From: Escherichia coli
GTDB taxonomy: Bacteria > Pseudomonadota > Gammaproteobacteria > Enterobacterales > Enterobacteriaceae
Strand: one strand, 5' to 3'
Length of the DNA stretch: 64,000 nucleotides
NCBI RefSeq assembly: GCF_044324875.1
Contig: NZ_CP172185.1
The notes under the pieces are model-generated. The model had not been told where the DNA came from. It was given only the letters and a program-made list of their open reading frames with translations, and made no database searches. A program made the position numbers and the translations under genes. Numbering within the stretch: the stretch's first letter is position 1; each line of letters opens with the position of its first letter. Below, one piece after another: positions 1 to 64,000 of this stretch.

Positions 1-144
1 TGTTTTACGCGAAATAACATCAATAATCAGGCTCATAATGGCATTCCTGATAAATGGCGCATATCCTTAGCGAGTCCATTTATCTAAATAAGACAAAGGT
101 AATCACTTAACAACGAGGCATACCTGATATTAATAATGGCAGGA

Positions 145-1500
145 TTATTTCAAGTCGGGTAAGTCGTTGTATAAGCCCTGTTTAATTCCCGCTAATGGAA
201 TAAGGTTATTCACCGCAGCGGCATAATTTACGGCGGCGACCCAGCCATCATAATTGGCATTTATTTCAGCCGATTGCGCCTGAAAGACATCTTGCTCGAC
301 GGTTAATAGATCATTCAGACTGCGTTTGCCCAATTTATATTCATTTTGGTACACATCTCGCGTTTTGTGCGCACTTTCGGATTGTGCTAAACCGGCTTCT
401 TCGCGACCCCGTGCGCCTGTCCAGTTGGCATATGCCACAGACGCTCGTTGCAGCACATCCAGTTTTGCCTGTTCGACCTGCGAGGCAGAGATTTTTTGTT
501 GCCCTTCGGCCTGTTGCACCTGGGCAGAAACCGCGCCGCCCTGATACAGCGGCGCGTTAACGTTCAGTTGTAACTGATCATCCCAATACGAGCGGTCGCT
601 GGTCTGGTAGCGCGTTTTACCCCCCTGAATACTGAGCGTTGGCCAGTATTGCGCTTTCGTTTTTTCCACGCCGTACTGTGCTGACTGGCGTAAGTTTTCT
701 GCCGCCAGCACCAGCGGGATGGACTGGTAATCAATATTTTTCAGCGATACCGACTGCTCGGCTAATTCAGCAGGTGGCGCGGCTATCGCCTCCGGCTGTA
801 CGCCAGTGAGCACCGCCAGTTGCGCTTTGGCGCTTGCCATCTGCGCCTGATATTGCTCCAGCGTTGAGCGCATTCCGGCAATGCGCGTCTGGGCCTGTAA
901 TTCATCCGACGATGAGTTCAGGCCAGCGTTAGCGCGCAATGCCGCCATGTTGTAGACGTTTTCCAGCGAGTGAATATTGCGTTGAGCCGCATCGCACAAA
1001 GCCTGATAACGACTGACTTCCATATAGGCAGTCGCCGTTTTCTCTGCAACATCGGTTAAGGTTGCCATCAATTTAAAGCGGTAGCTGTCACGGGCGGCAG
1101 TTTGCAGATTGATATCGTTGTTAGTTTTACCAAAGTCATACACCAGCTGTGTCAGGGTTATGCCATACGAAACGTTGTTATCAAGCCTGCCGCTGGAGTC
1201 CGTTTGTCGGGACGGCCCCGCGTTGCCGGTTAATCCAACGTGCGGATACCAGGCACTTTTGGCTTCATCAATTTGCGCTTCGCCAATACCTATCTGCGCC
1301 GCCTGTTGAGTGACGTCGGGATTTCGCGCAAAGGCGCGTAATATACTTTCCTGTAAAGATAATTGGGCAACTGGCGTTACCGCTGGGGCATTCGCCCATT
1401 GTGGCAGCGGTGCAGCAATTGCAGCTTCTCCCATCACCATAAAACTTATAAAAAAAATAAGTCCATTATTTTTACGGTTTTTAAACTGGAATCGCGCCAT
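145..1500 (-). CDS. TolC-family outer membrane channel protein (efflux / type I secretion outer membrane component), 451 aa with N-terminal signal peptide
   Basis: Translation has a hydrophobic signal-like N-terminus followed by a long region with TolC/OMF-type composition (Q/A/L-rich helical repeats, Y/N/G-rich strands). Not a gene I recall at this position in K-12. Confidence 0.75.
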   Translation of the reverse strand: MARFQFKNRKNNGLIFFISFMVMGEAAIAAPLPQWANAPAVTPVAQLSLQESILRAFARNPDVTQQAAQIGIGEAQIDEAKSAWYPHVGLTGNAGPSRQTDSSGRLDNNVSYGITLTQLVYDFGKTNNDINLQTAARDSYRFKLMATLTDVAEKTATAYMEVSRYQALCDAAQRNIHSLENVYNMAALRANAGLNSSSDELQAQTRIAGMRSTLEQYQAQMASAKAQLAVLTGVQPEAIAAPPAELAEQSVSLKNIDYQSIPLVLAAENLRQSAQYGVEKTKAQYWPTLSIQGGKTRYQTSDRSYWDDQLQLNVNAPLYQGGAVSAQVQQAEGQQKISASQVEQAKLDVLQRASVAYANWTGARGREEAGLAQSESAHKTRDVYQNEYKLGKRSLNDLLTVEQDVFQAQSAEINANYDGWVAAVNYAAAVNNLIPLAGIKQGLYNDLPDLK

Positions 1501-1803
1501 AGATAAGTCACTTCCTTCCAGGTCATTATTTTAACTGGTTTTTATAACCAGTCTCATTTTATTAAGAAGGGTAATAACTTGTGCATCTCTTTTGTCGATC
1601 TTTGATATGGGCAAAGAAATGCAGCTAAAAAGCTTATACGTTATTTATTTAGAATACACTACGACTTTTAGATTACCATCATACACATTAAGAATAATCC
1701 ACGGTAATAAGTGATTAGCATCACAGATTTATCGCGTATATATCATTTTTTTGTGACTTATTTATTAAAGGAATAAGAAAGGTAATTTGAATTAAAGACA
1801 AAG

Positions 1804-1826
1804 GCGCAGTACAGGCTGTACTGCGC
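1804..1826 (-). terminator. Perfect 10-bp stem / 3-nt loop hairpin just downstream of ybaT stop, U-rich tract on minus strand
   Basis: gcgcagtaca-ggc-tgtactgcgc palindrome read directly; located 12 nt 3' of the ybaT stop. Confidence 0.5.
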
Positions 1827-1837
1827 GCAGAGAGGTG

Positions 1838-3130
1838 TTATACGGTTTTATTGCGCTTCATGACCATTGCCACAATAAGGCTGAGTAAGATTGCACCAAT
1901 AATCCATATCAACGCACGGCTGCCCTGGGACCACAGGCTGTAGATAAAGCCAACGATCACCAACAACATCACCAACGTACCAACGATAAGAATCGGCAAC
2001 GAGGCGTGAATATCATGACGCAGGCGGATCGCCACCACAAACACCGCCAGATAGCAGATCAAAAAGGTGGCGCTGGCAACGCTGGCGAGTGAGCCTAAAT
2101 TCAGCGCCGCCGTCATCAGCATAATCAGCACCACGACAATGATGTTGCCCCAGGTACTCTGCCGCCACAGGGATTTATTCATTAGCTTCGGCAGTTCGCG
2201 TTCGCTGCCCATGTTGTCCATGATGTTAAACACGGCGAACAGGTTCGCGTTGATGGCTGAAGCCGTCGCCAGTAAAGCGCCGATGACGACGATCACATAA
2301 CCCACATGCCCGAGCAGCGGAGAAGCAGCCTGCGCTACGGCGGTATCGGCATATTTTTCTAACTCTAATGCCGATACATCGCTAAGCAAAACCAGCGCCA
2401 GCGAGATATAAAGCAACGTGGTAACGCCAATCGCCACCAGAAACGCCCGTGGCATAATGACCTGCGGATCTTTCACTTTATCCGCCGCGTTCGCCATCAT
2501 GCCAAAGCCCGCATAGGCAAGGAAGGTTATCCCGATACAGGAGAAGAACGCACCGGAGCTGGGGGGCGCAGAGACGGAAATATGCGCCGGTTGCAGCGAC
2601 CAGACACCGGCAATAATCAGCAATAACAGAATCATCATTTTAATGCCGACGAGGATCACTTCCAGCCGCCCTACCGCATGGTTGCTTAAGGAGTTGAAAA
2701 GCGTCATCACCGCAATGATTCCCAACGCGTAGAGCAAAATAAGGTGCTCCTCCTGGCTGCCTTCATGCAAAAACTGCACGGCATAAGCGCCAAAAGCACG
2801 GGCGACCATGGCGATGCTCACCGCCAGCGTCAACAGGTACAGTAACGAGAGCGCCAGCGAAAAGACGCCGTTGCCTAATCCGCGACGAAAGAAGTCGATA
2901 ATACCGCCATTGCTGGGATAGCTCGCCCCCAGGCGCGCATAGGCATAACCGGAAAACATCGCCACAATACCGCCAAAAGCAAAGGCGACCCAGGTCGAGG
3001 CTTCCATTAGCAACGCAGCCTGCCCCAGCAGCGCGAAGATCCCCGCCCCCACCATTGCCCCAATACCGATGGAAACGACGTTCCATAGACCGAGGGGTTT
3101 GTTATCGTTATTACCTTCCGTGTTCATCAT
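1838..3130 (-). CDS. ybaT: APC-family amino acid permease YbaT
   Basis: 430-aa polytopic membrane protein, synteny next to glsA as in E. coli. Confidence 0.9.
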   Translation of the reverse strand: MMNTEGNNDNKPLGLWNVVSIGIGAMVGAGIFALLGQAALLMEASTWVAFAFGGIVAMFSGYAYARLGASYPSNGGIIDFFRRGLGNGVFSLALSLLYLLTLAVSIAMVARAFGAYAVQFLHEGSQEEHLILLYALGIIAVMTLFNSLSNHAVGRLEVILVGIKMMILLLLIIAGVWSLQPAHISVSAPPSSGAFFSCIGITFLAYAGFGMMANAADKVKDPQVIMPRAFLVAIGVTTLLYISLALVLLSDVSALELEKYADTAVAQAASPLLGHVGYVIVVIGALLATASAINANLFAVFNIMDNMGSERELPKLMNKSLWRQSTWGNIIVVVLIMLMTAALNLGSLASVASATFLICYLAVFVVAIRLRHDIHASLPILIVGTLVMLLVIVGFIYSLWSQGSRALIWIIGAILLSLIVAMVMKRNKTV

Positions 3131-3132
3131 GA

Positions 3133-4065
3133 TCAGCCCTTAAACACGTTATAGCCGAGTTGCTTAGCGACCGATGCCACCATTTTTTGACCGCGAACAC
3201 TGTTGCCTTCTTCGTCCAGCGGTGGTGAGAACGCGGCAATTCCCATCACGCCAGGGACGACCGCCAGAATACCGCCACCTACACCGCTTTTGCCCGGTAA
3301 ACCAACGCGATACGCCCAGTCACCGGAGCGACCATACAGCCCTTCCATCATCATTTCAGCCAGAATGTACGGCACGTTGTCGGCCTGAAGAACGCGTTTA
3401 TGCGTCAGCGGATTCACACCACCCGCCGCCAGCGTCGCGCCAAGCGTTGCCAGTTCAACAGTATTGATGAGCGTGGAGCACTGACGGGTGTACACGTCAC
3501 AGGCTTCCATTGCATCACAATAGAGATATCCGGCGGAGTACAGCAGCCAGGCAATGGCCCGGTTATGGAAGTTGGTTGTTTGTTCCGACTGGTTTACTTC
3601 GTCAGAGAGCGCTACCTGCTCACCAGCCAGTTGTTGTTGGATATGTAAAATTCGCTGCCAGCGTTGTTCGGCATTTTCAGCGTTAATCAGGCTGGTGGTG
3701 GCAATAGCGCCAGCATTTACCAGTGGCGACAGCGGTTTGCCGCCATGCAACTCTAAGGCGATAACTGAGTTAAAGGGCAATCCGGTCGGGTCAGCGCCAA
3801 CTTTGTCCTGTACCGCCTGCGGGCCGACATCTTCTAACGCAAGGGCTAACGTACAGACTTTCGAGATGGATTCCAGCGCAAAGCGGTAATCACTCTCACC
3901 CGCGCGATAGATGTTGCCATCGCTGGTCACGATAGCCACTGCCGCCAGTTGACCAGGTACATTCGCCAGAAAGGGAATGTAGTCGGCATTTTGTCCGCCG
4001 TTAAGTGAGTGAAATTGGGTGTAAGCCTGATCCACTGCCTGCTGTAATTTGTTTGCATCTAACAT
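3133..4065 (-). CDS. glsA: Glutaminase 1
   Basis: 310-aa ORF; translation matches the glutaminase (YbaS/GlsA) family as recalled; synteny with ybaT. Confidence 0.92.
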   Translation of the reverse strand: MLDANKLQQAVDQAYTQFHSLNGGQNADYIPFLANVPGQLAAVAIVTSDGNIYRAGESDYRFALESISKVCTLALALEDVGPQAVQDKVGADPTGLPFNSVIALELHGGKPLSPLVNAGAIATTSLINAENAEQRWQRILHIQQQLAGEQVALSDEVNQSEQTTNFHNRAIAWLLYSAGYLYCDAMEACDVYTRQCSTLINTVELATLGATLAAGGVNPLTHKRVLQADNVPYILAEMMMEGLYGRSGDWAYRVGLPGKSGVGGGILAVVPGVMGIAAFSPPLDEEGNSVRGQKMVASVAKQLGYNVFKG

Positions 4066-4255
4066 CTTTTGTTAACTCCTTTTTATAGATGCGGGAGGTA
4101 ATTCCTCACCCCGGTGCCGATTTTCAGGCATCCTGATTTAACTTAGCACCCGCAACTTAACTACAGGAAAACAAAGAGATAAATGTCTAATCCTGATGCA
4201 AATCGAGCCGATTTTTTAATCTTTACGGACTTTTACCCGCCTGGTTTATTAATTT

Positions 4256-4275
4256 CTTGACCTTCCCCTTGCTGG
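4256..4275. repeat. attL core (direct repeat copy 1)
   Basis: 20/20 identity with 39269..39288; lies 70 bp downstream of the int stop. Confidence 0.8.
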
Positions 4276-4344
4276 GGACAAAGAACTGCGTGGTGTAAAA
4301 TAACACCACGCAATATCAATAAGTTACATAACCACTTTAACTCT

Positions 4345-5388
4345 CTACCTCCCTTTTTCCTCAAAATGTGGACACTCAATGGACATATCACATAGCGGAT
4401 TATGCATCACAGCATCGCTTAAATAATCCGGCGAAAAATGCGCATAAGTCATTGTCTGAGATATATCTGCATGACCGAGGATTTTTTGAAGAGAAATAAT
4501 ATTCCCCCCATTCATCATAAAATGGGTGGCAAATGTATGCCTCAATACATGAACCGCTTGACCGTCCGGCAAATTAGGCTTAGCCACCTTCAGTTTCAGC
4601 CTAAACCATTTATAACTCACCCGAAATAAACGCCCCTCCTTGCGATGTTTTACAAGCCTAACAACATCATCAGAAACAGGAACAACCCGACGCTTATTAT
4701 TTTTTGTGAAATTAAATACAACCTTATTACCGATAATATGTTCCCCCATTAGCTGATATGCTTCATTCCAGCGACAGCCTGTAGACAACAAAAGGACAGC
4801 CATTCGGTAATAATCTCCCGAACCCTTGCAGATAGAAAGAAACGCACCAATCTCTTCATGATTAAGATAAGCCATCTCTGGGGTTTTTTCCTTGAGGCGA
4901 GGAAGCGACAATACAGGGTTACTACCGTGATATTCACCAATCTCTGCCATAGCCTTTAACGCAGCGCTAAACGCAAAAAGATCATGGTTGATTGTAGATG
5001 CCTTAACCCCTTGATCGAGACGGCGCGATCTATATTCAGCAACCATGCGTTCATCAATCTCGTACATCATAGGGTCACCCATATCAAGACAAATACACTG
5101 GAGGTTATTCAGTCTACGATTCGCGTAATCCTTGTGACGACCTATCAGTAACCACCACGTCGCAATGAAATCGCTTAAATATCGCTTGTCCAGAAGATTA
5201 CCGAAAACATCAACAGAAGGGCGATCAGCAAGAACTTCGCGTTCAAATGCTACAGCCAGATTTTTTTTCTCAAACTTCCGACGAATGCGCCTTCCCTTAC
5301 TTCCGTCGGGTCGAATGTCCACAAAATAGCGACCATCTTCGAGCTTCTTAATTGACATAAGAAGACCCTCCAACAGTCCATTCTCCAT
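4345..5388 (-). CDS. int: Tyrosine integrase, P2 Int family
   Basis: 347 aa; N-terminus MSIKKLEDGRYFVDIRPDG...RRIRRKFEKK and C-terminal HxLRHTFATHF...GHADISQTMTYAHF catalytic region resemble P2 Int as recalled. Confidence 0.92.
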   Translation of the reverse strand: MENGLLEGLLMSIKKLEDGRYFVDIRPDGSKGRRIRRKFEKKNLAVAFEREVLADRPSVDVFGNLLDKRYLSDFIATWWLLIGRHKDYANRRLNNLQCICLDMGDPMMYEIDERMVAEYRSRRLDQGVKASTINHDLFAFSAALKAMAEIGEYHGSNPVLSLPRLKEKTPEMAYLNHEEIGAFLSICKGSGDYYRMAVLLLSTGCRWNEAYQLMGEHIIGNKVVFNFTKNNKRRVVPVSDDVVRLVKHRKEGRLFRVSYKWFRLKLKVAKPNLPDGQAVHVLRHTFATHFMMNGGNIISLQKILGHADISQTMTYAHFSPDYLSDAVMHNPLCDMSIECPHFEEKGR

Positions 5389-5427
5389 CTTGAAAACAGA
5401 TAGAGAAAACGTATTCCTTATAAAGAG

Positions 5428-5727
5428 TTAACCAGTCTGTTTCCCTGATTGGGGTGACGTTGTTTCGACGTGCCCACAGTGTGCGAGAGCCGGGGCTATT
5501 TGCCCGTGTTCTGGGTCGATGCGGTCATACATAAACCAATTCTGATACTTATGAAAACGGGGGTGACCAAATATCTTAATTGCAGATTCCAATGTCATCT
5601 TAGATTTGTCACGCTCATAGCCGTGATAGGTTGTGTAATTAAGCCCTACTAAATCAACAAATTGCTGTTTTGTTAGCCTTTCCGAATCTCGCATGATCGC
5701 TAACTTTTCACCTTGAGTATTTGACAT
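5428..5727 (-). CDS. C: Immunity repressor, P2 C family
   Basis: 99 aa, same length as P2 C; C-terminal QIAPALAH...ETTSP...G motif resembles P2 C as recalled; divergent from the cox-like gene. Confidence 0.85.
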   Translation of the reverse strand: MSNTQGEKLAIMRDSERLTKQQFVDLVGLNYTTYHGYERDKSKMTLESAIKIFGHPRFHKYQNWFMYDRIDPEHGQIAPALAHCGHVETTSPQSGKQTG

Positions 5728-5768
5728 ATTTACGAGTACTCCATATAGTTACGCAAAAACAACATTCC

Positions 5769-5810
5769 TAGCCTAAAACGGCAAAACACCGTCAAAGGCC
5801 GATTAGGCTA
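5769..5810. promoter_or_regulatory. Nested inverted repeat (tagcctaa ... ttaggcta) in the C / cox-like divergent promoter region; candidate repressor operator
   Basis: 8-bp perfect inverted arms at 5769..5776 and 5803..5810 with inner partial symmetry; sits in the lysogeny/lysis switch intergenic region. Confidence 0.4.
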
Positions 5811-5851
5811 AGCAAGCCTCAATCAATGGCAACCTTGGAGTGTATCAAAAA

Positions 5852-6340
5852 ATGGCAAAACAACGAGATTTTGAACAAATCACGACACATCAGCATTGCC
5901 GTCTCTATCCATTAGACGGCTACATCACGATGAACGTGTGCAAAATGAGTTCAACGCAGGCTGGACGCATACGTGATATGAGTCTGAGCGACTTACAACA
6001 ACAGGAGTTTGTTAGCCCAGAGGAGTTTGCATACATCACGGGGCGCACCTACAAAGCAGCCAAAAACATCATGGACCGAAACGAAAGCCTGCTTATTAAG
6101 GAATACGCCACGCCAGACGCAACACGACCTAAGCGATTTATCAGACTCCAGCACTACTGGGCCGCAATTATCAACAACAAAGCATCGCTGACACCACGCG
6201 AGCATCTATTTATCAATGAGATTCGAAACAACAAAACGCTTTACCGCGAGATGATGAAAATCAATCTCAAGATTCGCGAAGGGCGAGAAGTCTCGAAAAA
6301 AAAACCAAGATACTCCCATCAATCGCAATCAGCGGCATAA
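5852..6340 (+). CDS. Cox-like excisionase/regulator domain protein (162 aa from ATG at 5852; the ORF track opens at GTG 5840)
   Basis: Position equivalent to P2 cox; central region (EFAYITGRTYKAAKNIM...LQHYW) loosely resembles the Cox winged-helix; GGAG Shine-Dalgarno 11 nt upstream of ATG 5852. Confidence 0.5.
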   Translation: MAKQRDFEQITTHQHCRLYPLDGYITMNVCKMSSTQAGRIRDMSLSDLQQQEFVSPEEFAYITGRTYKAAKNIMDRNESLLIKEYATPDATRPKRFIRLQHYWAAIINNKASLTPREHLFINEIRNNKTLYREMMKINLKIREGREVSKKKPRYSHQSQSAA

Positions 6341-6500
6341 CACCAAAAGGAGTTTTCCCATGTGCGACCTGAGCAAAGCAGAGCTAATTGCAATCATATT
6401 GTTTGCCATAGATTTTGGTTTTCTTTTGAGCGGCGCAATTCTCCTTCCTGCAATTAACAGGAAAAATTAATCACCACTGCAAATAACAAGAGCCAACAAC

Positions 6501-6716
6501 ATGACCCCAAGACAAGTATTAATCTCCAAAAATGATGACATATTGCACTTTCAAGTAAAATACATAATAGCCACAACAAAGGTAGGAACATCAATCTATA
6601 TACACTATCAGAATTTCTATCTGGAGAGAGTCTTCGAAACGGAAGGAGAAGCCCAGAAGTTTTTGATACACATAAAAGATTGCATAGAAGGAAAAATAAG
6701 ACCAGGGGATCAATAA
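6501..6716 (+). CDS. Hypothetical early-region protein (71 aa)
   Basis: ORF in early operon orientation, abutting the next ORF; no recognisable motif. Confidence 0.4.
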   Translation: MTPRQVLISKNDDILHFQVKYIIATTKVGTSIYIHYQNFYLERVFETEGEAQKFLIHIKDCIEGKIRPGDQ

Positions 6717-7024
6717 TGCGAAAACATTATTCACAACCATATATCCGTAACAGTGCGCCACGCAGCAATAACCGCTGGAGCCTGCGCGAAACACACGCAA
6801 CACCAGGCGGTCACGTTGTAAAACAAACTGGGGAACACACCCGGCTGATTGAGCAGGCTGGACTCGTGATCCACAGATGCAACCGCAATCCGTTTACCGG
6901 AAACCGCATCTTTGCACTGAGCAGCGGCGACAACCAGTTCGGGCAGGATTTCACGCTACACGAAGCCCTGCGAACTGCCGACCGCTTAATCGCGGGGCGC
7001 AGCTTTCAGCACCCGGATTACTAA
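6716..7024 (+). CDS. Hypothetical early-region protein (102 aa from internal ATG)
   Basis: ORF 6680..7024 with likely start at ATG 6716 directly following the upstream stop. Confidence 0.4.
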   Translation: MRKHYSQPYIRNSAPRSNNRWSLRETHATPGGHVVKQTGEHTRLIEQAGLVIHRCNRNPFTGNRIFALSSGDNQFGQDFTLHEALRTADRLIAGRSFQHPDY

Positions 7025-7067
7025 AGAAAAGTCGGCTTAATAAGCCCTGAGCCAGTCTTAATAAGAC

Positions 7068-7325
7068 ATGAGAGGCGATAAGATGAAAAGAGCCTACAAA
7101 GAAATCGCTAACGACATACTTCAGAATTATCACCTAACCCTTGCGAGCAACGGTGTCGCCTATGATGAGCAATCGTTCCGCGCAATGCAGGGTGGGATTC
7201 TTGGGCTGTATATCGCCGCCACAGCCAGCGGCGACCTCGAAGCGCTGGCAGAATTAAAGGTTATCTATCCGAAAGAACTTGGCGAAGACCTGATTAAACC
7301 CTATCTCATTGAGGAGCTAGCATGA
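7068..7325 (+). CDS. Hypothetical early-region protein (85 aa)
   Basis: ORF in early operon orientation; its stop overlaps an unlisted 40-codon membrane-peptide ORF at 7322..7444. Confidence 0.4.
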   Translation: MRGDKMKRAYKEIANDILQNYHLTLASNGVAYDEQSFRAMQGGILGLYIAATASGDLEALAELKVIYPKELGEDLIKPYLIEELA

Positions 7326-7527
7326 ATATTCTTATCTCGTGGTTAATTCTCATCCTCGCCATTATTTGCGCGGTGGGAATCATGCGAATTATTAACGGCA
7401 TTAAAACCATCGAATCATTATTTACTGGCGACAAGCGCCATAAATAAATAACCGGAAATTACCAGAAAGCAAGAAAACATCCGCAACGGCGGAGGGATTC
7501 CCTTACGCCTGAAATAAGGAGCAGCGA

Positions 7528-7743
7528 ATGAGTAAACCACTAACCAGCATTGAGCGAAAAATTGTTTTTATGAATGTGGCAGGCGTGCAGTTCGAAGTGG
7601 ATAAGCAGGTCATCGTCTCCGAAACGAGATGCCCGGCAGCAGGTGAGCAATGCACCTACCTGACACTGGCAGACGGCACGCAAATAACCGCCGTCACCGA
7701 CACCATTCGCGAGCTTGTGATTATCAGAGGGGTTAAACGATGA
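7528..7743 (+). CDS. Hypothetical early-region protein (71 aa)
   Basis: ORF with AGGAG-type ribosome binding site; stop overlaps the next start (ATGA). Confidence 0.45.
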   Translation: MSKPLTSIERKIVFMNVAGVQFEVDKQVIVSETRCPAAGEQCTYLTLADGTQITAVTDTIRELVIIRGVKR

Positions 7744-7952
7744 CCAGCAAATACACCACCAACGCACGCAAGCCAGGCAAGGAGGCACGTCATCACATTG
7801 CCGTTCTGCGCAATCTCATCATGTGCGAAATCGACGACTTTGTGGCGGGACTGGGCCAGCCGGGCGAGCCAGCAACACCGGGCGAAATACACAAAGAACT
7901 ACGCCGCCGCATAGAAAGCGCGGTGGATTACGTCATGAACCCGAACGACTGA
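7740..7952 (+). CDS. Hypothetical early-region protein (70 aa)
   Basis: Translationally coupled to the preceding ORF. Confidence 0.45.
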   Translation: MTSKYTTNARKPGKEARHHIAVLRNLIMCEIDDFVAGLGQPGEPATPGEIHKELRRRIESAVDYVMNPND

Positions 7953-7992
7953 CCAGAACGCGAGCGCGCGCCGGATGACGCACGCATAACGC

Positions 7993-8478
7993 TTAGCGGG
8001 AAGCGCCAACCGTAAGGCTGGCAATGATTTTTTCGGAGAGTGAGAGAGATTCGCGATGATTAAGACCAAGAGCAGCACAAGCTTTATTGCGCGCCGGGTT
8101 GTCCATGCATTCAAGCACCGGAGAGTCCTGCTTCTCAATTTCCACCAGTCGCGCCAGCAACACCTCCGTGCTGAGACCGTCGCTTTCAGTAATCAGGACG
8201 TTATAGCGATGAGCCTGTTCTTTTGCAGCCTGAGCGCGTCGCCCAAATTTCCAGGCGATATTGCAGCCACTAAGCACAGCCACGATACCACCCAGCAACC
8301 AACTGAAATTGCTGCCTGCAAACACAGTAGCCCCAGACGTAAGGATGACAGCATTAATCACCGTATCCATACGGCGGTTAAACACCTCCGAAATATGTTC
8401 AATCCAGTAACTGTTCCAGAGACGAAACATGACCTCGTGTCGCCGTTCGGCATGATTTTCAGTTGGTTGTCTGTTCAT
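7993..8478 (-). CDS. Two-transmembrane-helix small membrane protein (161 aa), oriented against the early operon
   Basis: Two adjacent hydrophobic helices (VINAVILTSGATVFAG; FSWLLGGIVAVLSGCNIAW) followed by a charged helical tail; opposite strand to every neighbouring early gene; 243-bp upstream region of its own. Confidence 0.6.
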   Translation of the reverse strand: MNRQPTENHAERRHEVMFRLWNSYWIEHISEVFNRRMDTVINAVILTSGATVFAGSNFSWLLGGIVAVLSGCNIAWKFGRRAQAAKEQAHRYNVLITESDGLSTEVLLARLVEIEKQDSPVLECMDNPARNKACAALGLNHRESLSLSEKIIASLTVGASR

Positions 8479-8721
8479 TGCGGTTTAACCCTCCTCATCA
8501 TCTCGCCCCTGCCCTTTTTCAGGCGCGGGAGCCGGTTGCCGTGGCACATGAAATTTATCGCTATCAGACATTTATTTTTTCCCGTGTGTTGTTGAACAAA
8601 GTGCCCGCACAGTTTTGACGGAACGGCGGGCGCTTCAAGCGTAACACACCCTTCTTTTCCGGTTGAAGGCGAAAAAAACCGGACAGCTACCCGACACAAA
8701 CCAGACCAGCGGAGAACTGCC

Positions 8722-9276
8722 ATGTACGCACTTAAACCTATGGGGATACCAGGCAAAGCCCCGGCGCATGTGAAAGCCTGGACACAGCAGGAAGATGATT
8801 TGCTGATCACCCTGTACCCGCAGCACACAGCACGAGATATCGCCGGACGTCTGGGGCGCAGCTACGAAGGAGTTTGCGGCCGCATTTCTCGTCTGCGTGA
8901 ACAGGGCAGGATTGGCATCAAGCAGCAAAGACTAAGCGATGAGATGATCGCCACGCTCATCAGGAACCGCCACACCAGGTCCCTCAAGGAACTGGCACAC
9001 ATGGCGAAAGTTTCGACACGCACGGTAACCAACCGATTGAGGGCGCTGGGCTACAGCCTGATCAAATGCGGGGATCTGCATAAAAACACCGTCTACAGCG
9101 ACCGCATCGTTGAGATTATCAGACAGTTACACGACGAGGAGGGCCTGACGTTCAGGGAAATCGCACAGCGCCTTAGCCACGAACTACAGCCGAACCCTAC
9201 CCCGACACTGGCTCAACGTCTCTACTGGCGGTGCACAGCATCCGACGCCGTATTCCGTGAACTGTTACCAGATTGA
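8722..9276 (+). CDS. Putative DNA-binding protein with three tandem helix-turn-helix-like repeats (184 aa)
   Basis: Three ~40-aa segments each with a similar pattern (e.g. ...ARDIAGRLGRSYEGVCGRISRL / ...LKELAHMAKVSTRTVTNRLRALG / ...FREIAQRLSHE). Confidence 0.5.
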   Translation: MYALKPMGIPGKAPAHVKAWTQQEDDLLITLYPQHTARDIAGRLGRSYEGVCGRISRLREQGRIGIKQQRLSDEMIATLIRNRHTRSLKELAHMAKVSTRTVTNRLRALGYSLIKCGDLHKNTVYSDRIVEIIRQLHDEEGLTFREIAQRLSHELQPNPTPTLAQRLYWRCTASDAVFRELLPD

Positions 9277-9394
9277 GCAATCACCATGTACACACAAAAA
9301 AACCGCTTGCAACAACAAACCGGAACAGGGTACGCTTCCCCCGCACCTCATAAAGCGGGTGCCGGGTTTCGCAGCCTGCTGACTAGCAAAGCGC

Positions 9395-9417
9395 ACAACC
9401 GCGCCAGCGGTTTTTTT
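9395..9417 (+). terminator. Intrinsic terminator-like hairpin plus T7 within the 320-bp non-coding stretch after the 8722..9276 gene
   Basis: aaccgc-gcca-gcggtt followed by ttttttt. Confidence 0.45.
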
Positions 9418-9596
9418 GTGCGTACTGTATTGCCACGTCTTTTTCGCACACGAATTATGGCGGGGCGTACGGGGCCGACTTCGGTCGGGCCGGGTTCTTT
9501 GCTAGCCGGTACTGCGAACCTCGTACGTCTCGCCACCCACAGTTTCGCAGCTCTGGATGGTGAGTTTTTAAAACTTACTAGCAAAGAGGCCACACC

Positions 9597-9815
9597 ATGG
9601 CAAACCGCAAACAGCGCCGCGCTACTGCGGAGCATCACCACGTCCGCGCCCAAATCGACAAACGCCTTTTCCGCGCATCACGCGTTGCACGCATCATGCA
9701 CATCAACATGCTGCATGAACGCAGAGGGGCACTACCGAACACCTATATCGCCTCCGTTTTCAGCTATCTGGCGGACGATCTCGCCGAGCTGCAACGCCTC
9801 ATTAACCAGCACTGA
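9597..9815 (+). CDS. Hypothetical protein (72 aa)
   Basis: ORF preceded by an AAGAGG Shine-Dalgarno at 9584..9589. Confidence 0.45.
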   Translation: MANRKQRRATAEHHHVRAQIDKRLFRASRVARIMHINMLHERRGALPNTYIASVFSYLADDLAELQRLINQH

Positions 9816-9887
9816 TAAACATCCCGAAGCCATCCTGCGCCCGTTCGCGGGAGGCTTCCACACATCTGTAGTCGGGAGGATTGCGCC

Positions 9888-10256
9888 ATGATTCTGGCTG
9901 ACGATTTTCTGGAGTACCTGAACAACACCGAGCGCGACCTGTACGCGCGCGTTCTCACCCGTTACGAGAAATACAAACTTTCACTGCCAGAGCATCAACT
10001 CCGCGAAGGCGATATCGACATTGAAGGGCGCTACATCGTCAGGCGCCGCATAGCGGGCTACGGCATCTGGCGTGTCACCGGACGTGAGCATTCATTGCTG
10101 ACCATCTGCCAGAGTCCGTCCGGCGTGATAACGGAGATCGTCGCCGATAGTCTGCGACTCACCCATCACAGCGCCACCCCGGAAGAAACGCTGGCAGAAA
10201 CCCAGCGTCTGTGTCGCGTCATTGCCAACGCCGCCCTCCGCGCAGACAGGAGGTAA
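9888..10256 (+). CDS. Hypothetical protein (122 aa) immediately upstream of gene A
   Basis: ORF in early operon orientation, ends 4 nt before the A start. Confidence 0.5.
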   Translation: MILADDFLEYLNNTERDLYARVLTRYEKYKLSLPEHQLREGDIDIEGRYIVRRRIAGYGIWRVTGREHSLLTICQSPSGVITEIVADSLRLTHHSATPEETLAETQRLCRVIANAALRADRR

Positions 10257-10259
10257 GCG

Positions 10260-12749
10260 ATGGAGTTCGTCAGAGACTGGCAAAAACCGCGCCCCGCTAT
10301 CGGGCGCGAAGGCTTACCCGTACCTGAAACCGCACTGGATACCATCCTGAAGTGTTACCGCGCAGACGAAGAGCGCGCACTGCACGCTGAAGAGCAGGGT
10401 CATCCGCTTGCGGGCACAACCATCGGTAACGCGATCGACAAGTGGGAAGGCGCACAGGAGCGCCAGGAAGAGGCCATCACGCTCACACAGGAAGCGAGAA
10501 GACACCCGCCCACCCTTATTGAGGAAACCCTCAAAGAGCTGGACACCCTGCCCAAGTGGTTGAGGCTGCCGCTGATTAAGCACCTGAACTTTTTAAGGCG
10601 CAAACAGGAGGACGAACAGCAGAAAGGCAAGCGCGGCAAGGACACCCGCAAATATGAGCGCTTCCTGAAAAACGGCATCCCCGCACGTCTTCGCCGTATT
10701 CGTGAGATTAACGCTCGCTTTGCACCGTTAAGTTTTCAGGCCGCTGCCATGCGCGAGAGTCTGGAAGAACTGATCACACTGCCGAACCTGAGCCGTGAAC
10801 GCATCCAGAAAATAGCCGTACTGCTTGCCAGCGCCGTTAAAATGCATCTTGCCGACGCAATGGACAAGGCCCGCGAAATAACAGGGAACGACAAAGACGA
10901 CAACCTGAACAACTGGCTGATTGCCTACCAGTATATTGGTCGCCGTGTCCTGAAGCTGGGGATCACCCCACCATACTGGAGCGCCCTTGAACTCCGCCCC
11001 GACCGCAGAAGCCCCCCGGACGTGACACTGGTTCCGGGCGCTGTTTTGCGCCTGAACGACGCCGAATGGTGGAATAAAAAACTTCGCCAGATGCACGACG
11101 TCTGGCGTGAGGAACTTTTACGTGCAGCGGGCCTTGTATCCCGCCAGACCTCCGTTTATGTGAGCCGTGAAGCGCTGGCAGACTTCCGCGAAAAACAGGC
11201 CCGTACCCGCGATTTTCTCAAAGCGCACGACGTGGAGAACGAAGACGGCGAACGCATCAGTCTGGAAGATATCTACTACGCCAGTACATCCAACCCGCAT
11301 AACCGCCGCAACGAGATGATGGCGTGCGTTAAGGGAATGGAGCTTATCGCACAGGAACGCGGCGACGTGGCCTTCTTCGTCACGGTCACAGCCCCGTCTC
11401 GTTTTCACAGCGTCACCGACGCAGGCACGCTGAACCCGAAATACAAAGGCGCAACCGTAAAGGACGCCAGCGACTATCTGGTTTATAACTTCTTCGCCTC
11501 CGCCCGCAAACTCATCAAAAAAGAGAAGCGGGGCTGGTACGGCATTCGCACCGTGGAGCCTCACCACGACGGCACGCCCCACTGGCACATGCTGGTATTC
11601 ACAAGCCCTGAGAACGAAGAGCGCATCACGGAAATCATGTGCAATGCCGCCATTCGCGAAGACCGGGCAGAGCTGGGCGACGACATCACCCCGCGCTTCA
11701 AGTGCGAGAAGATAGATCCCGAAAAAGGCACGCCAACCAGCTACATCGCCACCTACATAGGCAAAGGCATTGACGCCGCTGCATTCGGCGACACGGATCC
11801 AAAAACAGGTAAACCGCCCGTTGACCACGAAAGCGGAAAACCTATGGCGGACACCGTGGAAAACGCCGTCGCCTGGGCGCGCCTGCATCGCATTCGCCAG
11901 TTCCAGTTCTTTGGCCTCCCTTCCCGTCAGGTGTGGCGTGAGTTCCGCCGCCTTGCCGGACAAATGGCACGCAACCCGAAGGGGCCGCAGGCACTGACCA
12001 ACCCCAAAGCCGACGCCCTCCTTGTTGCAGCCGATACGGGGTGTTTTGCCAGCTACATCATGCATCAGGGCGGTGTGCTCATTCCCCGTAGTGAATATCT
12101 GGCCCGCACAGCCTACGTCACCGCAGAAGAGCCGAACAATTACAGCGAATTCCCCGAGCGCATTTACGGTATCCGCATGCCGGAACTGGGGGAGGACTTC
12201 ACGTTATGCACCCACCCGGAAGAGTGGAAAATCGTCAGAAAGGAACCGGAACCAGACAACCGCACGGGCGAGGGTTTTGACCTTCAGGGCGGCCCCGCCG
12301 CCCCTTGGACTCGTGGCAATAACTGTCACCCTGACGAAAAAACAACCAACAACAGCACACAAACCGGACAGTCAGAGTGGGCAAAACTGCCCCCCTTACC
12401 CCCATCGTCGGACGGTTTTGTGAGCTGGTTTAAGTCGCTTAAGAGGCCGGACAGGAAAAAACTACAAAGATTGCTCAAAAAACGCACCGAAGAGAGTCGC
12501 CAGAACGCCAGCGGCGGCACCGACACACCCACCGACACCATTAACCTGGGCGTTGTGCTGCCGGAACTGCCGGAAATCGTGCAAGTCCGCCGCGATCTGG
12601 AAGCGCTGGGCGCGGACTTCCCCGAAGCAATGGCCCATTCCGTCTTTATGGGTGCCCGCGTTCGTCTGGGTAACGGTCGCACCGTTCACCGCGACGAGCA
12701 GACCGGGCGCATCACCGTCACCAGTCTGCAACCGGAGGCGAAACCATGA
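10260..12749 (+). CDS. A: Replication initiation protein, P2 gene A family (rolling-circle endonuclease)
   Basis: 829 aa; contains an HUH-type metal-binding motif (HDGTPHWHMLVF) and a downstream tyrosine motif (SYIATYIGKG), as in rolling-circle initiators; position as for P2 A. Confidence 0.85.
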   Translation: MEFVRDWQKPRPAIGREGLPVPETALDTILKCYRADEERALHAEEQGHPLAGTTIGNAIDKWEGAQERQEEAITLTQEARRHPPTLIEETLKELDTLPKWLRLPLIKHLNFLRRKQEDEQQKGKRGKDTRKYERFLKNGIPARLRRIREINARFAPLSFQAAAMRESLEELITLPNLSRERIQKIAVLLASAVKMHLADAMDKAREITGNDKDDNLNNWLIAYQYIGRRVLKLGITPPYWSALELRPDRRSPPDVTLVPGAVLRLNDAEWWNKKLRQMHDVWREELLRAAGLVSRQTSVYVSREALADFREKQARTRDFLKAHDVENEDGERISLEDIYYASTSNPHNRRNEMMACVKGMELIAQERGDVAFFVTVTAPSRFHSVTDAGTLNPKYKGATVKDASDYLVYNFFASARKLIKKEKRGWYGIRTVEPHHDGTPHWHMLVFTSPENEERITEIMCNAAIREDRAELGDDITPRFKCEKIDPEKGTPTSYIATYIGKGIDAAAFGDTDPKTGKPPVDHESGKPMADTVENAVAWARLHRIRQFQFFGLPSRQVWREFRRLAGQMARNPKGPQALTNPKADALLVAADTGCFASYIMHQGGVLIPRSEYLARTAYVTAEEPNNYSEFPERIYGIRMPELGEDFTLCTHPEEWKIVRKEPEPDNRTGEGFDLQGGPAAPWTRGNNCHPDEKTTNNSTQTGQSEWAKLPPLPPSSDGFVSWFKSLKRPDRKKLQRLLKKRTEESRQNASGGTDTPTDTINLGVVLPELPEIVQVRRDLEALGADFPEAMAHSVFMGARVRLGNGRTVHRDEQTGRITVTSLQPEAKP

Positions 12750-13156
12750 ACCGTTATCATTGTGTACTGCCGCGCCACTACTTCGGTCAGATTATGCGCT
12801 CGCGTATTCCGGCGGTCACGCTGCGAAACCTGAGCACGGTACCGCAGCCGGGCGATGAGCTGGAAATCGCCGTAGCAGGCCCTGACCGTTCAGCCAGCTG
12901 CGTGACCGCCGACGTGCTGAACGCCGTGCCCGTAGGTGGTGACTGGCTGGTTGCCATCCGCTTCCGCCAAGACCCGTTCGCACCTGAACCGCTCACCCCC
13001 GCAGGCCGCATCATGCAGAACTGGCGGGATGAAGGCGCGAAGGCGAACTGCGAAAAACTGATTAACAGGATTGCCACGACAAACCGACATGCCGCGCTGG
13101 CGCGCCGGATATACCCCGCAAAACCGACACAACCAACAGGAGTAAAACGCCCATGA
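12746..13156 (+). CDS. Hypothetical protein (136 aa), start overlaps the gene A stop
   Basis: ATGA overlap with A; unknown function. Confidence 0.5.
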   Translation: MNRYHCVLPRHYFGQIMRSRIPAVTLRNLSTVPQPGDELEIAVAGPDRSASCVTADVLNAVPVGGDWLVAIRFRQDPFAPEPLTPAGRIMQNWRDEGAKANCEKLINRIATTNRHAALARRIYPAKPTQPTGVKRP

Positions 13157-13292
13157 AAAGAATCGCCGGAACCCACAGAGACACAAAAAGACACCAAAAG
13201 CAGCAAAGACACATTGAATAAACGAAAACTGGTGATATGATTTGTTCAAAGATGTTATGATTTATTCATAAGTAACCTTTCAGGCTTAAGTT

Positions 13293-13667
13293 ATGAATAA
13301 ACAGGATTTTGGACTTGATACCCTTTTGAGTATGCATGGTTACCAGCATCACATGGATAACGGGTACTGGTGGAAAATTGAGGCTTACCGGGTAAGTCCA
13401 AGTCCGTTCAGACCTCACGGGATACGCTACAATCTGACGTTACATGACCGCTACAATTCGCGTGTGTTTGGTATGGACAACGCACATGGAATAAAACCGC
13501 CAAAGAAGGGAAGATTTACAGGAAAGTTAACTGTTTATGATCATGTGCACCGTACCCCGGTGGATAAAGGTTATCCCTATGAGTTTGTATCCGCAGAACA
13601 ATTGTTATCTGATTTCTTTGATAACGTTGATCGGCTCATTAACGAAGTTACAAAGGGGAAAGCATGA
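13293..13667 (+). CDS. Hypothetical small protein (124 aa), first gene of an overlapping two-gene module in the A-to-Q cargo region
   Basis: ORF with own upstream promoter-like region (direct repeats atgatttgtt / atgatttatt); stop overlaps the next start (ATGA). H/Y/W-rich; no motif I can assign with confidence. Confidence 0.6.
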   Translation: MNKQDFGLDTLLSMHGYQHHMDNGYWWKIEAYRVSPSPFRPHGIRYNLTLHDRYNSRVFGMDNAHGIKPPKKGRFTGKLTVYDHVHRTPVDKGYPYEFVSAEQLLSDFFDNVDRLINEVTKGKA

Positions 13668-14050
13668 AAGCCCGCATCGGGATCATCCCGGAAAAAGTCC
13701 TGCGTCAGCGCCTGATTGAAATTGCCAAGGGGGAGCGGAAACCACACCCCGACGAGCCAAGGGTATGGTTTTCATCCATCAATGCGGCGGGTCAGGCGCT
13801 GAGCAATGAAAATATCTCCCTTCTTCGTCTTATGGATGAGGAGAAACCGCAGACCATGACCGAACTTGCGGAGTTATCCGGCAGAAAACTGAGTAACCTG
13901 TCTGTAACCCTGAAAATGCTGAGCAGCTACGGTTTTGTCAGTCTGGAAAAGAAAGGAAATACCGTACACCCGAAGGCACTTTTTACCGATTTTGAAATCA
14001 TCGTTGATCCGTCCGTCGGTTCAGTACATCGCGCCACCGCCCGCCCCTGA
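13664..14050 (+). CDS. Putative winged-helix DNA-binding protein (128 aa), second gene of the two-gene module
   Basis: Central MarR/winged-helix-like segment (MTELAELSGRKLSNLSVTLKMLSSYGFVSLEKKG); translationally coupled to 13293..13667. Confidence 0.6.
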   Translation: MKARIGIIPEKVLRQRLIEIAKGERKPHPDEPRVWFSSINAAGQALSNENISLLRLMDEEKPQTMTELAELSGRKLSNLSVTLKMLSSYGFVSLEKKGNTVHPKALFTDFEIIVDPSVGSVHRATARP

Positions 14051-14063
14051 AGTGTGCAATAAA

Positions 14064-14090
14064 CAGCCCCGGTCGGGGCTGTTTTTTATT
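14064..14090. terminator. Bidirectional intrinsic terminator between the converging 13664..14050 and 14086..14460 genes
   Basis: cagcccc-ggtc-ggggctg hairpin followed by ttttttatt. Confidence 0.6.
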
Positions 14091-14460
14091 CCAGAATCAG
14101 CTGTTCAGGTGTGCAGCCGTACAGTCTGGCAAGGCGCTCAATATTTGCCCTGCGCGGGCGTTCTGTTCTTTCGAATTCGGACACGGTAGCCTGCCTGATA
14201 CCCAGCGCATCCGCCACCTGCTTTTGCGTCATTCCGCGATAGATTCGCCACGCCGCCTGCATGGTGCAGCCACGTTCCGAGAGGATGTTGACCACCTCGT
14301 TGGGATACAGCGTATCAGGCGATGCACTCGGTTCGTTCTGGACGTCCTCGTAGAGTTCGTCAAGGTCGCTGTCTCCTGCCAGTTTTTCAAACAACGCCAC
14401 TGGCAGAATGACGGATACCCTGTTACCCGCACCGTCAGTAATAAACTGAATCTGACTCAT
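14086..14460 (-). CDS. XRE-family helix-turn-helix protein (124 aa), candidate antitoxin
   Basis: C-terminal HTH_XRE-like segment (MTQKQVADALGIRQATVSEFERTERPRRANIERLARLYG); downstream of and co-oriented with a RelE/ParE-like ORF. Confidence 0.6.
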   Translation of the reverse strand: MSQIQFITDGAGNRVSVILPVALFEKLAGDSDLDELYEDVQNEPSASPDTLYPNEVVNILSERGCTMQAAWRIYRGMTQKQVADALGIRQATVSEFERTERPRRANIERLARLYGCTPEQLILE

Positions 14461-14533
14461 TTGCCCCTCCTGCTAAACATCGGTTTATTTTTTAATTTGC
14501 TGCCGGTGATAAAAAACGGCGGGTCGCCCCGCC

Positions 14534-14806
14534 TTAGTATGTTGTCGAGGTTCTCCGCTGAATACGGAGGATCCTGATAACCACTATCTGCCCTCCCTCA
14601 ATCGTGAACCTGACACGGTAATGATTTACCCTGAGTCTGTACTCCCCGCCCGAGTCAGTGAGCTTTTTAATATCCAGATTCTGGAACTTCGGATAGCCAT
14701 AAAGCGCGTTAACTTTCTCGCGTAAGGATTTCTGATCCCTCGCTGGCAAAACCCGTAAATCTTTGATTGCCCGAGGGGTCCACATGATTTCAGTCGTCAT
14801 AAACAC
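14534..14806 (-). CDS. RelE/ParE-superfamily toxin-like protein (about 88-90 aa; start GTG 14806 or ATG 14800)
   Basis: N-terminal ...WTPRAIKDLRVL... and C-terminal YRLRVNHYRVRF...IVVIRI segments resemble RelE/ParE/HigB-type toxins. Confidence 0.6.
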   Translation of the reverse strand: MFMTTEIMWTPRAIKDLRVLPARDQKSLREKVNALYGYPKFQNLDIKKLTDSGGEYRLRVNHYRVRFTIEGGQIVVIRILRIQRRTSTTY

Positions 14807-14851
14807 ACCGGAAGCAAATTATTAAAGAGCCGTGCCCGCTGGCACACCTTA

Positions 14852-14880
14852 AATATAGGTTTTAACCCCTATATTGTCAA
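14852..14880 (-). promoter_or_regulatory. Sigma70-like promoter (TTGACA-N17-TATATT on minus strand) with an embedded 7-bp inverted repeat operator, upstream of the RelE-like gene
   Basis: Minus-strand ttgaca / 17-bp spacer / tatatt; spacer contains atatagg...cctatat palindrome (plus 14853..14874). Confidence 0.55.
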
Positions 14881-15057
14881 ACAAAATCCCTATATCATGA
14901 AGTAAAAAAGCACCTCCCGCGACCTCCCTTTCCGGTGCACGAAAGTGCACAAATTTGCACAATTTTTTTGAACGACTTTTTGCCCTTCCGGCCCGTGTGG
15001 CGTCTGGATCCGTCGGGGATCCGTGCGTGCACGAAAAAAGGCCTTTTTCTGCGCGCA

Positions 15058-15076
15058 GGTGACGGGGGAACAGCCC
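15058..15076 (+). other. Candidate cos (cohesive end) 19-mer ggtgacgggggaacagccc
   Basis: GC-rich 19-mer in the non-coding region between early/cargo genes and the portal gene; matches 13 of 19 positions of the P2 cos sequence as I recall it (GGCGAGGCGGGGAAAGCAC). Tentative. Confidence 0.3.
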
Positions 15077-15389
15077 GCGTTTCAGGGGGTAAATAGCATT
15101 CCCTGAACGATGTTGCAGTGACACAACAGAATGGCTGTATTTCTCACGCTGAGCGTGAAAAAGACGTAAGGGCTTTTGATTTGATGGGGTGAAAGATAAG
15201 GCCGTCAAAATCGCACTGAGGCAGCGAGAATATGTCGTCAGAGTTGCGGGGTTGCGTAAGCATCCGCCCGGCGATGATGGCTACAGGGCTGGAGATGTTG
15301 TGAAATTATCTGAAGGAATAACCAGCTTGCAGGAGAACCCGGGCAAAGTCAGAATAGCGGCAGGCATCAACTCAAAAGAGGATAATGTC

Positions 15390-15893
15390 ATGAGCCACTT
15401 TAATGATTTATGCCAGATCAATCGTGAAGCTGAAGAAAAACGCGCTGAGGCAGCTCAAATTTTGCGGGATGAAGCGGCAAGGCTGATTGATTTCTATGAA
15501 GAATGGCTGGGGCTTCCATCCATGTACTGGGAAGACGATGATGGCGACCTGCACCGCTACGTGGAGACAGGCTTGCCATGTAAGACAGCGGCGGATTTTA
15601 GTCCTCTTTCAGTCCACAATATCGCATCTGCACCAGACAATATTTTCCGCATGGCCGTACGAACCTGGGTAAAGTCATCTGACAGCAGCTACCCGGTAAG
15701 CGTGGTTATTGCACTTGAATTATATTCAGTAGATGCGGAACGGGTGTCTCTGAGAGTCCGGGTGGAAGACGATATTTCTGTTCGCGTATTTATCAATAAA
15801 CCCAGCGAAGAAGCCTGGGGCGATGTTGTTATGCACATGAAAAAGCACATCGCTAATCACCTGAAAAAGCGAGCGCCATCAGCACTTCGTTAA
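15390..15893 (+). CDS. Hypothetical protein (167 aa from ATG 15390 with AAGAGG ribosome binding site), orphan gene next to the portal gene
   Basis: ORF 15189..15893 with best start at 15390; acidic, no recognisable motif; preceded by about 580 bp without credible coding potential. Confidence 0.55.
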   Translation: MSHFNDLCQINREAEEKRAEAAQILRDEAARLIDFYEEWLGLPSMYWEDDDGDLHRYVETGLPCKTAADFSPLSVHNIASAPDNIFRMAVRTWVKSSDSSYPVSVVIALELYSVDAERVSLRVRVEDDISVRVFINKPSEEAWGDVVMHMKKHIANHLKKRAPSALR

Positions 15894-15908
15894 GCAGAGC
15901 TGGAGAGT

Positions 15909-15933
15909 CGGGGCATAAATTTTTTATGCCCCG
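15909..15933. terminator. Bidirectional hairpin (11-bp stem cggggcataaa / tttatgccccg) between the orphan gene and Q
   Basis: Perfect 11-bp stem, 3-nt loop, A/T tracts on both sides. Confidence 0.6.
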
Positions 15934-15959
15934 GCGAAGCAGCAGACAAGCGAAGCGCG

Positions 15960-17015
15960 TCAGGATATGGGCCGGGTGTCTAACAGTGCGTAAGGGTTAA
16001 AACGGATCACCTCTTCGCCCAGCCAGTCGTTGACGTGTTTCATTGCTTCCATGACGGGCATCAGTTCGTTAATGGCAAACACACGGGCTGCCTTCTCCAC
16101 ATCCCCGAATGACCCCTTCTCACCCGGCATGGCCCCCATCAGCTGAGGTGGCACGCGGTGCACAGCCAGCACGTCATCACGCGATGCGGCCTTGACGTTC
16201 ATGAACTCATCCTTTGCGGTGATTTGCTGAAACGGCAAAATCTGTACGCCATCCTTACCACCTCCCGCCGCGTGGATGAGCAGATTTTTAAACGCCCCGC
16301 CACCACGCGCGCTTTGCAGCGTTTCCCGCAGTTTTTCCATGCTTTCACGGTCAACCTGCGCCGCACCGATGTAGACAATACAGCCCGCGTGTGAGCCGTT
16401 ATCGTAGTAGAGCTTGCGGAAGATATCGGCGGAATGTGACAGGCTGGCAGACAGCAGGCCGCCCAGGTAATCCGGCATCCCGTAAATCTCCTGGTTGATA
16501 TCAGGATTCATCAGGTGGCATATCGTCCCCTCACGAAAGCGGTACTCTTCCTGTCCTTCCTGTATATACCACCATGATTTCATATCGCTGCCACGTCGCA
16601 TGTATTTCGCCAGCGCCCGGCGCAGGGCCAGCGGTTCGCCAAGCATGTTGCGCCGCAGCTCAAGACAGGCATTACCGAACACAAACCAGTCCATCGCCAC
16701 CCCGGCGAACTCCTGGCGGGACAGCAGAGGATGTGGAATATAGCAGCCCAGCAGCACATTACGTTTGAAGCTGAGCGCCGACTGGTGCCAGGACGTCTGG
16801 CGGGCAGCCCGTGCCAGTCCGTACCAGTCAACGGGCGTTTCAAACCACCGCCCGTTGTCGGCGCAGTACATGCTGTCCAGCAGGTCGGCCCCTGACAGCC
16901 GGTAAGGTCCTTCAAACGTGAAGGCACTCAGTGTCGGGTCGCTTCGCAGGGAATCCGCAAGGCTGCCCTGCGCTGCGCGGGCGTTCGTACGTCGTTGTTT
17001 ATTTTTTCTGCTCAT
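15960..17015 (-). CDS. Q: Portal protein, P2 gpQ family
   Basis: 351 aa (P2 Q is about 344 aa as recalled); divergent from the O-N-M-L capsid operon and adjacent to P as in P2. Confidence 0.85.
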   Translation of the reverse strand: MSRKNKQRRTNARAAQGSLADSLRSDPTLSAFTFEGPYRLSGADLLDSMYCADNGRWFETPVDWYGLARAARQTSWHQSALSFKRNVLLGCYIPHPLLSRQEFAGVAMDWFVFGNACLELRRNMLGEPLALRRALAKYMRRGSDMKSWWYIQEGQEEYRFREGTICHLMNPDINQEIYGMPDYLGGLLSASLSHSADIFRKLYYDNGSHAGCIVYIGAAQVDRESMEKLRETLQSARGGGAFKNLLIHAAGGGKDGVQILPFQQITAKDEFMNVKAASRDDVLAVHRVPPQLMGAMPGEKGSFGDVEKAARVFAINELMPVMEAMKHVNDWLGEEVIRFNPYALLDTRPIS

Positions 17016-18766
17016 CAGAACTCCGTAACACTGAAGGGGGCGGCATCATGTTCACCGCCGACAGGTTCGTTGATAACGGCCAGCATGGTGGCCCATGCAA
17101 GATCGCCATGGCTTACGCCTCTTGCGCGATCTGTTTCGTAGGTGATAAATCCGGCCTGCGTTTTTGTTTTGCGTACCGCGTTAAAGGCGCTCACCAGTTC
17201 GCGCTCGCTGCGGTCGTACTCCCACCGCCCGGCGCGCATGAGCTGCAGCATCTTCAGAACCAGCGTGCGCTTTGATGACAGGGTGAAGGTGTAGGGAATG
17301 GCTGCCGGAAAAAAGCGCTTCACAATCTGATACACCGCATCCCCGTGACCGCCGGTTACGTCAATACCGATATGCTCAACGTTATAGCGAAAGGTGAACT
17401 CTTCAATGACCTTCGCCTGCGCCTCAAACTCCAGCCCCTGCACCCGCCGCGTCTCCACGGTGCGAAAACGCCCGCCCGGTACGGCTGGCGGCACCACCAC
17501 GACAACCGCCCCGCTGTCACCGTTCCCGCTACTGCCGTTGGCGTCGTACCCAATCCACACAGGGCGGTTCCCCATCGGACGCGGTGCAAACGGCTTCCAG
17601 TCCGGCCACTCGTCGTATCCGTCAACACCGCAGCCAATCAGGATATTCAGGTTAAATGCCGATTCCCCTTCGCGAGCAAATTCACACATGTAGAGATTGC
17701 GGAACTCGTCTTCAGTGTTATTGCGCCGGATTTTGTCAATGTTGGTTAACGTCCATCCCTGACTGACCACATCTTCCAGCGTCACAATTTGCCGCCAGAT
17801 ATAGTCAGGACAGATAAGGCCGTTATGAAGCGCATTCCAGCTCACATCAAAATGCTGACGTTTATGAGTACGAAGCCCTTCATTCCAGTGATCGCCGTTC
17901 CAGTATGCATACGCCTCATGTGTTTCACTTGATGGCGTGGAAAAATAGGTACACCGCAAACCATCCAGCGTTGCCATAGCAGCAGCCACCTTGCGCAGCT
18001 CTGCGAAACGCCCCGTCCAGAAAAACTCATCAAAATACAGATTCCCTGTGTACGCTTGCGCGGTGGCCGCAGAAGTGCCGAGAAAATGCAGCTCTGCACC
18101 GTTGGAGAGGATGACTTTATCGCCCCCTTTCAGTTCCACATCAACTTCAGATGCAGCCTTCTGAATAATGCTTTTAAACTGGAGCGCCTGACGACGAGAC
18201 GCAGACAAAAAAATCTGGTTACGCTGGTAAGGTTGTGCCACATCGTCACGCAGCGCCATCAGCAGCGCTTCCTGCGCAAAATACCAGGTCGCCCCAATCT
18301 GGCGGGATTTCAGGATCATCCTGTCAGTAATTCCGGCACGCTCACAGGCACCGATAGCATCAAGCCATTTGCGCTGGTGTCCGGCCAGCCTGTCGGTAAT
18401 TTTTTCCCGCAGCGCCGCGATCTGTTCCGGCGTGAAATGATTTTTGCGTTTTTTCGCCCGGCCTTTCTTTCCTGTTGCCGTCTCATCCGGCAGACCGTCA
18501 TGCAGCTTTTTAAGCTGACGGGTCAGCAAATCAATTTCCTTAAAGTCCCCGCCTGTTTTATTCTGTTTTTCCGTGAGCTGAATGAGTCGCGCATCCATGG
18601 ACTGCGTGACACGCTGAACCGGGGGCGTCTCATCCCACTGGTCGCGTTTTTTCCACGAATGGATCGTGTTCTGGTTGATACCCATAAGGCGGCAAATTTC
18701 CGCAACAGGGTAACCCTGCCAGTACAGCTGGCGTGCCCGCTGGCGAACAAATGTATCCTGAATCAT
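17015..18766 (-). CDS. P: Terminase large (ATPase) subunit, P2 gpP family
   Basis: 583 aa; N-terminal HTH-like segment and ATPase-sized body; Q-P pair on the strand opposite to the capsid operon. Confidence 0.85.
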   Translation of the reverse strand: MIQDTFVRQRARQLYWQGYPVAEICRLMGINQNTIHSWKKRDQWDETPPVQRVTQSMDARLIQLTEKQNKTGGDFKEIDLLTRQLKKLHDGLPDETATGKKGRAKKRKNHFTPEQIAALREKITDRLAGHQRKWLDAIGACERAGITDRMILKSRQIGATWYFAQEALLMALRDDVAQPYQRNQIFLSASRRQALQFKSIIQKAASEVDVELKGGDKVILSNGAELHFLGTSAATAQAYTGNLYFDEFFWTGRFAELRKVAAAMATLDGLRCTYFSTPSSETHEAYAYWNGDHWNEGLRTHKRQHFDVSWNALHNGLICPDYIWRQIVTLEDVVSQGWTLTNIDKIRRNNTEDEFRNLYMCEFAREGESAFNLNILIGCGVDGYDEWPDWKPFAPRPMGNRPVWIGYDANGSSGNGDSGAVVVVVPPAVPGGRFRTVETRRVQGLEFEAQAKVIEEFTFRYNVEHIGIDVTGGHGDAVYQIVKRFFPAAIPYTFTLSSKRTLVLKMLQLMRAGRWEYDRSERELVSAFNAVRKTKTQAGFITYETDRARGVSHGDLAWATMLAVINEPVGGEHDAAPFSVTEF

Positions 18767-18920
18767 TTCTCCCCCTCATGTGATTCAGGCAGTTTACTCA
18801 CCCCTTACAGGCCTCCTGCCATGCCCGGTGTTGTCGGCATTCGCTTACAACAAACGCACTTTGTCTGTCCCTGCCCCGTTTTGCCATCATGAGACAAACG
18901 ATCATCACGAGGGCCCGACA

Positions 18921-19757
18921 ATGCCTGAACAGAAAAAAACATCCCGTAAAACATTCCGCGTGGCCGTTTCCGGTCCCACCGCAGACGGTCGCGAAATCAG
19001 CGCCGCAGATTTGCGCGCGGCGGCCAGTAACTTCAACCCTGAGATTTACGGCGCACGCGTGAACGTGGAGCACTGGCTTTCACCGGTTCCGTCCAGTGAA
19101 TTTTCCGCCATGGGTGATGTGACGGCACTGAGCACAGAAGAAATCACCGAAGGTCCGCTGGCCGGTCGTACTGCGCTGTATGCGGAAATCGAACCCACCG
19201 ACCGCATGAAAAATCTGGTCTCCCGGGGTAAGAAAATTTACTCCAGTATTGAGCTGGCACGAAATTTCACCCCTACGGGCACCCCGTATCTTATTGGCCT
19301 TGCCATGACAGACACCCCGGCAAGCATCGGCACGGAGCGTCTTCAGTTCGCCCTGCAGCAGCGCCGTTCGGTCATGACCTTCAATAATCAGCAGACGGAA
19401 GCACCGATGTTCTCTGACGCCATTGAGGCTGAAGTGATCGAACTGACGGAGCGCCGCAGCGAGGAAGGTGCGCAGTGGTTTAACCGCGTGATGAACATGA
19501 TTGGGCGAGGACGCAGGGCTGACGACACCCGGTTCTCCCGCATTCATGACGCCGTTGAGGGGATAGCCTCATCGCATGCCGACCTTCTCGACCGCTTCAG
19601 TGCACTGGAATCGCGCCATCAGGCAGACAGACAGAAAGTCGCCACCCTGTCCACTGAGCTGGCAGAGCTGAAAAACAGACTGCGCGGACTGGACGCTGAT
19701 CAGCAAAGTCGTTTTACGGCAACCGGCGGGCAGTCCAGACAACTGGCTGACTACTGA
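18921..19757 (+). CDS. O: Capsid scaffolding protein, P2 gpO family (278 aa from ATG 18921)
   Basis: Position and size as P2 O; coiled-coil-rich C-terminus; ORF track start 18780 is a 5' over-extension. Confidence 0.8.
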   Translation: MPEQKKTSRKTFRVAVSGPTADGREISAADLRAAASNFNPEIYGARVNVEHWLSPVPSSEFSAMGDVTALSTEEITEGPLAGRTALYAEIEPTDRMKNLVSRGKKIYSSIELARNFTPTGTPYLIGLAMTDTPASIGTERLQFALQQRRSVMTFNNQQTEAPMFSDAIEAEVIELTERRSEEGAQWFNRVMNMIGRGRRADDTRFSRIHDAVEGIASSHADLLDRFSALESRHQADRQKVATLSTELAELKNRLRGLDADQQSRFTATGGQSRQLADY

Positions 19758-19785
19758 CAGAAATAACCACAAGAGGTGATAACCG

Positions 19786-20925
19786 ATGAATCTGATCATG
19801 AGCGATGCCGCGCGGGCCGAGCTTTTTGCTTACCAGGCACAACAGGCAGAGATGAATAACATCACGATATCTGCGCTCTCCTCCCGCTTTTCGGTACAAC
19901 CGGCAGTGCAGCAGAGATTTGAAAACGCATCAAAGGAAAGCCATGATTTTCTTCAGAAAGCCAACAGCATTGGTGTGACAGAGCAGAAAGGTGAAAAGGT
20001 ACTCCTGGACACCACCGGGCCGGTTGCGCGCACGAACAGCAGTTATGACGGTACAAATCGTCGTAACCCGCTGAATGTGGTGGACATGAAAGCGCGACGC
20101 TATGAGTGCGAGCAGGTGAACTACGACACCTTCATCTCCTACCCTCAGCTTGACATGTGGGCCGGACACCCTGACTTCCAGCTGCGTGTGAGTCGCCAGA
20201 TTGCCAGACAGGTGGCACTTGATCGCATCATGACAGGTTTTAACGGTACGCACCATGCGGAAGTCTCGGATATAAAAAAACACCCGCGACTTGAGGACGT
20301 CAATAAGGGGTGGCTGCAGGATATCAGGGACCAGGCCCCGCAACGCGTCATGAAAGACGTGATGCTGACTGCGCGCAATATGGACAATTCGGTGGCATAC
20401 ACCGGCAGATACGCCAATCCCGATGCACTGATCCAGGATGCACGCTCATCCCTGCTTGACGAATGGCACAAGGACGCAGACGACCTCGTTGTCATCATGG
20501 GGCGAAACCTCTTTAACTCCCTGCGCCTGCCGGTCCTGAACAGTATCAGCATGCAGAATGCGAATGCCGAACTGCTTGCCGGACAGCTCATTGTGTCAAC
20601 GCGGACCATTGGCGGCCTTGATGTGTACCTTGCGCCATTTTTCCCGGCTCAGTCAATGCTCATCACCTCATTCAGCAACCTGTCGGTTTACTGGCAGAAG
20701 GGGTCCATGCGTCGTCTCATGAAGGATGAGCCCGAATACAACCGTATCGCCATCTATCAGTCCGTTAACGACTGCTATGTGGTTGAGGACCATGGTAAGT
20801 GCGCACTGATTGAGAATATCAGCTTTGCCGAATATGACCATGACGCGCCGGACTGGTACCGGGACGCCACAAAAGCACTGTCAGCGCAGGCTGAAGACAG
20901 GGATGCAGGGGAAGAGGAGGATTAA
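19786..20925 (+). CDS. N: Major capsid protein, P2 gpN family
   Basis: Several collinear motifs shared with P2 N as recalled (YECEQVNYD, DFQLR, FNGT, LVVIMGR, PAQSMLIT, YVVEDH). Confidence 0.9.
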   Translation: MNLIMSDAARAELFAYQAQQAEMNNITISALSSRFSVQPAVQQRFENASKESHDFLQKANSIGVTEQKGEKVLLDTTGPVARTNSSYDGTNRRNPLNVVDMKARRYECEQVNYDTFISYPQLDMWAGHPDFQLRVSRQIARQVALDRIMTGFNGTHHAEVSDIKKHPRLEDVNKGWLQDIRDQAPQRVMKDVMLTARNMDNSVAYTGRYANPDALIQDARSSLLDEWHKDADDLVVIMGRNLFNSLRLPVLNSISMQNANAELLAGQLIVSTRTIGGLDVYLAPFFPAQSMLITSFSNLSVYWQKGSMRRLMKDEPEYNRIAIYQSVNDCYVVEDHGKCALIENISFAEYDHDAPDWYRDATKALSAQAEDRDAGEEED

Positions 20926-20927
20926 CC

Positions 20928-21710
20928 ATGCTGACACCGGCACAGGCTCATTTCCAGCGCGTGATGGCTTTACGGGCAGGAACGGCAGCAGAAAACGAGG
21001 ATATCGTGGCCCGCACGGCTCATGAGCAGGTCCTTCACCGTCTGCGCCTGGCACAGCAACGCATAAAGGGCGTCCAGGCAAAAGCGGCAAAGGCCGCGCT
21101 CAAGCGTGAAATGCTGCCGGGTTTTGCAGGCTGGATAGACGGCACGCTGGAAGCCGACGGCGGACAGCAGGATGAGGTGATAGCCACACTCATGGTGTGG
21201 GCCGTGGACTGTGGCGACCTGGCGCTTGCACTGCGCATCGGGGATTATGTGGTTCGCCACAACCTCACGATGCCTGACAACTTCGGGCGTACGGCAGCCA
21301 CGGTACTGACCGAGGAAATCTGCAACCCTGTTCTGACACAGGCCGGAACGGATGCACACGCCGATTTGTCCGGCTACATCGAACCGCTGGACACCCTCTG
21401 GCAAATTGTCGCGAACCGGGACATGCCCGATGAGGTCCGCGCCAAGCTGTGCAAGGCATGCGCCTTTGCCCGTCGTGGCCTGACCGATGCCGACAGCATG
21501 GCGGTGAGTCTGAAGCTGTTCCGTGAGGCAATGCACCTTAACCCGAATGCGGGGGTAAAACGTGAGATTGCCACGCTTTCACGGGCCCTGAAAAAGGCCG
21601 GACAGGATGAAGCCGCTGCCGCACAGGAGCCTGCGGCACAGAAAGATACAACCAGAGAACAGACCACGACGCCGAAGGCGAAAGCGAAAGCGAAGGCGAA
21701 ACGTGGTTAA
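20928..21710 (+). CDS. M: Terminase small (endonuclease) subunit, P2 gpM family
   Basis: 260 aa, position after N; Lys/Ala-rich C-terminal tail. Confidence 0.8.
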   Translation: MLTPAQAHFQRVMALRAGTAAENEDIVARTAHEQVLHRLRLAQQRIKGVQAKAAKAALKREMLPGFAGWIDGTLEADGGQQDEVIATLMVWAVDCGDLALALRIGDYVVRHNLTMPDNFGRTAATVLTEEICNPVLTQAGTDAHADLSGYIEPLDTLWQIVANRDMPDEVRAKLCKACAFARRGLTDADSMAVSLKLFREAMHLNPNAGVKREIATLSRALKKAGQDEAAAAQEPAAQKDTTREQTTTPKAKAKAKAKRG

Positions 21711-21812
21711 CGGCTGACCCCGTCAGAAGGCGGCGTGCCGGGCGTTCCGGTTACGGTTTTCCGTTCCCCTTACACCCGGCACCCACCGCTTTTTTTTCTG
21801 AAGGAGCGATTT

Positions 21813-22307
21813 ATGAGCATGGTCGCAAGACCGGAAGCCGCCCCTGCGCGGGACGACATCACCGACACCGACGACGGCGACGCCACCATCACCGCCGGGG
21901 CATTCTGGCCGGAGATTGTGCTGCGGGAGCTGCGCCTTGCAGTACGCCTGCCGGGCCGCATCACCTCCACACGTCTGGCGCACGTTGCCACGGGAGCCGT
22001 GGCTCACGTCACGCGGGAGCTGGAAGAGTGGCAGCAGGCGCAAATCGCCGCAGGATTCAGCACGCTGACAGACGTACCTGCCGCCACCATCAACGGTGAG
22101 AGCGTCAACGCCTGGCATTACCGGCACGCCGTCTACAGCGCCACCCGTGCCCTGATTCTGGAGCGCTGGCGGGATGTGGACACCACCGACAAGGGGGACC
22201 GCAGGGCTGACGCACTGGATGAGCAGGTGGAGGACCTGTGGCGCGACGTGCGCTGGGCGATTTCCGATATTCTCGGCTTTCCCCGTCTTTTTGTGGAGCT
22301 TGTGTGA
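21813..22307 (+). CDS. L: Capsid completion protein, P2 gpL family (164 aa from ATG 21813)
   Basis: Position after M, size as P2 L; stop overlaps the X start. Confidence 0.75.
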   Translation: MSMVARPEAAPARDDITDTDDGDATITAGAFWPEIVLRELRLAVRLPGRITSTRLAHVATGAVAHVTRELEEWQQAQIAAGFSTLTDVPAATINGESVNAWHYRHAVYSATRALILERWRDVDTTDKGDRRADALDEQVEDLWRDVRWAISDILGFPRLFVELV

Positions 22308-22504
22308 TGAAAGTGAGGGCACTTCAGGGGGACACCGTCGATTTACTCTGTTTCCGGCACTACGGCACCACGCAGGGGGTGACCGCACAGGTACTTGATG
22401 CCAATCCAGGGCTCTGCCGCCAGGTAATTCTGGAAGCGGGACAGGAGGTGGAGATGCCGGAGCCGGAAAGGAAACAGCAACGCGAAAAGGTAAAGCTATG
22501 GTGA
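22307..22504 (+). CDS. X: Tail protein X (65 aa)
   Basis: Small ORF MKVRALQGDTVDLLCFRHYG... at the position of P2 X. Confidence 0.7.
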   Translation: MKVRALQGDTVDLLCFRHYGTTQGVTAQVLDANPGLCRQVILEAGQEVEMPEPERKQQREKVKLW

Positions 22505-22788
22505 CGGGATTTTTTCAGCGCGTCAGTGACTGGATCACCTTCTGGGCGTCAGTGACGGCAACAACCATTGGTGTTATGACCATCAGCGAAAAAATTGCGC
22601 TGGCCGGGCTGCTTCTGGGGTCACTTTCCGCCATCCATGCCTGGTGCCACCGCAGGCGTACGGAGCAGGCAATGAAGCGCCGCAATGACCTTATCGCCCG
22701 CATCCTGGCACGTTCAGAAAACCGCGAGCTTCACGACGGTGAGAGACGGGCACTGGACAGCGTGAGACAGGACGGAGAAGAGCGGTGA
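22498..22788 (+). CDS. Putative holin (96 aa)
   Basis: Small protein with hydrophobic segment(s) immediately upstream of the endolysin. Confidence 0.5.
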   Translation: MVTGFFQRVSDWITFWASVTATTIGVMTISEKIALAGLLLGSLSAIHAWCHRRRTEQAMKRRNDLIARILARSENRELHDGERRALDSVRQDGEER

Positions 22789-23330
22789 AACTGCCGGTAA
22801 AACGTTATGCGGTGGCGGCCATTGTGGCGCTGGGCGTCTCCATGGCACCCGGTGAACTGAGAACCTCACGGGAAGCACAGATAAAAATCGCCACCCGGGA
22901 AGAGTGCCGGGCGACACCGTACCGGGATATTGCAGGAGTAATGACCGTGGGATGTGGTTCAACAGGGGGCGTGGAGAACCGGGTTTACGGAGAAAAGGAG
23001 GTGGCCCGCCGCTGGGTGAATGACCTGCGGCACGCGGAAAACTGTATCAACCAGAACTTCAGCGGTGCCGCCATGCCCCAGTCCGCCTTTGAGGCGATGA
23101 CCGACGCGGCGTTCAACGTCGGCTGTACCGGCCTGATGTGGTACCGGGACAGGAGCGGCAACCGGCAGCGCACCACCATCTGGAAGCACGCACAGGCGCA
23201 CCGCTGGGTGGCGATGTGCGGGAGACTGACCGATTTTGTCAACAGTGGCGGACGCCGCTCACAGGGGCTGGTTAACCGCCGGGAGGAGTTCAGACAGTGG
23301 TGTCTTCGCGACACGGGAGGCAGCACATGA
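22785..23330 (+). CDS. Endolysin (lysozyme-type), possibly a signal-anchor-release form
   Basis: 181 aa with hydrophobic N-terminal segment (YAVAAIVALGVSMAPG) followed by a lysozyme-like region (TPYRD...GVMTVGCGSTGGV). Confidence 0.7.
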   Translation: MKLPVKRYAVAAIVALGVSMAPGELRTSREAQIKIATREECRATPYRDIAGVMTVGCGSTGGVENRVYGEKEVARRWVNDLRHAENCINQNFSGAAMPQSAFEAMTDAAFNVGCTGLMWYRDRSGNRQRTTIWKHAQAHRWVAMCGRLTDFVNSGGRRSQGLVNRREEFRQWCLRDTGGST

Positions 23331-23734
23331 GACCGGTTTACGCCGTGATTGTTGCCCTCATGGTGACCACCCTGACGGCGGCGGCCATGTGGCAGTCATA
23401 CCGGCTGGGGCGTGCCGGTGAGGCACGTGACGCCGCAGAGCAGCAGCTGGGCGAATACAGCCGGGCGCTGCGTGAGTCCTCCGCCGTTATCAGCGATGCC
23501 TCCGCCGTACTGCATGAGGTGATGACGCAGCGACAGAAAAGGGCACAGGAAGGAGAAGTCAGACGTGAACAGCTTCGCGAAATTGCTGCGACGGATGAGT
23601 GCGCCGGCACTCTTCCTGACCACCGTTTTACTGACCGGCTGCGCGAACACACGGAACGCGCCACTGCCCGCGCCCTCCTTCCGGTTCATTCCGGCGGGAC
23701 TGACGACGGGAACACGGCCCCCGCCCTTCCCTGA
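23327..23734 (+). CDS. Spanin inner-membrane subunit (Rz/LysB-like)
   Basis: N-terminal transmembrane helix then coiled-coil-type charged region; contains the embedded lipoprotein ORF in another frame. Confidence 0.65.
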   Translation: MRPVYAVIVALMVTTLTAAAMWQSYRLGRAGEARDAAEQQLGEYSRALRESSAVISDASAVLHEVMTQRQKRAQEGEVRREQLREIAATDECAGTLPDHRFTDRLREHTERATARALLPVHSGGTDDGNTAPALP

Positions 23735-23879
23735 ACACCCCACATGGGGAAATATCGGGATATGGAGCGACAGCCTCCTGGATGCACTGGAAACCTGCAA
23801 CGCAGACAAACAGGCCATTGAGGCGCTGGAGCGCCGGAGACTCAACCGACAGAACGGAGGGGGACATGCTGAAAAGTAA
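23565..23879 (+). CDS. Spanin outer-membrane lipoprotein subunit (Rz1/LysC-like), embedded in and extending past the i-spanin gene
   Basis: Lipobox LLTGC after a signal-like N-terminus, Pro-rich mature region; out-of-frame overlap with 23327..23734. Confidence 0.65.
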   Translation: MNSFAKLLRRMSAPALFLTTVLLTGCANTRNAPLPAPSFRFIPAGLTTGTRPPPFPEHPTWGNIGIWSDSLLDALETCNADKQAIEALERRRLNRQNGGGHAEK

Positions 23880-24330
23880 ATCCCTGAGCACACACATGAG
23901 TACAGCGTGCCGGTGGTGCAGGGCCAACCCGGAAAAGTTCACCGTGTTCATTGAACGTGGCGGGATAGAGACCACCGGCGAGACGCCGACGTTCGTGTAC
24001 AACTACCGGCTCGTGATGTTCGTCATGGACTACACGGGCGACCTGGACGACCTGACGCTTCCACTGATTGTCTGGCTGGCAGAGAACCAGCCGCAGTTGC
24101 TGCTTAATCCTGAGCGCAACGGCGATATTCAGTTCACGGCGGCCATTAACGACGACGACAGTGCGGACGTGCTTTTTGAGCTGCCGCTGCGCGAGCGCGT
24201 GCGCGTCACCCGCAGGGATGACGGCACCCTCACAACGGAACATCTGCCGGAGCCGAAATCGCGCATCCCGCAGGACGGCGACTGGTCGCACATTCTGGAG
24301 GATGTGACGTGGGAGGTGACCGGTGACTGA
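23866..24330 (+). CDS. R: Tail completion protein, P2 gpR family (from ATG 23866)
   Basis: Position after the lysis genes as in P2; GGAGGGGG ribosome binding site before ATG 23866. Confidence 0.7.
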   Translation: MLKSKSLSTHMSTACRWCRANPEKFTVFIERGGIETTGETPTFVYNYRLVMFVMDYTGDLDDLTLPLIVWLAENQPQLLLNPERNGDIQFTAAINDDDSADVLFELPLRERVRVTRRDDGTLTTEHLPEPKSRIPQDGDWSHILEDVTWEVTGD

Positions 24331-24964
24331 CAGGGCTTTCACTGAACTGGACCGCACAATGCGGACCATCAGCAGCGGACTTTCCCCGCAGGCACTGAGC
24401 CGCATTGCCGGACAGCTTGCCAGAGAGGTTCGCCGCAGCCAGCAACAGCGTATGCGCGCACAGAAAGCGCCGGACGGTACACAGTGGGAGCCGCGCAGAC
24501 GGCGCATCAGCCGCCTGCAGCAGCGTATCCGCTTCATCCGGAACAACGAAACCCGCACGCTGAAAAACTGGCATCACGACGTGAGCAGACACGGACGCAC
24601 CATCACCGGCTGGGATGAGGATAAGGGAGGCCTGCGCACCTTCTACCGGGAGGATATCACCCGTTATCTTGAAATCAGCACCCGCCGCATCAGCCGCAAC
24701 GCCACAAAGACCGTACCGATGTTTGCGAAGCTGCGCACGGCACGCTACCTGAAAGCCAGAGGCGATGCGGGCGGTCTGACCGTCGGTTATGACGGCGTGG
24801 CGGCACGCATTGCCCGCGTTCACCAGTTCGGGGAGCGCGACCGGGTGGCCGCAGGGGTGTATACGGATTATCCGGCCCGTGAACTTCTTGGAATAACACC
24901 GGCAGATGAACGGCTGATTGCCGACAGGCTACTGAACCGCATTGCGGGAGAAATATCATCATGA
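24323..24964 (+). CDS. S: Tail completion / virion morphogenesis protein, P2 gpS family
   Basis: Position between R and V; overlapping starts and stops. Confidence 0.7.
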   Translation: MTDRAFTELDRTMRTISSGLSPQALSRIAGQLAREVRRSQQQRMRAQKAPDGTQWEPRRRRISRLQQRIRFIRNNETRTLKNWHHDVSRHGRTITGWDEDKGGLRTFYREDITRYLEISTRRISRNATKTVPMFAKLRTARYLKARGDAGGLTVGYDGVAARIARVHQFGERDRVAAGVYTDYPARELLGITPADERLIADRLLNRIAGEISS

Positions 24965-25542
24965 ACGCGGAGCTTATGCGCCTTATCAGCAACATTATCA
25001 GAACCGGCGTGATTTTCGACGTGAACCCGCAGACCTGGGAGGTCCGGGTGCGCAGTGGCGGACTGGAGACAGGGTGGCTTCGCTGGAGCACCGCGCGGGC
25101 GGGCGCGTTCAGTGTCTGGGTGCCGCCAGCCACCGGTGAACAGGTGGCGTTCGTCTGTATCGGTGGTAATCCCGAAACCGCGATAATCATCGGCAGCCTC
25201 TGGAGCGATGATATCCCGGCACCGGGCAGCACACTGAAGGAAATCATCATGACAGCACCGGACGGTGCGGTATTCCGCTACGATGCAGACGCCGGTGCAC
25301 TGGAGGTTAAGGGGATTAAAACAGCCAGCATTCAGGCCGACACGCGCATCACCCTGGACACGCCGGAGGTGGTGTGTACCCGCAAACTTATCACCGCCAC
25401 CCTGGAGGTGCAGAACGGCGGCGAGATGCGCGGCAGCATATCCCACAGCGGCGGCAGCCTGACATCCAACGGTATCACCGTTCATACGCACACCCACGGT
25501 GGCGTCAGGACGGGCCCGGGCACCACGGGAGGCCCGCAATGA
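24961..25542 (+). CDS. V: Baseplate spike protein, P2 gpV family
   Basis: 193 aa, position and size as P2 V; Gly-rich C-terminus. Confidence 0.8.
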   Translation: MNAELMRLISNIIRTGVIFDVNPQTWEVRVRSGGLETGWLRWSTARAGAFSVWVPPATGEQVAFVCIGGNPETAIIIGSLWSDDIPAPGSTLKEIIMTAPDGAVFRYDADAGALEVKGIKTASIQADTRITLDTPEVVCTRKLITATLEVQNGGEMRGSISHSGGSLTSNGITVHTHTHGGVRTGPGTTGGPQ

Positions 25543-25889
25543 CCGCTGTTTACAGGGGGATGAACCCGCAGGGAACCGGCACGCTGAGCGACAGCGAACA
25601 CCTGAAAAACAGCGTGCGGGATATCCTGACCACACCGCCAGGCAGCCGGGTGATGCGCCGCGAATACGGCAGCCTGTTACCGGACCTCATCGACGAGCCC
25701 ATGAACGACACCACGCGTTTACAGTGCATGAGCGCCACGGTGACTGCGCTGGCGCGCCATGAACCCCGTATAGCACTGCAGAACGTCGATGTGAACTGGC
25801 GGGCTGGCGGACGCGCCGTGGTGACGTTATCCGGCATCATCACCGAAACCATGCAGAACATCACATTCAGTATCACCCTGAGGGAGTAA
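25539..25889 (+). CDS. W: Baseplate protein, P2 gpW family (116 aa from ATG 25539)
   Basis: Position after V with ATGA overlap. Confidence 0.8.
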   Translation: MTAVYRGMNPQGTGTLSDSEHLKNSVRDILTTPPGSRVMRREYGSLLPDLIDEPMNDTTRLQCMSATVTALARHEPRIALQNVDVNWRAGGRAVVTLSGIITETMQNITFSITLRE

Positions 25890-25892
25890 ATC

Positions 25893-26789
25893 ATGCCTTC
25901 CGTTGACCTGTCACAGTTACCGGAACCGGCCATCATCGCGCAGCCGGATTTTGAGTCCATCCTGGCAGACATTAAAACCATGATGGTGAGCTCCTTCCCG
26001 GAAGAATACCGCGCCGCCGTCACCCGTGCCCTTACTCTGGAATCCGAGCCATTGAACATCATTTCCCAGGCCATGGCCTTTCGTGAAATGCTGCTTCGCC
26101 AGCGCATCAATGAAGCCGCCCGCGCCTGCATGCTCAGCCACAGCCGGGGCAGTGACCTGGACAATCTGGCCGCCAACAACAACACCCGCCGCCTGGTCAT
26201 TCATCCGGCCACTGATACCACGGAAGCAGTGATGGAAAGCGACACATCGCTGCGTCTGCGTGCCCAGTCAGCCTGGGACGGCCTGAGTGTGGCCGGACCG
26301 TCCGGCGCGTATGAGTATTTTGCCCGGAGCGCAAGCGGTCTTGTCCGTGATGCGCGCGCCATCAGCCCGTCACCGGCCACAGTCACCGTCTCCATCCTGT
26401 CAGCAGACGGTGACGGCACCGCCGGTGAGGCGTTACTGAACACGGTGCGGACCGCCCTGAATGCCGAGAACGTGCGCCCGGTTGCCGACCGCCTGACTGT
26501 GCAGAGTGCTACCATCGTGAACTGGGAAATGGAAGCGAAGCTGTATTTTTATCCAGGGCCGGAGTCTGAACCCATGCTTGCGGCCGCTGACGCCGCTTTC
26601 CGTGCATGGCTGGCAGACCAGGGCCGTATCGGTCAGGACGTGGCCCTGTCAGCCATCACTGCAGCGCTGCATGTTCACGGTGTCCAGCGCGTTGAGGTCA
26701 TAAAACCCACGCAGAACATCACCATCAGTGACACTCAGGCAGCCAGATGTACCACATTCAGCATCAGCGAAGGAGGACGCAATGAGTGA
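25893..26789 (+). CDS. J: Baseplate assembly protein, P2 gpJ family
   Basis: 298 aa (P2 J about 302 aa as recalled), position after W. Confidence 0.8.
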   Translation: MPSVDLSQLPEPAIIAQPDFESILADIKTMMVSSFPEEYRAAVTRALTLESEPLNIISQAMAFREMLLRQRINEAARACMLSHSRGSDLDNLAANNNTRRLVIHPATDTTEAVMESDTSLRLRAQSAWDGLSVAGPSGAYEYFARSASGLVRDARAISPSPATVTVSILSADGDGTAGEALLNTVRTALNAENVRPVADRLTVQSATIVNWEMEAKLYFYPGPESEPMLAAADAAFRAWLADQGRIGQDVALSAITAALHVHGVQRVEVIKPTQNITISDTQAARCTTFSISEGGRNE

Positions 26790-27345
26790 CAGGAAAAAAA
26801 CAGACAGCGCACAGCACAGTACATCACTGCTTCCACCGTCCGCAGGGCCATTCATGCGCGCCACAGAGGCGACAGGAGTACGCATCAGTGCCATACCGGT
26901 GGACGCCGACACCCTGTGGTCGCCGGACCGCTGCCCTGCTCACCTCCTGCCCTACCTTGCATGGGCATGTTCCGTTGACAGCTGGGACCGCAACTGGCCG
27001 GAAGAGACCAGGCGACAGGTGATTCGGGACGCATGGATGATACATCGCCACAAAGGGACCATCAGTGCACTCCGCCGCATCGTTGAACCACTGGGCTACC
27101 TCATCCGTGTATCAGAATGGTGGGAGTTTGACGGCTCGCCCGGGACCTTCACCATTGAGATTGGCACACTTGAAACCGGAGTAAGTGAAGAGGTGCATGA
27201 AGAAATGGAGCGTCTGATTGCCGATGCGCGCCCCGTCAGCCGCCACCTCGTGGGGCTTAGTATCATCCAGGAAATACACGGTGCCATTTACGCCGCTGCC
27301 GCAGGTTACGACGGCGACATCATCACCATTTACCCGGAAGACTGA
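26782..27345 (+). CDS. I: Baseplate protein, P2 gpI family (187 aa from ATG 26782)
   Basis: Position between J and the tail fibre gene. Confidence 0.8.
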   Translation: MSDRKKTDSAQHSTSLLPPSAGPFMRATEATGVRISAIPVDADTLWSPDRCPAHLLPYLAWACSVDSWDRNWPEETRRQVIRDAWMIHRHKGTISALRRIVEPLGYLIRVSEWWEFDGSPGTFTIEIGTLETGVSEEVHEEMERLIADARPVSRHLVGLSIIQEIHGAIYAAAAGYDGDIITIYPED

Positions 27346-27348
27346 ACC

Positions 27349-29229
27349 ATGAGCACGAGAAAATTCAGAACCCTTATCACCGACATCGGGCTGGCAAAGC
27401 TGGCCGCAACAACGGCGCCTGGCGGTAGACCTGTACGCCTTACGCACATGGCTGTAGGGGACGGCAATGGAGAGCTTCGTCAGCCGCAGAAAAACCAGAC
27501 ATCGCTTTACAATGAGGTTTGGCGCCAGTCTGTCAACCGCGTCTTCACCGACCCGGAGAACCCGAACCGCCTCATCGCCGAACTGGTCATTCCTCCTGAA
27601 ACCGGCGGATTCTGGGTGCGTGAAATTGGTGTGTTTGATGATACAGGTACAATGATTGCAGTAGGAAATACCGCTGAAAGTTACAAGCCCACCAGAGAGG
27701 AAGGTTCAGGGCGGGCGCAGATATTCCGTGCAGTAATCACCGTCACCTCCGACGCCGTGGTGGAACTGGTCATGGACACAACAACAATTCTGCCGACCAC
27801 GGACTACATTGATGAGAAAATAGCGGAACACGCACGTTCCCGTAACCACCCTGACGCGACACTGACAGAAAAAGGATTCACCCAACTGAGCAGCGATACA
27901 AACAGCAATTCCGAAACGCTGGCGGCCACACCAAGAGCCGTCAAGGCTGCATATGACCTTGCAGCCCGTAAAGCACCCGCCAGCCACACCCACCCGTGGA
28001 ATCAGATAACTGGTGTGCCATCAGCCTCGCTGACGGCAAAAGGCATCGTACAGCTGAGCAGCGATACAAACAGCAATTCCGAAACGCTGGCGGCCACACC
28101 AAGAGCCGTCAAGGCTGCATATGACCTTGCAGCCGGTAAAGCACCCGCCAGCCACACCCACCCGTGGAATCAGATAACAGGTGTGCCATCAGCCTCGCTG
28201 ACGGCAAAAGGCACCGTACAGCTGAGCAGCGCCACAAACAGTGAGTCAGAGACTGAGGCCGCCACCCCCAAAGCGGTTAAAGCCTTACACGATATGCTGA
28301 CGAGCAAGTATACAGGACAGGATGCAACCACCGGACGCAAAGGCATCGTACAGCTGAGCAGCGCCACAAACAGCAATTCCGAAACGCTGGCGGCCACACC
28401 AAGAGCCGTCAAGGCTGCATATGACCTTGCAGCCAGTAAAGCCTCTGCCAGCCACACCCATCCGTGGAATCAGATAACAGGTGTTCCATCAGCCTCGCTG
28501 ACGGCAAAAGGCATCGTACAGCTGAGCAGCGCCACAAACAGCAATTCCGAAACGCTGGCGGCCACACCAAGAGCTGTTAAAGCTGCGTATGACCTTGCCA
28601 ACAGCAAAGCCGCGGCAGCCCACACTCATCGCTGGGCTCAGATCACAGACGCCCCTGTTTTTTCGTCTGTTGCCCGCGTCATCATGGGTAAACAAAGCAT
28701 AAAAGATATTCTTGATTACCTTGGTTTAGGAGAAGGCTCGACGCTGCCAGTTGGCGTACCCGTTCCGTGGCCTTCGTCAAGACCACCTGAAGGGTGGTTA
28801 CAGTGCAATGGTGCCGCATTCACGCGTACAAAATACCCAAAACTGGCAGTGGCCTACCCTGACCTAAGGCTACCAGATTTGCGCGGGGAATTTATTCGTG
28901 GATGGGATGACCTGCGAATGATTGACAGGGGACGCTTATTGTTATCCACACAGGAAGCAACATATATTTGTACCGCCATACAGGCGTACCACGGCGTAGC
29001 GGGAGGTGCAGATATTCAGGCAGGGATTTCATTTGCATCACATGATAACGACATCATAAACATAACCCCTGATCAACCCAGAACCGGTAACGGCATCCTG
29101 TACGGCAGAAAACCAGTTGACAGATGGGCAATAGCCAGAGCCGGTAAGCTGGTGAGTAATGAAAAAGACAGATGGATAGCGATCAGACCGCGCAATATCG
29201 CTTTTAATTATATTGTGAGGGCAGTTTAA
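27349..29229 (+). CDS. H: Tail fibre protein (gpH-like) with internal 56-aa tandem repeats and C-terminal tail-collar-like domain
   Basis: 626 aa; about five repeats of G(I/T)VQLSS(A/D)TNSNSETLAATPRAVKAAYDLA...SHTHPWNQITGVPSASLTAK; position before the fibre assembly gene. Confidence 0.85.
   Translation: MSTRKFRTLITDIGLAKLAATTAPGGRPVRLTHMAVGDGNGELRQPQKNQTSLYNEVWRQSVNRVFTDPENPNRLIAELVIPPETGGFWVREIGVFDDTGTMIAVGNTAESYKPTREEGSGRAQIFRAVITVTSDAVVELVMDTTTILPTTDYIDEKIAEHARSRNHPDATLTEKGFTQLSSDTNSNSETLAATPRAVKAAYDLAARKAPASHTHPWNQITGVPSASLTAKGIVQLSSDTNSNSETLAATPRAVKAAYDLAAGKAPASHTHPWNQITGVPSASLTAKGTVQLSSATNSESETEAATPKAVKALHDMLTSKYTGQDATTGRKGIVQLSSATNSNSETLAATPRAVKAAYDLAASKASASHTHPWNQITGVPSASLTAKGIVQLSSATNSNSETLAATPRAVKAAYDLANSKAAAAHTHRWAQITDAPVFSSVARVIMGKQSIKDILDYLGLGEGSTLPVGVPVPWPSSRPPEGWLQCNGAAFTRTKYPKLAVAYPDLRLPDLRGEFIRGWDDLRMIDRGRLLLSTQEATYICTAIQAYHGVAGGADIQAGISFASHDNDIINITPDQPRTGNGILYGRKPVDRWAIARAGKLVSNEKDRWIAIRPRNIAFNYIVRAV
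27880..28640 (+). repeat. Tandem 168-bp (56-codon) direct repeats inside the tail fibre gene
   Basis: Repeat unit recurs at 28021, 28189, about 28357 and about 28486 at nucleotide level. Confidence 0.8.
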
Positions 29230-29840
29230 TGAGTAACACTGCAGTTCTGGATGAAAACGGTATCGCCACTTTCGCAGGCGATATCACTGTATATCACTAT
29301 GATGAGGAAACCCGGGAATACACCTCATCCTCTGTGGAGTATCTGGCCCTGGGGGTGGGTACCCCGGCACATTCATGCGCCGATGCCCCGCCAGAGGCAA
29401 TGCCGGGTTACGTGATTTGCCGGACGTCCACGCTGGACGGGTGGGAGTATGTCCCCGATCATCGTGGAGAGACGGTATACAGCACAGAGAACGGTAATCC
29501 GGTCCAGATTACCCAACCAGGTGACTACCCGGAAGGGACAACGACAAAACAGCCTGCCACACCATGGGATACCTGGAACGGTGAGGCGTGGGTAACCGAT
29601 ACAGAACGGCAGCAAGCCGAAGAGCTGGAGGTTGCCAGACAGCAACGCCAGGAACGGGTGGATCAGGCGATGAAGTCCATCGACCTCATCAACCTTAAGT
29701 TGCGGGCAGGTCGCAGTCTGACACCAGAAGAAACGGCAAAACTGAATGCCGTGCTGGATTATATCGACGAGCTGAACGCACTGGATATCAGCACGGGGCC
29801 TGAAATAACCTGGCCGGAAACACCACCAGGAATGGAATGA
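29229..29840 (+). CDS. G: Tail fibre assembly chaperone (gpG/Tfa-like)
   Basis: 203 aa directly after the tail fibre gene. Confidence 0.8.
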   Translation: MSNTAVLDENGIATFAGDITVYHYDEETREYTSSSVEYLALGVGTPAHSCADAPPEAMPGYVICRTSTLDGWEYVPDHRGETVYSTENGNPVQITQPGDYPEGTTTKQPATPWDTWNGEAWVTDTERQQAEELEVARQQRQERVDQAMKSIDLINLKLRAGRSLTPEETAKLNAVLDYIDELNALDISTGPEITWPETPPGME

Positions 29841-29883
29841 GCGGGGAAAAGGAACGGGCATTCATAAATAATTCATCATGCAG

Positions 29884-29903
29884 GTGCCGCAAGAATGCGG
29901 CAC
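29884..29903. terminator. Hairpin (gtgccgc-aagaat-gcggcac) between the converging G and U genes
   Basis: 7-bp perfect stem in the 70-bp gap between convergent gene ends. Confidence 0.45.
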
Positions 29904-29910
29904 ATTACCT

Positions 29911-30399
29911 TCACATCAGATCATTTACGCCGCTTACTGTGGTATTCCAGACCGAACTTAACTTCCCTTTCATTCCCGAAAGCATATCAGACACCGGCGA
30001 CGAGGCCATACTCTCCCGCAAATCCTCATCACAGCGTTCCAGACTGACAGTGAACTCAATTTTTTTGGCCTTACCGTGGCGGTCAAGTTCGCTTCGCGTT
30101 GTGCGGACAGCCGTTATCACATACATGCCGTATATCTGCCCCACACCGTCAATCAGCGGCCATGGGCGACCAGTGTAAGCCTGCGTCGTTAAAAGGCTGA
30201 GGGAAACCTCACCGCCGGTAATTTCGGGATAAAGCACACCGGACAACGTGATCTGGTCGTCACCCGCCCCGATATACTGCCAGCTGGCCGAACGATTGAT
30301 GCGTTCATTTTTAACGTGGCGCCAGGTTTTATTATGTTGCAGTTGTTGATGAGGCAGCGTACGCAACTCAAAAACAAACATGCCGTAAATCATCATCAT
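29911..30399 (-). CDS. U: Tail protein, P2 gpU family
   Basis: 162 aa (P2 U about 159 aa); N-terminus MMMIYGMFVFELRTLPHQ... resembles gpU as recalled. Confidence 0.8.
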   Translation of the reverse strand: MMMIYGMFVFELRTLPHQQLQHNKTWRHVKNERINRSASWQYIGAGDDQITLSGVLYPEITGGEVSLSLLTTQAYTGRPWPLIDGVGQIYGMYVITAVRTTRSELDRHGKAKKIEFTVSLERCDEDLRESMASSPVSDMLSGMKGKLSSVWNTTVSGVNDLM

Positions 30400-30410
30400 G
30401 CGAGGTACTC

Positions 30411-33400
30411 CTAATCTCTGTCACGGAAACTACCGACTGTCTGGCGGATACGGCGTTCCATTTCCGCACGGACGGCATCACCCACCATTTTTGCCAGTTC
30501 GCGCGGGTTTTGCGTGTGAACATCATGCAGGTGAATATGCAGTTCGCCAGTTAATCCCCATGGTGCCGGATCACTCTGACGCGGTCGGGGCGATGCGGGG
30601 GATATGGGCTGGCGTACAGCCTCAACCACCGGACGGGATGTTGCCGTTACGACGGGTGTCATTACCGGCGCAATATTGCCGGACACGACCGGTTTAATTA
30701 CCGGGGAGAGCGTCGGTATAACATCGCCAGCCATAACCGGTTTGATCGCTGGCGAAATAACCGGAGCAACAGACTCAGCCATGACGGAACTGACAGGCTG
30801 AGGCGCTCTCACTATGCCAGCATCGATAACCAGCATGAGCTCGCGTACTGCCTCAAGGACAGGACGGGATATTGCCGCCATCACTGGTGTCATTAGCGGG
30901 GAGAACGTCGGCATGACATCGTGAGTCATAACCGGTTTGATCACCGGCGAAACCACTGGCGTAATATTACCGGACAGTACCGGACGGACGACCGGAGGAA
31001 TAACCGGCACATTATTCACGGACACCACCGGCTTCACGACCGGCGACACGTTCGCCGTGGTGGATATCAGCGGCGAAACACTGACAGGCGGTGGCGCTGG
31101 CAGCGGTGGCAACGAAGGCACACTGACCGACGGCACCTGCGGCAGTCTGACAGGTGGCTCACTGACACTACCCGGTAACAGGGAAGCTGCGCGGTTAAAG
31201 CGTTCCTCCTTCCACTCACCACGAACGGCCAGCGCTTCCGGCAGGTTTTTAAAGATAATATCGCCGGGACCAGTGCGTTTTTTCGCCTGTTTCGCCTCAT
31301 CCAGCAGGCCACCGGTGTTATCGACGATTTTATTCAGGCGACGCATGGTGCCGGTATTCTCCCCCGTCAGCGGAGCAGTTGCTGCAGGTGCAGGTACTGG
31401 CGGCTTTTTGTCTTTGTCATTTTGCGGCGGATTAATGACATTAACATCCGCCAGGAGCATGGCGGCTTTCTCGTTCAGCAGCTCCTTCTGCTTCAGCTCT
31501 TCCGCCTTTTTCCGGGCGCGCTCAACCGCCGACGGAATCAGCCCGAGTTTTTCCAGCACCCGGGTTAACGAGTCAACCAGCAGCGTGACCGGACCGGTCA
31601 CCAGATTGCTGATAAACTCCCCGACCTTCTGCCCGAACGTCCGCCCGGCTTCCGTGCACTTGTCCAGCTCATCCTTTGTTGTGCTTACCGGCGCGAACAG
31701 GTCCACGAACCACTGCCACACACGCCCGATTGTCTGCCCGACGTACTCAAATATCGGTCCCAGCGGTGCCACAGCCTCGCGCAGTGGCGTAAGCCCCTGC
31801 CACAGGCCGGACAGATACCCACCCACGACAGCCTTCAGCTGGTCCCAGTGCCGCCAGATAAGCACTGCCGCACCGACCAGTGCCGCCACCACGAGGCCCA
31901 CCGGACTTAACAGAAAACCCAGCGCCCCGCCAAGTGCGCCCACCGCACCACTCACCATTCCCCACAGCGCAGGCAGACCTGACAGTCTGAGCGCCAGCAT
32001 ACCGATACCGCGCCCCAGAGAAAGCAGAGCACCGCCCGGGGAAGTGAACGCAGCCAGCAGACCACCACGCAGCGTACCGAGTAGTCCGCGCACGCCACGA
32101 AGCCGGACCGCAAGCCGTCCCGCACCGGTATCAAGACCGGCAAACAGCACACGCCAGCCGCCAATACCACTCATCGACCCACCGAGTACGCCGCGCAGCT
32201 GCGTCAGTAACGGCAGCGCACGACCGAGGCCGGATGTGCCGGTCAGCAGGGAAAAGCCAAGACGCAGTTTTGCCAGCGGCCCCAGCAACACGCCGGTAGC
32301 CAGTGACAGCGCCCCCGTGGCCGCAACCGCAGCCAGCAGTGCACCACCGGCAATCAGCAGTTGTTTTGTCAGTTCAGGGTGCGCCTGGGCCAGCGCGGTG
32401 ACTTTCGCAATAACCCGGGTGAACGACTGCGTGACAGAACGCAGCGGCCCGTCAACGAGGTCAGCGACACGGATACGCAGCCCTTCCCATGCGCTGTTCA
32501 GTGATTTCAGGTCGCCGTCCAGGTTGTCCGCCATGATTCTGGCGTTTTCTTCCAGTTCGCCGTTCGCTGCCTGAATCTCACGCGTCAGGCGCGGCAGGTT
32601 TTTTTCGCCTGCCTGTTCAACCAGGCTCATCAGGGAGACATACGCCTCCTGCCCGGCAATATCTGAAAAGAACGAGACTTTTGCCGCGTTACCGTATTTA
32701 CGGGTGGCCTGATACAGCTCATACAGGATATCTTCCATCGGGCGCATGTTCCCGTAAGCATCCTGCGTTTCCACGCCCAGCTGTTTCAGCGCCTTTGCTG
32801 CCGCTTTAGGCGGGTTCACAAGGCGGGACAGACTGGAGCGCAGCGCCGTACCAGCATCACTGCCACGTATCCCCATCGACCCAAGCAACCCGGTCATGGC
32901 TGCGGTCTGTTCAAGAGACAGACCGAGTGAGGCGGCGACCGGTCCCGTATATTTCATCGTCTCACCAAGCCCGCGCAGGTCGGTATTGGTGCGGGTGAAC
33001 GTTGCGGCCAGCGTGTCACCCACGCGGTTCATCTGGTCGGCAGACAACCCGAACTGCGTAAGGATATTTGAGCTGATATCGGCCGTCTGACCGAGGTCCA
33101 TGCCGCTGGCCGTTGCCAGATTCAGCACGCCGGGAAGAGCCGCCTGTATCGCCTGCGGCGTGAACCCCGCCATGGCAAGGAACGCCTGACCGCTGGCAGC
33201 ATCACCTGCGGTAAACTGCGTTTCGGAGCCGAGTTTAAGCGCCTGTTCGCGCAGCGCCTTAAACTGCGGACTGTTTTTGTCAATACGGGTCAGCGCCTGG
33301 ACGCGCGACATCTCCTTACCAAAACTGACCGCCGGTTGCAGGAAACGCCCGGCCGCATAGCCACCTGCCGCTGCCGTGCCGACTGCCGTAAATCCACCCG

Positions 33401-33932
33401 CTTTCAGTTTTCCCGCCATCTCCTGAGCGCGGAAATATTGCTGGCGTGCCTGCGTGACGCGTGCCAGAGTCTGCCGTTCACGTTCCAGCTGTTCGTTGTA
33501 TTGCTGTGTTCGCCGTATGGCCTGTTGAATGGTGTTGTCACTGCCGGAAAGCGCAATACCGTGACGCCGCAGCTCACCACCCAGTTCGCGCATTCGCTGA
33601 ACTTCACGCGCACGGACCTCATTGAGACGCTCAAGTTTGAGGCTCAAATCGTTCATCAGCTTTTTCTGTTTGTCAGACAGCACGGTTCCGGCGCGCTGAA
33701 TTTGCTGAAGTGCGCTTAACTGGCGTTGTGCCCGGGCAATGCCGTTTCCGGCCTTGTTTGCAGCCTCGCGGGCGCGATCAAATGAACGGGCGTGGCGTTC
33801 CAGGTTTTTGATCGCACCCTGCGTTCTCTGTATGGAGTCGCCAAGCTGGCCCATCATGCGACGGGCGTTTTCGGTGGGACGGGTCAGCCTGTCAACAGCG
33901 CTGAAGGCGACCCGTATATCAAGCGTTTTCAT
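30411..33932 (-). CDS. T: Tail tape measure protein (gpT-like), 1173 aa from the ATG overlapping the E' stop, with Pro/Val-rich repetitive C-terminus
   Basis: Very long Ala/Gly/Leu-rich ORF following the E/E' chaperone pair; the ORF track start at 33968 is an over-extension. Confidence 0.85.
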   Translation of the reverse strand: MKTLDIRVAFSAVDRLTRPTENARRMMGQLGDSIQRTQGAIKNLERHARSFDRAREAANKAGNGIARAQRQLSALQQIQRAGTVLSDKQKKLMNDLSLKLERLNEVRAREVQRMRELGGELRRHGIALSGSDNTIQQAIRRTQQYNEQLERERQTLARVTQARQQYFRAQEMAGKLKAGGFTAVGTAAAGGYAAGRFLQPAVSFGKEMSRVQALTRIDKNSPQFKALREQALKLGSETQFTAGDAASGQAFLAMAGFTPQAIQAALPGVLNLATASGMDLGQTADISSNILTQFGLSADQMNRVGDTLAATFTRTNTDLRGLGETMKYTGPVAASLGLSLEQTAAMTGLLGSMGIRGSDAGTALRSSLSRLVNPPKAAAKALKQLGVETQDAYGNMRPMEDILYELYQATRKYGNAAKVSFFSDIAGQEAYVSLMSLVEQAGEKNLPRLTREIQAANGELEENARIMADNLDGDLKSLNSAWEGLRIRVADLVDGPLRSVTQSFTRVIAKVTALAQAHPELTKQLLIAGGALLAAVAATGALSLATGVLLGPLAKLRLGFSLLTGTSGLGRALPLLTQLRGVLGGSMSGIGGWRVLFAGLDTGAGRLAVRLRGVRGLLGTLRGGLLAAFTSPGGALLSLGRGIGMLALRLSGLPALWGMVSGAVGALGGALGFLLSPVGLVVAALVGAAVLIWRHWDQLKAVVGGYLSGLWQGLTPLREAVAPLGPIFEYVGQTIGRVWQWFVDLFAPVSTTKDELDKCTEAGRTFGQKVGEFISNLVTGPVTLLVDSLTRVLEKLGLIPSAVERARKKAEELKQKELLNEKAAMLLADVNVINPPQNDKDKKPPVPAPAATAPLTGENTGTMRRLNKIVDNTGGLLDEAKQAKKRTGPGDIIFKNLPEALAVRGEWKEERFNRAASLLPGSVSEPPVRLPQVPSVSVPSLPPLPAPPPVSVSPLISTTANVSPVVKPVVSVNNVPVIPPVVRPVLSGNITPVVSPVIKPVMTHDVMPTFSPLMTPVMAAISRPVLEAVRELMLVIDAGIVRAPQPVSSVMAESVAPVISPAIKPVMAGDVIPTLSPVIKPVVSGNIAPVMTPVVTATSRPVVEAVRQPISPASPRPRQSDPAPWGLTGELHIHLHDVHTQNPRELAKMVGDAVRAEMERRIRQTVGSFRDRD

Positions 33933-34445
33933 GCTCTGCGTTCCCGCTGCGAAGGGCCGCCCGCTCACGCCAGGCGACCACCTCGCCGGGATCCATCAGG
34001 AAGATTTCAGCGGGAGACCAGTTGAAAATAACGGCGATATCCGCCACAAAGTCTTCAATATGCTCAAAGGGCACGACGGTTATCAGCCTGCCGTCGCCGC
34101 CACGCTCTTCCCGCCAGAGTCCTGACCGGCCAAAAAATTAACCGCCACCCCGCACAGCTGAATAAAATCAGCGGACCCCATGCGCTTAAGCATAACCTCG
34201 TCCAGTCGCGGCGAAGTGACGCGCGGGAGTAACTCAAACATCGCGTCCGTTTTCATGTTCAGCACGTCAAGCAGTGACAGCCCGCGCAGTGAACCGGCCT
34301 GCTGTACAGCAGGCGTGATTTCCACATACGTGATTTTTTTGTTACCGAGCACAAGGGGTGTTTTCAGTGTCACGCCGCGCTCACTGGTCACGTCAGCCAC
34401 ATCAGCACCGTCAGTAACAGGGGCAACAACCGGATTTTCTTTCAT
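33919..34445 (-). CDS. Tail assembly chaperone frameshift product E+E' (programmed -1 frameshift at 34131..34137)
   Basis: Manual translation in the -1 frame after T_TTT_TTG gives an extended product ending at TGA 33919..33921, overlapping the tape measure start. Confidence 0.7.
34083..34445 (-). CDS. E: Tail assembly chaperone, P2 gpE family (zero-frame product)
   Basis: 120-aa ORF upstream of the tape measure gene; carries the slippery heptamer near its 3' end. Confidence 0.8.
   Translation of the reverse strand: MKENPVVAPVTDGADVADVTSERGVTLKTPLVLGNKKITYVEITPAVQQAGSLRGLSLLDVLNMKTDAMFELLPRVTSPRLDEVMLKRMGSADFIQLCGVAVNFLAGQDSGGKSVAATAG
34131..34137 (-). promoter_or_regulatory. Programmed -1 ribosomal frameshift heptamer T TTT TTG (E to E')
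   Basis: Heptamer in frame as (AA)T TTT TTG in the last part of E; conserved mechanism in tail chaperone genes. Confidence 0.7.
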
Positions 34446-34494
34446 GAATAAAACCTCAAATCAGGGGCGACGCCACGCGCCGCCGTGGAAAACA

Positions 34495-35013
34495 TTAACC
34501 ACCAAGACCAATCGCCGAGCGCACGCGGTCCGGGAAGACGCTTTTGCCGTCCTTGCGTTCGATGTGGTTCAGTAAATCAATCTCCAGCACCGGACGGTCG
34601 TTAATGCTGAGTTTGTAGTAGGTACTTTTGACCGCATAGGTGTGAGACGTGACCTCACCCTGTTTGGCCTCCCCGGTATCAATTTCCGTCACGCGACCGC
34701 GAAGCTCAATCTCGTACAGGTCACTCTGTTCTTCATCGTTGTAGTACTCACCGACAAAGCGCAGCAGCGTACCGTCAATCGTGCCGCCGTACTTGAGGAA
34801 CAGTTCGCGGGTCGGCCCGCCCATGGTGAAACTCGCATCCAGCGCGCCGTCATCCAGGCCAAGGTCGATATTTACTGCACCGGCCATACCACCACCGCGA
34901 TAGGCTTCCGTTTTACGGGTCAGTTTGGGGGGCGTGAAGCCGGTCACCCTGCCAATCTGGTTCACCCCGTCAGTAAACAGCGTGAACACCCTGAGATTTT
35001 TTGGTACGGCCAT
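34495..35013 (-). CDS. FII: Tail tube protein, P2 gpFII family
   Basis: 172 aa between the sheath and E genes. Confidence 0.8.
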   Translation of the reverse strand: MAVPKNLRVFTLFTDGVNQIGRVTGFTPPKLTRKTEAYRGGGMAGAVNIDLGLDDGALDASFTMGGPTRELFLKYGGTIDGTLLRFVGEYYNDEEQSDLYEIELRGRVTEIDTGEAKQGEVTSHTYAVKSTYYKLSINDRPVLEIDLLNHIERKDGKSVFPDRVRSAIGLGG

Positions 35014-36296
35014 TAAGCACCTCCAAGCGTCGCAAATGCAGGACCAAAGAATTCATCAGTAAACGTCTGGTAAAGTTCCATATCCTCAAGCGGCGGAACG
35101 GGCGTGTACTTGTAGCGGATACGCACGCGTCCCTGACGAAGTTCCGTGGTGCTGTTATCCACCACGTCATACCAGCACTCCGCACCAACGAGACGTCCTG
35201 ACGTAACCAGCGCATCCAGTTTTGCGCGAATTGCGCTTAACACGTCTTTCACATTAGCAGGGGTCAGCGGGGCATCAATCGTTTCAAACTGCGCTTCCGC
35301 AACAGAATCAGCCAGCACCTGAGCGGTTCGCGTGTACACCTCAAAGATATACGCCTTCGTTTCCGGCGTACGGTTGCCCCAGAAGCGGAAACCGTTACGG
35401 CGAATGATGGTGGTGATTTCCTTGTTGTTGAGATTGTTGGCATCGCTGTCTTCGGACTGAAGGGACCAGAACACCCGGCTGGAAATACCCAGCACATTTC
35501 TTACCGGCACGTTGGACAGCGATTTATGCCAGCCCTGTTCGTGGTCAATACGTGCACGTAAACCGCAGGCGTACGCCGCAGCCGGGAAGACCTCATTAGC
35601 GCCGGATTTCGGGTTATAGGCGATGAAGTCAGGCCAGAGCAGCATAAGTTCGCGCTCGTTAAATCTGGCGCGGTAGCTGATTGCATCAGCGGGCTTCTTG
35701 CAGTTGTGACAGCCCGCGTAGACAAATGCGCGAAGTTTTTCTGCAATTACACACAGGGATTTTGTGACAGCTTCAGTATCCAGTCCGGGAGCTGCGATGA
35801 TGCGCGGACGGTAACCGATGGCATCATCCTGTTCAGCTATCAGAAGTGCATACATACCGGTATAATTACCGTCGCCATCCGTGCCACCAATGACATACTG
35901 GTCCTGCGTTTTGTGTGGGTATACAGGATGTGCATCTTCAGACTCATCAATACCAAAAAATGCCCTGTCTTCAGGATCCAGATGACCGAATGATGTAACT
36001 CCTGTATCCGGGGCGCCCTGAGAACTGGCATCAGGAACGCGCACCACAATCACCTTCGTGCTCACCTGGTCGGCGACAGCCTTAAGCGATTTGTAAAGCG
36101 TCCCCTTTGTGCCGGCCTTACCCAGCACATCACTGACGCGGGTCAGCAGTGTGGGTTTGTTCAGCGGGAACAGAGTTTCATCCGCGTCATCTGCCGTAGC
36201 CACAATACCAATAACACTGGAATCCACATCATTAATGGCGGTGGCAAGGCCGGTACTTTCCCTTACGCGCGCACCATGAAAGCGTGTTTCACTCAT
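35013..36296 (-). CDS. FI: Tail sheath protein, P2 gpFI family (427 aa from ATG 36296)
   Basis: Motifs collinear with P2 FI as recalled (LNKP, KGTLY, EQGWHK, GFRFWGNRT, NYTRTAQV, YTPVPPLE); the ORF track start at 36443 is an over-extension. Confidence 0.88.
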   Translation of the reverse strand: MSETRFHGARVRESTGLATAINDVDSSVIGIVATADDADETLFPLNKPTLLTRVSDVLGKAGTKGTLYKSLKAVADQVSTKVIVVRVPDASSQGAPDTGVTSFGHLDPEDRAFFGIDESEDAHPVYPHKTQDQYVIGGTDGDGNYTGMYALLIAEQDDAIGYRPRIIAAPGLDTEAVTKSLCVIAEKLRAFVYAGCHNCKKPADAISYRARFNERELMLLWPDFIAYNPKSGANEVFPAAAYACGLRARIDHEQGWHKSLSNVPVRNVLGISSRVFWSLQSEDSDANNLNNKEITTIIRRNGFRFWGNRTPETKAYIFEVYTRTAQVLADSVAEAQFETIDAPLTPANVKDVLSAIRAKLDALVTSGRLVGAECWYDVVDNSTTELRQGRVRIRYKYTPVPPLEDMELYQTFTDEFFGPAFATLGGA

Positions 36297-36369
36297 ATGT
36301 TTCACCCTTGTCTGGCTGGTTGATTTTGCGTAATCATTACCCACACACGCGGTAATCTCACCCCTTTGA

Positions 36370-36393
36370 TGTTGTCTCCTGACAGCGACAACA
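36370..36393. promoter_or_regulatory. Perfect dyad TGTTGTC-N10-GACAACA containing TGT-N12-ACA, candidate Ogr-dependent late promoter element shared by divergent FI and D
   Basis: Read directly; fits the TGT-N12-ACA dyad characteristic of P2 late promoters; lies in the 160-bp FI/D divergent region. Confidence 0.5.
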
Positions 36394-36457
36394 AAACAGC
36401 CATTCAACGCCGCTACGGTGCATGAAACCATTACAGAACGCACCAGGAGAGAACACC

Positions 36458-37549
36458 ATGAAAGAGCTGTCAGTTACCGTTCCGTCACCGGATATCGACA
36501 TCACCATCAACAACAACACACTGGCAAACCTCACAGAGCGACTCATGACGCTGACCCTGACGGATAACCGGGCCTTTGAGGCAGACCGCGTCACCCTCAC
36601 CCTTGACGATACGGACGGGCAGTTACAGTTGCCACCACGTGGCGCACGCCTGAGAGTGATGATTGGCTGGCGCGGGGAGGCGCTGGTTAACAAGGGTGTC
36701 TACATCGTTGATGAAGTGACGTGGGAAGGCCCGCCGGACAAACTGACCATCACCGCCAGCAGCGCCGATTTTCGCGAAGAGTTCAACGTGAAGCGTGAAG
36801 TCTCCTGGCACGACGTGACGGTAAAACAGGTTGTGTCAGCCATCGCGCACCGCTACGGCCTGAAAGCACAGATAAGCGATATCCTCATGGATATCGAAAT
36901 TGACCACGCAGACCAGACCGAAGAGAGTGATATATCCTTCCTGACCCGCATGGCTGAAATGCTGGGTGCGATTGCCACCGTAAAAAACGGCAGCCTGTTA
37001 TTCATTCTGCCGGGTGGCGGAACCGGGCCGGACGGAAAAGCCCTGCCTTCGTTCGCCATTACCCGCAGCAGCGGCGACAGTCACCGCTTTCGCATTGCTG
37101 ACCGTGATGCGTATACGGGGGTCCGGGCGCACTGGCTCGATCTGAAGTTCGGGCAAAAGAAAAAAGTGAACGTGAAGCGACGCAGGGAAGCCGGGAAACA
37201 GAAACAGGAGAAGAGCAGCAGCCGGGAAGGTGATTACATGGAAGGCGCGGAAGGTAACGTCTACGTTCTGCGCAGGACTTACCAGAATGAAGAAACCGCA
37301 CGACGTGCAGCAGCTGCAAAGTGGCAGGAACTACAGCGGGGCGCGGCATCATTCTCCATCACGCTGGCGCGCGGTCGTGCCGACCTGTACCCTGAAATGC
37401 ACGGCAGGGTAACAGGTTTTAAAAGCGAGGTGGACAATCAGGACTGGATTATTGCCAGGGTGGAGCACAGCATAGATGAAAGCGGCTTCACCACACAACT
37501 GGAGCTGGAAGCGAAAATCCCCGAATGGATAGCAGATTCAGGCGGATAA
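36458..37549 (+). CDS. D: Tail protein D (gpD-like), 363 aa from ATG 36458
   Basis: Size and position before ogr as P2 D; AGGAGA ribosome binding site upstream of ATG 36458. Confidence 0.8.
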   Translation: MKELSVTVPSPDIDITINNNTLANLTERLMTLTLTDNRAFEADRVTLTLDDTDGQLQLPPRGARLRVMIGWRGEALVNKGVYIVDEVTWEGPPDKLTITASSADFREEFNVKREVSWHDVTVKQVVSAIAHRYGLKAQISDILMDIEIDHADQTEESDISFLTRMAEMLGAIATVKNGSLLFILPGGGTGPDGKALPSFAITRSSGDSHRFRIADRDAYTGVRAHWLDLKFGQKKKVNVKRRREAGKQKQEKSSSREGDYMEGAEGNVYVLRRTYQNEETARRAAAAKWQELQRGAASFSITLARGRADLYPEMHGRVTGFKSEVDNQDWIIARVEHSIDESGFTTQLELEAKIPEWIADSGG

Positions 37550-37592
37550 AATTAAAATGAGCCATCTCCACTCAGCCAGATAAGGAGAAGCC

Positions 37593-37844
37593 ATGTTCCG
37601 TTGTCCCCTGTGCGGTGCATCCGCACGTATCCGCACCAGTCGCAATGAAAATGATTCAGGCACAGTTCGCCTGAAGTACTACCAGTGCAATAACCTCGAA
37701 TGCGGGATCGGCTTTACCACACTGGAGGGTTTTAACAAATTCACATCAAAACGCGCCCCGTCGCCGCAGGGTACAGAGCGGATACCGTGGGAAGATTTTC
37801 CGGGATCTCACAGGGGGAATGCTCAGATGAATCTTGATATTTAA
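37593..37844 (+). CDS. ogr: Zinc-finger late gene activator, Ogr/Delta family
   Basis: 83 aa with CPLC...C-x4-C zinc-finger spacing and N-terminus MFRCPLCG resembling P2 Ogr (MFHCPLC...). Confidence 0.88.
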   Translation: MFRCPLCGASARIRTSRNENDSGTVRLKYYQCNNLECGIGFTTLEGFNKFTSKRAPSPQGTERIPWEDFPGSHRGNAQMNLDI

Positions 37845-37962
37845 GAACAATAATCAGGTTGAGAGGACATCATAAGGCAAGTAGATTAACGGCAGATACT
37901 TTCCCGCAACCACGGGCAAGTATTTAATTATCCATGATGAAATATGACCTAAATTGTTTTTT

Positions 37963-37988
37963 GCCCGCCGGAAAGCGGGCATTTTTTT
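37963..37988 (+). terminator. Intrinsic terminator 1 of the ogr-attR array (gcccgc-cggaaa-gcgggc plus T8)
   Basis: Hairpin and T-run read directly. Confidence 0.75.
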
Positions 37989-38202
37989 ATTCTTTTGTGG
38001 TTATGGGGTCATCAGGAACCACGTGCAGATTATATTTTTGTTTTTTTGGCGTTCCTCCGGCAGCAACGAGTTCATCAATAAGACACTGACACGCCTGAAC
38101 ATCCCGGGCATGTCTTAGTTTCACCTTTATTGATTTAACCTTATCCTCACCGGAGGAGAAATGCAGTTCAATCTCAATATCGTTTCTTCGGAACAATCTC
38201 AT
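37987..38202 (-). CDS. Hypothetical small protein (71 aa) between ogr and attR
   Basis: ORF on the minus strand; no recognisable motif. Confidence 0.4.
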   Translation of the reverse strand: MRLFRRNDIEIELHFSSGEDKVKSIKVKLRHARDVQACQCLIDELVAAGGTPKKQKYNLHVVPDDPITTKE

Positions 38203-38429
38203 ACGCCCCCCTGAATATATCAGAAATGCTAGTATCGAAAAATGAGAAAACAGTTAGACAGGAGAAACATATTAACACAAATCATTTATACCTATAGATG
38301 AAATTATAATTTCATTCATGAATATGATAGATAACTATATTGTGAACAAAATGAAAAATGGCTAAATTAAAAATGGGCATGGAGGAATGCCTCGTAATCA
38401 GTAATACATGATCCATACTTCCTTGTTTT

Positions 38430-38455
38430 GCCCGCCGGAAAGCGGGCATTTTTTT
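38430..38455 (+). terminator. Intrinsic terminator 2 of the array (identical hairpin gcccgc-cggaaa-gcgggc plus T8)
   Basis: Identical stem-loop to terminator 1. Confidence 0.75.
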
Positions 38456-38631
38456 GGCGGTTACCATCGCCTCACCTTCCTGGTTCACACAAAGCAACCC
38501 TGATTTTCCATGAAAACTTCAGGGTTGAGCCAAAAGCACAAAGACAGTAGATTAACCAAGGGTACCCGCCACCTGCCAACAGGAACGGTATCCAGTACGT
38601 ATTAATGACTGACAATTCACATTGCTGTTTT

Positions 38632-38657
38632 GCCCGCCAGAAGGTGGGCATTTTTTT
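38632..38657 (+). terminator. Intrinsic terminator 3 of the array
   Basis: gcccgcc-agaa-ggtgggc hairpin plus T7. Confidence 0.7.
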
Positions 38658-38834
38658 GGCAGTTATCATGGACGCACCTTCATGACACATATTAAGCAGA
38701 CCTGATTTTTCCATGAAAAATTCATGGTTGAGACAAAAGCACAAAAACAGTAGATTAACCACGGGTGCCTGCCACCTGACAACAGGAAGGGGTGTCCATT
38801 ATCCATGATATACAAACGAAAAGTCTTGTCTTTT

Positions 38835-38861
38835 GCCCGCCGTTGCGCGGGCTTTTTTTTT
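38835..38861 (+). terminator. Intrinsic terminator 4 of the array
   Basis: gcccgc-cgttgc-gcgggc hairpin plus T9. Confidence 0.7.
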
Positions 38862-38890
38862 GCCACCCTCACCAGTGAGGGTACCATCAT

Positions 38891-39178
38891 TCAGAGGCGC
38901 GTAAGCCACCCGGCGTTAACATCCTGCCCGTCAACCCTGACCGCAGAGTCTGAACGGCAGGCACCGGAAGCAGTACCAAAAACACCTCTGACAAGTTCCG
39001 CCACCTTCCCGATATCATCAGGCGCCACATTCCTCACCTCGACAGTGATCCGTGGCGTACCATCATCGTTAACAAGCGTGGCTTTAAGGCTGGTACGACG
39101 GGCAAATAACATCAACACCCCCTCCCTTCGGTTCGTTGCACTGGCAGCACGATACCACCAGGAAAAAGAAAAGCCCAC
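38891..39178 (-). CDS. Hypothetical protein (up to 95 aa) adjacent to attR
   Basis: ORF on minus strand; several possible starts; no motif recognised. Confidence 0.35.
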   Translation of the reverse strand: MGFSFSWWYRAASATNRREGVLMLFARRTSLKATLVNDDGTPRITVEVRNVAPDDIGKVAELVRGVFGTASGACRSDSAVRVDGQDVNAGWLTRL

Positions 39179-39203
39179 AACGTCAGGATTGCGGGCTTTT
39201 TTT
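39172..39203 (+). terminator. Intrinsic terminator 5, last phage element before the copA promoter
   Basis: gcccacaa...ttgcgggc hairpin followed by ttttttt. Confidence 0.6.
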
Positions 39204-39268
39204 CTTCAAAAATGGACACTACGTGGACACTGATTAAATAATCCTTTCTTAATCAGACTGTTAAAATG

Positions 39269-39288
39269 CTTGACCTTCCCCTTGCTGG
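39269..39288. repeat. attR core (direct repeat copy 2)
   Basis: Identical to 4256..4275. Confidence 0.8.
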
Positions 39289-39300
39289 AAGGTTTAACCT
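39270..39300 (+). promoter_or_regulatory. copA promoter with CueR-type dyad (TTGACC -35 followed by CCTTCC-N7-GGAAGG)
   Basis: ccttccccttgctggaagg dyad read directly about 50 bp upstream of the copA ATG; matches the MerR-family copA operator as recalled. Confidence 0.75.
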
Positions 39301-39340
39301 TTATCACAGCCAGTCAAAACTGTCTTAAAAGGAGTGTTTT

Positions 39341-41845
39341 ATGTCACAAACTATCGACCTGACCCTGGACGGCCTGTCCTGCGGTCACTGCGTTAAACGC
39401 GTGAAAGAAAGTCTCGAACAGCGCCCGGATGTTGAGCAGGCGGATGTGTCTGTCACTGAAGCGCACGTTACCGGGACTGCCAGTGCAGAACAGCTGATCG
39501 AAACCATCAAACAAGCGGGTTATGACGCATCTGTAAGCCACCCAAAGGCTAAACCGCTGGCGGAGTCATCAATCCCGTCGGAAGCACTGACAGCGGTTTC
39601 TGAGGCGCTTCCGGCAGCGACCGCCGATGACGATGACAGCCAGCAGTTGCTGCTGAGCGGCATGAGCTGCGCCAGCTGTGTCACCCGCGTACAAAATGCG
39701 TTGCAAAGCGTACCGGGCGTCACTCAGGCACGGGTAAACCTGGCGGAGCGTACTGCGCTGGTGATGGGCAGTGCCTCCCCACAAGATTTAGTGCAGGCGG
39801 TGGAAAAAGCGGGCTACGGCGCGGAAGCGATTGAAGATGACGCTAAACGCCGCGAGCGCCAGCAGGAAACCGCCGTCGCTACGATGAAGCGCTTCCGCTG
39901 GCAGGCAATTGTCGCACTGGCGGTGGGTATCCCGGTGATGGTCTGGGGGATGATCGGCGATAACATGATGGTCACCGCTGACAACCGCAGCTTGTGGTTA
40001 GTTATCGGCCTGATAACCCTGGCAGTGATGGTTTTCGCCGGCGGCCATTTTTACCGTAGTGCATGGAAAAGCCTGCTGAACGGTGCAGCGACGATGGATA
40101 CGCTGGTGGCGCTGGGTACTGGCGTGGCGTGGCTCTATTCGATGAGCGTCAACCTGTGGCCGCAGTGGTTCCCGATGGAAGCGCGACATCTTTATTACGA
40201 AGCCAGCGCGATGATTATCGGTCTGATCAATCTCGGTCATATGCTGGAAGCGCGCGCACGTCAGCGTTCTTCAAAGGCGCTGGAGAAATTACTCGATTTA
40301 ACCCCACCGACGGCGCGCCTGGTCACCGACGAAGGTGAAAAAAGCGTGCCGCTGGCGGAAGTGCAGCCAGGTATGTTGCTGCGCCTGACGACCGGCGATC
40401 GCGTGCCGGTAGATGGCGAGATTACCCAGGGCGAAGCATGGCTGGATGAAGCGATGCTGACGGGCGAACCAATCCCGCAGCAAAAAGGCGAAGGCGATAG
40501 CGTCCATGCCGGGACAGTGGTACAGGACGGCAGTGTGCTGTTTCGTGCCAGTGCGGTCGGCAGCCATACTACGCTGTCACGAATCATTCGCATGGTGCGC
40601 CAGGCCCAGAGCAGCAAGCCTGAAATCGGCCAACTGGCGGATAAAATCTCCGCTGTGTTTGTGCCGGTGGTGGTAGTCATTGCGCTGATCAGTGCGGCAA
40701 TCTGGTATTTCTTTGGTCCGGCACCGCAGATTGTCTATACCCTGGTGATTGCCACCACGGTGCTGATTATCGCCTGTCCGTGTGCGCTGGGACTGGCGAC
40801 GCCGATGTCGATTATTTCGGGCGTCGGGCGGGCGGCTGAGTTTGGTGTGCTGGTGCGGGACGCCGACGCGCTGCAACGCGCCAGTACGCTCGACACCGTG
40901 GTGTTCGATAAAACCGGGACGCTGACCGAAGGGAAGCCGCAGGTTGTCGCAGTAAAAACATTTGCTGATGTTGATGAAGCGCAAGCATTGCGTCTGGCGG
41001 CGGCGCTGGAGCAAGGTTCCAGCCACCCGCTGGCACGGGCGATCCTCGATAAAGCAGGTGATATGCAGCTACCGCAGGTCAACGGTTTCCGCACATTGCG
41101 CGGGCTGGGTGTGAGCGGTGAAGCTGAAGGTCATGCGGTATTGCTGGGCAATCAGGCGCTGTTAAATGACCAGCAAGTTGATACTAAAGCGATTGAGGCA
41201 GATATTTCAGCTCAGGCATCGCAAGGTGCAACGCCTGTGCTGCTGGCGGTTGACGGGAAAGCGGTAGCCCTGCTGGCTGTACGCGATCCGTTGCGTAGTG
41301 ATAGCGTGGCGGCGCTGCAACGCCTGCATAAAGCGGGATATCGTCTGGTGATGTTGACCGGGGATAACCCAACCACCGCCAATGCGATCGCCAAAGAAGC
41401 AGGGATTGATGAGGTGATAGCCGGCGTGCTGCCGGACGGTAAAGCCGAAGCGATCAAACGTCTTCAAAGTGAAGGACGTCAGGTGGCAATGGTGGGCGAC
41501 GGCATTAACGATGCGCCAGCGCTGGCTCAGGCGGATGTCGGTATTGCGATGGGTGGCGGCAGTGATGTTGCCATTGAAACCGCGGCGATTACCCTGATGC
41601 GCCATAGCCTGATGGGTGTTGCAGATGCGCTCGCGATTTCCCGCGCAACGCTGCGCAATATGAAGCAGAACCTGCTCGGTGCGTTTATCTACAACAGCAT
41701 TGGTATTCCGGTCGCCGCCGGTATTTTGTGGCCGTTCACTGGAACACTGCTTAACCCGGTGGTTGCCGGAGCGGCAATGGCGCTCTCGTCGATTACCGTA
41801 GTGAGTAACGCCAACCGGTTACTGCGGTTTAAACCGAAAGAGTGA
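39341..41845 (+). CDS. copA: Copper-exporting P-type ATPase
   Basis: 834 aa; two N-terminal GxxCxxC metal-binding motifs, CPC, DKTGT and GDGINDAP motifs. Confidence 0.97.
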
Positions 41846-42273
41846 TTGGTATTTACTTAATGCGTTTGTGAGATCCAGTTCTTGTTGCGCTCCTTTTATG
41901 AGTCATGCCATATAAAGTGACTGGCGCAGGGAGCGCGCAGGGGGCGGCCAATCGCCGCCGCCCCCTGCCCCCCCGGGCTCTGGCGAACAAAATCGCCGCT
42001 GCGCGGTACCCTCAGCTTATCCCTTGCGGCTACCGGGTCGGGCGCGAGGTAACATCCCTGTAAAACGCGCCCTCAGCCCACATCCATGTGGGCTGCCCCG
42101 GCCTTCAGGGAACGCCTCGGCGATTTTGACGCCACCAACACCGGTGCAGTCTTTCGTTTCAAAGCAAAAACAATTTTTCGATCATATTTAAGCTACCACT
42201 GAACAAGCCTCATAACTCCATTTGCGCCATCCCTCCCCGCGCGCTAGCATGATATTTCACAAAGGGAGGTCGT

Positions 42274-43068
42274 ATGGATCTGTTGTACCGGGTAAAAACG
42301 CTTTGGGCCGCGCTGCGCGGTAATCATTACACCTGGCCTGCTATCGATATCTCTCTTCCCGGCAATCGCCATTTTCATCTGATTGGCAGTATTCATATGG
42401 GTAGCCACGATATGGCTCCCCTGCCCACCCGTTTGCTCAAAAAGCTCAAAAACGCCGATGCGCTGATCGTCGAGGCGGATGTTTCCACCAGCGATACGCC
42501 TTTTGCTAATTTGCCTGCCTGCGAGGCGCTGGAAGAGCGCATTAGCGAGGAGCAACTCCAAAATCTGCAGCACATTAGCCAGGAGATGGGCATTTCTACC
42601 TCACTCTTTTCTACCCAACCGCTGTGGCAAATCGCGATGGTTCTTCAGGCGACGCAGGCACAAAAACTGGGGCTGCGGGCAGAATACGGTATCGATTACC
42701 AGCTATTGCAGGCGGCGAAGCAACAACATAAACCCGTGATTGAACTGGAAGGGGCTGAAAACCAGATTGCCATGTTGCTCCAGCTCCCTGACAAAGGACT
42801 GGCGCTGCTGGACGATACGCTGACCCACTGGCACACCAATGCACGGTTGCTGCAACAAATGATGAGCTGGTGGCTGAATGCGCCGCCGCAAAATAATGAA
42901 ATAACGCTGCGTAATACGTTCAGTCAATCGCTGTACGATGTGCTGATGCATCAGCGAAATCTCGCCTGGCGGGACAAATTATGCGCCATGCCGCCGGGGC
43001 GCTATGTGGTCGCAGTCGGTGCACTACACCTGTATGGAGAAGGGAATTTGCCGCAGATGTTGCGCTAA
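42274..43068 (+). CDS. ybaP: TraB-family protein YbaP
   Basis: 264 aa, synteny between copA and ybaK. Confidence 0.85.
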   Translation: MDLLYRVKTLWAALRGNHYTWPAIDISLPGNRHFHLIGSIHMGSHDMAPLPTRLLKKLKNADALIVEADVSTSDTPFANLPACEALEERISEEQLQNLQHISQEMGISTSLFSTQPLWQIAMVLQATQAQKLGLRAEYGIDYQLLQAAKQQHKPVIELEGAENQIAMLLQLPDKGLALLDDTLTHWHTNARLLQQMMSWWLNAPPQNNEITLRNTFSQSLYDVLMHQRNLAWRDKLCAMPPGRYVVAVGALHLYGEGNLPQMLR

Positions 43069-43256
43069 AAAAATGGCCAATATCGCTATTGGCCCGTCAA
43101 AGAGGAATTTCATATTTTTATTATTATGCCGTCACTTTAAGCGACGGTGTAACTCGATTGTCGCTCAATCTCACCATCCTGCCAATACTCTTAGGCAAGA
43201 TGACTCTTTTTTTTGGACCGCCATCAGGCGTATGCTTGCTTCGTTTTTTTGTTTAA

Positions 43257-43751
<495 letters not shown>

Positions 43752-43787
43752 GCATTGTGCCGGATGCGAACATCCGGCACTTTCGGA

Positions 43788-45440
43788 TTACTGCCAGCTC
43801 ACCTCACCTTTCGGTTCATAGACACTCACATCCAGCGGCGAGCTCTTCTGGATATACGCTTTCAGCACTTCGGCATCAATAAAGCCGGTATTCACATAGC
43901 CCGGTTTGTTATCAAGGCGCGGATAGCCATCACCGCCGGTGGCATTGAAGTTTAATGTCGCCATACGGTAAGTTTTCGCTGGATCGACCGGTTCGCCTTT
44001 GATTTTAAGGTCGTTCAGTTTGCCGTCTTTCGCCACAAAGCTAACGTTGGCAAATTGCGGGTAGGCACCTGAATCTGGCTTCATTTGTGCGACGGCGGTC
44101 AGGTAATCAATCACCTCTTTACCGGTCATGTCGGCATACACCACCACATTGCCGAATGGCTGCACTTTCAGCACGTTTTTATAGCTGATATCGCCTGCTT
44201 CGATAGAATCACGAATTCCGCCTCCACTCATCACCGCAAAGTCAGCACCAGTGCGATCCATTTGTGCTGCCAGAATTAACCGCCCCATATTGGTCTGTAC
44301 AAAACGCACTTTGTCACGATCGCCTTCCAGACGACCATTGGTTTCGCCTATTTTCACGTCCAGCTGCGCTTTGCCTTTGTTCTGGAACGGCGATAACAGC
44401 GAGATCATTTGCTGGTTTTCAGCGATTTCAGGAGTGTAAAGCACGCGCTCGCTTTTCCCGTCTTCCCAGGTAACTTTCTTCTTCAGGTTCACCGGAATCA
44501 GCTGGTAGTTAACCATTTTCATTTCGCCATTACGAAACTCAAAATCAGCCCGTCCCACGTATTTGCCCCACTCATGCGCCTGCACAATCCAGATGCCGTT
44601 TTGTTGATCCGGTTTGCATGGCGTACCCGGCACGTAATCGACCTGTTTTTTGTTTTCTGCCGCCATGCAGACCGGATCTTGCGAGTGACCACCGACGATC
44701 ATCGCCAGCGATCCGGCAGGCAGCGCGCGCGCCATCTCCACATCGCCCGGTGCGTTAGAGCCGTGCTCACCATTGTCGTAATGCCCCATATGGGTCGCCG
44801 CGATAATAATGTCTGGCTTTTCTGTCTGTTGCAGCTCCTGAATCACCAGCTTCGCTTCATCGGCGGGCTTACGGAACTCAATATCGGTGAAGTTTTCTGG
44901 GTTGCCTAACTTCGCTGTGTCATCCGTCGTCAGGCCAATAACGGCAATTTTCAGATCCTGACGCTTAAACAGCGCCCATGGTTTAAACAGGCGCTCGCCG
45001 GTACTTTTCTGGTAGATATTGGCAGAAAGTAACGGGAACTTTGCCCACTTTTCCTGCTGGCGTAATACGGTGAGCGGGTTATCAAATTCATGATTACCGA
45101 TTGCCATCGCATCGTAACCCACCAGATTCATGCCGCGAAAATCAGGTTCGGCATCCTGTAAGTCAGACTCGGGCACGCCAGTGTTAATGTCGCCACCGGA
45201 AAGTAGCAGCACGCTACCGCCTTCAGCCGCAACCTCTTTGCGGATACCATCCACCAGCGTTTTTTGCGCCGCCAGACCATATTCGCCATATTCATTGCGC
45301 CAAAAATGCCCATGATGATCATTGGTGTGCAGAACTGTAATTTTGTAGGTTTTATCCTGCTCATACGCCAGAGCAGTTTCACTCGCCAGTGTAAATGTGG
45401 TTAACAGTGCTAACGCCACGCCCCGCTGCAATAATTTCAT
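43788..45440 (-). CDS. ushA: UDP-sugar hydrolase / 5'-nucleotidase (periplasmic)
   Basis: 550 aa with signal peptide and metallophosphoesterase motifs (DHHG, GNHEFD). Confidence 0.95.
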   Translation of the reverse strand: MKLLQRGVALALLTTFTLASETALAYEQDKTYKITVLHTNDHHGHFWRNEYGEYGLAAQKTLVDGIRKEVAAEGGSVLLLSGGDINTGVPESDLQDAEPDFRGMNLVGYDAMAIGNHEFDNPLTVLRQQEKWAKFPLLSANIYQKSTGERLFKPWALFKRQDLKIAVIGLTTDDTAKLGNPENFTDIEFRKPADEAKLVIQELQQTEKPDIIIAATHMGHYDNGEHGSNAPGDVEMARALPAGSLAMIVGGHSQDPVCMAAENKKQVDYVPGTPCKPDQQNGIWIVQAHEWGKYVGRADFEFRNGEMKMVNYQLIPVNLKKKVTWEDGKSERVLYTPEIAENQQMISLLSPFQNKGKAQLDVKIGETNGRLEGDRDKVRFVQTNMGRLILAAQMDRTGADFAVMSGGGIRDSIEAGDISYKNVLKVQPFGNVVVYADMTGKEVIDYLTAVAQMKPDSGAYPQFANVSFVAKDGKLNDLKIKGEPVDPAKTYRMATLNFNATGGDGYPRLDNKPGYVNTGFIDAEVLKAYIQKSSPLDVSVYEPKGEVSWQ

Positions 45441-45657
45441 ACTTCTCTCCCTGACCTGATTTCAACGTGTTGAAAAATAGTATGACGCGACATCATAGAC
45501 AAGTCTGCGTCCGGTGAAGATAAATCTGCATCCAGATTAGAAATTCTGTATTCAGCGTTGAGACTTCCTTCAGGCGACGCATACAGGTATGTTAGTCGGG
45601 TAATAATCACAAATAAGATCATTCTTTACATCGCAACCCTGAAAAAGTGACTTTCCT

Positions 45658-46878
45658 ATGGCAATGAGTGAACAAACCCAGCCTGTGGCGGGCGCGGCTG
45701 CGTCAACGACCAAGGCCCGAACATCGTTTGGTATTTTAGGTGCTATCAGCCTCTCACATCTGCTGAACGACATGATCCAATCGCTGATTCTGGCGATTTA
45801 TCCGCTGCTTCAGTCAGAATTTTCTCTGACATTTATGCAGATTGGCATGATAACCCTCACCTTCCAGCTCGCCTCTTCGCTACTGCAACCAGTGGTCGGC
45901 TACTGGACCGATAAATATCCGATGCCGTGGTCGTTGCCAATTGGCATGTGCTTTACCTTAAGTGGTCTGGTGCTGCTGGCGCTGGCGGGCAGTTTTGGCG
46001 CAGTTCTGCTGGCGGCGGCGCTGGTCGGTACCGGTTCATCGGTCTTTCATCCGGAATCTTCTCGCGTAGCCCGTATGGCTTCCGGCGGGCGGCATGGCCT
46101 GGCGCAATCTATCTTCCAGGTCGGCGGCAACTTTGGCAGTTCCCTGGGACCCTTGCTGGCGGCGGTGATTATCGCGCCTTATGGCAAAGGCAACGTTGCC
46201 TGGTTTGTGCTTGCGGCACTGCTGGCGATCGTGGTGTTGGCGCAAATCAGCCGTTGGTACTCGGCACAGCACCGAATGAATAAAGGAAAACCCAAAGCGA
46301 CGATTATCAATCCGCTGCCGCGCAACAAAGTGGTACTGGCGGTCAGCATTCTGTTAATCCTCATTTTCTCGAAATATTTCTATATGGCGAGCATCAGCAG
46401 CTATTACACCTTTTATCTGATGCAAAAATTCGGATTATCTATCCAGAATGCTCAGCTTCATCTGTTTGCCTTCCTGTTTGCCGTTGCGGCAGGTACGGTG
46501 ATCGGCGGGCCTGTAGGGGATAAAATTGGGCGAAAATATGTGATTTGGGGCTCTATCCTCGGCGTTGCGCCGTTTACGCTGATTTTACCCTACGCCAGCC
46601 TGCACTGGACGGGGGTTTTAACGGTGATTATTGGATTTATCCTCGCTTCGGCATTCTCTGCCATTCTGGTCTACGCTCAGGAGCTACTTCCGGGACGTAT
46701 CGGTATGGTTTCTGGACTCTTTTTCGGTTTTGCTTTTGGCATGGGAGGTCTGGGAGCGGCAGTTCTGGGGCTTATCGCCGATCACACCAGCATCGAGTTA
46801 GTCTATAAAATCTGTGCTTTCCTGCCACTATTGGGGATGTTGACCATATTCCTGCCTGATAACCGGCATAAAGACTGA
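45658..46878 (+). CDS. fsr: MFS transporter Fsr (fosmidomycin resistance)
   Basis: 406-aa polytopic MFS protein, synteny. Confidence 0.9.
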   Translation: MAMSEQTQPVAGAAASTTKARTSFGILGAISLSHLLNDMIQSLILAIYPLLQSEFSLTFMQIGMITLTFQLASSLLQPVVGYWTDKYPMPWSLPIGMCFTLSGLVLLALAGSFGAVLLAAALVGTGSSVFHPESSRVARMASGGRHGLAQSIFQVGGNFGSSLGPLLAAVIIAPYGKGNVAWFVLAALLAIVVLAQISRWYSAQHRMNKGKPKATIINPLPRNKVVLAVSILLILIFSKYFYMASISSYYTFYLMQKFGLSIQNAQLHLFAFLFAVAAGTVIGGPVGDKIGRKYVIWGSILGVAPFTLILPYASLHWTGVLTVIIGFILASAFSAILVYAQELLPGRIGMVSGLFFGFAFGMGGLGAAVLGLIADHTSIELVYKICAFLPLLGMLTIFLPDNRHKD

Positions 46879-47115
46879 TTTCATTGCAGCCAAAGGCAAA
46901 CTTTGGCTGCATCATTTTACAGTCGCCATAAGCCTTTCCTCTGTTAAACCGCCTTCAGTTTTCCGATCCGTGCTTTTTTTGCAGCTAATTCCATTTTTCT
47001 GCAAAATTCAACAATTATTCATAAACATCATCAATGAAATTGTCATAAACTATTACCTGTAATTTTGGTTTTCCCGGCCAAAAATGGACAATAACCACCA
47101 GGAAAAGGAGACGGA

Positions 47116-48792
47116 ATGCATCACGCCACCCCGCTTATCACCACCATTGTTGGCGGCCTTGTGCTCGCCTTTATCCTCGGCATGCTGGCCAATAAACTAC
47201 GTATTTCTCCTCTGGTGGGATATCTGTTAGCGGGTGTGCTGGCAGGACCATTCACTCCGGGCTTTGTTGCCGATACCAAGCTTGCGCCGGAACTGGCTGA
47301 ACTGGGCGTCATTCTGTTGATGTTTGGCGTGGGTCTGCACTTTTCGCTGAAGGATTTGATGGCGGTAAAGGCCATCGCCATTCCCGGCGCGATCGCCCAG
47401 ATAGCCGTGGCGACGCTGCTGGGTATGGCGCTCTCCGCCGTGCTGGGCTGGTCGTTAATGACCGGTATCGTGTTCGGCTTATGCCTTTCCACCGCCAGTA
47501 CCGTGGTGTTACTGCGCGCACTTGAAGAACGGCAATTAATAGACAGTCAGCGTGGGCAAATCGCCATCGGTTGGTTGATTGTGGAAGACCTGGTAATGGT
47601 TCTGACGCTGGTGTTGCTGCCCGCAGTTGCAGGAATGATGGAACAAGGCGATGTGGGCTTTGCCACTCTTGCTGTCGATATGGGGATCACCATCGGCAAG
47701 GTGATCGCATTTATCGCCATTATGATGCTGGTAGGTCGCCGTCTGGTGCCGTGGATTATGGCACGCAGCGCAGCAACCGGTTCCCGTGAGCTGTTTACCC
47801 TGTCGGTGCTGGCGCTGGCGTTAGGGATTGCCTTTGGTGCGGTGGAGCTGTTTGATGTCTCCTTTGCACTCGGTGCGTTCTTTGCCGGGATGGTACTGAA
47901 CGAGTCTGAACTGAGTCACCGTGCCGCCCACGATACGCTGCCATTGCGCGATGCGTTTGCGGTGCTGTTTTTTGTCTCCGTCGGGATGTTGTTTGATCCG
48001 TTAATTCTGATTCAGCAACCGCTGGCAGTGCTGGCGACGCTGGCGATTATTCTGTTTGGTAAGTCGTTAGCCGCTTTTTTCCTGGTGCGACTGTTTGGTC
48101 ACTCCCAACGTACGGCATTAACTATCGCCGCCAGCCTGGCGCAAATTGGTGAGTTCGCGTTTATCCTGGCGGGACTGGGCATGGCGCTGGATCTGTTGCC
48201 GCAAGCCGGGCAGAACCTGGTACTGGCAGGGGCGATTTTGTCGATTATGCTCAACCCGGTCCTGTTTGCGCTGCTGGAGAAATATCTGGCGAAGACCGAA
48301 ACGCTGGAAGAGCAGACGCTGGAAGAGGCTATCGAAGAAGAGAAGCAGATCCCAGTGGATATTTGCAACCATGCGCTACTGGTAGGTTACGGTCGTGTAG
48401 GCAGCCTGCTGGGGGAGAAATTGCTCGCCTCTGATATTCCGCTGGTGGTGATTGAGACGTCACGAACCCGTGTTGATGAACTGCGAGAGCGCGGGGTCCG
48501 CGCAGTATTGGGCAATGCAGCGAACGAAGAAATTATGCAACTGGCGCATCTGGAATGTGCTAAATGGCTGATCCTGACGATTCCCAACGGTTATGAAGCG
48601 GGCGAGATTGTGGCATCTGCCCGCGCGAAAAATCCGGATATTGAGATTATCGCCCGCGCCCATTATGACGATGAAGTGGCGTATATCACCGAACGTGGCG
48701 CGAATCAGGTAGTGATGGGTGAGCGTGAAATTGCTCGTACTATGCTAGAACTGCTGGAAACACCACCGGCGGGTGAAGTGGTGACGGGGTAA
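47116..48792 (+). CDS. ybaL: CPA2-family cation:proton antiporter YbaL with C-terminal TrkA-N domain
   Basis: 558 aa; membrane domain followed by a Rossmann-like GYGRVG segment. Confidence 0.92.
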   Translation: MHHATPLITTIVGGLVLAFILGMLANKLRISPLVGYLLAGVLAGPFTPGFVADTKLAPELAELGVILLMFGVGLHFSLKDLMAVKAIAIPGAIAQIAVATLLGMALSAVLGWSLMTGIVFGLCLSTASTVVLLRALEERQLIDSQRGQIAIGWLIVEDLVMVLTLVLLPAVAGMMEQGDVGFATLAVDMGITIGKVIAFIAIMMLVGRRLVPWIMARSAATGSRELFTLSVLALALGIAFGAVELFDVSFALGAFFAGMVLNESELSHRAAHDTLPLRDAFAVLFFVSVGMLFDPLILIQQPLAVLATLAIILFGKSLAAFFLVRLFGHSQRTALTIAASLAQIGEFAFILAGLGMALDLLPQAGQNLVLAGAILSIMLNPVLFALLEKYLAKTETLEEQTLEEAIEEEKQIPVDICNHALLVGYGRVGSLLGEKLLASDIPLVVIETSRTRVDELRERGVRAVLGNAANEEIMQLAHLECAKWLILTIPNGYEAGEIVASARAKNPDIEIIARAHYDDEVAYITERGANQVVMGEREIARTMLELLETPPAGEVVTG

Positions 48793-48826
48793 ACGGTGGT
48801 TGCCGGATGTAAAATATGAAAAATAT

Positions 48827-48910
48827 GTAGGCATGATAAGACGCGCCAGCGTCGCATCAGGCATTGAGAGCAAAATGCCAGATGCGGCGTGAACGCCTTA
48901 TCTGGCCTAC
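48827..48910. repeat. BIME / REP elements (two inverted REP units)
   Basis: gtaggcatgataagacgcgccagcgtcgcatcaggc and gccagatgcggcgtgaacgccttatctggcctac match REP consensus types. Confidence 0.8.
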
Positions 48911-48924
48911 GAACCGACGATAAC

Positions 48925-50229
48925 TTAACGATCCCAGTAAGACTCTTCCAGGCTGTCTTCACGCTCCGGCAAGCCGCGCGTTAAACGAGGTGAATGCTGG
49001 TTCAGTACCTGATAGCTCACACGGTTAGCATATTTACACACCTGCGCTAACGATGAATAAGTTAACCAGGTGAATTTATGTTTGCTGGAGTTTGGTACGT
49101 TGCTACGGTGGTAGCTGTTGGCGGTAATATCATGCAGCAACGCTGCCAATGCGCCATCCCCTGCTCCGTTAGTGTTCATGATTTTTTCCGGCCCGCCCAT
49201 GTACGGCGCAATGTGCGAATAGACACGCAGCGGATTCTGGCAATCCTTGTGGCGCATGGCGCGGCTAAACTCATACTGGTTAAATTCCGCTATAGCGCCC
49301 GGCAGCAGTGGATGCTGGGTTTTACGTTTCGCTTCGTCTTCAGTAAAGCCCGCCATATACAAGCCGATTGGCCCGGCGGTGCACAGCACCAGATCAACCC
49401 AGTCCAGCGCCTTGTCAGATGCCAACAACGGATCGCTTTCTCCGGTCAACGCTTCGGCCTCATCTTCGTTCATCGCAAGGATAGAGACGTGATCTTTGAG
49501 GAATTGCTGCCACCACTGCGGATTCTCGGCAATGACAAACTTGGTGCCCAGCGTCAGCACCACCGGTACGTTATATTTCTTCGCGTACTCAATGGCTTTC
49601 ATGGTTGCTTCCGGCATGGGTTCACCCGGCTTGCAACGCACCAGATAAGAAGTGAGAACCAGTGCCGAGGCTCCGGCAATCACATCTTCCGGAATACTTT
49701 CAGCCCGCAGCTGGTTCATGTGGCCAGGGCTGATAGCAAAGGTACGTTCCCCGGACTCGCCAATCAGCGTAAAGCAACGACCTATCGGGCCATCCACGCC
49801 TTGTAGATAGTTAAGATCGGTACGGCTGGAGGTGTTACACAGGTAACGATAGGCATAGCTGCCAATTTCAATATTGCTGCACATGACGCCCAGCAGCACC
49901 TAACGGTCGTCCGCGAGCACCGAGTAGTTGTGCATGGTGTTACCAATAGTGCCACCCGCAAACTGATGGGTAATCAGGTTTTTCTGTTTTAGTTCCTGAT
50001 AAAGCGCTTCGGCTACGTCATCCTCAATCACCAGTGAATGCCCGGCGCTTAATCCATAACGCTCAATGAATTCATCATCCACTTTCGCTTCAATATCGAC
50101 CAGCGTTTGATCGATACCCACTACCCAGGCGGCGCTGGTTTCGTTTTCTGGCTGGAACTGCTGAAGCAGCGGATCGCGTGCATTTACAGGGAAGTAATGT
50201 TTGGATTTACGTTTACCGGGAAATTTCAT
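48925..50229 (-). pseudogene. gsk: Inosine-guanosine kinase gene interrupted by an in-frame TAG at codon 110 (minus-strand stop = plus 49900..49902)
   Basis: Two adjacent same-frame ORFs (109 aa + 324 aa) separated by a single TAG; combined length 434 codons equals full-length Gsk. Confidence 0.8.
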
Positions 50230-50380
50230 GGTTGTTTTTACGGGTGGTTAACTGAGCGGCGAATGTTAACACAATCTGACGGGAGCGCGCGAGACGCAGC
50301 CAGTTTCAATATCAGCAGGCGGGATCGCATTTTCATGGCAGTGGTTCCTTACAATGACGTAATTTGAAAGGAGTTTTTGC

Positions 50381-51340
50381 ATGAAGCCGGAAAACCAATT
50401 ACCCGTTCTGGACCTTATTTCTGCTGAAATGAAGACCGTTGTGAATACTCTTCAGCCGGATTTACCGCCCTGGCCCGCTACGGGAACGATTGCTGAGCAA
50501 CGACTGTATTACGCGCTTGAGCGCCGATTCTGGAATGCGGGCGCTCCAGAAATGGCAACCAGAGCTTACATGGTTCCAACAAAATATGGGCAGGTGGAAA
50601 CACGTCTCTTTTGTCCGCAGCCAGATAGTCCGGCGACGCTATTTTATTTGCATGGCGGCGGTTTTATTCTCGGCAATCTCGATACCCACGATCGCATCAT
50701 GCGCCTGCTGGCAAGCTACAGCCAATGTACGGTGATTGGCATTGATTACACCCTTTCACCTGAAGCGCGTTTTCCGCAAGCAATAGAGGAAATTGTGGCT
50801 GCCTGTTGTTATTTCCACCAGCAGGCGGAAGATTATCAAATCAATATGTCCCGCATTGGCTTTGCCGGTGATTCCGCAGGTGCCATGTTGGCGCTCGCCA
50901 GTGCGTTGTGGTTGCGTGATAAACAGATCGATTGCGGTAAAGTTGCGGGCGTTTTGCTGTGGTATGGGCTTTACGGATTACGGGATTCCGTGACTCGTCG
51001 TCTGTTGGGCGGTGTCTGGGATGGCTTAACGCAACGGGATTTACAGATGTATGAAGAGGCGTATTTAAGCAACGACGCGGACCGCGAGTCGCCGTATTAC
51101 TGCCTGTTTAATAATGATCTCACTCGCGAAGTCCCGCCCTGTTTTATTGCCGGGGCGGAGTTCGATCCGCTGCTGGATGACAGCCGTCTGCTTTACCAGA
51201 CGTTAGCGGCGCATCAGCAGCCCTGTGAGTTCAAACTCTACCCAGGCACGCTGCACGCCTTTTTGCATTATTCACGGATGATGAAAACCGCCGACGAGGC
51301 TCTTCGCGACGGCGCTCAATTCTTTACCGCTCAGCTTTAG
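50381..51340 (+). CDS. aes: Acetyl esterase
   Basis: 319 aa with HGGG and GDSAG esterase motifs. Confidence 0.95.
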
Positions 51341-52299
51341 CGATACGCGGCAACAAGATTAGCCATCATTTCAATATGTTCCGGCGTGGCATTAAGCGCC
51401 GGAATATATTCGTATTTTTTCCCGCCCGCACCGAGGAAGACCTCACGGTTTTGCTCGGCAATCTCTTCCAGCGTCTCCAGACAATCCGCAGCAAAGCCCG
51501 GGCACATCACCTGAATATGACCTACGCCTTTTTCTCCGAGCATTTTCAGCGTTTCGTCGGTATAAGGCATCAGCCAGGGTTCCCGCCCAAAGCGCGACTG
51601 AAAGGTCATCATCACTTTTTCCGGTGCCATCCCCAGTGCGGAAGCCAGTTCGCGAGTCGTTGTGCGGCAACGCTGTGGGTAATCATCACCTTCATCTGCA
51701 TAACGTTGAGGAATGCCGTGATAAGAGAGCAGCAGCAGATCCGGCTCGCCATGTTTGGCAAAAGAAGCGCGTACGCTGTTCGCCAGTGCATTAATGTAAT
51801 CGTGGTTATCGGCGTAATCACGAATAAACGATATCCCCGGAATGCTACGTTTGCGCGCCAGAATGCGTGCCAGTTCATCCCATACCGCACCGACCGTTGA
51901 ACAGGAGTATTGCGGATAAAGCGGCAGCACCACAATATGATCTACATGCTCTGCCAGGAGTTCATCTACGGCGCTTTCCAGTGATGGCGAGCCGTAGCTC
52001 ATTCCCAGCGCTACGGGCGTCTCCGGTAAACGTTGTGCCAGCGCCTGCTGTTGCTGGCGGCTGTAAACCATCAGCGGCGAGCCACCTTCCATCCAGACAG
52101 AGGCATACAGCTTCGCCACACGCGGCGAGCGCAGCGGCAAAATCACGCCGCGCAGCAACGGCCACCATAACAACCGTGAGGTATCAACCACGCGTCTGTC
52201 GCTTAAAAATTGTTTCAGATAGCGTTTTACCGCTTCAGGTGTGGGGGCATCGGGCGTACCCAGGTTTGCCAGCAGGATACCGGTTTTAGTCTGACGCAT
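51337..52299 (-). CDS. hemH: Ferrochelatase
   Basis: 320 aa, synteny between aes and adk. Confidence 0.95.
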
Positions 52300-52430
52300 T
52301 ACCGCCTCTTATCGATTCAACTTGTTGATAATTGTAGCGGAAAAGTGAAGAAGAAGAACTAATTGCTGTGAGAGGTATTGCCTGAGGAGGATGAGCAGAC
52401 CTGCCCGAAAGCAGATCTGCTGCGGCTTGA

Positions 52431-53147
<717 letters not shown>

Positions 53148-53255
53148 TCAAGAAAGGCACCTGGGGCTGAAACGGTTAATGGCGAGATAATTTGCGGAAA
53201 GTGCAGATAATGAAAAGAAAAATGCCGGATGACACGAAGGTCATCCGGCATGACA

Positions 53256-55130
53256 TCAGGAAACCAGCAGCTGGTTCATACGACGAATAAACAGGTTCGG
53301 ATCTTCCAGCGTGCCGCGTTCTGCCAGCAGCGCCTGATCCAGCAGCAGTTCTACCCACTCGCTGAACTTCGCTTCATCTTCAGTATCTGCCGCACGTTTC
53401 ACCAGTACGTGATCCGGGTTCAGTTCGAAGATGTATTTCACTTCTGGCACTTTCTGGCCCGCCGCAGCGAACAGTTTCGCCATCTGAGTGCTCATTTCGT
53501 CCGCGTCGGTAGAGACAATCGCTGGCGTATCGGTCAGACGGTGAGTCAGACGGACATCTTTCACGCGCTCGCCGAGCAGGGCTTTCACACGGTCGATGAA
53601 CGGAGTCAGGGCTTTCTCCGCTTCTTTCGCGCTCTCATCAACTTCGTCAGCCAGTTTTTCCAGCGACTCGTCAACTTTAGACACAGACTGGAACGGTTTA
53701 CCGTCGAACTCAGTCAGATAGTTCATCATCCACTCATCGATGCGGTCGGAAAGCAGCAGAACTTCGATGCCTTTCTTACGCAGCAGTTCCAGGTGCGGGC
53801 TGCTCTTCGCTGCCGCATAGCTGTCTGCGGTGATGTAGTAAATTTTCTCCTGCCCTTCTTTCATGCGGGAAACGTAGTCTTCCAGAGACACGGTCTGCGC
53901 AGAAGAATCGGTATGAGTAGACGCAAAACGCAGCAGTTTGGCGATCGCTTCCTGGTTAGCGAAATCTTCCGCCGGACCTTCTTTCAGTACCAGGCCAAAC
54001 TGTTGCCAGAAGGTCTGGTATTTTTCCGCGTCGTCTTTCGCCAGTTTTTCCAGCATTTGCAGCACACGCTTGGTCAGCGCATTGCGCAGGTTACGCGTTA
54101 CCGTGCTGTCCTGGAGGATTTCACGGGAAACGTTCAGCGGCAGATCGCTGGAGTCAATCAGACCACGCACGAAGCGCAGATAGTTCGGCATGAACTGTTC
54201 TGCGTCGTCCATGATGAACACACGCTGGACGTACAGTTTCAGGCCATGTTTATGATCGCGGTTCCACATATCCCACGGAGCCTGGGACGGAATGTACAGC
54301 AGGCTGGTGTACTCCTGCTTACCTTCAACACGGTTGTGGCTCCAGGTCAGCGGATCGTTAAAGTCGTGGGCGATGTGTTTGTAGAACTCTTTGTACTCTT
54401 CATCGGTGATTTCCGACTTGTTACGGGTCCACAGCGCCTGCGCTTTGTTGATTTTCTCCCAGGAGATAACGGTTTCGCCGTCTTTCTCTTCGCGTTTTTC
54501 GATCTCTACCGGCAGCGCGATATGGTCGGAATATTTGCTGATGATGGAACGCACACGCCAGTCATCGAGGAACTCGTCTTCGCCTTCACGCAGATGCAGG
54601 GTGATTTCAGTACCACGATCTTCTTTAGTGATGTCGGCAACGGTGTATTCACCTTCGCCAGCCGATTCCCAGAAGACGCCGTTTTCTGGTTTTTCGCCTG
54701 CCGCGCGAGTACGCACGGTCACTTTGTCAGCCACGATAAAAGCAGAGTAGAAACCAACACCAAACTGACCGATCAGCTGGCTGTCTTTCGCCTGGTCAGA
54801 ACCCAGGGATTCGAGGAATGATTTGGTGCCGGATTTAGCGATAGTCCCCAGATGGTCAATCACTTCGTCGCGGGTCATCCCCACGCCGTTATCGGAGATG
54901 GTCAGCGTGCGCTTGTCTTTATCGAAAGAGACACGAACGCGCAGTTCGCCATCACCTTCGTACAGGTCCGGGTTAGAGAGCGCGCGGAAACGCAGCTTGT
55001 CCGCCGCATCGGAGGCGTTAGAGATAAGCTCACGCAGGAAGATTTCTTTATTGGAATAGAGAGAATGGATCATCAGGTGCAGAAGCTGTTTCACTTCTGA
55101 CTGAAAACCACGAGTTTCTTGTCCTTTCAT
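53256..55130 (-). CDS. htpG: Hsp90-family chaperone HtpG
   Basis: 624 aa; translation matches E. coli HtpG as recalled. Confidence 0.97.
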
Positions 55131-55181
55131 GTAGGTCTACCTCAATAATGCCATTTTAAGGTTAAAAACAGGATGTGGGAG

Positions 55182-55210
55182 AGATGGGGACAAGGGAGAA
55201 TAATTTCAAG
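55182..55210 (-). promoter_or_regulatory. Sigma32 heat-shock promoter of htpG (CTTGAAA-N14-CCCCATCT on minus strand)
   Basis: Minus-strand cttgaaattattctcccttgtccccatct about 50 nt upstream of the htpG ATG; matches the sigma32 consensus. Confidence 0.8.
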
Positions 55211-55239
55211 CGAGAGCAGGTGATCCTGCTCTCGTTTGC

Positions 55240-55844
55240 TTAAAAACGAATCTTATGACGCCCGGCAAGGGAGTGTGACAGCGTGGTGCCATCGACCATT
55301 TCCAGCTCGCCGCCAACCGGTACGCCATGAGCGATTCGGCTGGCTTCCACGTCATATTGCGCGCAAAGCTCGGCAATGTAGTTAGCGGTAGCTTCACCTT
55401 CAACCGTGGGGTTGGTGGCGAGGATCACTTCAGTGATTTTTTCCTCTGCCAGACGCTGTTCCAGACGATCAAGCCCGATATCATCCGGACCGATGCCGTC
55501 CAGCGGTGACAGGTGTCCCATCAACACAAAATAACGGCCTGAAAACTGCCCCGTCTGCTCAATGGCGTAGATGTCCGCCGGACTCTCCACCACGCAGATT
55601 TGACCGTTTTCCTGACGACGCGGATTCGAACAGATGTTACAGACTTCCTGTTCGGTGAAGGTGCGGCAATCGGCGCAGTGGCCGATTTCCGACATCGCCC
55701 GGGTGAGCGCCTGCGCCAGACGCATCCCGCCGCTACGATCGCGCTGAAGCAGCGTGAACGCCATACGCTGCGCCGACTTCGGGCCAACGCCCGGCAGACA
55801 GCGCAGTGCTTCCATAAGCTGTGTTAACAGCGGGCTGGTTTGCA

Positions 55845-55845
<1 letters not shown>
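55240..55845 (-). CDS. recR: Recombination protein RecR
   Basis: 201 aa with C4 zinc finger (CADCRTF...CNIC) and Toprim region. Confidence 0.97.
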
Positions 55846-56189
<344 letters not shown>

Positions 56190-56226
56190 TCACGTTAAGG
56201 ATGACGAACGTAAGCTGTGCTTACGA

Positions 56227-58158
56227 TCAAATGGGGCGGATACTTTCTTCATCCAGCTCCGCATCGAAGAATCGACGCAGGGTCTGAATATTATTATCCG
56301 CAATAATGGACTCGCGCGCCTGCGCAAGTTTTTCTTCGTATATCGCCTGACGCCATTCCAGCGGCGTACGCACCGCGGGATTATCATCTTCAACGATAGT
56401 CAGTTCAACCGTTGAACCTTTTAACGTGCTCAACGCTTCAGCCAGTTTTTGCTGTGCGCCGCGGTTGTTCAAATGCCGCTGAGAGGAGCGCAAATGCAGA
56501 CATACTGCGTTGTCGCTCTCCTCTTTCCAGGCATTTAACGCCACCTGTTCGACCAGTTTTGGTAGCGAAAGTTGACTCACCTGAGCCGCCCACGGGTCGC
56601 GCTCAATGGCTTCTGCCGCCAGCTTCGCCGCCAGTTCCGGCGTTTTTTCATGTTCCAGCGCTTTTTTTAGCGCCTTCGGCGTGGCGACCACTTCTTTTTG
56701 CTGCATCACTGGAGTGGTAGCCTTCCAGCGATACGCTTCTTTTTTGGCTGGCGCTTTTTCCAGCGCCGATGGCACCGGACGCGCCTGAACGCGATCGGTG
56801 ACCGAAGCCAGTCTTTCCAGCGCAGCGTTATTCACCGGCCGCGCGCGGGTAGCGGCTGCCGGTTCACTCTTTTTTGCTTTGGTTGCTCCCTGCACGCGCT
56901 GCAACTGCTGGCGCGCCGCCAGCACCTGGCTGGTGGTTTCCGGGAGCGGTACAGTCGGTGCCTGCTGCGGCGCTGATTGCGGTTGTGGCGGCACCTGGGT
57001 TGGCGTCATTACTGCCGTTGGCGCAACGAGCGCAAAGGACTGGCGTGGCACTTCTGGCTCAGGCAGAGGCATACGCGGATGGAACGCCAGCGCGCGCAGC
57101 AGCGTCATCTCAACACCCATACGGCGGTCTGGCGCATACGGTAATTCTTTGCGACCAATCAACAGCGTCTGATAGTAAAGCTGAATATCCGTCGGCGGTA
57201 TGGTGCGCGCCAGTTCACGCATCCGCAGCTCAATGGCGGCCATGTCGTTGCCAAGAGCAGCAGGCGAAAGTTGTACCATCGCAATACGATGCAACAGACC
57301 GAGCATTTCCACCAGCAACGCTTCCCACTCGATACCACGGGCAGCAGCTTCATTAATTAGCGCCATTACGCGCTCGCCGTTGGCCTCGACCATCGCTTCA
57401 ACCAGCGATAACGCCTGATCGTCGTCAAGCGTACCCAGCATCGCACTGACCGCCTGGGTTGAAACCTGGCCGTCACCGCTGGCAATCGCCTGGTCGGTCA
57501 GACTTAAGGCATCTCGCAGGCTGCCTTCAGCGGCGCGTGCCAACAATTGCAGCGCCCGCGGCTCGTGAGCGATATGTTCTTCGTTGAGGATGTGCTCAAG
57601 CTGATGGCGAATTTGCTCGACATCCAGCGCCTTGAGATGAAATTGCAGACAGCGTGACAAAATCGTCACCGGCAATTTCTGCGGATCGGTCGTCGCCAGC
57701 AAAAACTTAACGTGCTCTGGCGGCTCTTCAAGGGTTTTTAACAGTGCGTTAAAGCTGTGACGCGACAGCATATGCACTTCGTCGATGAGATAAACTTTGA
57801 AACGACCACGCGCCGGAGCGTACTGGACGTTATCCAGCAGGTCGCGAGTGTCTTCAACTTTAGTGCGCGAGGCGGCGTCGATTTCAATCAGATCGACAAA
57901 GCGCCCCTGCTCGATTTCACGACAATTATCGCACACGCCGCACGGCGTCGCGGTAATGCCGGTTTCGCAGTTTAGCCCCTTCGCCAGCAGTCGGGCGATA
58001 GAGGTTTTTCCGACGCCACGGGTACCGGAAAAAAGATAAGCATGATGAATACGCCCTAACGACAAGCCGTTCGCCAGTGCGGTCAGCACATGTTCCTGGC
58101 CGACGACGTCAGCAAAGGTTTGTGGGCGCCATTTTCGGGCTAAGACCTGATAACTCAT
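56227..58158 (-). CDS. dnaX: DNA polymerase III tau subunit (gamma produced by frameshifting)
   Basis: 643 aa with AAA+ motifs; contains the A AAA AAG slippery site. Confidence 0.97.
   Translation of the reverse strand: MSYQVLARKWRPQTFADVVGQEHVLTALANGLSLGRIHHAYLFSGTRGVGKTSIARLLAKGLNCETGITATPCGVCDNCREIEQGRFVDLIEIDAASRTKVEDTRDLLDNVQYAPARGRFKVYLIDEVHMLSRHSFNALLKTLEEPPEHVKFLLATTDPQKLPVTILSRCLQFHLKALDVEQIRHQLEHILNEEHIAHEPRALQLLARAAEGSLRDALSLTDQAIASGDGQVSTQAVSAMLGTLDDDQALSLVEAMVEANGERVMALINEAAARGIEWEALLVEMLGLLHRIAMVQLSPAALGNDMAAIELRMRELARTIPPTDIQLYYQTLLIGRKELPYAPDRRMGVEMTLLRALAFHPRMPLPEPEVPRQSFALVAPTAVMTPTQVPPQPQSAPQQAPTVPLPETTSQVLAARQQLQRVQGATKAKKSEPAAATRARPVNNAALERLASVTDRVQARPVPSALEKAPAKKEAYRWKATTPVMQQKEVVATPKALKKALEHEKTPELAAKLAAEAIERDPWAAQVSQLSLPKLVEQVALNAWKEESDNAVCLHLRSSQRHLNNRGAQQKLAEALSTLKGSTVELTIVEDDNPAVRTPLEWRQAIYEEKLAQARESIIADNNIQTLRRFFDAELDEESIRPI
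56869..56875 (-). promoter_or_regulatory. dnaX programmed -1 frameshift heptamer A AAA AAG (tau/gamma)
   Basis: Plus-strand ctttttt at 56869..56875 = minus aaaaaag within ...GCA AAA AAG AGU GAA..., encoding the ...AKKSE... region of tau. Confidence 0.85.
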
Positions 58159-58286
58159 TGGCAGGCTCTGAAACGCTGGAAGGTGGATTCACGAAGGGGT
58201 AATGCTAACACAGCCCCGTCAGAACGGCGAGGCTGAATGCACATCTTGTGCTGTCCGTAGCGTGGGCAGCACAAGACTGGCGATAA

Positions 58287-58838
58287 TTAATGGCCCGGGA
58301 ACGGGACAAGGCTGTAGCTGGTAATGCCCTGTTTTTCGAGACGCTGTTCGCCGCCGAGATCGAACAGGTTGATAATGAACGCAGCGTCAGCCACTTCACC
58401 ACCCAGACGACGGATCAGTTTAACGGTCGCTTCGATAGTGCCGCCGGTTGCCAGCAGATCGTCCACCACCAGAACTTTGTCGCCCGGTTTGATGGCATCA
58501 ACGTGGATTTCCAGCTGATCGGTGCCGTATTCCAGATCGTAAGTTTCACTGATGGTCTCACGCGGCAGTTTGCCCGGTTTACGGACCGGTACAAAGCCAA
58601 CGCCCAGACCCAGAGCTACCGGAGCGCCAAACAAGAAGCCACGCGCTTCGGTGCCGACAACTTTGGTAATGCCCGCATTTTTGTAACGCTCAACCAGCAA
58701 GTCGATGCTGAGAGCGTAAGCTTTCGGGTCTTCCAGTAAGCTGGTGACATCACGGAAAAGAATGCCGGGTTTTGGGTAGTCCTGAATGCTTTTGATGCTA
58801 TTTTTGAGATACTCAAGCTGCTGTGCAGTCGCGGTCAT
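58287..58838 (-). CDS. apt: Adenine phosphoribosyltransferase (183 aa from [11 protein letters not shown])
   Basis: PRTase motif [13 protein letters not shown]; ORF track start 58892 is an over-extension. Confidence 0.95.
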
Positions 58839-58990
58839 AAGTGTATGCCTGCTTGTTACGGTGGTACTCACGGCGCGTTTTAAACGTATCAAAAGTAACA
58901 GTTGTTTAACCTTTGACCGCCTGCGCCTGTGCTCGAAAACGCCAGAATGTACTGGCTGTACGCAATAATTGCAACTGCGATTGTTGTGCT

Positions 58991-59368
58991 TCAGTGCTTT
59001 TCTTGCTTTTCATCAATCACCGGAATTCGCCACATATAAAAAAGCAAACAGGCGAGAATTACCAGCAACATGATGCGCACCCATGGCATCTGGACGAACC
59101 ACAGAGAAATTGCAAACGTGAGCAAAATAAGCAAAATCGCCCGCGGTTTGACGCCGCGCGGCATCGCATGATGTTTCTGCCAGAAACGTAGATAGCTGCC
59201 AAACCATGAGCGGTACAGCAACCAGGCGTGAAAGCGCGGGGAAGAACGGGCAAAGCACCAGGCCGCCAGCAGGATAAACGGCGTCGTCGGTAATACCGGT
59301 AATACCACGCCCAGCGTACCCAGCACTACCGCCAGCCAGCCAATGATGATTAAAATGATTCGTTGCAT
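58991..59368 (-). CDS. ybaN: Inner membrane protein YbaN (DUF454 family)
   Basis: 125-aa membrane protein, synteny between apt and priC. Confidence 0.85.
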
Positions 59369-59437
59369 ATTGAGTGTTGTCAGCTTACAGAGTGGCTACC
59401 TTAGCATAACAATTATCATTTTCATTGAGGTCTTATC

Positions 59438-59965
59438 GTGAAAACCGCCCTGCTGCTGGAAAAACTGGAAGGACAGCTCGCCACGCTGCGCCAGCGTTGT
59501 GCCCCGGTAGCGCAATTTGCCACGCTAAGTGCGCGTTTTGACAGGCACCTTTTTCAAACCCGTGCGACAACACTACAGGCTTGTCTCGATGAGACGGGCG
59601 ATAATCTGGCTGCGCTTCGTCATGCCGTTGAGCAACAGCAACTGCCGCAAGTCGCCTGGCTGGCAGAACATCTGGCGGCGCAACTGGAAGCCATCGCGCG
59701 TGAAGCCACAGCCTGGTCGCTACGCGAGTGGGACAGCGCGCCACCAAAAATTGCCCGCTGGCAGCGTAAACGTATTCAGCATCAGGATTTTGAGCGGCGG
59801 CTACGTGAGATGGTAACCGAACGTCGAGCCCGCCTGGCGCGGGTGACCGATCTCGTGGAACAGCAAACGCTGCATCGTGAAGTGGAAGCCTATGAAGCGC
59901 GCCTGGCACGCTGCCGCCATGCGCTGGAAAAAATCGAAAACAGGTTAGCGCGTTTAACCCGCTAG
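59438..59965 (+). CDS. priC: Primosomal replication protein N'' (PriC)
   Basis: 175 aa, synteny. Confidence 0.9.
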
Positions 59966-59978
59966 CAATGGAGAGAGT

Positions 59979-60140
59979 ATGTCACTGGAAAATGCCCCTG
60001 ACGATGTCAAACTGGCTGTCGATTTGATTGTGCTGCTGGAAGAAAATCAGATCCCAGCGCGCACCGTGCTGCGCGCGCTGGATATTGTAAAACGCGATTA
60101 TGAAAAGAAATTAACGCGCGATGATGAGGCGGAAAAGTGA
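59979..60140 (+). CDS. ybaM: Small protein YbaM (53 aa; not in ORF track because under 60 aa)
   Basis: Manual translation [53 protein letters not shown] from ATG 59979 to TGA 60138..60140. Confidence 0.8.
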
Positions 60141-60193
60141 AAAATAAATGGGGCCGCTAAATGTCCCCTAAGATTGCGGGCAAACGCAAAACT

Positions 60194-60291
60194 GCCTGAT
60201 GCGCTACGCTTATCAGGCCTACACCGCTCCTGCAATATATTGAATTCTTGCGGTTTCGTAGGCCGGATAAGGCGGTCACGCCGCATCCGGC
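60194..60291. repeat. BIME / REP elements (two inverted REP units)
   Basis: gcctgatgcgctacgcttatcaggcctac and gtaggccggataaggcggtcacgccgcatccggc. Confidence 0.8.
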
Positions 60292-60351
60292 ATGAACAAC
60301 GCGCACTTTGTCAGTAATCTCGGGGCAACTAAATGTCGCCCCCTTTGGTTA

Positions 60352-63300
60352 TTACCCAACCGCTGGTGTCGGATCGTCGCCTTTGTAGTCGCGTTTTACT
60401 TCCGTCACCTCATCGCCCTTCTCGTTGTGCAGATGCACTTCAAGCTGGTTAAAGGCAATGTTGATGTCGTTTTCACGGCACAGCTGATCGATAGTACGGT
60501 TCAGCTCATCGACAGTACGACTACGGTCACGCAGTTCACGCACATACAGACGCAGCTCATGATCCAACGTGCTGGCACCAAACGCCGTAAAGAAGACTTC
60601 CGGCATTGGTTCGTGCATCACCCTTGGGTGCTCAGTCGCCGCCTTCAGTAACACTTTACGCACTTTTTCCAGATCGGAGCCATAGGCCACGCCGAGACGG
60701 ATCACCAGACGCGTAGTTGTGTCAGTCAACGACCAGTTGATCAGACGCTCGGTAACAAACGCTTTATTCGGGATGATCACTTCTTTGCGATCGAAATCGG
60801 TAATCGTTGTCGCACGAATACGGATCTTACTTACCGTCCCCGAGAAGCTACCAATGGTTACCGTATCACCAATGCGTACCGGACGTTCGAACAGAATGAT
60901 CAAACCGGAGACGAAGTTACCGAAGATCTCTTGTAAACCAAAACCAAGACCTACGGATAATGCTGCCGCCAGCCACTGGAGTTTATCCCACGAGACGCCC
61001 AGCGATCCGAACACCGTCATCGCACCAACGGCAATAATGATGTAGTTAAGGATGGTAGTAATGGCATACGACGCGCCCTGGCGCATGTTCAGGCGCGAGA
61101 GCACCAACACTTCCAGCAAACCAGGCAGGTTGCGAATCAACGCCCAGGCTACCATTGAGGCGATAATCGCAAACAACAGACTGCCCATGGTGACGTTTTT
61201 CACCACCGCAGCGCCAGCTTCAGTGCCGTTGTAATGCCAGAGCGTGATGCTGTCGAGATAGCTGAACACGGTGATCAAATCGGACCAAATTGCCCAGAAC
61301 ATGACACCGAACAGCGCAAACATCAGCAACATGGTAATACGCAGCGTCTGCTGGTTAACCTGCTCCAGTGCAATGGTGGGTTCTTCCGGCGGTTCAGCAC
61401 CTTCCGCGCCCTCTTTCACCAGATTCTGCCGACGCGCCAGCGCACGACGCCAGGCGATACGCCGCGCCGCTACGCTTAAGCCACGCAGTACTGTCTGGTA
61501 CAGCAGGTTCCAGATGATCACCAAATAAACGGTTTCAATCCAACGCCCGGAGAGACGCAGCGTGGTGTAGAAATAACCCGTGGCGGTCAGCACCATCAAC
61601 GCAATCGGGATAATCGACAGCACGGTAATGGTGACCAGTCGCATGGTGTGCGACTCTTTATCACGCCAGCTTTCGCGGCACATCGGCCATACCAGGAAGG
61701 CAATCAGCAGCAGGTTGAAGAAAATCATCGCCTGCCCCAGCACATCATCCATCAGATGCAGCGGGGAAAGTTCTGCCACCACAGACCAGAAATGGATAGG
61801 CAGCAACGCGAGACTGATGCGGACAATTTGCCGACGCCAGTGGCTGGTCTGCTGTTCCGGCATACCAAAGTGACGCACGGCAACGCCGTTTTTCTCCAGT
61901 ACCTTCCAGCACAGGCCAAACACCAGCCAGAAAATCGCCAGTTTTTTACTGAACGACCATAGCAGTTCGCTGATGTTGAGCTGCATGGTCAACAGAATCA
62001 GGCCAACCGCGAGAATAATCAGGCACACCGGCAGCGCACGGATCAGGTCGATAAGGATCGCTTTTGGTGTGTTGAGCTGGCTGTCGTTACGCAGGGAACC
62101 CACAGCGGAAGCCAGTTTTTGTTGATACGCTTTCAGCCAGCCCAGACGCCAGTGGATCAGCCCGGCAATCAACAGCAGCGGCAAACCGGCGAGGAAAGCG
62201 ATAAAAACGGCAGGCCAGGCTTTTTCCCAGTTCACCGTGATTTTCATCGACTTAAATTCATCTTTCAGGCTTTGCGGGAACGCTTTGATCCAGTCCCAGT
62301 CCATTGGACGGTTACTGTTCACCCAAAAGATTTGCTGAGTCAGGATGGATTTCAGGTTTTTCGACACACTCATTAACTGCTGCTGGTTGATTTGCAGGTT
62401 AATGGCCATCATCAGCTGGTTACCCAACTGTTTGTTAAGCTGATCCAGCAATTCGCGACGCATATCAACTACTTGCAATAACGCATCGTGAACTTCGCTG
62501 TTGACTTCGTTGGTGTGACCTTCTTCCAGTTTGTTGACGAACGCATCGCTCTGGAAGAGTGCATCACGCTGCTGGTTAACTTCAAACTGTTCGAGACGCA
62601 AATCCGCGATGCGGTTGGTCATGTTTTCCAGTTCATCCGCCGAGGGCAGCGTTTGTTGTTGCTGGTAAAGGATACGAGACAACAGCAGGCTGCCCTTCAG
62701 GACGGCAATCTGCTCTTTAATATTGCGTTCCGATTGCAGCGCCCGCTCCAGCCAGTTTTTGACTTTAATGTTTTGCTGCATCAACTGATTACCGTTTTCA
62801 GTCGCGGTAATCAGACGCTGACTTAACTGCTGGTTAATTTCCAGTTCCTGCTTCACCAGCGGATTAGCCTGAATACGCGCGGCTTCATCCGGGGAGACGG
62901 CCTCCTGCGCCGTTTTTTCGGTTAAAGTCAGGCGCTTGCTGTTTACCGCTTCTTGCAACAGCTGCAACTGGTGCTCCAGACGGGCGCTGTTCGCCGTCAC
63001 GTAATCCCGTTGCTTTTGCAAGGTATCCTGTAAGACTGTGTTCCCTTCCAGGCTTTTACGCTGCTGGTCAATCTCCGCATTCAGCAACGCCTGCTGGGCC
63101 TGCATTAACACTTTCTGGCTGGGACGTAAGGCAGTCTCGCCGACATCAGTCCCATCCAGACGACTGCGAATTTGTTGCAGCTGCTGCGAAGCGTTATACA
63201 TCGCATTTTGCACGCGTTCGGGCTGCGTCTGTAACGAAACCAGCTGGCTGTTATAAGACGCCAGATCGTTTTGTGCGTTTTGCAAATCGTCCAGCGCCTG

Positions 63301-63714
63301 GGCAACGCGAGTTTCCAGCTGGCGCAACGAAAGTGTGCTCAGAATTTTGCGCGTTTCTTCGTCATTATCGACATCGCTAAGTGCAGTTAACGCCGCGGTC
63401 GCCTGGCGCATTTTTTCCGGCGCTTCAGCGACTTTTTGCCGTAGCTGAACTGTCTCTTCTTTTACGCGATCGATTTTATCGAGGGTAGCTAATGTATCTG
63501 TCAGATCCTGCTGCACCAGTTTGTCCTGAGCAGAAAGATCTTTTTGTTTATTCAGTGAGTCAAGTTGTGCCTGCAGGTCCGCTTTTGTCGGCAGATCACC
63601 ATTCGATGACGCCCGCGCAAACGCCGTGTTCTGGCATAACAAGACAAAAACAAAAGCAATAAATGCTGAAAAAACAAAATGCCGTGATCGTTTGTAATAC
63701 TGGAACATAGTCAT
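60352..63714 (-). CDS. mscK: Potassium-dependent mechanosensitive channel MscK
   Basis: 1120 aa; signal peptide, long coiled-coil periplasmic domain, multi-TM region and MscS-like C-terminal domain. Confidence 0.95.
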   Translation of the reverse strand: MTMFQYYKRSRHFVFSAFIAFVFVLLCQNTAFARASSNGDLPTKADLQAQLDSLNKQKDLSAQDKLVQQDLTDTLATLDKIDRVKEETVQLRQKVAEAPEKMRQATAALTALSDVDNDEETRKILSTLSLRQLETRVAQALDDLQNAQNDLASYNSQLVSLQTQPERVQNAMYNASQQLQQIRSRLDGTDVGETALRPSQKVLMQAQQALLNAEIDQQRKSLEGNTVLQDTLQKQRDYVTANSARLEHQLQLLQEAVNSKRLTLTEKTAQEAVSPDEAARIQANPLVKQELEINQQLSQRLITATENGNQLMQQNIKVKNWLERALQSERNIKEQIAVLKGSLLLSRILYQQQQTLPSADELENMTNRIADLRLEQFEVNQQRDALFQSDAFVNKLEEGHTNEVNSEVHDALLQVVDMRRELLDQLNKQLGNQLMMAINLQINQQQLMSVSKNLKSILTQQIFWVNSNRPMDWDWIKAFPQSLKDEFKSMKITVNWEKAWPAVFIAFLAGLPLLLIAGLIHWRLGWLKAYQQKLASAVGSLRNDSQLNTPKAILIDLIRALPVCLIILAVGLILLTMQLNISELLWSFSKKLAIFWLVFGLCWKVLEKNGVAVRHFGMPEQQTSHWRRQIVRISLALLPIHFWSVVAELSPLHLMDDVLGQAMIFFNLLLIAFLVWPMCRESWRDKESHTMRLVTITVLSIIPIALMVLTATGYFYTTLRLSGRWIETVYLVIIWNLLYQTVLRGLSVAARRIAWRRALARRQNLVKEGAEGAEPPEEPTIALEQVNQQTLRITMLLMFALFGVMFWAIWSDLITVFSYLDSITLWHYNGTEAGAAVVKNVTMGSLLFAIIASMVAWALIRNLPGLLEVLVLSRLNMRQGASYAITTILNYIIIAVGAMTVFGSLGVSWDKLQWLAAALSVGLGFGLQEIFGNFVSGLIILFERPVRIGDTVTIGSFSGTVSKIRIRATTITDFDRKEVIIPNKAFVTERLINWSLTDTTTRLVIRLGVAYGSDLEKVRKVLLKAATEHPRVMHEPMPEVFFTAFGASTLDHELRLYVRELRDRSRTVDELNRTIDQLCRENDINIAFNQLEVHLHNEKGDEVTEVKRDYKGDDPTPAVG

Positions 63715-63841
63715 GATGAATGAAGGTTTCTGAACCTGAAGAACGACCTGAAAAAGTCAAACCGCAAGAATATCACGACGCAGTGAACCAGAATAGCAAC
63801 GACGAAAATGTCCAGGAAAAATCCTGGAGTCAGATTCAGGG

Positions 63842-64000
63842 TTATTCGGTAATGGCAGGGTTACGAAGCGTGGGACATAGGAGATACATCTCCAGTAAGA
63901 TGGCGACGTAATCGCGGGCTTCTTTTTTAAGATCAAAAGATTGCGGGGCAAAGAGCCAGTTTTCCATCAGGCCGGAAATATAGCCGCGCATAATAATTGC
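63842..64000 (-). CDS. acrR: TetR-family repressor AcrR, 3' portion only (gene continues past the window end)
   Basis: Manual minus-strand translation from the window edge gives [52 protein letters not shown]-stop, matching the AcrR C-terminus as recalled. Confidence 0.85.

What the first reader, a model, noticed from the sequence alone, without database searches (positions are those of the whole stretch)
34131..34137. Programmed -1 frameshift site for the tail chaperone E/E'
T_TTT_TTG heptamer in the correct frame; -1 translation continues for about 70 codons and stops overlapping the tape measure start codon, as expected for the conserved chaperone frameshift. This confirms the minus-strand orientation of the block.
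Basis: partly seen in the sequence, partly recalled or inferred. Interest (0 to 1): 0.25.

Follow-up and report, generated by a model that had tools for sequence, protein, structure and literature searches.

The report
P2-type tail chaperone frameshift site
The flagged TTTTTTG is the conserved -1 ribosomal frameshift site of the P2-family tail assembly chaperone gene E/E' in a P88-like E. coli prophage; it is real but a textbook feature, merely left unannotated in RefSeq.

Summary
On the minus strand, TTTTTTG (34137..34131) lies in X_XXY_YYZ phase inside a 120-aa ORF (34445..34083) between the tail tube and tape measure genes. The -1 frame opens only two codons upstream (TAA 34140..34138). It runs exactly 70 codons to TGA 33921..33919, 14 nt into the tape measure gene (ATG 33932). 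The predicted 175-aa fusion aligns colinearly with phage P2 gpE+E' (BLASTP 1e-27). The Phe-Leu slip codons align with P2's annotated frameshift site, and the -1 part matches Pfam Phage_P2_GpE (3.5e-12). In 17 named Peduoviridae and 77 unique IMG/VR relatives, E' is always in the -1 frame. Every one has an in-phase slippery heptamer at the homologous position, mostly TTTTTTG, otherwise AAATTTT, CCCTTTC, CCCTTTT, TTTTTTA, TTTTTTT, TTTTTTC or GGGAAAG. No such heptamer occurs at 4,688 other in-phase positions of E. I found no downstream RNA structure, as the literature reports for P2. The rivals are poorly supported: separate initiation of E' (the RefSeq model), transcriptional slippage and chance. 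Verdict: a correct call of an already known, ordinary phage feature. Interest is low.

The parts
34083..34445 (-). gpE, the 0-frame tail assembly chaperone ORF (120 aa, ATG 34445, TGA 34085..34083)
   Evidence: ORF list and translation. PHROG 103 'tail protein' 1.8e-31. Residues 19-105 align with P2 gpE. RefSeq calls it 'hypothetical protein' WP_000662444.1.
34131..34137 (-). Slippery heptamer T_TTT_TTG (0-frame codons AAT TTT TTG = Asn-Phe-Leu)
   Evidence: Sequence and phase. Same heptamer and phase as the annotated P2 site. Conserved or replaced by another in-phase slippery heptamer in 17 named phages and 77 IMG/VR relatives.
34138..34140 (-). TAA stop in the -1 frame immediately 5' of the heptamer; it sets the upstream limit of any productive shift
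   Evidence: the -1 frame is open for only 2 codons upstream of base 34131.
33919..34131 (-). E' extension: 70 codons in the -1 frame plus TGA 33921..33919
   Evidence: Translation. Pfam PF06528 Phage_P2_GpE 3.5e-12. PHROG 1756 at 1e-32, covering residues 2-67 of 70. Substitutions against P88 show a third-position bias in the -1 frame.
33919..34445 (-). Whole gpE+E' coding unit (predicted 175-aa frameshift product)
   Evidence: BLASTP against P2 gpE+E' 1e-27, colinear through the junction. 18-sequence alignment A1. AlphaFold pLDDT 86, with a helix (91-107) spanning the junction.
34454..34457 (-). GAGG Shine-Dalgarno, 8 nt upstream of the E start codon
   Evidence: Read directly from the sequence.
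34145..34153 (-). SD-like GCGGGGTGG, 7 nt upstream of the heptamer (possible stimulator; weak evidence)
   Evidence: Anti-SD duplex -9.5 kcal/mol, in the top 0.6% of 9-mers in the gene. Not conserved in the window's own subfamily.
34495..35013 (-). Tail tube gene (FII), upstream neighbour
   Evidence: Pfam PF04985 1.7e-44.
30411..33932 (-). Tape measure gene (gpT, 1173 aa from ATG 33932), downstream neighbour; overlaps E' by 14 nt
   Evidence: PF10145 3.3e-58 and TIGR01760 2e-87. Aligns with P88 gpT from Met1, MKTLDIR.

Best explanation
This is the programmed -1 ribosomal frameshift site of the tail assembly chaperone gene E of a P2-family (Xuanwuvirus/P88-like) prophage of E. coli.

Shown by the sequence: most ribosomes that start at ATG 34445 would read through the heptamer and stop at TGA 34085..34083, giving the 120-aa gpE.

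Inferred from P2 and the general tandem-slippage model: a minority pause with tRNA-Phe on UUU (34136..34134, P site) and tRNA-Leu on UUG (34133..34131, A site). Both tRNAs slip back one base and re-pair with UUU UUU (34137..34132). Translation then continues with GGC (34131..34129) for 70 codons to TGA 33921..33919. The product is a 175-aa gpE+E' with the same N-terminus and a different C-terminal domain.

Inferred by analogy with lambda gpG/gpGT: gpE and the E part of gpE+E' coat the tape measure protein gpT. The E' domain recruits the tube protein so that it polymerises around gpT. Neither protein stays in the virion. The fixed frameshift rate sets their ratio.

No RNA structure appears to stimulate the shift. 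The heptamer itself seems to be the signal. In this lineage an SD-like GGGGTGG 7 nt upstream may also contribute.
For: Position, phase and the 70-codon -1 ORF. Synteny sheath-tube-E-T-U. The -1 peptide matches Pfam Phage_P2_GpE at 3.5e-12 and PHROG 1756 at 1e-32. The fusion aligns with P2 gpE+E' at 1e-27, with the Phe-Leu slip codons aligned. The P2 record annotates the -1 frameshift at the same TTTTTTG. PMC3091744 states that P2 shifts -1 at TTTTTTG to give E (91 aa) and E+E' (142 aa), citing Christie 2002 and Xu 2004. All 398 phage records hit by tblastn come mostly as two pieces in two frames. 13 of 17 named Peduoviridae share the in-phase TTTTTTG, including 64-68% GC Burkholderia, Ralstonia and Acidovorax phages, and the other four have other in-phase slippery heptamers. 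In 77 of 77 unique IMG/VR relatives E' is in the -1 frame with an in-phase slippery heptamer at the homologous site, against 0 of 4,688 in-phase positions elsewhere in E. TTT-TTG is a disfavoured codon pair, with probability 0.005-0.1 per locus. Downstream of the heptamer, substitutions against P88 fall on -1-frame third positions: 7 of 11 in the overlap and 16 of 26 beyond it. AlphaFold models the fusion as one confident fold across the junction.
Against: There is no direct evidence that the 175-aa protein is made in this prophage, and the efficiency is unknown. The N-terminal E domain fails Pfam PF10109 (Phage_TAC_7), which P2 gpE matches. RefSeq and the P88 GenBank record annotate E' as a separate 51-aa gene with its own GTG start. 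No stimulatory element could be shown. U_UUU_UUG ends in a 'heterogeneous' ZZN codon, a class reported as less shift-prone in E. coli. The chaperone function is inferred from P2 and lambda, not tested here.
Confidence: 0.93

Rival explanations
1. E' is an independent small gene (51 aa) translated from its own GTG start at 34074, as RefSeq and GenBank annotate it. The heptamer would then be incidental.
For: the ORF listing reports a 51-aa GTG-initiated ORF at 34074..33919. PGAP calls it 'GpE family phage tail protein' WP_001115715.1. P88 and other records annotate it the same way.
Against: The -1 frame is conserved upstream of that GTG, back to the heptamer: GRSGLWREERGGDG... against P88, with a third-position bias in the -1 frame. 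The PHROG 1756 profile covers residues 2-67 of the 70-aa -1 peptide. There is no Shine-Dalgarno within normal distance of the GTG (sequence). This rival does not explain the conserved in-phase heptamer in 94 relatives. The P2 record and the literature describe E+E' as a frameshift fusion.
Confidence: 0.03
2. The frame change is made by RNA polymerase slippage on the T6 run, which would insert one extra U in a fraction of the mRNAs, rather than by the ribosome.
For: The site is a homopolymeric run of six T. Transcriptional slippage is a known recoding route in bacteria and phages (review PMC5009743).
Against: Relatives keep the function with heptamers whose longest single-base run is only 3 or 4 bases: A_AAT_TTT as the sole site in 14 unique sequences, C_CCT_TTC in 14, and G_GGA_AAG in Mannheimia phage. 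The strict codon phase of the motif, in 77 of 77 relatives, matters only for tRNA re-pairing and is irrelevant to polymerase slippage. From my own knowledge, not tested here, runs of 6 are shorter than those that slip efficiently.
Confidence: 0.03
3. The heptamer is a chance occurrence, or a frameshift mutation has split a once-continuous gene in a decaying prophage.
For: TTTTTTG is common in the window, with 32 copies. A random in-phase X_XXY_YYZ in a 17-codon overlap has roughly a 7% chance (my estimate).
Against: The split layout and the slip site are conserved across Peduoviridae from gamma- and beta-proteobacteria. The prophage module is otherwise intact, and the region is 100% identical in 4 complete E. 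coli genomes.
Confidence: 0.01

Closest known systems
Bacteriophage P2 gpE / gpE+E' programmed -1 frameshift in the FETUD tail operon (Christie et al. 2002, cited in PMC3091744; annotated in NC_001895)
   Same: Identical heptamer T_TTT_TTG in the same phase on the aligned Phe-Leu codons. The gene lies between tube gene FII and tape measure gene T. E' ends a few nt inside T. The fusion proteins are 36% identical over 151 residues (1e-27). The E' domain matches PF06528. There is no downstream hairpin.
   Different: E is longer: 120 against 91 aa, with a disordered ~19-residue N-terminal extension. A ~10-residue insertion (…LWREERGGDG…) follows the junction. The E domain does not reach Pfam PF10109. 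The E'/T overlap is 14 nt against 8 nt. gpD and ogr are on the opposite strand, not downstream of U, as in P88.
Escherichia phage P88 and other Xuanwuvirus (Peduoviridae) E/E' genes
   Same: Closest sequenced phages: ~78% nt and ~68-70% aa identity, with the same gene order, including the divergent gpD. P88 has the same T_TTT_TTG.
   Different: P88 also has an overlapping A_AAT_TTT. P88_4B11 has lost TTTTTTG and keeps only A_AAT_TTT, 3 nt upstream. In the window that alternative is impossible, because the -1 codon there is TAA. None of these records annotates the slippage.
Lambda gpG/gpGT and the general tail assembly chaperone frameshift of dsDNA phages (Levin 1993; Xu, Hendrix, Duda 2004, 2013, 2014; reviewed in PMC5009743)
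   Same: [quoted passage not shown] The chaperone role is presumed.
E. coli dnaX -1 frameshift element (Rfam RF00382), present in the same window at 56830..56894 (-)
   Same: A -1 tandem slippage on an X_XXY_YYZ heptamer in E. coli. An SD-like sequence lies upstream of the heptamer in this particular copy.
   Different: dnaX has a strong downstream stem-loop and a curated covariance model. The E/E' site has no Rfam hit, no excess folding energy (z between -0.4 and +0.3) and no consensus structure in 20 relatives. In dnaX the shifted product is shorter; here it is longer.

Membership tests
P2-type gpE/gpE+E' tail chaperone frameshift (Peduoviridae) | The gene lies between the tail tube (FII) and tape measure (T) genes, on the same strand | tested here: met
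   Tube PF04985 at 34495..35013(-), T PF10145/TIGR01760 at 30411..33932(-), E at 34083..34445(-).
P2-type gpE/gpE+E' tail chaperone frameshift (Peduoviridae) | A second ORF in the -1 frame overlaps the 3' end of E and runs to the start of T | tested here: met
   The -1 frame is open from 34137 to TGA 33921..33919 (70 codons after the slip) and overlaps T by 14 nt.
P2-type gpE/gpE+E' tail chaperone frameshift (Peduoviridae) | An in-phase slippery heptamer (TTTTTTG in P2) lies within the overlap, at the position homologous to P2's | tested here: met
   T_TTT_TTG at 34137..34131, phase offset mod 3 = 2 as in P2. The Phe-Leu codons align in BLASTP and in alignment A1, where F104 is nearly invariant.
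P2-type gpE/gpE+E' tail chaperone frameshift (Peduoviridae) | The -1-frame product belongs to the GpE (E') family | tested here: met
   PF06528 Phage_P2_GpE 3.5e-12, 46.1 bits against a cut-off of 23. PHROG 1756 1e-32.
P2-type gpE/gpE+E' tail chaperone frameshift (Peduoviridae) | The 0-frame product belongs to the E chaperone family (Pfam PF10109 Phage_TAC_7, which P2 gpE matches) | tested here: inconclusive
   No Pfam or NCBIfam hit, even at E<=10. Homology to P2 gpE is nevertheless shown by BLASTP (residues 19-105 against 1-85, within the 1e-27 alignment) and by PHROG 103 at 1.8e-31.
P2-type gpE/gpE+E' tail chaperone frameshift (Peduoviridae) | Both E and E+E' are actually synthesised, and both are needed for tail assembly | not testable with these tools
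   Needs proteomics and genetics. Known for P2 only, from the annotation notes and cited literature.
General tail assembly chaperone (lambda G/GT-like) frameshift of tailed phages | Conserved two-frame arrangement across relatives, with the slip site under selection | tested here: met
   77 of 77 unique IMG/VR relatives and 17 of 17 named phages have E' in the -1 frame with an in-phase X_XXY_YYZ. None occurs at 4,688 control positions. Codon-choice improbability.
General tail assembly chaperone (lambda G/GT-like) frameshift of tailed phages | Structural similarity to solved tail assembly chaperones | tested here: inconclusive
Structured bacterial -1 PRF signals (dnaX / IS911 / IS3 type) | Downstream stem-loop or pseudoknot stimulator | tested here: not met
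   Folding z-scores are -0.37, +0.29 and -0.20 for 60, 90 and 120 nt. RNAalifold finds 0 pairs in 20 relatives. No Rfam match. This agrees with PMC3091744 for P2, KS5, KS14 and KL3.
Structured bacterial -1 PRF signals (dnaX / IS911 / IS3 type) | Upstream Shine-Dalgarno-like stimulator, 6-17 nt 5' of the motif | tested here: inconclusive
   The window has GCGGGGTGG (-9.5 kcal/mol, 7-nt spacer, zone rank p 0.035), and 12 of 18 diverse phages have a top-3% SD-like 9-mer nearby. Only 12% of 75 close relatives do.

The most novel reading that the evidence does not exclude
The most novel reading left open concerns how this structure-less site is tuned. One possibility is an internal Shine-Dalgarno-like element: GGGGTGG 7 nt upstream here, and GAGGTG/AAGGTG in P2, Fels-2, Burkholderia, Ralstonia and Acidovorax phages. 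It would pair with the 16S rRNA 3' end, as in dnaX. The other is the choice among interchangeable heptamers: TTTTTTG, AAATTTT, CCCTTTC. Different Peduoviridae lineages would then set different E:E+E' ratios by swapping stimulator or motif.
Probability: 0.15. Interest if true: 0.25.

Novelty: already known. Interest (0 to 1): 0.1.

Why it matters
The finding has little value for discovery. The tail chaperone frameshift is among the best-conserved recoding events in tailed phages, and this copy is an ortholog of the P2 site that was characterised experimentally. Its practical value is for annotation. RefSeq (PGAP) and several phage GenBank records, including P88, split the unit into a 'hypothetical protein' and a 51-aa 'GpE family' gene, with no ribosomal_slippage join. 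The 175-aa gpE+E' is therefore missing from protein databases for this lineage. The survey also documents turnover of the slippery heptamer at one fixed codon position across relatives, which is useful for frameshift predictors.

Tried and rejected
1. Downstream stimulatory RNA structure. Single-sequence folds of 60, 90 and 120 nt are no better than shuffles. RNAalifold on 20 diverse relatives gives no pairs. Rfam at E<=10 gives nothing relevant. Rejected.

2. Upstream SD-like stimulator. It looked promising in 18 diverse phages, but it is absent from most of the window's own subfamily. Kept only as a low-probability idea.

3. Pfam and NCBIfam assignment of the 0-frame E protein. No hit, even at E<=10. 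Homology had to be shown by BLASTP to P2 and by PHROGs instead.

5. The primary paper, Christie et al. 2002 (PMC135442), is not held. Its content is cited second-hand through PMC3091744 and the NC_001895 annotation.

6. A first viral-contig scan with the single protein found only 2 loci. The alignment-based scan was needed.

7. A literature search for P88/Xuanwuvirus frameshift statements found nothing specific.

8. The rivals were considered and rejected for the reasons given under Rival explanations: independent GTG start, RNA polymerase slippage, and chance or pseudogene.

Full report
**Observation**

The minus strand reads ...GCG GTT AAT TTT TTG GCC GGT... in the frame of a 120-aa ORF (ATG 34445, TGA 34085..34083). 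TTTTTTG occupies 34137..34131. Its first base is 308 nt from the A of the ATG, and 308 mod 3 = 2, so the 0 frame reads (AA)T TTT TTG, the X_XXY_YYZ phase needed for tandem tRNA slippage.

The -1 frame is closed by TAA at 34140..34138, directly 5' of the heptamer. From base 34131 it stays open for exactly 70 codons, to TGA 33921..33919. The tape measure gene starts at ATG 33932, and the alignment with P88 gpT begins at that Met. E' therefore ends 14 nt inside T, not on its start codon. P2 has the same kind of arrangement with an 8-nt overlap.

The heptamer alone means little. The window holds 32 copies, against 15.6 expected. What matters is that it is the only in-phase slippery heptamer in the 52-nt stretch where both frames are open.

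**What it is**

The block on the minus strand is, in order:
- tail sheath (PF04984, PF17482);
- tube (PF04985, 1.7e-44);
- this ORF;
- tape measure (PF10145 3.3e-58; TIGR01760 2e-87);
- gpU (PF06995).

gpD and ogr lie on the opposite strand.

The window is E. coli chromosome carrying a 35-kb P2-family prophage. The region is 100% identical to four complete E. coli genomes, and 41 of 5,426 genomes have a match. The nearest phages are P88 and other Xuanwuvirus, at about 78% nt identity.

The conceptual fusion is 105 residues in the 0 frame plus 70 in the -1 frame, 175 aa in total. It aligns colinearly with P2 gpE+E' (BLASTP 1e-27, 36% identity over 151 residues). The window's N-F-L|G junction lies over P2's G-F-L|V. 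The -1 part matches Pfam Phage_P2_GpE (3.5e-12) and PHROG 1756 (1e-32, covering residues 2-67 of 70). The 0-frame part matches PHROG 103 (1.8e-31).

The P2 reference record annotates E+E' as a joined CDS, with a '-1 translational frameshift' site at the same TTTTTTG in the same phase. PMC3091744, citing Christie 2002 and Xu 2004, states that P2 shifts -1 at TTTTTTG to make E (91 aa) and E+E' (142 aa) from one start.

**Conservation**

A tblastn search with the fusion hits 398 phage records. Nearly all appear as two pieces in two frames.

I compared 17 named Peduoviridae from Escherichia, Salmonella, Klebsiella, Enterobacter, Yersinia, Burkholderia, Ralstonia, Acidovorax, Stenotrophomonas, Mannheimia and Vibrio hosts. 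Thirteen have the in-phase TTTTTTG. The other four have in-phase TTTTTTT, TTTTTTC, AAATTTT or GGGAAAG.

An alignment-driven scan of IMG/VR gave 82 loci and 77 unique sequences. In all 77, E' is in the -1 frame and at least one in-phase X_XXY_YYZ sits at the homologous site:

| Heptamer | Unique sequences |
|---|---|
| TTTTTTG | 48 |
| AAATTTT | 30 (the only site in 14) |
| CCCTTTC | 14 |
| CCCTTTT | 8 |
| TTTTTTA | 1 |

No such heptamer occurs at 4,688 in-phase positions elsewhere in E.

Given local codon usage, TTT-TTG is an unlikely way to encode Phe-Leu. The probability is about 0.009 in the window and 0.005-0.1 elsewhere, including phages of 64-68% GC.

Downstream of the heptamer, substitutions against P88 fall on third positions of the -1 frame: 7 of 11 in the overlap and 16 of 26 beyond the E stop. 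The -1 frame is therefore the more constrained reading frame from the heptamer onward.

AlphaFold, run with the 18-sequence alignment, models the fusion as one confident unit (pLDDT 86, pTM 0.76). A helix at residues 91-107 runs through the junction.

**Mechanism**

Shown by the sequence:
- the two frames;
- the single permissible slip site;
- the two predicted products.

Inferred from P2 and from the standard model:
- With tRNA-Phe on UUU in the P site and tRNA-Leu on UUG in the A site, both slip back one base onto UUU UUU.
- The ribosome then continues with GGC, giving ...AVNFL-GRSGLWREERGGDG....

Inferred by analogy with lambda gpG/gpGT:
- gpE and gpE+E' would be tail assembly chaperones.
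- Both would bind the tape measure protein.
- The E' domain would recruit the tube protein.
- Neither would remain in the virion.

I found no stimulatory RNA structure. Folding energies are at shuffle level (z -0.37, +0.29, -0.20). RNAalifold on 20 relatives predicts no pairs, and Rfam finds nothing. This matches what is reported for P2 and the Burkholderia phages.

An SD-like GCGGGGTGG lies 7 nt upstream (-9.5 kcal/mol). Similar elements occur in P2, Fels-2, Burkholderia, Ralstonia and Acidovorax phages. Only 12% of 75 close relatives have one, so I treat it as a weak, untested possibility.

**Rivals**

- *Separate initiation of E' at GTG 34074.* This is the RefSeq/GenBank model. It does not explain the -1-frame conservation between the heptamer and that GTG, the lack of a ribosome-binding site, or the conserved heptamer.
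- *RNA polymerase slippage on T6.* Relatives use AAATTTT, CCCTTTC or GGGAAAG, whose longest single-base run is only 3 or 4 bases. The strict codon phase also matters only to tRNAs.
- *Chance, or a decaying gene.* Conservation excludes both.

**Comparison and membership**

All sequence-testable defining features of the P2 E/E' system are met. One qualification remains: the E domain does not reach Pfam PF10109, which P2 gpE matches at 1.5e-12, although direct BLASTP and PHROG matches show homology.

Relative to P2, this lineage has three differences:
- a disordered ~19-residue N-terminal extension;
- a ~10-residue insertion just after the junction;
- gpD and ogr inverted, as in P88.

The window also contains the host dnaX frameshift element (RF00382, 56830..56894, 96.8 bits). 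It makes a useful contrast: dnaX has a structured signal and the phage site does not.

**Verdict**

The feature is an ortholog of a frameshift characterised experimentally in P2 and known to be conserved across tailed phages. It is already known, and interest is low. The only practical consequence is that RefSeq and several phage records lack the ribosomal-slippage join for this lineage.

Noticed in passing
window 4251-4275 and 39264-39288: A 25-nt direct repeat (core CTTGACCTTCCCCTTGCTGG), 35,013 bp apart, flanks the prophage. The integrase ORF is at 4345-5388(-). The right copy appears to be the copA promoter, with a dyad I recognise (from my own knowledge) as the CueR operator (ACCTTCCCCTTGCTGGAAGGT), just upstream of copA (ATG 39341). 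The phage would therefore be integrated inside the copA regulatory region and would rebuild it.
   Followed up: partly
window 37959-38860 (+): There are four copies of a terminator-like hairpin, GCCCGCCGGAAAGCGGGC followed by a T run, and ~203-nt tandem units. They lie in the ~1-kb unannotated gap between ogr and the right prophage end. No Rfam family reaches threshold, and their function is unknown.
   Followed up: partly
window 56830-56894 (-), inside ORF 56227-58158: The host dnaX -1 ribosomal frameshift element (Rfam RF00382, 96.8 bits, E 6e-20) is a second, unrelated -1 frameshift site in the same window.
   Followed up: no
window 30411-33932 (-): The tape measure ORF is intact at 1173 aa. 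It is colinear with P88 gpT (935 aa, 57% identity) but carries a ~185-aa Pro/Val-rich repeat insertion (residues ~913-1097; DNA repeats 30688-30998) and a ~70-aa internal duplication. RefSeq marks the corresponding gene in E. coli Ch1 as a partial pseudogene, which looks like an annotation artefact.
   Followed up: partly
window 9343-9417 (+) and 9453-9540 (+): isrK Hfq-binding RNA (RF01394, 64.7 bits) and C4 antisense RNA (RF01695, 82.8 bits) lie side by side in the prophage early region.
   Followed up: no
window 36422-37844 (+): gpD (PF05954) and ogr (PF04606) are on the opposite strand, divergent from the sheath gene. In P2 they follow gpU (FETUD-ogr order). P88 has the same inverted arrangement.
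   Followed up: yes
L007 (Xuanwuvirus P88_4B11) 894-903; L024, L025 and 12 other IMG/VR loci: In these close relatives TTTTTTG is mutated to TTTTATG, and the only in-phase slippery heptamer is A_AAT_TTT, 3 nt upstream. In a Klebsiella (Reipivirus-like) group it is C_CCT_TTC. This shows slip-site turnover at one fixed position.
   Followed up: yes
window 27871-28638: The tail fibre gene (ORF 27349-29229) contains 168/300-nt tandem repeats. The corresponding gene in E. coli Ch1 is longer (812 against 626 aa), so repeat copy number varies between otherwise near-identical prophages.
   Followed up: no
window ~13500-14195 (-): A RelE-family toxin and an HTH protein pair, annotated as type II toxin-antitoxin in the identical E. 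coli Ch1 prophage, lies between the portal gene and the replication genes.
   Followed up: no

What the first reader, a model, noticed from the sequence alone, without database searches (positions are those of the whole stretch)
36370..36393. Symmetric Ogr-type dyad between divergent FI and D
TGTTGTC-N10-GACAACA embeds the TGT-N12-ACA motif of P2 late promoters and is perfectly symmetric, so a single activator site could serve both the FI-to-U operon (minus) and D (plus). That would explain how D stays late-expressed despite the block orientation above.
Basis: partly seen in the sequence, partly recalled or inferred. Interest (0 to 1): 0.35.

Follow-up and report, generated by a model that had tools for sequence, protein, structure and literature searches.

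The report
Shared two-way late promoter switch
A short symmetric DNA site between two back-to-back tail genes of a P2-like prophage in E. coli is very probably one docking site for the phage's late-gene activator Ogr that turns on both genes, which repeats an arrangement already annotated elsewhere in phage P2, so it is tidy but not surprising.

Summary
TGTTGTC-N10-GACAACA lies at 36370-36393, between tail sheath gene FI (minus strand, ATG 36296) and D (plus strand, ATG 36458), in a P88-like (Xuanwuvirus-type) P2-family prophage next to copA.

TGT-N12-ACA alone occurs at chance frequency. The full 14-base pattern, with up to 2 mismatches, occurs only twice. Both copies sit centrally in the prophage's two divergent late-gene gaps, P/O and FI/D.

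All 61 distinct FI-D gaps from relatives, across at least three Peduoviridae genera, keep three things:
- T(G/C)T-N12-ACAAC, with a freely varying spacer.
- An xAxxAT hexamer starting 44 bp from the site centre on the FI side.
- A TGn-xAxxxT extended -10 starting 44-45 bp from the centre on the D side.

These are the offsets of the P2 PP, PO and PF -10 regions, whose start sites are mapped. The P2 GenBank record annotates one activator site for the divergent pO and pP promoters, 55.5 bp from each start.

It is not shown by experiment. The perfect symmetry is lineage-specific; most relatives have cGTTCTc on the FI side. ogr follows D and keeps its own conserved -10. This is a new instance of a known mechanism, of low to moderate interest.

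The parts
36370..36393 (.). Perfect dyad TGTTGTC-N10-GACAACA, centre 36381.5; proposed Ogr binding site shared by PF and PD
   Evidence: Read directly. The specific pattern is rare. Its core is conserved in all relatives.
36373..36392 (+). Conserved core T(G/C)T-N12-ACAAC. T36373, T36375 and ACAAC 36388-36392 are invariant in relatives; the spacer varies freely.
   Evidence: Alignment of 59 distinct gaps plus two phage records.
36333..36338 (-). Predicted PF -10 hexamer AATGAT (minus strand), starting at base 44 from the dyad centre (43.5 bp)
   Evidence: xAxxAT at this offset in 61 of 61 distinct relatives. Same offset as P2 PO and PP.
36356..36361 (-). Weak -35-like GTGAGA (4 of 6 matches), 17 bp upstream of the PF -10
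   Evidence: Read from sequence. GTGAG is kept in most but not all relatives.
36326..36326 (-). Predicted FI-operon transcription start (about 55.5 bp from the dyad centre; roughly 30-nt leader)
   Evidence: Inferred from the -10 position and the P2 geometry. Not measured.
29911..36296 (-). FI, FII, E/E', T, U tail block, inverted relative to P2; FI is 35013-36296
   Evidence: ORFs and the PGAP annotation of a 99% identical prophage; Pfam sheath domains.
36423..36431 (+). Predicted PD extended -10: TG (36423-24), one base, then AACCAT (36426-31), starting at base 45 from the dyad centre (44.5 bp)
   Evidence: TG, A2 and T6 are invariant in 61 of 61 distinct relatives, with the hexamer starting at base 44 or 45. 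Same design as this phage's PO. The conserved (A/G)TG is not a start codon: it runs into a stop or is out of frame in several relatives (read).
36437..36438 (+). Predicted D transcription start (about 55.5-56.5 bp from the dyad centre; roughly 21-nt leader with AGGAGA at 36445-36450)
   Evidence: Inferred. Not measured.
36458..37549 (+). Gene D (tail/baseplate hub protein)
   Evidence: Pfam PF05954; PGAP start in strain LH50-c; 79% amino-acid identity to P88 D.
37553..37558 (+). TAAAAT, a candidate -10 of an ogr-own promoter overlapping the end of D
   Evidence: TA(A/G/C)AAT is conserved about 30 nt upstream of ogr in all relatives, including those with an insert between D and ogr.
37593..37844 (+). 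ogr homologue (83 aa, C4 zinc finger), 43 bp downstream of D
   Evidence: Pfam PF04606, E 4.9e-14; 42% identity to P2 Ogr; follows D in 77 of 83 loci.
37962..37991 (+). Terminator-like hairpin with a T run, downstream of ogr
18829..18852 (.). Sister site TGTTGTC-N10-TTACAACA in the P/O divergent gap, centre 18840.5 (P ATG 18766, O ATG 18921)
   Evidence: P88 has TCT-N12-ACAAC at the same place.
18882..18890 (+). Predicted PO extended -10: TG, one base, then CATCAT (hexamer starts at base 45 from the centre)
   Evidence: P88 is identical in design.
18791..18796 (-). Predicted PP -10 TAAACT (starts at base 45 from the centre)

Best explanation
The dyad is the binding site of the prophage's own Ogr-type zinc-finger activator. 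It sits about 55 bp upstream of two divergent, activator-dependent sigma-70 promoters.

- PF (minus strand): -10 AATGAT at 36338-36333, predicted start near 36326. It drives FI-FII-E/E'-T-U.
- PD (plus strand): TGn-AACCAT at 36423-36431, predicted start near 36437. It drives D and, by read-through, ogr.

Bound Ogr would recruit RNA polymerase on either side through the alpha C-terminal domain, as established for P2 Ogr. This is the arrangement annotated for the divergent PP and PO promoters of P2. It is repeated in this prophage's own P/O gap (18829-18852).

The late regulon of this clade therefore appears to run from two bidirectional sites. ogr has its own conserved -10 (37553-37558) to start the circuit, and PD read-through would then reinforce ogr expression late.

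Shown here: the sequence, its rarity, the geometry, the conservation, and the presence of an Ogr homologue. Inferred: Ogr binding, the two start sites, Ogr dependence of either promoter, and the feedback.
For: - The dyad is present and its specific sequence is rare. The only other near-copy is in the P/O gap.
- An Ogr/Delta-family gene lies just downstream.
- Neither gap holds a sigma-70 consensus promoter.
- The P2 record annotates one activator site (3057-3087) for pO and pP, with starts at 3016 (minus) and 3127 (plus), each 55.5 bp from the TGT-N12-CCA centre.
- Oriented alignment puts the -10 hexamers at bases 44-49 or 45-50 from the site centre in P2 PO, PP and PF and in the window's and P88's PO, PP, PF and PD.
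- All 80 IMG/VR relatives of D have FI divergent just upstream. So do phages of the genera Xuanwuvirus, Reipivirus and Novemvirus.
- In 61 of 61 distinct gaps, T[GC]T-N12-ACAAC, the FI-side xAxxAT (starting at base 44) and the D-side TGn-xAxxxT (starting at base 44 or 45) are all kept, while the spacer varies.
- TGTTGT...ACAACA motifs upstream of late operons are reported for Ralstonia phages RSA1 and RSY1 (PMC5694545). In Smp131 the PP' and PO' promoters are assigned to the same 18-bp dyad (PMC3931495).
- P88 and PhiSM, which have this layout, are functional phages (PMC6456863).
Against: - There are no transcript, start-site or binding data for this phage or any close relative.
- The D-side hexamer is poor (AACCAT, 3 of 6 matches). 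With its TG motif it could in principle work without an activator.
- The FI-side half of the site is degenerate in most relatives (TCT rather than TGT), so strict symmetry is not what selection maintains.
- The conserved half GACAACAAAA could owe part of its invariance to something other than Ogr, for example an alpha-CTD/UP-like A tract.
- I could not retrieve the primary P2 footprinting papers. The P2 precedent rests on the GenBank annotation and my own knowledge of that literature.
Confidence: 0.75

Rival explanations
1. The site is an ordinary one-way PF activator site for the FI operon only. D, and with it ogr, is transcribed from an Ogr-independent extended -10 promoter, at an early or constitutive low level. 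The dyad's position relative to D would then be incidental.
For: - Read from FI, the site in most relatives looks like a classical P2 PF site: a strong distal TTGTTGTC half and a weak proximal AGAAC half.
- The D-side promoter has a TG extended -10, a type that can work without a -35 or an activator.
- ogr must be expressed before Ogr exists.
Against: - The D-side -10 keeps a fixed 43.5-44.5 bp distance from the site centre in 61 of 61 distinct sequences, although the DNA between them diverges.
- This phage's PO has the same design (ACAACAAA, about 30 bp, then TGn-xAxxAT), and in P2 the O operon is activator-dependent (own knowledge).
- The P2 PP promoter uses the shared site in the same 'reversed' orientation.
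- ogr has its own conserved near-consensus -10, so D's promoter is not needed to start the circuit.
- The hexamer AACCAT/GACCAT is weak.
Confidence: 0.17
2. The dyad is the operator of a different DNA-binding protein (a phage repressor, Cox-type protein or host regulator), or it is a chance palindrome.
For: Perfect 7-N10-7 inverted repeats of any sequence occur 15 times in the window. TGT-N12-ACA occurs at chance frequency.
Against: - The half-site sequence matches the P2 late-promoter sites (TGTTGT in PO/PP and PV, TTGTG in PF).
- The only other near-copy is in the P/O late gap.
- The bipartite core is invariant across genera while the spacer varies.
- The element encodes an Ogr homologue.
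Confidence: 0.04
3. The dyad acts as a hairpin in RNA or DNA (terminator, attenuator or processing site), or it is a scar or crossover site of the inversion that flipped the FI-U block.
For: - The 46-nt stretch folds at -9 kcal/mol, z = -2.0.
- A weak terminator-like pattern was flagged on the minus strand at 36414-36395.
Against: - The flanking genes diverge, so nothing needs terminating here.
- No T run follows the stem on either strand.
- The site lies upstream of both predicted starts.
- In relatives the arms are not complementary (cGTTCTc against GACAACA), so no hairpin is conserved.
- No k-mer of 9 or more bases is shared, direct or inverted, with the other end of the block at the G/U junction.
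- The inverted layout is ancient and clade-wide.
Confidence: 0.02

Closest known systems
Phage P2 PP/PO divergent late promoters with one shared Ogr/delta binding site (GenBank AF063097, features 3016, 3057-3087, 3127)
   Same: One partial dyad (TGT-N12-CCA) lies midway between divergent late operons. It is 55.5 bp from each mapped start, with -10 hexamers at bases 44-49 from the centre. There is no good -35, and the activator is an Ogr-family zinc-finger protein.
   Different: In P2 this serves P versus O. Here the same design is also used at a gene junction that does not exist in P2 (FI versus D), because the FI-U block is inverted. The site here is a perfect 7+7 dyad, and PD and PO add a TG extended -10.
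Phage P2 PF promoter (FI-FII-E-T-U-D operon)
   Same: It controls the same tail genes. Its TGT-N12-CCA is centred about 56.5-58.5 bp upstream of the mapped start, with the strong TTGT half distal and GAAAAT at bases 45-50.
   Different: In P2, D is the last gene of the PF operon and ogr is reached by read-through from PF. Here D is split off and needs its own promoter on the other strand.
Predicted late-promoter motifs of other P2-like phages: TGTTGT-(X)13-ACAACA in Ralstonia phages RSA1 and RSY1 (PMC5694545), and PP'/PO' of Stenotrophomonas phage Smp131 (PMC3931495)
   Same: Extended TGTTGT/ACAACA dyads lie upstream of late operons. In Smp131 the divergent P and O promoters are assigned to the same dyad coordinates.
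   Different: Those reports are also sequence-only predictions. They describe the P/O junction and one-way V- and F-type promoters, not an FI/D bidirectional pair.
Class I activation from a site shared by divergent promoters (for example CRP near -61.5; general E. coli knowledge, not tested here)
   Same: A symmetric dimer site upstream of the -35 region contacts the alpha C-terminal domain. Because the site is symmetric it can serve promoters on both sides.
   Different: The activator family and the site are different, and the distance is -55.5.

Membership tests
P2-type Ogr/B/delta-dependent late promoter | Partial dyad TGT-N12-ACA upstream of the promoter | tested here: met
   TGT(36373)-N12-ACA(36390) lies inside a perfect TGTTGTC-N10-GACAACA. 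T[GC]T-N12-ACAAC is present in 61 of 61 distinct relatives.
P2-type Ogr/B/delta-dependent late promoter | Dyad centred about 55 bp upstream of the transcription start | not testable with these tools
   No start-site data exist. As a proxy, the -10-like hexamers begin 43.5 bp (FI) and 44.5 bp (D) from the centre, the same range as in P2 PO, PP and PF with mapped starts.
P2-type Ogr/B/delta-dependent late promoter | Recognisable -10 but no consensus -35 (activator-dependent sigma-70 promoter) | tested here: met
   The scan found no sigma-70 consensus promoter in 36200-36560 or 18700-18990. The hexamers are AATGAT and TGn-AACCAT.
P2-type Ogr/B/delta-dependent late promoter | The same element encodes a cognate Ogr/Delta C4 zinc-finger activator | tested here: met
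   The 37593-37844 product hits PF04606 at E 4.9e-14 and is 42% identical to P2 Ogr over 53 residues.
P2-type Ogr/B/delta-dependent late promoter | The promoter drives morphogenetic (late) operons | tested here: met
   The flanking genes are tail sheath FI and tail protein D.
P2-type Ogr/B/delta-dependent late promoter | Transcription requires Ogr and the RNA polymerase alpha C-terminal domain (rpoA109-sensitive), and the activator footprints the dyad | not testable with these tools
   This needs reporter assays, footprinting and an rpoA109 host. The link between P2 Ogr and rpoA109 is cited in PMC11434276.
Bidirectional shared activator site of the P2 PP/PO type | A single site midway between divergent late genes, with promoter elements mirror-symmetric about it | tested here: met
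   There is only one dyad in the 161-bp gap. The -10 elements begin 43.5 and 44.5 bp from the centre on the two sides, so the predicted starts are about 111-112 bp apart, against 111 bp in P2.
Bidirectional shared activator site of the P2 PP/PO type | Both flanking promoters are conserved together with the site in relatives | tested here: met
   61 of 61 distinct gaps keep the site and both -10 elements in register, across Xuanwuvirus, Reipivirus and Novemvirus.
Bidirectional shared activator site of the P2 PP/PO type | Both promoters are actually activated from the one site | not testable with these tools
   This needs two-way reporter fusions with site mutations.

The most novel reading that the evidence does not exclude
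In the P88-like clade (Xuanwuvirus, Reipivirus, Novemvirus) the whole late regulon is wired from only two bidirectional Ogr sites, P/O and FI/D. No V-type internal site exists. D and ogr form an Ogr-activated operon, so the activator amplifies its own synthesis. In this E. coli lineage the FI/D site has been made perfectly symmetric by two substitutions, which changes the balance between the two directions.
Probability: 0.4. Interest if true: 0.35.

Novelty: new member of a known kind. Interest (0 to 1): 0.27.

Why it matters
If confirmed, this shows how a P2-family phage keeps gene D under late control after the FI-U tail block was inverted. It reuses the PF activator site in the opposite direction and adds a -10 at the mirror position, which is the solution P2 already uses for P and O.

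It gives a compact, testable wiring diagram for a widespread group of enterobacterial prophages that includes the functional phages P88 and PhiSM: two sites, four promoters and an ogr feedback.

It also gives a natural series of variant sites, from perfect to degenerate half-sites with a free spacer, for studying how a symmetric class-I-type activator shares itself between divergent promoters. It does not change any general principle.

Tried and rejected
- Megablast of 36000-37900 against the phage collection found nothing. The relatives only appeared with a protein search.
- The first translation of D used the wrong frame. The start is 36458.
- I tried to read Julien & Calendar 1995 (PMC177091), but it is not held.
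- Searches for Xuanwuvirus or P88 late-promoter literature found nothing relevant.
- Inversion scar: no shared k-mer of 9 or more bases between the G/U junction and the FI/D gap. Rejected.
- RNA hairpin or terminator: the fold is weak, not conserved, and has no T run. Rejected.
- Conserved (A/G)TG on the D side as an alternative start codon: it runs into a stop or is out of frame in several relatives. Rejected.
- Internal V-type late site in the O-to-G block or the FI-to-U block: no bipartite motif with a correctly spaced -10 was found. A degenerate site cannot be excluded.
- Third dyad at 15111-15128: no correctly spaced -10 on either side. Left open.
- Terminator between the convergent G and U genes: only a hairpin without a T run.

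Full report
**What is there**

The window is E. coli chromosome with a P2-family prophage inserted beside copA (39341-41845). The PGAP annotation of a 99% identical prophage in strain LH50-c, together with the ORF lists, gives this layout:
- Q and P on the minus strand (P ATG 18766).
- O through G on the plus strand (O ATG 18921, to 29840).
- U, T, E', E, FII and FI on the minus strand (29911-36296; FI ATG 36296).
- D (36458-37549) and an ogr homologue (37593-37844) on the plus strand.

Pfam confirms the tail sheath domains, Phage_GPD and the Ogr_Delta zinc finger. The Ogr homologue is 42% identical to P2 Ogr across the zinc-finger region. Compared with P2, where FI-FII-E-T-U-D is one operon, the FI-U block is inverted and D is left divergent from FI.

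**The observation**

Positions 36370-36393 read TGTTGTCTCCTGACAGCGACAACA. This is a perfect 7+7 dyad with a 10-bp spacer and contains TGT-N12-ACA at 36373-36390.

Generic motifs are not informative:
- TGT-N12-ACA occurs 12 times against 14 expected.
- Perfect 7-N10-7 inverted repeats of any sequence occur 15 times, against about 4 in shuffles.

The specific pattern with up to two mismatches occurs only twice, against 0.22 expected. The second copy, TGTTGTCGGCATTCGCTTACAACA at 18829-18852, lies in the other divergent late-gene gap, between P and O. The two sites are placed alike:
- The FI/D site centre is 85.5 bp from the FI ATG and 76.5 bp from the D ATG.
- The P/O site centre is 74.5 bp from the P ATG and 80.5 bp from the O ATG.

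**Precedent in P2**

The P2 GenBank record (AF063097) annotates a single 'activator binding site; pO, pP promoters' at 3057-3087. The transcription starts are at 3016 (minus) and 3127 (plus). The TGT-N12-CCA there is centred at 3071.5, which is 55.5 bp from each start. One Ogr site serving two divergent late promoters is therefore already part of P2's annotation. The PF site (TGT-N12-CCA, centre 17569.5) lies 56.5-58.5 bp from its mapped start.

**Geometry**

I oriented each promoter from the site centre towards its gene. The first three rows are P2 promoters with mapped starts.

| Promoter | -10 element | Bases from the site centre |
|---|---|---|
| P2 PO | GAAACT | 44-49 |
| P2 PP | TAGCCT | 44-49 |
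| P2 PF | GAAAAT | 45-50 |
| Window PF | AATGAT (36338-36333, minus strand) | 44-49 |
| Window PD | TG-a-AACCAT (36423-36431) | 45-50 |
| Window PO | TG-c-CATCAT (18882-18890) | 45-50 |
| Window PP | TAAACT (18796-18791) | 45-50 |

P88 shows the same four promoters. The predicted starts are near 36326 (minus) and 36437 (plus), about 111-112 bp apart, against 111 bp in P2. Neither gap contains a sigma-70 consensus promoter, which fits activator dependence. PF also has a weak -35-like GTGAGA 17 bp upstream of its -10.

**Conservation**

All 80 IMG/VR loci retrieved with the D protein carry FI divergent immediately upstream of D. So do phages P88 (Xuanwuvirus), ST16-OXA48phi5.4 (Reipivirus) and phiT5282H (Novemvirus). 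The layout is therefore clade-wide. P88 and PhiSM are functional phages (PMC6456863).

Across 61 distinct FI-D gaps:
- Every one has T[GC]T-N12-ACAAC. The spacer varies freely, for example CCCGCCACGGCG, TGCCGCCCGGCG, CCCGATCCGGCG and GCAATACACAT.
- Every one has xAxxAT starting at base 44 on the FI side.
- Every one has TGn-xAxxxT starting at base 44 (55 sequences) or base 45 (6 sequences) on the D side.

In the eight most diverse sequences, the invariant columns between the site and D's ribosome-binding site are exactly the TG, the A at hexamer position 2 and the T at position 6. The conserved (A/G)TG is not a start codon, because it runs into a stop or is out of frame in several relatives (read).

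This is the footprint expected of a bipartite protein site with two promoters locked in register to it.

**What the comparison corrects**

The perfect symmetry is specific to this lineage. Only the window, strain LH50-c and two IMG/VR loci have TGTTGTC on the FI side; most relatives have cGTTCTc. The invariant half is GACAACAAAA, on the D side.

Read from FI, the site looks like a classical P2 PF site, with a strong distal TTGTTGTC half and a weak proximal half. Read from D, it is used as P2 uses the shared site for PP. The P/O and FI/D sites have the same polarity: the ACAACAAA(A/C) half plus a TG extended -10 faces O and D, and a G-rich stretch faces P and FI.

**How the circuit would start**

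An ogr homologue follows D on the same strand in 77 of 83 loci, either about 45 bp downstream or after a 1-2.5 kb insert. A near-consensus -10, TA(A/G/C)AAT, is conserved about 30 nt upstream of ogr in all of them, including those with inserts. In the window it is TAAAAT at 37553-37558. ogr therefore probably has its own promoter, as in P2, and PD read-through would add late ogr transcript. A terminator-like hairpin follows ogr at 37962-37981.

I found no V-type internal site with a correctly spaced -10 in the O-to-G block or the FI-to-U block. A degenerate site cannot be excluded.

**Rivals**

- One-way PF site with an Ogr-independent D promoter. This remains possible (about 0.17). It fits poorly with the fixed register of the D-side -10, the identical design of PO, and ogr having its own promoter.
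- Another regulator's operator, or a chance palindrome. This is unlikely given the match to the P2 half-sites, the sister site in P/O and the Ogr gene.
- A hairpin, terminator or inversion scar. This is rejected: the genes diverge, there is no T run, the arms are not complementary in relatives, and no repeat is shared with the other end of the block.

**Comparison with what is known, and novelty**

The mechanism is that of P2 late promoters, and specifically of the shared PP/PO site. Similar TGTTGT...ACAACA motifs have been predicted in Ralstonia phages RSA1 and RSY1 (PMC5694545). In Smp131 a single dyad was assigned to both PP' and PO' (PMC3931495).

I found no description of an FI/D bidirectional pair or of P88-type late promoters in the searchable literature. 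Most primary P2 papers are not held, however. I file this as a new member of a known kind.

The role of the alpha C-terminal domain (rpoA109) is from the literature (PMC11434276, and own knowledge). It is not tested here.

**Verdict**

Confidence is about 0.9 that this is an Ogr-type site driving FI, and about 0.75 that it also drives D. Interest is low to moderate.

Noticed in passing
window 18829-18852: Sister dyad TGTTGTCGGCATTCGCTTACAACA in the middle of the P/O divergent gap. It has correctly spaced -10 elements on both sides (TAAACT at 18796-18791 on the minus strand; TG-c-CATCAT at 18882-18890). It is the direct counterpart of P2's shared pO/pP activator site.
   Followed up: yes
window 15111-15128: A third TGTTG-N8-CAACA dyad (TGTTGCAGTGACACAACA) lies about 60 bp upstream of ORF 15189-15893, which has no Pfam hit, in the cargo region between the replication genes and portal gene Q. 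No xAxxxT hexamer sits at the late-promoter offset on either side. It could be chance or a late-expressed cargo-gene (moron) promoter.
   Followed up: partly
window 37553-37558 (and the aligned position in L003-L083): A near-consensus -10, TA(A/G/C)AAT, is conserved about 30 nt upstream of ogr in all relatives, even where 1-2.5 kb is inserted between D and ogr. This suggests a portable promoter of ogr's own.
   Followed up: partly
window 37857-38860: Three to four copies of a roughly 200-bp unit lie between ogr and copA. Each ends in the hairpin TTTTGCCCGCCGGAAAGCGGGCATTTTTTT. The first copy is the terminator after ogr. They may be stacked attachment-site or terminator remnants of earlier integrations.
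   Followed up: partly
window 30411-33968: The tape-measure ORF is 1185 aa, against about 935 aa in P88, and has a long Pro/Val-rich repetitive C-terminal part. In the 99% identical prophage of strain LH50-c, PGAP annotates this gene as an incomplete pseudogene with an unannotated gap.
   Followed up: no
L006 about 2900-2930, compared with window 18841-18856: The FI/D site of the IMG/VR relative L006 shares a 16-nt identity (TTCGCTTACAACAAAC) with the window's P/O site. This hints at exchange or convergence between the two shared sites.
   Followed up: no
window 36371-36386: The dyad's spacer holds a nested complement, GTTGTC-TCCT-GACAGC, which gives a -9 kcal/mol hairpin. It is lineage-specific and not conserved.
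   Followed up: partly
window 29882-29902: Hairpin GTGCCGCAAGAATGCGGCAC lies between the convergent G and U genes and has no T run. It is the only candidate barrier against plus-strand read-through into the antisense of the FI-U block.
   Followed up: no
window 13293-14806: The prophage cargo region holds small paired ORFs. One pair looks like a toxin-antitoxin pair by its sequence: 14534-14806 (minus strand) is RelE/ParE-like by eye, and 14086-14460 (minus strand) is HTH-like. Neither was checked against any family library.
   Followed up: no
L085 1106-2332 and L084 1132-2430: The deposited FI start codons in phiT5282H and ST16-OXA48phi5.4 appear to be set too far upstream. They run into or across the conserved activator site, whereas the homologous MSET-type start lies about 85 bp from the site centre.
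   Followed up: partly

What the first reader, a model, noticed from the sequence alone, without database searches (positions are those of the whole stretch)
37845..39205. Array of five same-strand intrinsic terminators and repeated ~200-bp units between ogr and attR
Four terminators share an almost identical gcccgc...gcgggc hairpin plus T-run. Two full units (38456..38657 and 38658..38861) and a shorter copy after ogr share a conserved core. Sequence differences between units are not biased to third codon positions, arguing for RNA or DNA-level function rather than peptides. Looks like a tandem family of small RNA genes or decoy/regulatory elements; two small minus-strand ORFs are interleaved.
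Basis: seen in the sequence. Interest (0 to 1): 0.6.

Follow-up and report, generated by a model that had tools for sequence, protein, structure and literature searches.

The report
Toxin-less hok-derived small RNA gene array
The right end of a rare P2-like E. coli prophage carries four related small non-coding RNA genes, which appear to descend from the messenger gene of a hok/sok toxin-antitoxin cassette that has lost its toxin; they are undescribed, and no expression or function has been shown.

Summary
Between ogr (37593-37844) and attR (core 39269-39288) lie four near-identical plus-strand terminators, a fifth different bidirectional one, two ~203-bp tandem units and a shorter copy after ogr.

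Each of the four terminators closes its own small gene. A sigma-70-like promoter (TTGnGA-17 nt-TA[G/A]ATTAA) sits about 95 nt upstream. The predicted RNAs have a 5' stem-loop, a ~35-nt unpaired AU-rich tail and a terminator with 7-9 U. They are A 37893-37988, D 38374-38455, B 38559-38657 and C 38762-38860.

No reading frame is conserved. No Rfam family matches. The family occurs in only 30 of 5,426 complete E. coli genomes.

In 71 of 80 related prophages this slot holds hok/sok. The units share the hok promoter layout, the hok mRNA 5' end (CGGGTGCCTT) and one hok allele's terminator, but have no Hok reading frame. They are best read as toxin-less hok-mRNA derivatives multiplied and shuffled by recombination.

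Function is inferred, not shown. Most likely they are base-pairing regulatory RNAs made in the lysogen. One lead: RNA A pairs (15 contiguous bp) with a prophage gene for a two-transmembrane protein. Inert relics remain a serious rival.

The parts
37593..37844 (+). ogr (late activator). This is context. No terminator lies between its stop codon and RNA gene A, so T1 is also the first terminator for the D-ogr transcript.
   Evidence: ORF list; annotation of the identical record; sequence.
37859..37887 (+). Promoter-like site of RNA gene A: TTGAGA, 17 nt, TAGATT. It occupies the position of the hok promoter (TTGCCG, 17 nt, TAGATT) in related prophages.
   Evidence: Consensus scan, 9 of 12 matches; comparison with 80 ogr loci.
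37893..37988 (+). Predicted RNA A, about 96 nt: a 5' stem-loop, an unpaired tail UUAAUUAUCCAUGAUGAAAUAUGACCUAAAUUGUUUUUU, and terminator T1 (37962-37988, 7 U).
   Evidence: Fold -27.8 kcal/mol, z = -3.7; covariance-model hit E = 4.7e-15, noting that A was in the training alignment; unit-profile hit E = 4.5e-15, where A was not in the profile. Identical in 9 loci.
37987..38202 (-). 71-codon gene (WP_001236182.1), a small cargo protein of unknown function. It converges on RNA gene A.
   Evidence: phrog_14142, E = 4.9e-12. Relatives of 57, 128 and 133 aa sit at a prophage end and in P4-like satellites. The gene is truncated or frameshifted in 2 of 3 copies in locus L002.
38299..38316 (.). Perfect 18-bp palindrome ATGAAATTATAATTTCAT, between the 71-codon gene and RNA gene D. 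It may be an operator.
   Evidence: Sequence. It is unique in the window, and the flanking TCATTTATACCTATAGATGAAATT is invariant in four module copies. No function was tested.
38340..38455 (+). RNA gene D: promoter TTGTGA, 17 nt, TAAATT (38340-38368), predicted RNA about 38374-38455, terminator T2 (38429-38455).
   Evidence: Pattern extraction; fold; covariance-model hit E = 2.3e-5 although D was not in the model. The tail is a hypervariable patch: 14 of 34 differences there against 2 of 409 elsewhere, compared with L002.
38456..38657 (+). Unit B: conserved upstream half, promoter TTGAGC, 17 nt, TAGATT (38525-38553), predicted RNA 38559-38657, terminator T3 (38631-38657).
   Evidence: E = 2.1e-15.
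38658..38861 (+). Unit C: promoter TTGAGA, 17 nt, TAGATT (38728-38756), predicted RNA 38762-38861, terminator T4 (38835-38861, 9 U).
   Evidence: E = 1.4e-19. It is the best hit in the whole window to a profile of 42 hok promoter-plus-leader sequences (E = 0.027). T4 against the terminator of the second, decayed hok copy in locus L002 ('hok2'): 23 of 27 matches, z = 8.4.
38891..39112 (-). 73-codon ORF (WP_029400554.1), probably not a functional gene.
   Evidence: It has 16 nt differences from the L002 copy, spread 6/4/6 over codon positions, giving 10 amino-acid changes. No Pfam, PHROG, NCBIfam or PADLOC match and no phage hit.
39164..39205 (.). Fifth terminator. Its sequence is different and it is terminator-like on both strands. 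It lies between the cargo region and the integrase arm sites and copA.
   Evidence: Terminator scan: 13 pairs on the minus strand, hairpin plus T-run on the plus strand.
39213..39288 (.). Right attachment site. It holds direct TGGACA arm repeats (39213-39232) and the 20-bp core cttgaccttccccttgctgg (39269-39288), which is repeated at attL (4257-4276). The core is the -35 element and left half of the CueR operator of the copA promoter.
   Evidence: Sequences. The copA promoter assignment rests on my own knowledge of the promoter.
8414..8445 (-). Candidate target of RNA A. The site lies in the 5' part (codons 12-22) of a 161-codon two-transmembrane protein gene (7993-8478, minus strand; phrog_6315).
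   Evidence: 15 contiguous pairs, AGGUCAUGUUUCGUC with GAUGAAAUAUGACCU. Duplex energy -29.3 kcal/mol and net gain about -21.8 kcal/mol. 1 of 51 shuffled RNAs reaches this energy over the prophage. The same site is the top hit in a 67%-identical allele of a second prophage lineage that carries A. Complementarity is weak in two homologues: one comes from a complete genome that lacks the units, and the unit status of the other is unknown. This is a lead, not a result.

Best explanation
What it is. The ogr-to-attR end of this P2-like prophage is a cargo slot. In this rare lineage it is filled with four paralogous small non-coding RNA genes, A, D, B and C.

Anatomy. Each gene has its own sigma-70-type promoter. 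Each predicted RNA is roughly 82-100 nt, with a 5' stem-loop, a ~35-nt unpaired AU-rich tail that differs sharply between copies, and an intrinsic terminator with a long U tail.

Origin. [quoted passage not shown] They keep the hok promoter layout, the first ~30-40 nt of the hok mRNA and a hok-type terminator. They have lost mok/hok and the Sok region. The copies have since been multiplied and shuffled by recombination between the repeated promoters and terminators.

How it most likely works (inferred). The RNAs are made constitutively in the lysogen. RNA A can also form as the 3' end of the D-ogr transcript. They act as base-pairing regulators, using the variable tail as the recognition element and the terminator plus U-rich flank as an Hfq-type binding module. 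The one concrete candidate is RNA A pairing with the early coding region of a prophage two-transmembrane protein mRNA and lowering its expression.

Shown versus inferred. Shown in silico: the sequence anatomy, the absence of coding signal, the family relationship among the four genes, the narrow distribution and the link to hok. Inferred: transcription, Hfq dependence, targets and any phenotype.
For: Anatomy. Four near-identical terminators. Promoter-like sites sit at a fixed ~95-nt distance in every copy, 16 distinct sequences across the loci. Predicted folds show hairpin, unpaired tail and terminator.

One family. A covariance model built from A, B, C and relatives also finds D, at E = 2e-5. 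A unit profile without A finds A at E = 4.5e-15.

Structure is kept. 96.9% of cells pair, 7 pairs change on both sides, and 0 of 500 shuffles reach this; slid controls pair 28-51%.

Non-coding. Frame-breaking indels and no third-position bias.

Intactness. All 8 RNA units in locus L002 keep the promoter motif. In the same locus one of two hok copies has lost its -10 element and start codon, and two of three 71-codon gene copies are broken.

Mosaic pattern. Tails are hypervariable between otherwise almost identical flanks: 14 of 34 differences against 2 of 409.

hok link. 71 of 80 ogr-relative loci encode Hok within 450 nt of ogr. A hok-leader profile finds its best hit in the whole window at unit C, in register with the -10 element and the 5' end (E = 0.027). 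Local alignments reach the observed score in 0-1 of 500 shuffles. The unit profile hits the 3' end of the second, decayed hok copy in L002 ('hok2') at E = 0.006. Units and hok/sok are interleaved in L002 and L004.

Candidate target..
Against: There are no expression data of any kind.

The family is confined to 30 of 5,426 complete E. coli genomes and a few metagenome contigs. Evolutionary depth is therefore small, and intact copies may simply be young.

The same region is visibly decaying: a hok pseudogene, broken 71-codon gene copies, and an internal attR-like remnant in L002.

The hok homology is short and only marginally significant on its own (E = 0.027). The unpaired tails show no significant similarity to hok 3' tails.

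The covariation count comes from an alignment fitted to the model. Part of it could also have been inherited from functional hok ancestors.

Target prediction is weak for B, C and D. For A the shuffle test gives only about p = 0.02-0.04. The site is not the main translation start. The candidate target gene matches at megablast level in only 9 of the 30 genomes.
Confidence: 0.5

Rival explanations
1. Inert relics. The units are decayed hok/sok cassettes, with promoter and terminator left after deletion of the toxin. Unequal crossing-over at a prophage end copied them. They may be transcribed but do nothing.
For: The region is a junkyard in relatives: a hok pseudogene, broken 71-codon gene copies, an internal attR remnant, and cassettes gained or lost at the repeated terminators. 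The distribution is narrow and the copies are very similar. The 73-codon ORF evolves neutrally. No convincing targets emerged for B, C or D. Inactivated chromosomal hok loci are well known in E. coli (my own knowledge).
Against: All 8 units in L002 keep the -35 and -10 motifs at 17-nt spacing and the terminator stem, while neighbouring protein and hok cargo is broken. The hairpin is kept through two-sided changes between classes. Divergence is concentrated in the tail rather than spread evenly. The RNA A-target match recurs in a 67%-identical allele.
Confidence: 0.3
2. Mainly a terminator stack. The repeated hairpins insulate the host copA gene and the cargo genes from late D-ogr transcription. 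The promoters would be incidental leftovers.
For: Five plus-strand terminators lie in 1.3 kb, all pointing at copA. T1 is the first terminator after ogr. The last one is bidirectional and sits just inside attR.
Against: One or two terminators would be enough. Insulation does not explain a conserved promoter, a conserved 5' hairpin and a variable tail in front of each terminator. Relatives carrying hok manage with fewer terminators.
Confidence: 0.07
3. Decoys for hok/sok. The RNAs keep the hok mRNA 5' end and a hairpin resembling the Sok-target loop. They could therefore bind Sok antitoxin RNA or otherwise interfere with hok/sok systems of co-resident prophages or plasmids.
For: The unit hairpin CCTTCC-ACC-TGACAA-CAGGAAGG matches the leader hairpin of the second, decayed hok copy in L002 ('hok2') at 21 of 25 positions (0 of 500 shuffles). 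Units sit next to hok/sok in L002 and L004. Some strains carry both prophage types.
Against: The Rfam sok/hok-leader model does not match the units. The unpaired tails show no significant complementarity to hok loci on either strand. The hairpin similarity can equally be explained by co-linear homology with the first 40 nt of the leader. The window prophage has no hok at all.
Confidence: 0.06
4. Hidden type I toxin-antitoxin pairs. Small peptides would be read on the minus strand from the conserved Shine-Dalgarno-like AGGAAGGTG plus ATG to the right of T2 and T3. The plus-strand RNAs would be their antisense antitoxins, as in the Ibs/Sib or Ldr/Rdl repeats.
For: The ribosome-binding-like motif and ATG are conserved on the minus strand after each unit. 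Tandem repeats are typical of Ibs/Sib and Ldr/Rdl loci (my own knowledge). Hypervariable regions are a known feature of antisense pairs that overlap in cis.
Against: By my own translation of the sequences, the predicted peptides differ completely between copies, from 14 to 65 residues, with frames shifted by single-base indels. There is no conserved hydrophobic peptide. No minus-strand promoter is conserved.
Confidence: 0.04
5. DNA-level elements: binding sites for integrase, IHF or Cox, or recombination scaffolds at the attachment site, rather than genes.
For: The units lie within 1.4 kb of attR. The repeated terminators clearly serve as recombination points between cassettes.
Against: The arm-type TGGACA repeats lie outside the units, at 39213-39232, and at 4368-4385 for attL. 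The palindromes in the units occur nowhere else in the prophage. The paired columns co-vary in the way expected for RNA, including G-U pairs.
Confidence: 0.03

Closest known systems
[quoted passage not shown]
   Same: It occupies the same slot right after ogr in sister prophages. The promoter layout is the same (TTGnnn, 17 nt, TAGATTA). The RNA 5' end is the same (CGGGTGCCTT, four bases after the -10 element). There is a 5' hairpin built on that element, and the terminator is of the same family as that of one hok allele.
   Different: There is no Hok or mok reading frame and no match to the RF01794 model. No Sok gene was found. The RNA is about 100 nt rather than about 400. There are several tandem copies with unrelated tails.
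Tandem type I toxin-antitoxin repeats of E. coli K-12: Ibs/Sib ('QUAD') and Ldr/Rdl ('LDR') (my own knowledge)
   Same: Short tandem units, each with its own small RNA gene, promoter and terminator. Copy number varies between strains.
   Different: Those units encode a conserved small hydrophobic toxin opposite or beside the RNA. Here no peptide is conserved in any frame.
Prophage-encoded Hfq-dependent small RNAs, such as DicF of Qin, AgvB and AsxR of Stx phages, and IsrK (my own knowledge; IsrK is also present in this window)
   Same: Stand-alone RNA genes in prophage accessory regions. The layout is a 5' structure, an unpaired seed and a U-rich intrinsic terminator. They are presumed to be expressed in the lysogen.
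   Different: There is no sequence or Rfam relationship. Four paralogues lie in tandem. They derive from a toxin mRNA gene. Hfq binding and targets are untested.
Accessory-gene hotspots ('morons') of P2-like phages and P4-like satellites (my own knowledge)
   Same: This is a variable cargo slot at a fixed position between conserved genes. In relatives the cargo is hok/sok, HicAB, a TM2-domain protein or the 71-codon gene. Homologues of the 71-codon gene lie in a P4-like satellite and at another prophage end.
   Different: The cargo here is mostly non-coding RNA genes rather than protein defence or toxin systems.

Membership tests
[quoted passage not shown] | Hok toxin reading frame (about 50 aa, one transmembrane helix, conserved Cys) | tested here: not met
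   tblastn with two Hok proteins against the window: best E = 0.028, at an unrelated place, and nothing in 37845-39288. The ORF list shows no such frame.
[quoted passage not shown] | hok leader with the Sok target and mok start, as modelled by Rfam RF01794 | tested here: not met
   There is no RF01794 hit in the region at E <= 1, nor in the window at gathering score. The same model finds both hok loci of L002, at E = 7e-9 and 2e-8.
[quoted passage not shown] | hok mRNA promoter and 5' end (the 'tac' element, GGGTGCC) | tested here: met
   A profile of 42 hok promoter-plus-leader sequences has its best hit in the window at unit C, in register (E = 0.027). Local alignment reaches the score in 0-1 of 500 shuffles. 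The position after ogr is the same. Support is moderate, because the match is short.
[quoted passage not shown] | 3' fold-back element (fbi) and 3' terminal hairpin | tested here: inconclusive
   The terminator of unit C matches that of the second, decayed hok copy in L002 ('hok2'; z = 8.4; unit profile E = 0.006). The sequence before the terminator is not significantly similar to hok 3' tails (z <= 2).
Hfq-dependent base-pairing small RNA (a functional class) | Own promoter, and an intrinsic terminator with a long U tail preceded by a U-rich stretch | tested here: met
   Consensus matches and folds only: 7-9 U after each stem, and UGUUUU or UCUUUU before it.
Hfq-dependent base-pairing small RNA (a functional class) | Expression, chaperone binding and a validated target | not testable with these tools
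   No transcriptome or binding data are available. There is only one predicted target, for RNA A.
Described RNA families (Rfam 15, including C4, IsrK and sok) | Covariance-model match | tested here: not met
   Only sub-threshold terminator look-alikes (Thr and Trp leaders, Hrs1) at E = 0.05-0.3. There are no hits in L002 other than sok.
Ibs/Sib- or Ldr/Rdl-like tandem type I loci | A conserved small hydrophobic peptide gene paired with each RNA | tested here: not met
   Single-base indels shift the frames between copies. Substitutions are not synonymous-biased in any frame. By my own translation, peptide lengths run from 14 to 65 residues.

The most novel reading that the evidence does not exclude
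A type I toxin mRNA gene has been turned into a family of trans-acting, antitoxin-like small RNAs. RNA A would silence a conserved two-transmembrane protein of the same prophage (7993-8478, about 5.5 kb away on the circular phage map). The pair would then be a split toxin-antitoxin or abortive-infection switch. The hypervariable tails of the paralogues D, B and C would give other specificities.
Probability: 0.12. Interest if true: 0.7.

Novelty: new variant of a known kind. Interest (0 to 1): 0.4.

Why it matters
If the RNAs are made and active, this would be a clear case of a toxin-antitoxin messenger gene being recycled into regulatory RNA genes. The 'seed' regions are swapped by recombination at a prophage end. 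That suggests a route by which phages invent new small RNAs.

It would also add RNA genes to the known cargo of P2-type hotspots, which are currently surveyed almost only for proteins.

If the units are relics, they still document how hok/sok cassettes decay and multiply. They also explain why annotation pipelines leave 1.4 kb here nearly empty.

Tried and rejected
Known RNA families. Rfam searches of the region, of L002 and of the whole window found nothing for the units.

Wider distribution. There was no match in INPHARED phages or in PLSDB plasmids. A pattern scan of GTDB species representatives gave one match in an unrelated Chloroflexi genome, presumably chance. The IMG/VR and metagenome scans gave only the same lineage plus apparently unrelated single matches.

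Literature. Two keyword searches and an exact-sequence search found nothing on these units. A recent Hok survey reports enrichment of hok in prophages, and its main text contains none of the search terms tandem, pseudogene or remnant.

Peptide coding on either strand. Rejected.

Anti-hok or anti-Sok pairing of the tails. No signal above shuffles.

Origin of the upstream half of the units from the 3' end of ogr. Not significant.

Homology of the tails with hok 3' tails. Not significant.

Operator sharing. The palindromes in the units occur nowhere else in the window.

The two minus-strand ORFs. No Pfam, NCBIfam or PADLOC family and no phage tblastn hit. Homologues of the 71-codon gene elsewhere have no units next to them.

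The candidate target protein. AlphaFold gave a helical hairpin with mean pLDDT 66. Foldseek against the PDB gave nothing below E = 0.6. Pfam and PADLOC were uninformative.

CRISPR-repeat mimicry, REP elements, type III ToxI repeats and retron RNA. Considered from the sequence and my own knowledge only, and dropped. The spacing, the stem sequence and the absence of partner genes do not fit.
Full report
Setting. The window is E. coli chromosome carrying a P2-like prophage. The prophage is inserted between glsA and copA (annotation of the identical record). A 20-bp core, cttgaccttccccttgctgg, is present at 4257-4276 and at 39269-39288. From my own knowledge of the copA promoter, this core is the -35 element and the left half of the CueR operator. 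The promoter is therefore rebuilt intact at attR. Direct TGGACA repeats next to both cores (39213-39232 and 4368-4385) look like integrase arm sites. The finding covers the 1.4 kb between the ogr stop codon (37844) and attR.

The observation. It is confirmed. Four plus-strand hairpins TTTTGCCCGCC...GCGGGC(A)T7-9 lie at 37959-37988, 38426-38455, 38628-38657 and 38831-38860, and are 83-100% identical. A fifth terminator at 39169-39205 has a different sequence and also looks like a terminator on the minus strand. Tandem Repeats Finder reports a 203-bp period with about two copies. The short copy after ogr matches a profile of the units from promoter to terminator at E = 4.5e-15. The nine substitutions in the gap-free core fall 5/3/1 and 5/1/3 in the two open frames. 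Single-base indels between copies shift every long frame.

Anatomy. Every one of the four terminators has a sigma-70-like promoter about 95 nt upstream, always with 17-nt spacing. The promoters are TTGAGA...TAGATT (A, C), TTGAGC...TAGATT (B) and TTGTGA...TAAATT (D). The predicted transcripts are A 37893-37988, D 38374-38455, B 38559-38657 and C 38762-38861. Each folds into a 5' stem-loop, about 35 unpaired AU-rich bases and the terminator with 7-9 U. That is the usual build of a base-pairing small RNA.

One family. A covariance model made from A, B, C and relatives also finds D-type genes, which were not in the model (E = 2e-5 to 9e-4). On the resulting alignment 96.9% of cells pair and seven pairs change on both sides. 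No shuffle out of 500 reaches this, and slid controls pair only 28-51%. Two caveats apply. The alignment is fitted to the model, and the sequences are few and related.

Distribution. The family is rare. It occurs in 30 of 5,426 complete E. coli genomes, many of them from poultry. It is absent from deposited phage genomes and plasmids. It was not found in the representative genomes of other species (one presumably chance match). It appears on a few IMG/VR and metagenome contigs of the same lineage. Rfam has no model for it, and I found no paper that mentions it.

Relatives and context. Carriers are one group of P2-like prophages that integrate at copA, ihfA or serS. Their ogr-attR slot holds different cargo: the 71-codon gene, HicAB, or hok/sok. 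Locus L002 (the serS type) has nine copies of the terminator and eight RNA units. It also has one intact and one decayed hok/sok locus and an internal attR-like remnant. Segments of the units have different nearest relatives. For example, two units can be identical in the 65-nt upstream part yet differ at 15 of 38 tail positions. The D gene of the window differs from its L002 counterpart at 14 of 34 tail positions but at only 2 of 409 positions elsewhere. The array is therefore a mosaic produced by recombination between repeated promoters and terminators. The window's T4 junction looks like a hok cassette deleted between two such terminators.

Origin. I fetched 80 loci encoding relatives of this Ogr. 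In 71 of them a Hok reading frame lies within 450 nt of ogr. The hok mRNA promoter follows the ogr stop codon directly: TTGCCG, 17 nt, TAGATT, then ACGCG-CGGGTGCCTT. The units read TTGAGn, 17 nt, TAGATT, then AACCA-CGGGTGCCTT. The layout, the spacing and the ten-base 5' element are the same. In hok mRNA this element is the 'tac' sequence that pairs with the 3' end (my own knowledge of the R1 system).

A profile of 42 hok promoter-plus-leader sequences finds its best hit in the entire 64-kb window at unit C, in register (E = 0.027). Local alignments reach the observed score in 0-1 of 500 shuffles. The unit profile in turn hits the 3' end of the second, decayed hok copy in L002 ('hok2'; E = 0.006). 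The window contains no Hok frame and no match to the Rfam hok-leader model.

I conclude, with moderate confidence, that the units are hok mRNA genes that lost the mok/hok/Sok core. The exact deletion end-points cannot be fixed. The unpaired tails have no detectable source.

The interleaved ORFs. The 71-codon gene (37987-38202, minus strand) belongs to a real small-protein family. It matches phrog_14142, and relatives of 57-133 aa sit at another prophage end and in P4-like satellites. Its function is unknown. It is broken in two of three L002 copies. The 73-codon ORF (38891-39112) shows no purifying selection, with 16 differences spread 6/4/6 by codon position and 10 amino-acid changes, and it matches nothing.

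Function. This part is inference. In favour of active RNAs:
- All eight units in L002 keep the promoter motif, while neighbouring protein and hok cargo decays.
- The 5' hairpin is kept through compensating changes.
- Divergence is concentrated in the tail.

Against:
- The family is young and narrow.
- The region is a recombination junkyard.
- There are no expression data.

Target search. Searches within the prophage gave nothing convincing for B, C or D, and no pairing with hok or Sok sequences. RNA A gave one outlier. It forms 15 contiguous pairs, plus two short flanking helices, with the minus-strand mRNA of a 161-codon two-transmembrane protein gene (7993-8478; phrog_6315). The site is 8414-8445. 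The duplex energy is -29.3 kcal/mol, and the net gain in a co-fold is about -21.8 kcal/mol. One of 51 dinucleotide shuffles reaches this over the whole prophage.

In the serS-type prophage the gene is only 67% identical in DNA. Yet the same site is again the top hit (-26.7 kcal/mol), and it is the best-conserved 27-nt window of the gene (24 of 27). Two closer protein homologues have poor complementarity (-15.9 and -18.8 kcal/mol). One of them is from a complete genome that lacks the units.

There are counter-points. The site lies at codons 12-22, not at the main start. The synonymous-site test is underpowered. With 14 scans, one or two outliers of this size are not very surprising. I treat this as a lead worth one reporter experiment, no more.

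Verdict. The units are most likely a lineage-specific family of small RNA genes born from a hok mRNA gene. Whether they still do anything is open. I put about 0.5 on active base-pairing regulators and 0.3 on inert relics. The remainder is spread over insulation, Sok decoys, hidden peptide toxins and DNA-level roles.

Noticed in passing
window 9343-9540 (+): IsrK (9343-9417, 64.7 bits) and C4 antisense RNA (9453-9540, 82.8 bits) lie side by side in the prophage early region, just upstream of a gene annotated 'derepression protein'. This looks like a P1/P7-type c4-ant immunity module inside a P2-like prophage.
   Followed up: partly
window 4257-4276 and 39269-39288: The prophage is integrated inside the copA promoter. 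The 20-bp core is the -35 element plus the left half of the CueR operator. attR rebuilds the promoter, now with phage DNA upstream of -35. attL keeps a half-site facing the integrase gene. Any effect on copper regulation is untested.
   Followed up: partly
L002 3415-3490: In the serS-type relative, an attR-like remnant (arm repeats TGTGGTCACTGCGTGGACA) sits in the middle of the cargo region. This suggests the 3.7-kb right end was assembled from two prophage ends by recombination.
   Followed up: no
window 38456-38500 and 38658-38700 (minus strand): A Shine-Dalgarno-like AGGAAGGTG followed 5-7 nt later by ATG is conserved on the minus strand just to the right of T2 and T3. The frames it opens are not conserved. 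Unexplained.
   Followed up: partly
window 38299-38316: A perfect 18-bp palindrome, ATGAAATTATAATTTCAT, lies between the 71-codon gene and RNA gene D, next to a 24-nt block that is invariant in four module copies. It could be an operator.
   Followed up: partly
L116 26176-26216 (minus strand; replication endonuclease gene): The lineage-specific tail of the D-type RNA of L002 pairs strongly (-33.5 kcal/mol, z = -6.8) with the gpA mRNA of its own prophage, but not with the window prophage. This could be chance.
   Followed up: partly
window 30411-33968 (-): RefSeq marks the tail tape-measure gene as 'incomplete' in several carrier genomes. In the window an uninterrupted 1,185-codon ORF spans the position, so this is probably an annotation artefact.
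   Followed up: partly
window ~13300-14800 (positions from the annotation of NZ_CP100500.1, which may be offset by about 130 bp here): A second cargo block lies between the replication gene and the portal gene. It holds a DUF6516/HVO_A0114 pair and a RelE toxin with a helix-turn-helix partner.
   Followed up: no
L112 3400-3700: The P4-like satellite that carries a homologue of the 71-codon gene has an AT-rich 300-bp stretch with many copies of TGTAATAA/TTATTACA upstream of that gene. These look like iterons or repeated binding sites.
   Followed up: no

What the first reader, a model, noticed from the sequence alone, without database searches (positions are those of the whole stretch)
41846..42273. 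copA-ybaP intergenic region has no ORF but two strong GC-rich palindromes
From memory, K-12 has a small HTH gene (ybaQ) between copA and ybaP on the opposite strand; I am not certain of this. In all six frames I find no ORF of 60 aa or more here. Instead there is a 12-bp stem hairpin (41937..41968, gcagggggcggc/gccgccccctgc) and a perfect 22-bp palindrome (42074..42095, cagcccacatccatgtgggctg). Either the gene is lost or replaced in this strain, or my recollection of K-12 is wrong.
Basis: partly seen in the sequence, partly recalled or inferred. Interest (0 to 1): 0.4.

Follow-up and report, generated by a model that had tools for sequence, protein, structure and literature searches.

The report
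TRIP1e / RRS repeat replacing ybaQ
In this E. coli strain the small ybaQ gene between copA and ybaP is replaced by a copy of a known GC-rich, strongly folding repeat (TRIP1e, of the "replication risk sequence" family); the element and this site for it are already published.

Summary
There is no ORF of 60 aa or more, a 12-bp GC hairpin lies at 41937-41968, and a 10+2+10 near-palindrome (not a perfect 22-mer) lies at 42074-42095. In the window, 360 bp (41842-42201) with no similarity to the K-12 allele replace 727 bp of K-12.

The core, 41884-42149, is TRIP1e as described by Li et al. 2024: 38 bp after copA, 124 bp before ybaP, about 265 bp. About 346 of 5,426 complete E. coli genomes carry this allele.

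TRIP1a and TRIP1c are the "replication risk sequences" (RRS) of Pham, Cox and Goodman. The window copy is 96-97% identical to them over the 223-bp core. It keeps 19 of 20 bases of their G-quadruplex motif, on the strand inferred to be the lagging-strand template. It is an extra copy, co-oriented with RRS-lysO.

The most likely mechanism, by analogy only, is a replication-triggered single-strand gap on the ybaP side, plus a role as a recombination substrate.

Two results here were not found in the papers searched. The fold is strongly supported by compensatory changes in 38 enterobacterial copies. The inner domain resembles the Rfam TwoAYGGAY motif and carries CsrA-like GGA loops, but it scores below the family threshold.

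Verdict: already known; modest interest.

The parts
39341..41845 (+). copA CDS (flank). Its last codons are the left breakpoint of the variable cassette: GAG TGA here, GAA TAA in K-12.
41842..41883 (.). Allele-specific left flank of the cassette. It has no counterpart in the K-12, higBA or deletion alleles.
   Evidence: The identical flank follows copA in the MAG contig L020.
41884..42149 (-). TRIP1e repeat. The structured, G-rich strand is the window - strand.
   Evidence: 93.7% identical to K-12 TRIP1a and 92.3% to TRIP1c over 271 bp. The position matches Li et al. 2024: 38 bp after the copA stop, 124 bp before the ybaP start. GC content 65%.
41922..42144 (-). 223-bp core corresponding to the 222-bp RRS.
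   Evidence: 96.9% identical to RRS-lysO and 96.4% to RRS-dusC. Klebsiella homology is confined to this span.
41955..41974 (-). G-quadruplex motif GGGGGGGCAGGGGGCGGCGG. It overlaps the 5' arm of the 12-bp hairpin, so the two structures are alternatives.
   Evidence: 19 of 20 bases match the published RRS G4, GGGGGTGCAGGGGGCGGCGG. G4Hunter score 2.12, against 1.84 for K-12.
41937..41968 (-). 12-bp GC stem with an 8-nt loop.
   Evidence: Ten of 11 modelled pairs are invariant in 38 homologs. The base of the stem covaries in the Hafnia/Ewingella subfamily.
41887..41936 (-). 3' domain: stem GCGCUCC/GGAGCGC enclosing a variable apical hairpin.
   Evidence: Compensatory C-G to U-A change in Enterobacter copies.
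41969..42149 (-). Multi-branched domain closed by a long P1-like stem (arms 42113-42149 and 41969-42003).
   Evidence: Helices 1-2 have 10 pairs with compensatory changes.
41990..42129 (-). Sub-threshold match to Rfam TwoAYGGAY (RF01731).
   Evidence: 31.5 bits against a gathering score of 43, E = 0.017.
42074..42095 (-). Hairpin CAGCCCACA-UGGA-UGUGGGCUG containing ACAUGGAUGU.
   Evidence: A-U to G-C compensatory change in 18 of 38 copies. L054/L055 have a wholly different stem around the same loop.
42040..42072 (-). Hairpin GGGCGCG...CGCGCCC carrying UUACAGGGAUGU.
   Evidence: One mismatch to the CsrA SELEX consensus RUACARGGAUGU.
42004..42035 (-). Hairpin carrying AAGGGAUAAG.
   Evidence: The GGA is conserved except in Kluyvera, which has GGC.
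42150..42201 (.). Allele-specific right flank. The first ~25 nt are weakly similar to the flanks of other TRIP1 copies.
42202..42273 (+). ybaP upstream region shared by all alleles. It is the right boundary of the variable cassette.
42274..43068 (+). ybaP CDS (flank).

Best explanation
The interval is the TRIP1e allele of the copA-ybaP spacer. A ~270-bp GC-rich repeat of the TRIP1 family, with about 40-50 bp of private flank on each side, sits where most E. coli carry ybaQ (higA-like), alone or with higB and REP/BIME units.

[quoted passage not shown] Proposed mechanism (inferred, not shown for this copy): when the fork passes, the window - strand is the lagging-strand template. It folds quickly into a G-quadruplex or 12-bp hairpin plus a multi-branched domain. 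Okazaki-fragment synthesis coming from the copA side stalls at about 41955-41974. This leaves a transient single-stranded gap of up to ~2 kb on the origin-proximal side (ybaP, chiX, ybaK), which SSB and RecA would load. As a 93-95% identical dispersed repeat it is also a substrate for homologous recombination with the other TRIP1 copies.

What is shown: the identity, position, orientation, sequence features and conserved fold. What is inferred: gap formation at this locus.
For: Identity and position:
- 271 bp are 93.7% identical to K-12 TRIP1a and 92.3% to TRIP1c.
- The coordinates match the published TRIP1e description.
- About 346 of 5,426 complete genomes carry the allele.

RRS features:
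[quoted passage not shown] Orientation:
- Window(-) corresponds to K-12(+) both for the flanking genes and for TRIP1a.
- GC skew of the window + strand is -0.026.
- In CFSAN018748, which has a 100% identical allele, TRIP1e and TRIP1a lie on the same strand, 481 kb apart, in a region collinear with K-12.

Published function of the family:
- In vitro, gaps form essentially every time a replisome meets the element in that orientation (PMC13308219).
- Rearrangements between TRIP1e and TRIP1a, and between TRIP1e and TRIP1c, are reported. A TRIP1e/1c hybrid next to copA was seen here in L020.

Fold:
- z-scores of -6 to -7.
- 99.1% of cells paired, and 19 of 65 pairs with compensatory changes.
Against: - No experiment exists for TRIP1e itself.
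- Its G4 motif differs by one base (T to G) from the tested one.
- It is not at the canonical position symmetric about dif, so the proposed role as a topological relief valve at the Ter boundary does not obviously carry over.
- Natural TRIP1a copies inverted relative to their flanks exist (O157:H7; 1255 of 4703 genomes in Li et al.). Orientation relative to the fork is therefore not strictly maintained in nature.
- The invariant GGA-containing loop sequences are not explained by a purely structural replication block.
- Only about 6% of genomes carry the copy, so it is dispensable.
Confidence: 0.8

Rival explanations
1. The element works mainly as RNA. The - strand would be transcribed into a TwoAYGGAY-type structured RNA whose hairpin loops (ACAUGGAUGU, UACAGGGAUGU, AAGGGAUAA) bind CsrA or another sequence-specific protein, for example as a small sponge or as a UTR element.
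For: - Sub-threshold but repeated TwoAYGGAY matches on the same strand in TRIP1e, TRIP1a and TRIP1c: 31.5, 30.6 and 30.9 bits.
- A sibling element next to TRIP1 in Pseudocitrobacter scores 49.2 bits, above the gathering score of 43. It has the same layout: long P1, two GGA hairpins, then a G-rich hairpin.
- Psychromonas seed sequences of TwoAYGGAY carry the same loops, ACAUGGAUGU and ACAGGGACGU.
- UUACAGGGAUGU is one mismatch from the CsrA SELEX consensus RUACARGGAUGU, which is preferred in hairpin loops.
- TwoAYGGAY has been proposed as a CsrA binder (PMC4333381).
- The loops are invariant while the stems covary.
- G-U cells outnumber A-C cells 22 to 9 on this strand.
- TRIP1c lies just downstream of dusC, with the structured strand in the sense orientation.
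Against: - All E. coli copies score below the Rfam threshold.
- No sigma-70-like promoter or intrinsic terminator was found around TRIP1e, TRIP1a or TRIP1c.
- At TRIP1e and at K-12 TRIP1a the structured strand is antisense to both neighbouring genes.
- No CLIP or transcript evidence was found in the literature searched.
- Covariation and G-T tolerance fit folding of single-stranded DNA equally well.
- The published DNA-level phenotype is direct.
Confidence: 0.15
2. The element is, or was, a non-autonomous mobile or cassette-like repeat. It spreads among intergenic sites, here displacing ybaQ, and has no function at this site beyond being a recombination substrate.
For: - Copy number varies from 1 to 10 places per E. 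coli genome.
- About 13 places occur in one K. pneumoniae chromosome. Two tandem copies 437 bp apart occur in L009.
- Many Kluyvera contigs end in the repeat.
- Copies lie at different, species-specific intergenic sites.
- TRIP1a is found in both orientations in place.
- The copA-ybaP spacer is a multi-allelic hotspot with fixed boundaries.
Against: - No terminal inverted repeats or target-site duplication are evident at the TRIP1e boundaries.
- There is no match in phages.
- Plasmid matches are all in records typed non-mobilizable. At least some of these are chromosome-sized or carry chromosomal genes.
- No associated transposase was identified.
- Strong purifying selection on the fold and loops across genera argues for a function.
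Confidence: 0.2
3. The interval is a decayed remnant of ybaQ, or a terminator or regulatory region belonging to copA or ybaP.
For: It occupies the position of ybaQ. It lies directly after copA and contains a strong GC hairpin.
Against: - No similarity to ybaQ, to higB, or to the K-12 spacer, even at word size 7.
- A true ybaQ-deletion allele exists and looks quite different (171 bp).
- Neither hairpin is followed by a T-run. The only terminator-like site found (41708-41721) lies inside copA, at a rate no higher than in shuffled sequence.
- The same sequence occurs at unrelated loci.
Confidence: 0.02

Closest known systems
TRIP1e repeat (Li et al. 2024, Genes 15:236, PMC10888264; TRIP1 family first described by Rudd 1999)
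   Same: Same locus and spacing: 38 bp after the copA stop, 124 bp before the ybaP start. Same length (~265 bp), same identity to TRIP1a (~94%), GC-rich, 'double-Y' fold, minority allele.
   Different: Nothing substantive. Frequency here is 6.4% of complete genomes, against 3.4% of their 6,725 mostly draft genomes. As far as read, they do not mention that ybaQ is displaced.
RRS-lysO and RRS-dusC, replication risk sequences (Pham et al. NAR 2023, PMC10287960; NAR 2024, PMC11194060; Kusi-Appauh et al. 2026 preprint)
   Same: The 223-bp core is 96-97% identical. The G4 motif matches 19 of 20 bases. The G4 strand is on the inferred lagging-strand template. The copy is co-oriented with RRS-lysO.
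   Different: It is not one of the pair placed symmetrically ~650 kb either side of dif; it lies ~0.4-0.5 Mb closer to the origin than RRS-lysO. It has one base change in the G4 motif. It is present in only ~6% of strains. It has not been tested experimentally.
TwoAYGGAY RNA motif (Rfam RF01731; Weinberg et al. 2010)
   Same: A long P1 closes hairpins whose loops read ACAUGGAUGU and ACAGGGAYGU, in the same order. Both are multi-copy within a genome. Both are of unknown function and carry CsrA-like GGA loops.
   Different: It scores 31.5 bits, below the gathering score of 43. It has extra hairpins inside P1, is much more GC-rich, and adds a G-rich hairpin and a 3' domain. The second loop is AGGGAU, not strictly AYGGAY. 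There is no evidence of transcription.
REP/BIME elements
   Same: Intergenic, GC-rich, palindromic, repeated. K-12 carries several at this same spacer, between ybaQ and copA.
   Different: The sequence is unrelated. REP units are ~35 bp and number in the hundreds per genome, whereas this is a ~270-bp unit with 1-10 copies.

Membership tests
TRIP1 repeat, type TRIP1e | Sequence homology to TRIP1a of about 89-94% over ~265 bp | tested here: met
   93.7% over 271 bp to K-12 TRIP1a
TRIP1 repeat, type TRIP1e | Located 38 bp downstream of the copA stop and 124 bp upstream of the ybaP start | tested here: met
   copA ends at 41845 and ybaP starts at 42274. The repeat spans 41884-42149 by that rule and 41880-42150 by BLAST.
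TRIP1 repeat, type TRIP1e | GC content of 62-65% and a very stable branched fold | tested here: met
   GC 65.4%. Fold energy -147.3 kcal/mol, multi-branched.
RRS (replication risk sequence) | 222-bp GC-rich core homologous to RRS-lysO and RRS-dusC | tested here: met
   96.9% and 96.4% identity over 223 bp
RRS (replication risk sequence) | G-quadruplex-forming motif GGGGGTGCAGGGGGCGGCGG on one strand only | tested here: met
   GGGGGGGCAGGGGGCGGCGG at 41974..41955 on the - strand. G4Hunter 2.12 on the - strand, against -1.4 (magnitude 1.4) for the complementary strand. This is a sequence-level test only.
RRS (replication risk sequence) | G4 strand is the lagging-strand template | tested here: met
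   Inferred from synteny with K-12, GC skew, and co-orientation with TRIP1a in CFSAN018748.
RRS (replication risk sequence) | One of a pair placed symmetrically ~650 kb either side of dif, flanking Ter | tested here: not met
   The locus corresponds to K-12 ~508 kb, about 407 kb origin-proximal to RRS-lysO at ~915 kb, and 481 kb away in CFSAN018748. It is an additional copy, not one of the canonical pair.
RRS (replication risk sequence) | Triggers RecA/SSB-bound lagging-strand gaps when the replisome passes | not testable with these tools
   Needs ssGAP-seq or a single-molecule replication assay. Published only for the K-12 elements.
TwoAYGGAY RNA motif (RF01731) | Covariance-model score at or above the gathering threshold of 43 bits | tested here: not met
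   31.5 bits in the window and 26.6-30.9 bits in other TRIP1 copies
TwoAYGGAY RNA motif (RF01731) | Two terminal loops with AYGGAY, closed by a P1 stem that is often long | tested here: inconclusive
   The first loop, AUGGAU, fits. The second, AGGGAU, does not strictly fit, although a Psychromonas seed sequence also has ACAGGGACGU. The long P1 is present and covaries.
TwoAYGGAY RNA motif (RF01731) | Expressed as RNA | not testable with these tools
   No promoter-like or terminator-like sites were found around the copies. No expression data were available.
REP/BIME | Copies of the ~35-bp REP palindrome (GCCGGATGCGGCG...) | tested here: not met
   Present in the K-12 allele. No similarity between the K-12 spacer and the window interval.
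Intrinsic terminator | GC-rich stem-loop followed by a T-run | tested here: not met
   No such site within 41846-42273 on either strand
ybaQ / higA antitoxin gene | ~113-aa ORF on the strand opposite to copA | tested here: not met
   No ORF of 60 aa or more. No nucleotide similarity to ybaQ-bearing alleles.

The most novel reading that the evidence does not exclude
The TRIP1/RRS elements, so far treated as DNA-level G-quadruplex roadblocks, contain an evolutionarily constrained TwoAYGGAY-type module. This module is a long P1 stem closing hairpins with invariant ACAUGGAUGU and ACAGGGAYGU loops. It is shared with a sibling repeat in Pseudocitrobacter that passes the Rfam threshold, and with the multi-copy TwoAYGGAY elements of Psychromonas.

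On this reading the loops are sequence-specific protein-binding sites, for CsrA on RNA or for an unknown single-strand DNA binder on the lagging-strand template. RRS function would then not be explained by the G4 alone. It would also give the orphan Rfam family TwoAYGGAY its first experimentally tractable members.
Probability: 0.3. Interest if true: 0.65.

Novelty: already known. Interest (0 to 1): 0.3.

Why it matters
For annotation, the 'missing' ybaQ is a real allelic replacement and not an assembly or reading error. The two palindromes should be labelled as one TRIP1e/RRS-type repeat.

For biology, strains with this allele are natural carriers of an extra replication risk sequence, in the active orientation and away from the Ter boundary. 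They are ready-made material for two tests. One is whether RRS elements cause programmed lagging-strand gaps wherever they lie. The other is whether extra copies affect chromosome topology or promote inversions with the other TRIP1 copies.

The covariation and the TwoAYGGAY-like, CsrA-like loops raise a testable question: does more than the G-quadruplex matter for how these elements work?

Tried and rejected
1. Remnant of ybaQ. BLAST of the interval against the K-12, higBA, BIME-variant and deletion alleles at word size 7 found nothing between 41842 and 42201. Rejected.

2. The 171-bp allele (NZ_CP062824) as an empty insertion site. It retains the last ~20 nt of ybaQ and the sequence upstream of ybaQ. 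It is therefore an internal ybaQ deletion and does not define TRIP1e junctions.

3. Terminator or promoter. Scans found nothing relevant around TRIP1e, TRIP1a or TRIP1c.

4. Mobile-element carriage. There is no phage match. The 34 plasmid records with matches are all typed non-mobilizable; some are chromosome-sized and some carry chromosomal genes such as rimO or bioA.

5. Formal Rfam membership. No E. coli TRIP1 copy reaches the TwoAYGGAY gathering score. Weinberg's alignment, as far as it is stored, contains Psychromonas and not E. coli or Klebsiella.

6. Literature evidence for CsrA binding or transcription of TRIP1. None was found.

7. TRIP1 at copA-ybaP in other Escherichia species. None appeared among the 50 loci returned, but the scan returned a round 50 loci and may have been capped there, so this is not evidence of absence.

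Full report
**The observation**

The window is E. coli. copA lies at 39341-41845 (+), ybaP at 42274-43068 (+), and ybaK and ushA follow. Between copA and ybaP there is no ORF of 60 aa or more. The hairpin at 41937-41968 has two perfectly complementary 12-nt arms around an 8-nt loop. The second feature, at 42074-42095, is two 10-nt arms around a CC centre that is not self-complementary, so it is not a perfect 22-bp palindrome. Neither motif is expected by chance. The 276-nt element folds much better than shuffled sequence, with z-scores from -4.9 to -6.9.

The recollection is right. MG1655 has ybaQ (b0483) between ybaP and copA, on the opposite strand. RefSeq annotates it in most genomes as a HigA-family antitoxin, in some with an adjacent RelE/ParE-family toxin gene. 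Homology between the window and K-12 ends at the copA stop codon (41841) and resumes at 42202. The 360 bp in between have no detectable similarity to the 727 bp of K-12.

**A multi-allelic spacer with fixed boundaries**

All alleles examined share the same two boundaries. The cassette between them takes four forms:
- higB plus ybaQ (L063)
- ybaQ with a variable number of REP/BIME units (L001, L064-L066)
- a ybaQ-deletion allele of 171 bp (L005)
- the window allele

About 346 of 5,426 complete genomes carry the window allele. At least 14 of them, mostly porcine ETEC and O139:H1 strains, are 100% identical over the interval.

**What replaced ybaQ**

Window 41880-42150 is a dispersed repeat found at 1-10 places per E. 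coli genome. K-12 has three copies:
- between aqpZ and lysO (93.7% identical)
- downstream of dusC (92.3% identical)
- a partial copy after putP

These are TRIP1a, TRIP1c and TRIP1b of Rudd 1999. Li et al. 2024 (PMC10888264) surveyed 6,725 genomes and defined TRIP1e as 265 bp, 94% identical to TRIP1a, 38 bp downstream of the copA stop and 124 bp upstream of the ybaP start, always in one orientation, in 232 genomes. That description fits 41884-42149 exactly.

TRIP1a and TRIP1c are also the 'replication risk sequences' RRS-lysO and RRS-dusC (PMC10287960, PMC10592627/PMC11194060). These are 222-bp GC-rich repeats that cause RecA- and SSB-bound lagging-strand gaps. The effect is attributed to a G-quadruplex, 5'-GGGGGTGCAGGGGGCGGCGG, on the lagging-strand template.

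**Is the window copy a plausible RRS?**

- Core identity. The 223-bp core (41922-42144) is 96.9% and 96.4% identical to the two K-12 RRS.
- G4 motif. The motif is present on the - strand at 41974..41955 with one T-to-G change, which lengthens a G-run. Its G4Hunter score is 2.12, against 1.84 for K-12.
- Orientation. The window - strand corresponds to the K-12 + strand both for the flanking genes and for TRIP1a. K-12 coordinate ~508 kb is on the same replichore as RRS-lysO. The window + strand has a GC skew of -0.026, so the - strand has leading-strand composition and is the lagging-strand template.
- Extra copy. In CFSAN018748, which carries a 100% identical allele, TRIP1a is present between aqpZ and lysO on the same strand as TRIP1e, 481 kb away. 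The region in between shows the K-12 gene order. TRIP1e is therefore an extra copy, co-oriented with RRS-lysO, and not a relocated one.

Pham et al. showed that RRS inserted at three other loci in this orientation each created a new RecA/SSB peak. A 2026 preprint shows gap formation in vitro at essentially every replisome encounter.

By analogy, the most likely behaviour of TRIP1e is as follows. Okazaki synthesis arriving from the copA side stalls at the G-rich region. A gap of up to ~2 kb is left toward ybaP, chiX and ybaK. This direction fits the naming of the K-12 elements after the gene on their origin-proximal side. This step is inference. TRIP1e does not satisfy the positional feature of the canonical pair, ~650 kb either side of dif.

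**Recombination**

Li et al. report rearrangements between TRIP1e and TRIP1a and between TRIP1e and TRIP1c. A metagenome-assembled contig, L020, carries copA, the private left flank and a TRIP1 copy whose far side matches TRIP1c.

**Conservation of the fold**

This analysis goes beyond the papers read. A scan of one genome per species with the hairpin sequence returned exactly 50 loci, which may be a cap. They came from Escherichia, Klebsiella, Kluyvera, Enterobacter and Pseudocitrobacter, plus a divergent subfamily in Hafnia, Rahnella and Ewingella.

On 38 distinct full-length copies, aligned on the G4 strand (A3):
- RNAalifold predicts 65 pairs, 19 of them with compensatory double changes.
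- 99.1% of cells are paired, against 38-44% when partners are slid by 1-3 columns.
- No shuffle out of 500 reached the observed pairing or covariation score.
- One-sided changes are mostly G-U on this strand: 22 cells, against 9 A-C cells. This mildly favours folding of the G4 strand.

Three loops are nearly invariant: CAUGGAUG, ACAGGGAYG and AAGGGAUAAG. Their stems change freely; in L054 and L055 the stem around AUGGAU is entirely different.

This pattern fits a folded single strand with sequence-specific loops. It cannot by itself separate RNA from single-stranded DNA. Because the G4 motif overlaps the 5' arm of the 12-bp hairpin, the two structures are alternatives.

**Link to TwoAYGGAY**

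- Rfam's TwoAYGGAY model (RF01731) matches the - strand at 41990-42129 with 31.5 bits. It also matches TRIP1a and TRIP1c on the corresponding strand with 30.6 and 30.9 bits. All are below the gathering score of 43.
- In Pseudocitrobacter faecalis a second element lies head-to-head with TRIP1. It has a long P1, ATGGAT and CAGGAC hairpins and then a G-rich hairpin, and it scores 49.2 bits.
- Psychromonas seed sequences in Weinberg's alignment carry the same loops, ACAUGGAUGU and ACAGGGACGU, and are also multi-copy.
- UUACAGGGAUGU differs by one base from the CsrA SELEX consensus RUACARGGAUGU.
- TwoAYGGAY was proposed as a CsrA binder by Gardner and Eldai.

Against an RNA role:
- no promoter-like or terminator-like sites flank TRIP1e, TRIP1a or TRIP1c
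- the structured strand is antisense to both neighbours at TRIP1e and at K-12 TRIP1a
- no transcript or CLIP evidence was found

I treat this as the main rival, or complement, to the DNA-level mechanism, with low confidence. None of the papers that mention TwoAYGGAY, as listed by the search, are RRS or TRIP1 papers.

**Origin**

No terminal inverted repeats or target duplications were seen. There are no phage copies. The plasmid records with matches are all typed non-mobilizable, and several are chromosome-sized or carry chromosomal genes. How the cassette entered this spacer, and which allele is ancestral, remain open.

**Verdict**

The feature is an already published repeat at an already published site. 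Interest is modest. It rests on two points: these strains are natural carriers of an extra, correctly oriented RRS, and the element shows a possible, untested connection to the TwoAYGGAY/CsrA-type hairpin module.

Noticed in passing
window 43067-43150 (- strand): ChiX (sroB) small RNA, 81 bits on Rfam RF00368. Its 3' end abuts or overlaps the ybaP stop, as in K-12. It would lie inside the ~2-kb single-strand gap predicted on the origin-proximal side of TRIP1e.
   Followed up: partly
L008 2501-2791 (E. coli O157:H7 F1273, aqpZ-lysO spacer): The TRIP1 copy at the aqpZ-lysO locus is inverted relative to its flanking genes compared with K-12, and is only ~90% identical. Its G4 strand would therefore be on the leading-strand template. 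This is a natural 'inverted RRS'. aqpZ is a pseudogene (internal stop) in this strain.
   Followed up: partly
L020 415-728 (MAG labelled 'Proteobacteria bacterium OH_SBlB_131', 2.8-kb contig): copA 3' end, then the private TRIP1e left flank, then a TRIP1 copy whose far side matches TRIP1c. This is either a TRIP1e/1c recombinant junction of E. coli origin or an assembly chimera across the repeat.
   Followed up: partly
L021 2160-2400 (+), Pseudocitrobacter faecalis: A second structured repeat lies head-to-head with TRIP1. It has a long P1, ATGGAT and CAGGAC hairpins and a G-rich hairpin. It passes the Rfam TwoAYGGAY threshold (49.2 bits).
   Followed up: partly
L038, L039, L042, L045, L048, L049, L052, L053 (Hafnia, Ewingella, uncultured Enterobacterales): A divergent subfamily shares only the G-rich hairpin, whose stem base covaries (CGAG/CTCG, CCAG/CTGG, CCTG/CAGG). 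The hairpin is followed by GGTGTGGGCCGACGCCCAC and runs of TTGAAG/TTGAAT hexamers.
   Followed up: no
L009 1007-1744 (K. pneumoniae strain 176): Two near-identical TRIP1-type copies in tandem, 437 bp apart. This chromosome has about 13 places matching the repeat, far more than E. coli.
   Followed up: no
L054 (583-bp contig, coverage 0.7, labelled Bacillus sp. EB106-08-02-XG196): A TRIP1 copy in a tiny low-coverage contig of a Bacillus assembly. This is almost certainly enterobacterial contamination.
   Followed up: no
PLSDB records (e.g. CP125156.1 5.37 Mb, NZ_CP141089.1 4.94 Mb, NZ_CP095250.1 30 kb with rimO): Several records labelled as plasmids are chromosome-sized or carry chromosomal genes. 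Repeat matches 'on plasmids' in this collection should therefore not be read as evidence of mobility.
   Followed up: partly
L063 758-1437 (E. coli NRZ96052a) versus L001 (K-12): Some strains keep a RelE/ParE-family toxin gene directly upstream of ybaQ, forming a higBA-like pair. K-12 ybaQ therefore looks like an orphan antitoxin left after loss of the toxin gene. The copA-ybaQ spacer also varies with the number of REP/BIME units (57 to ~517 bp).
   Followed up: partly
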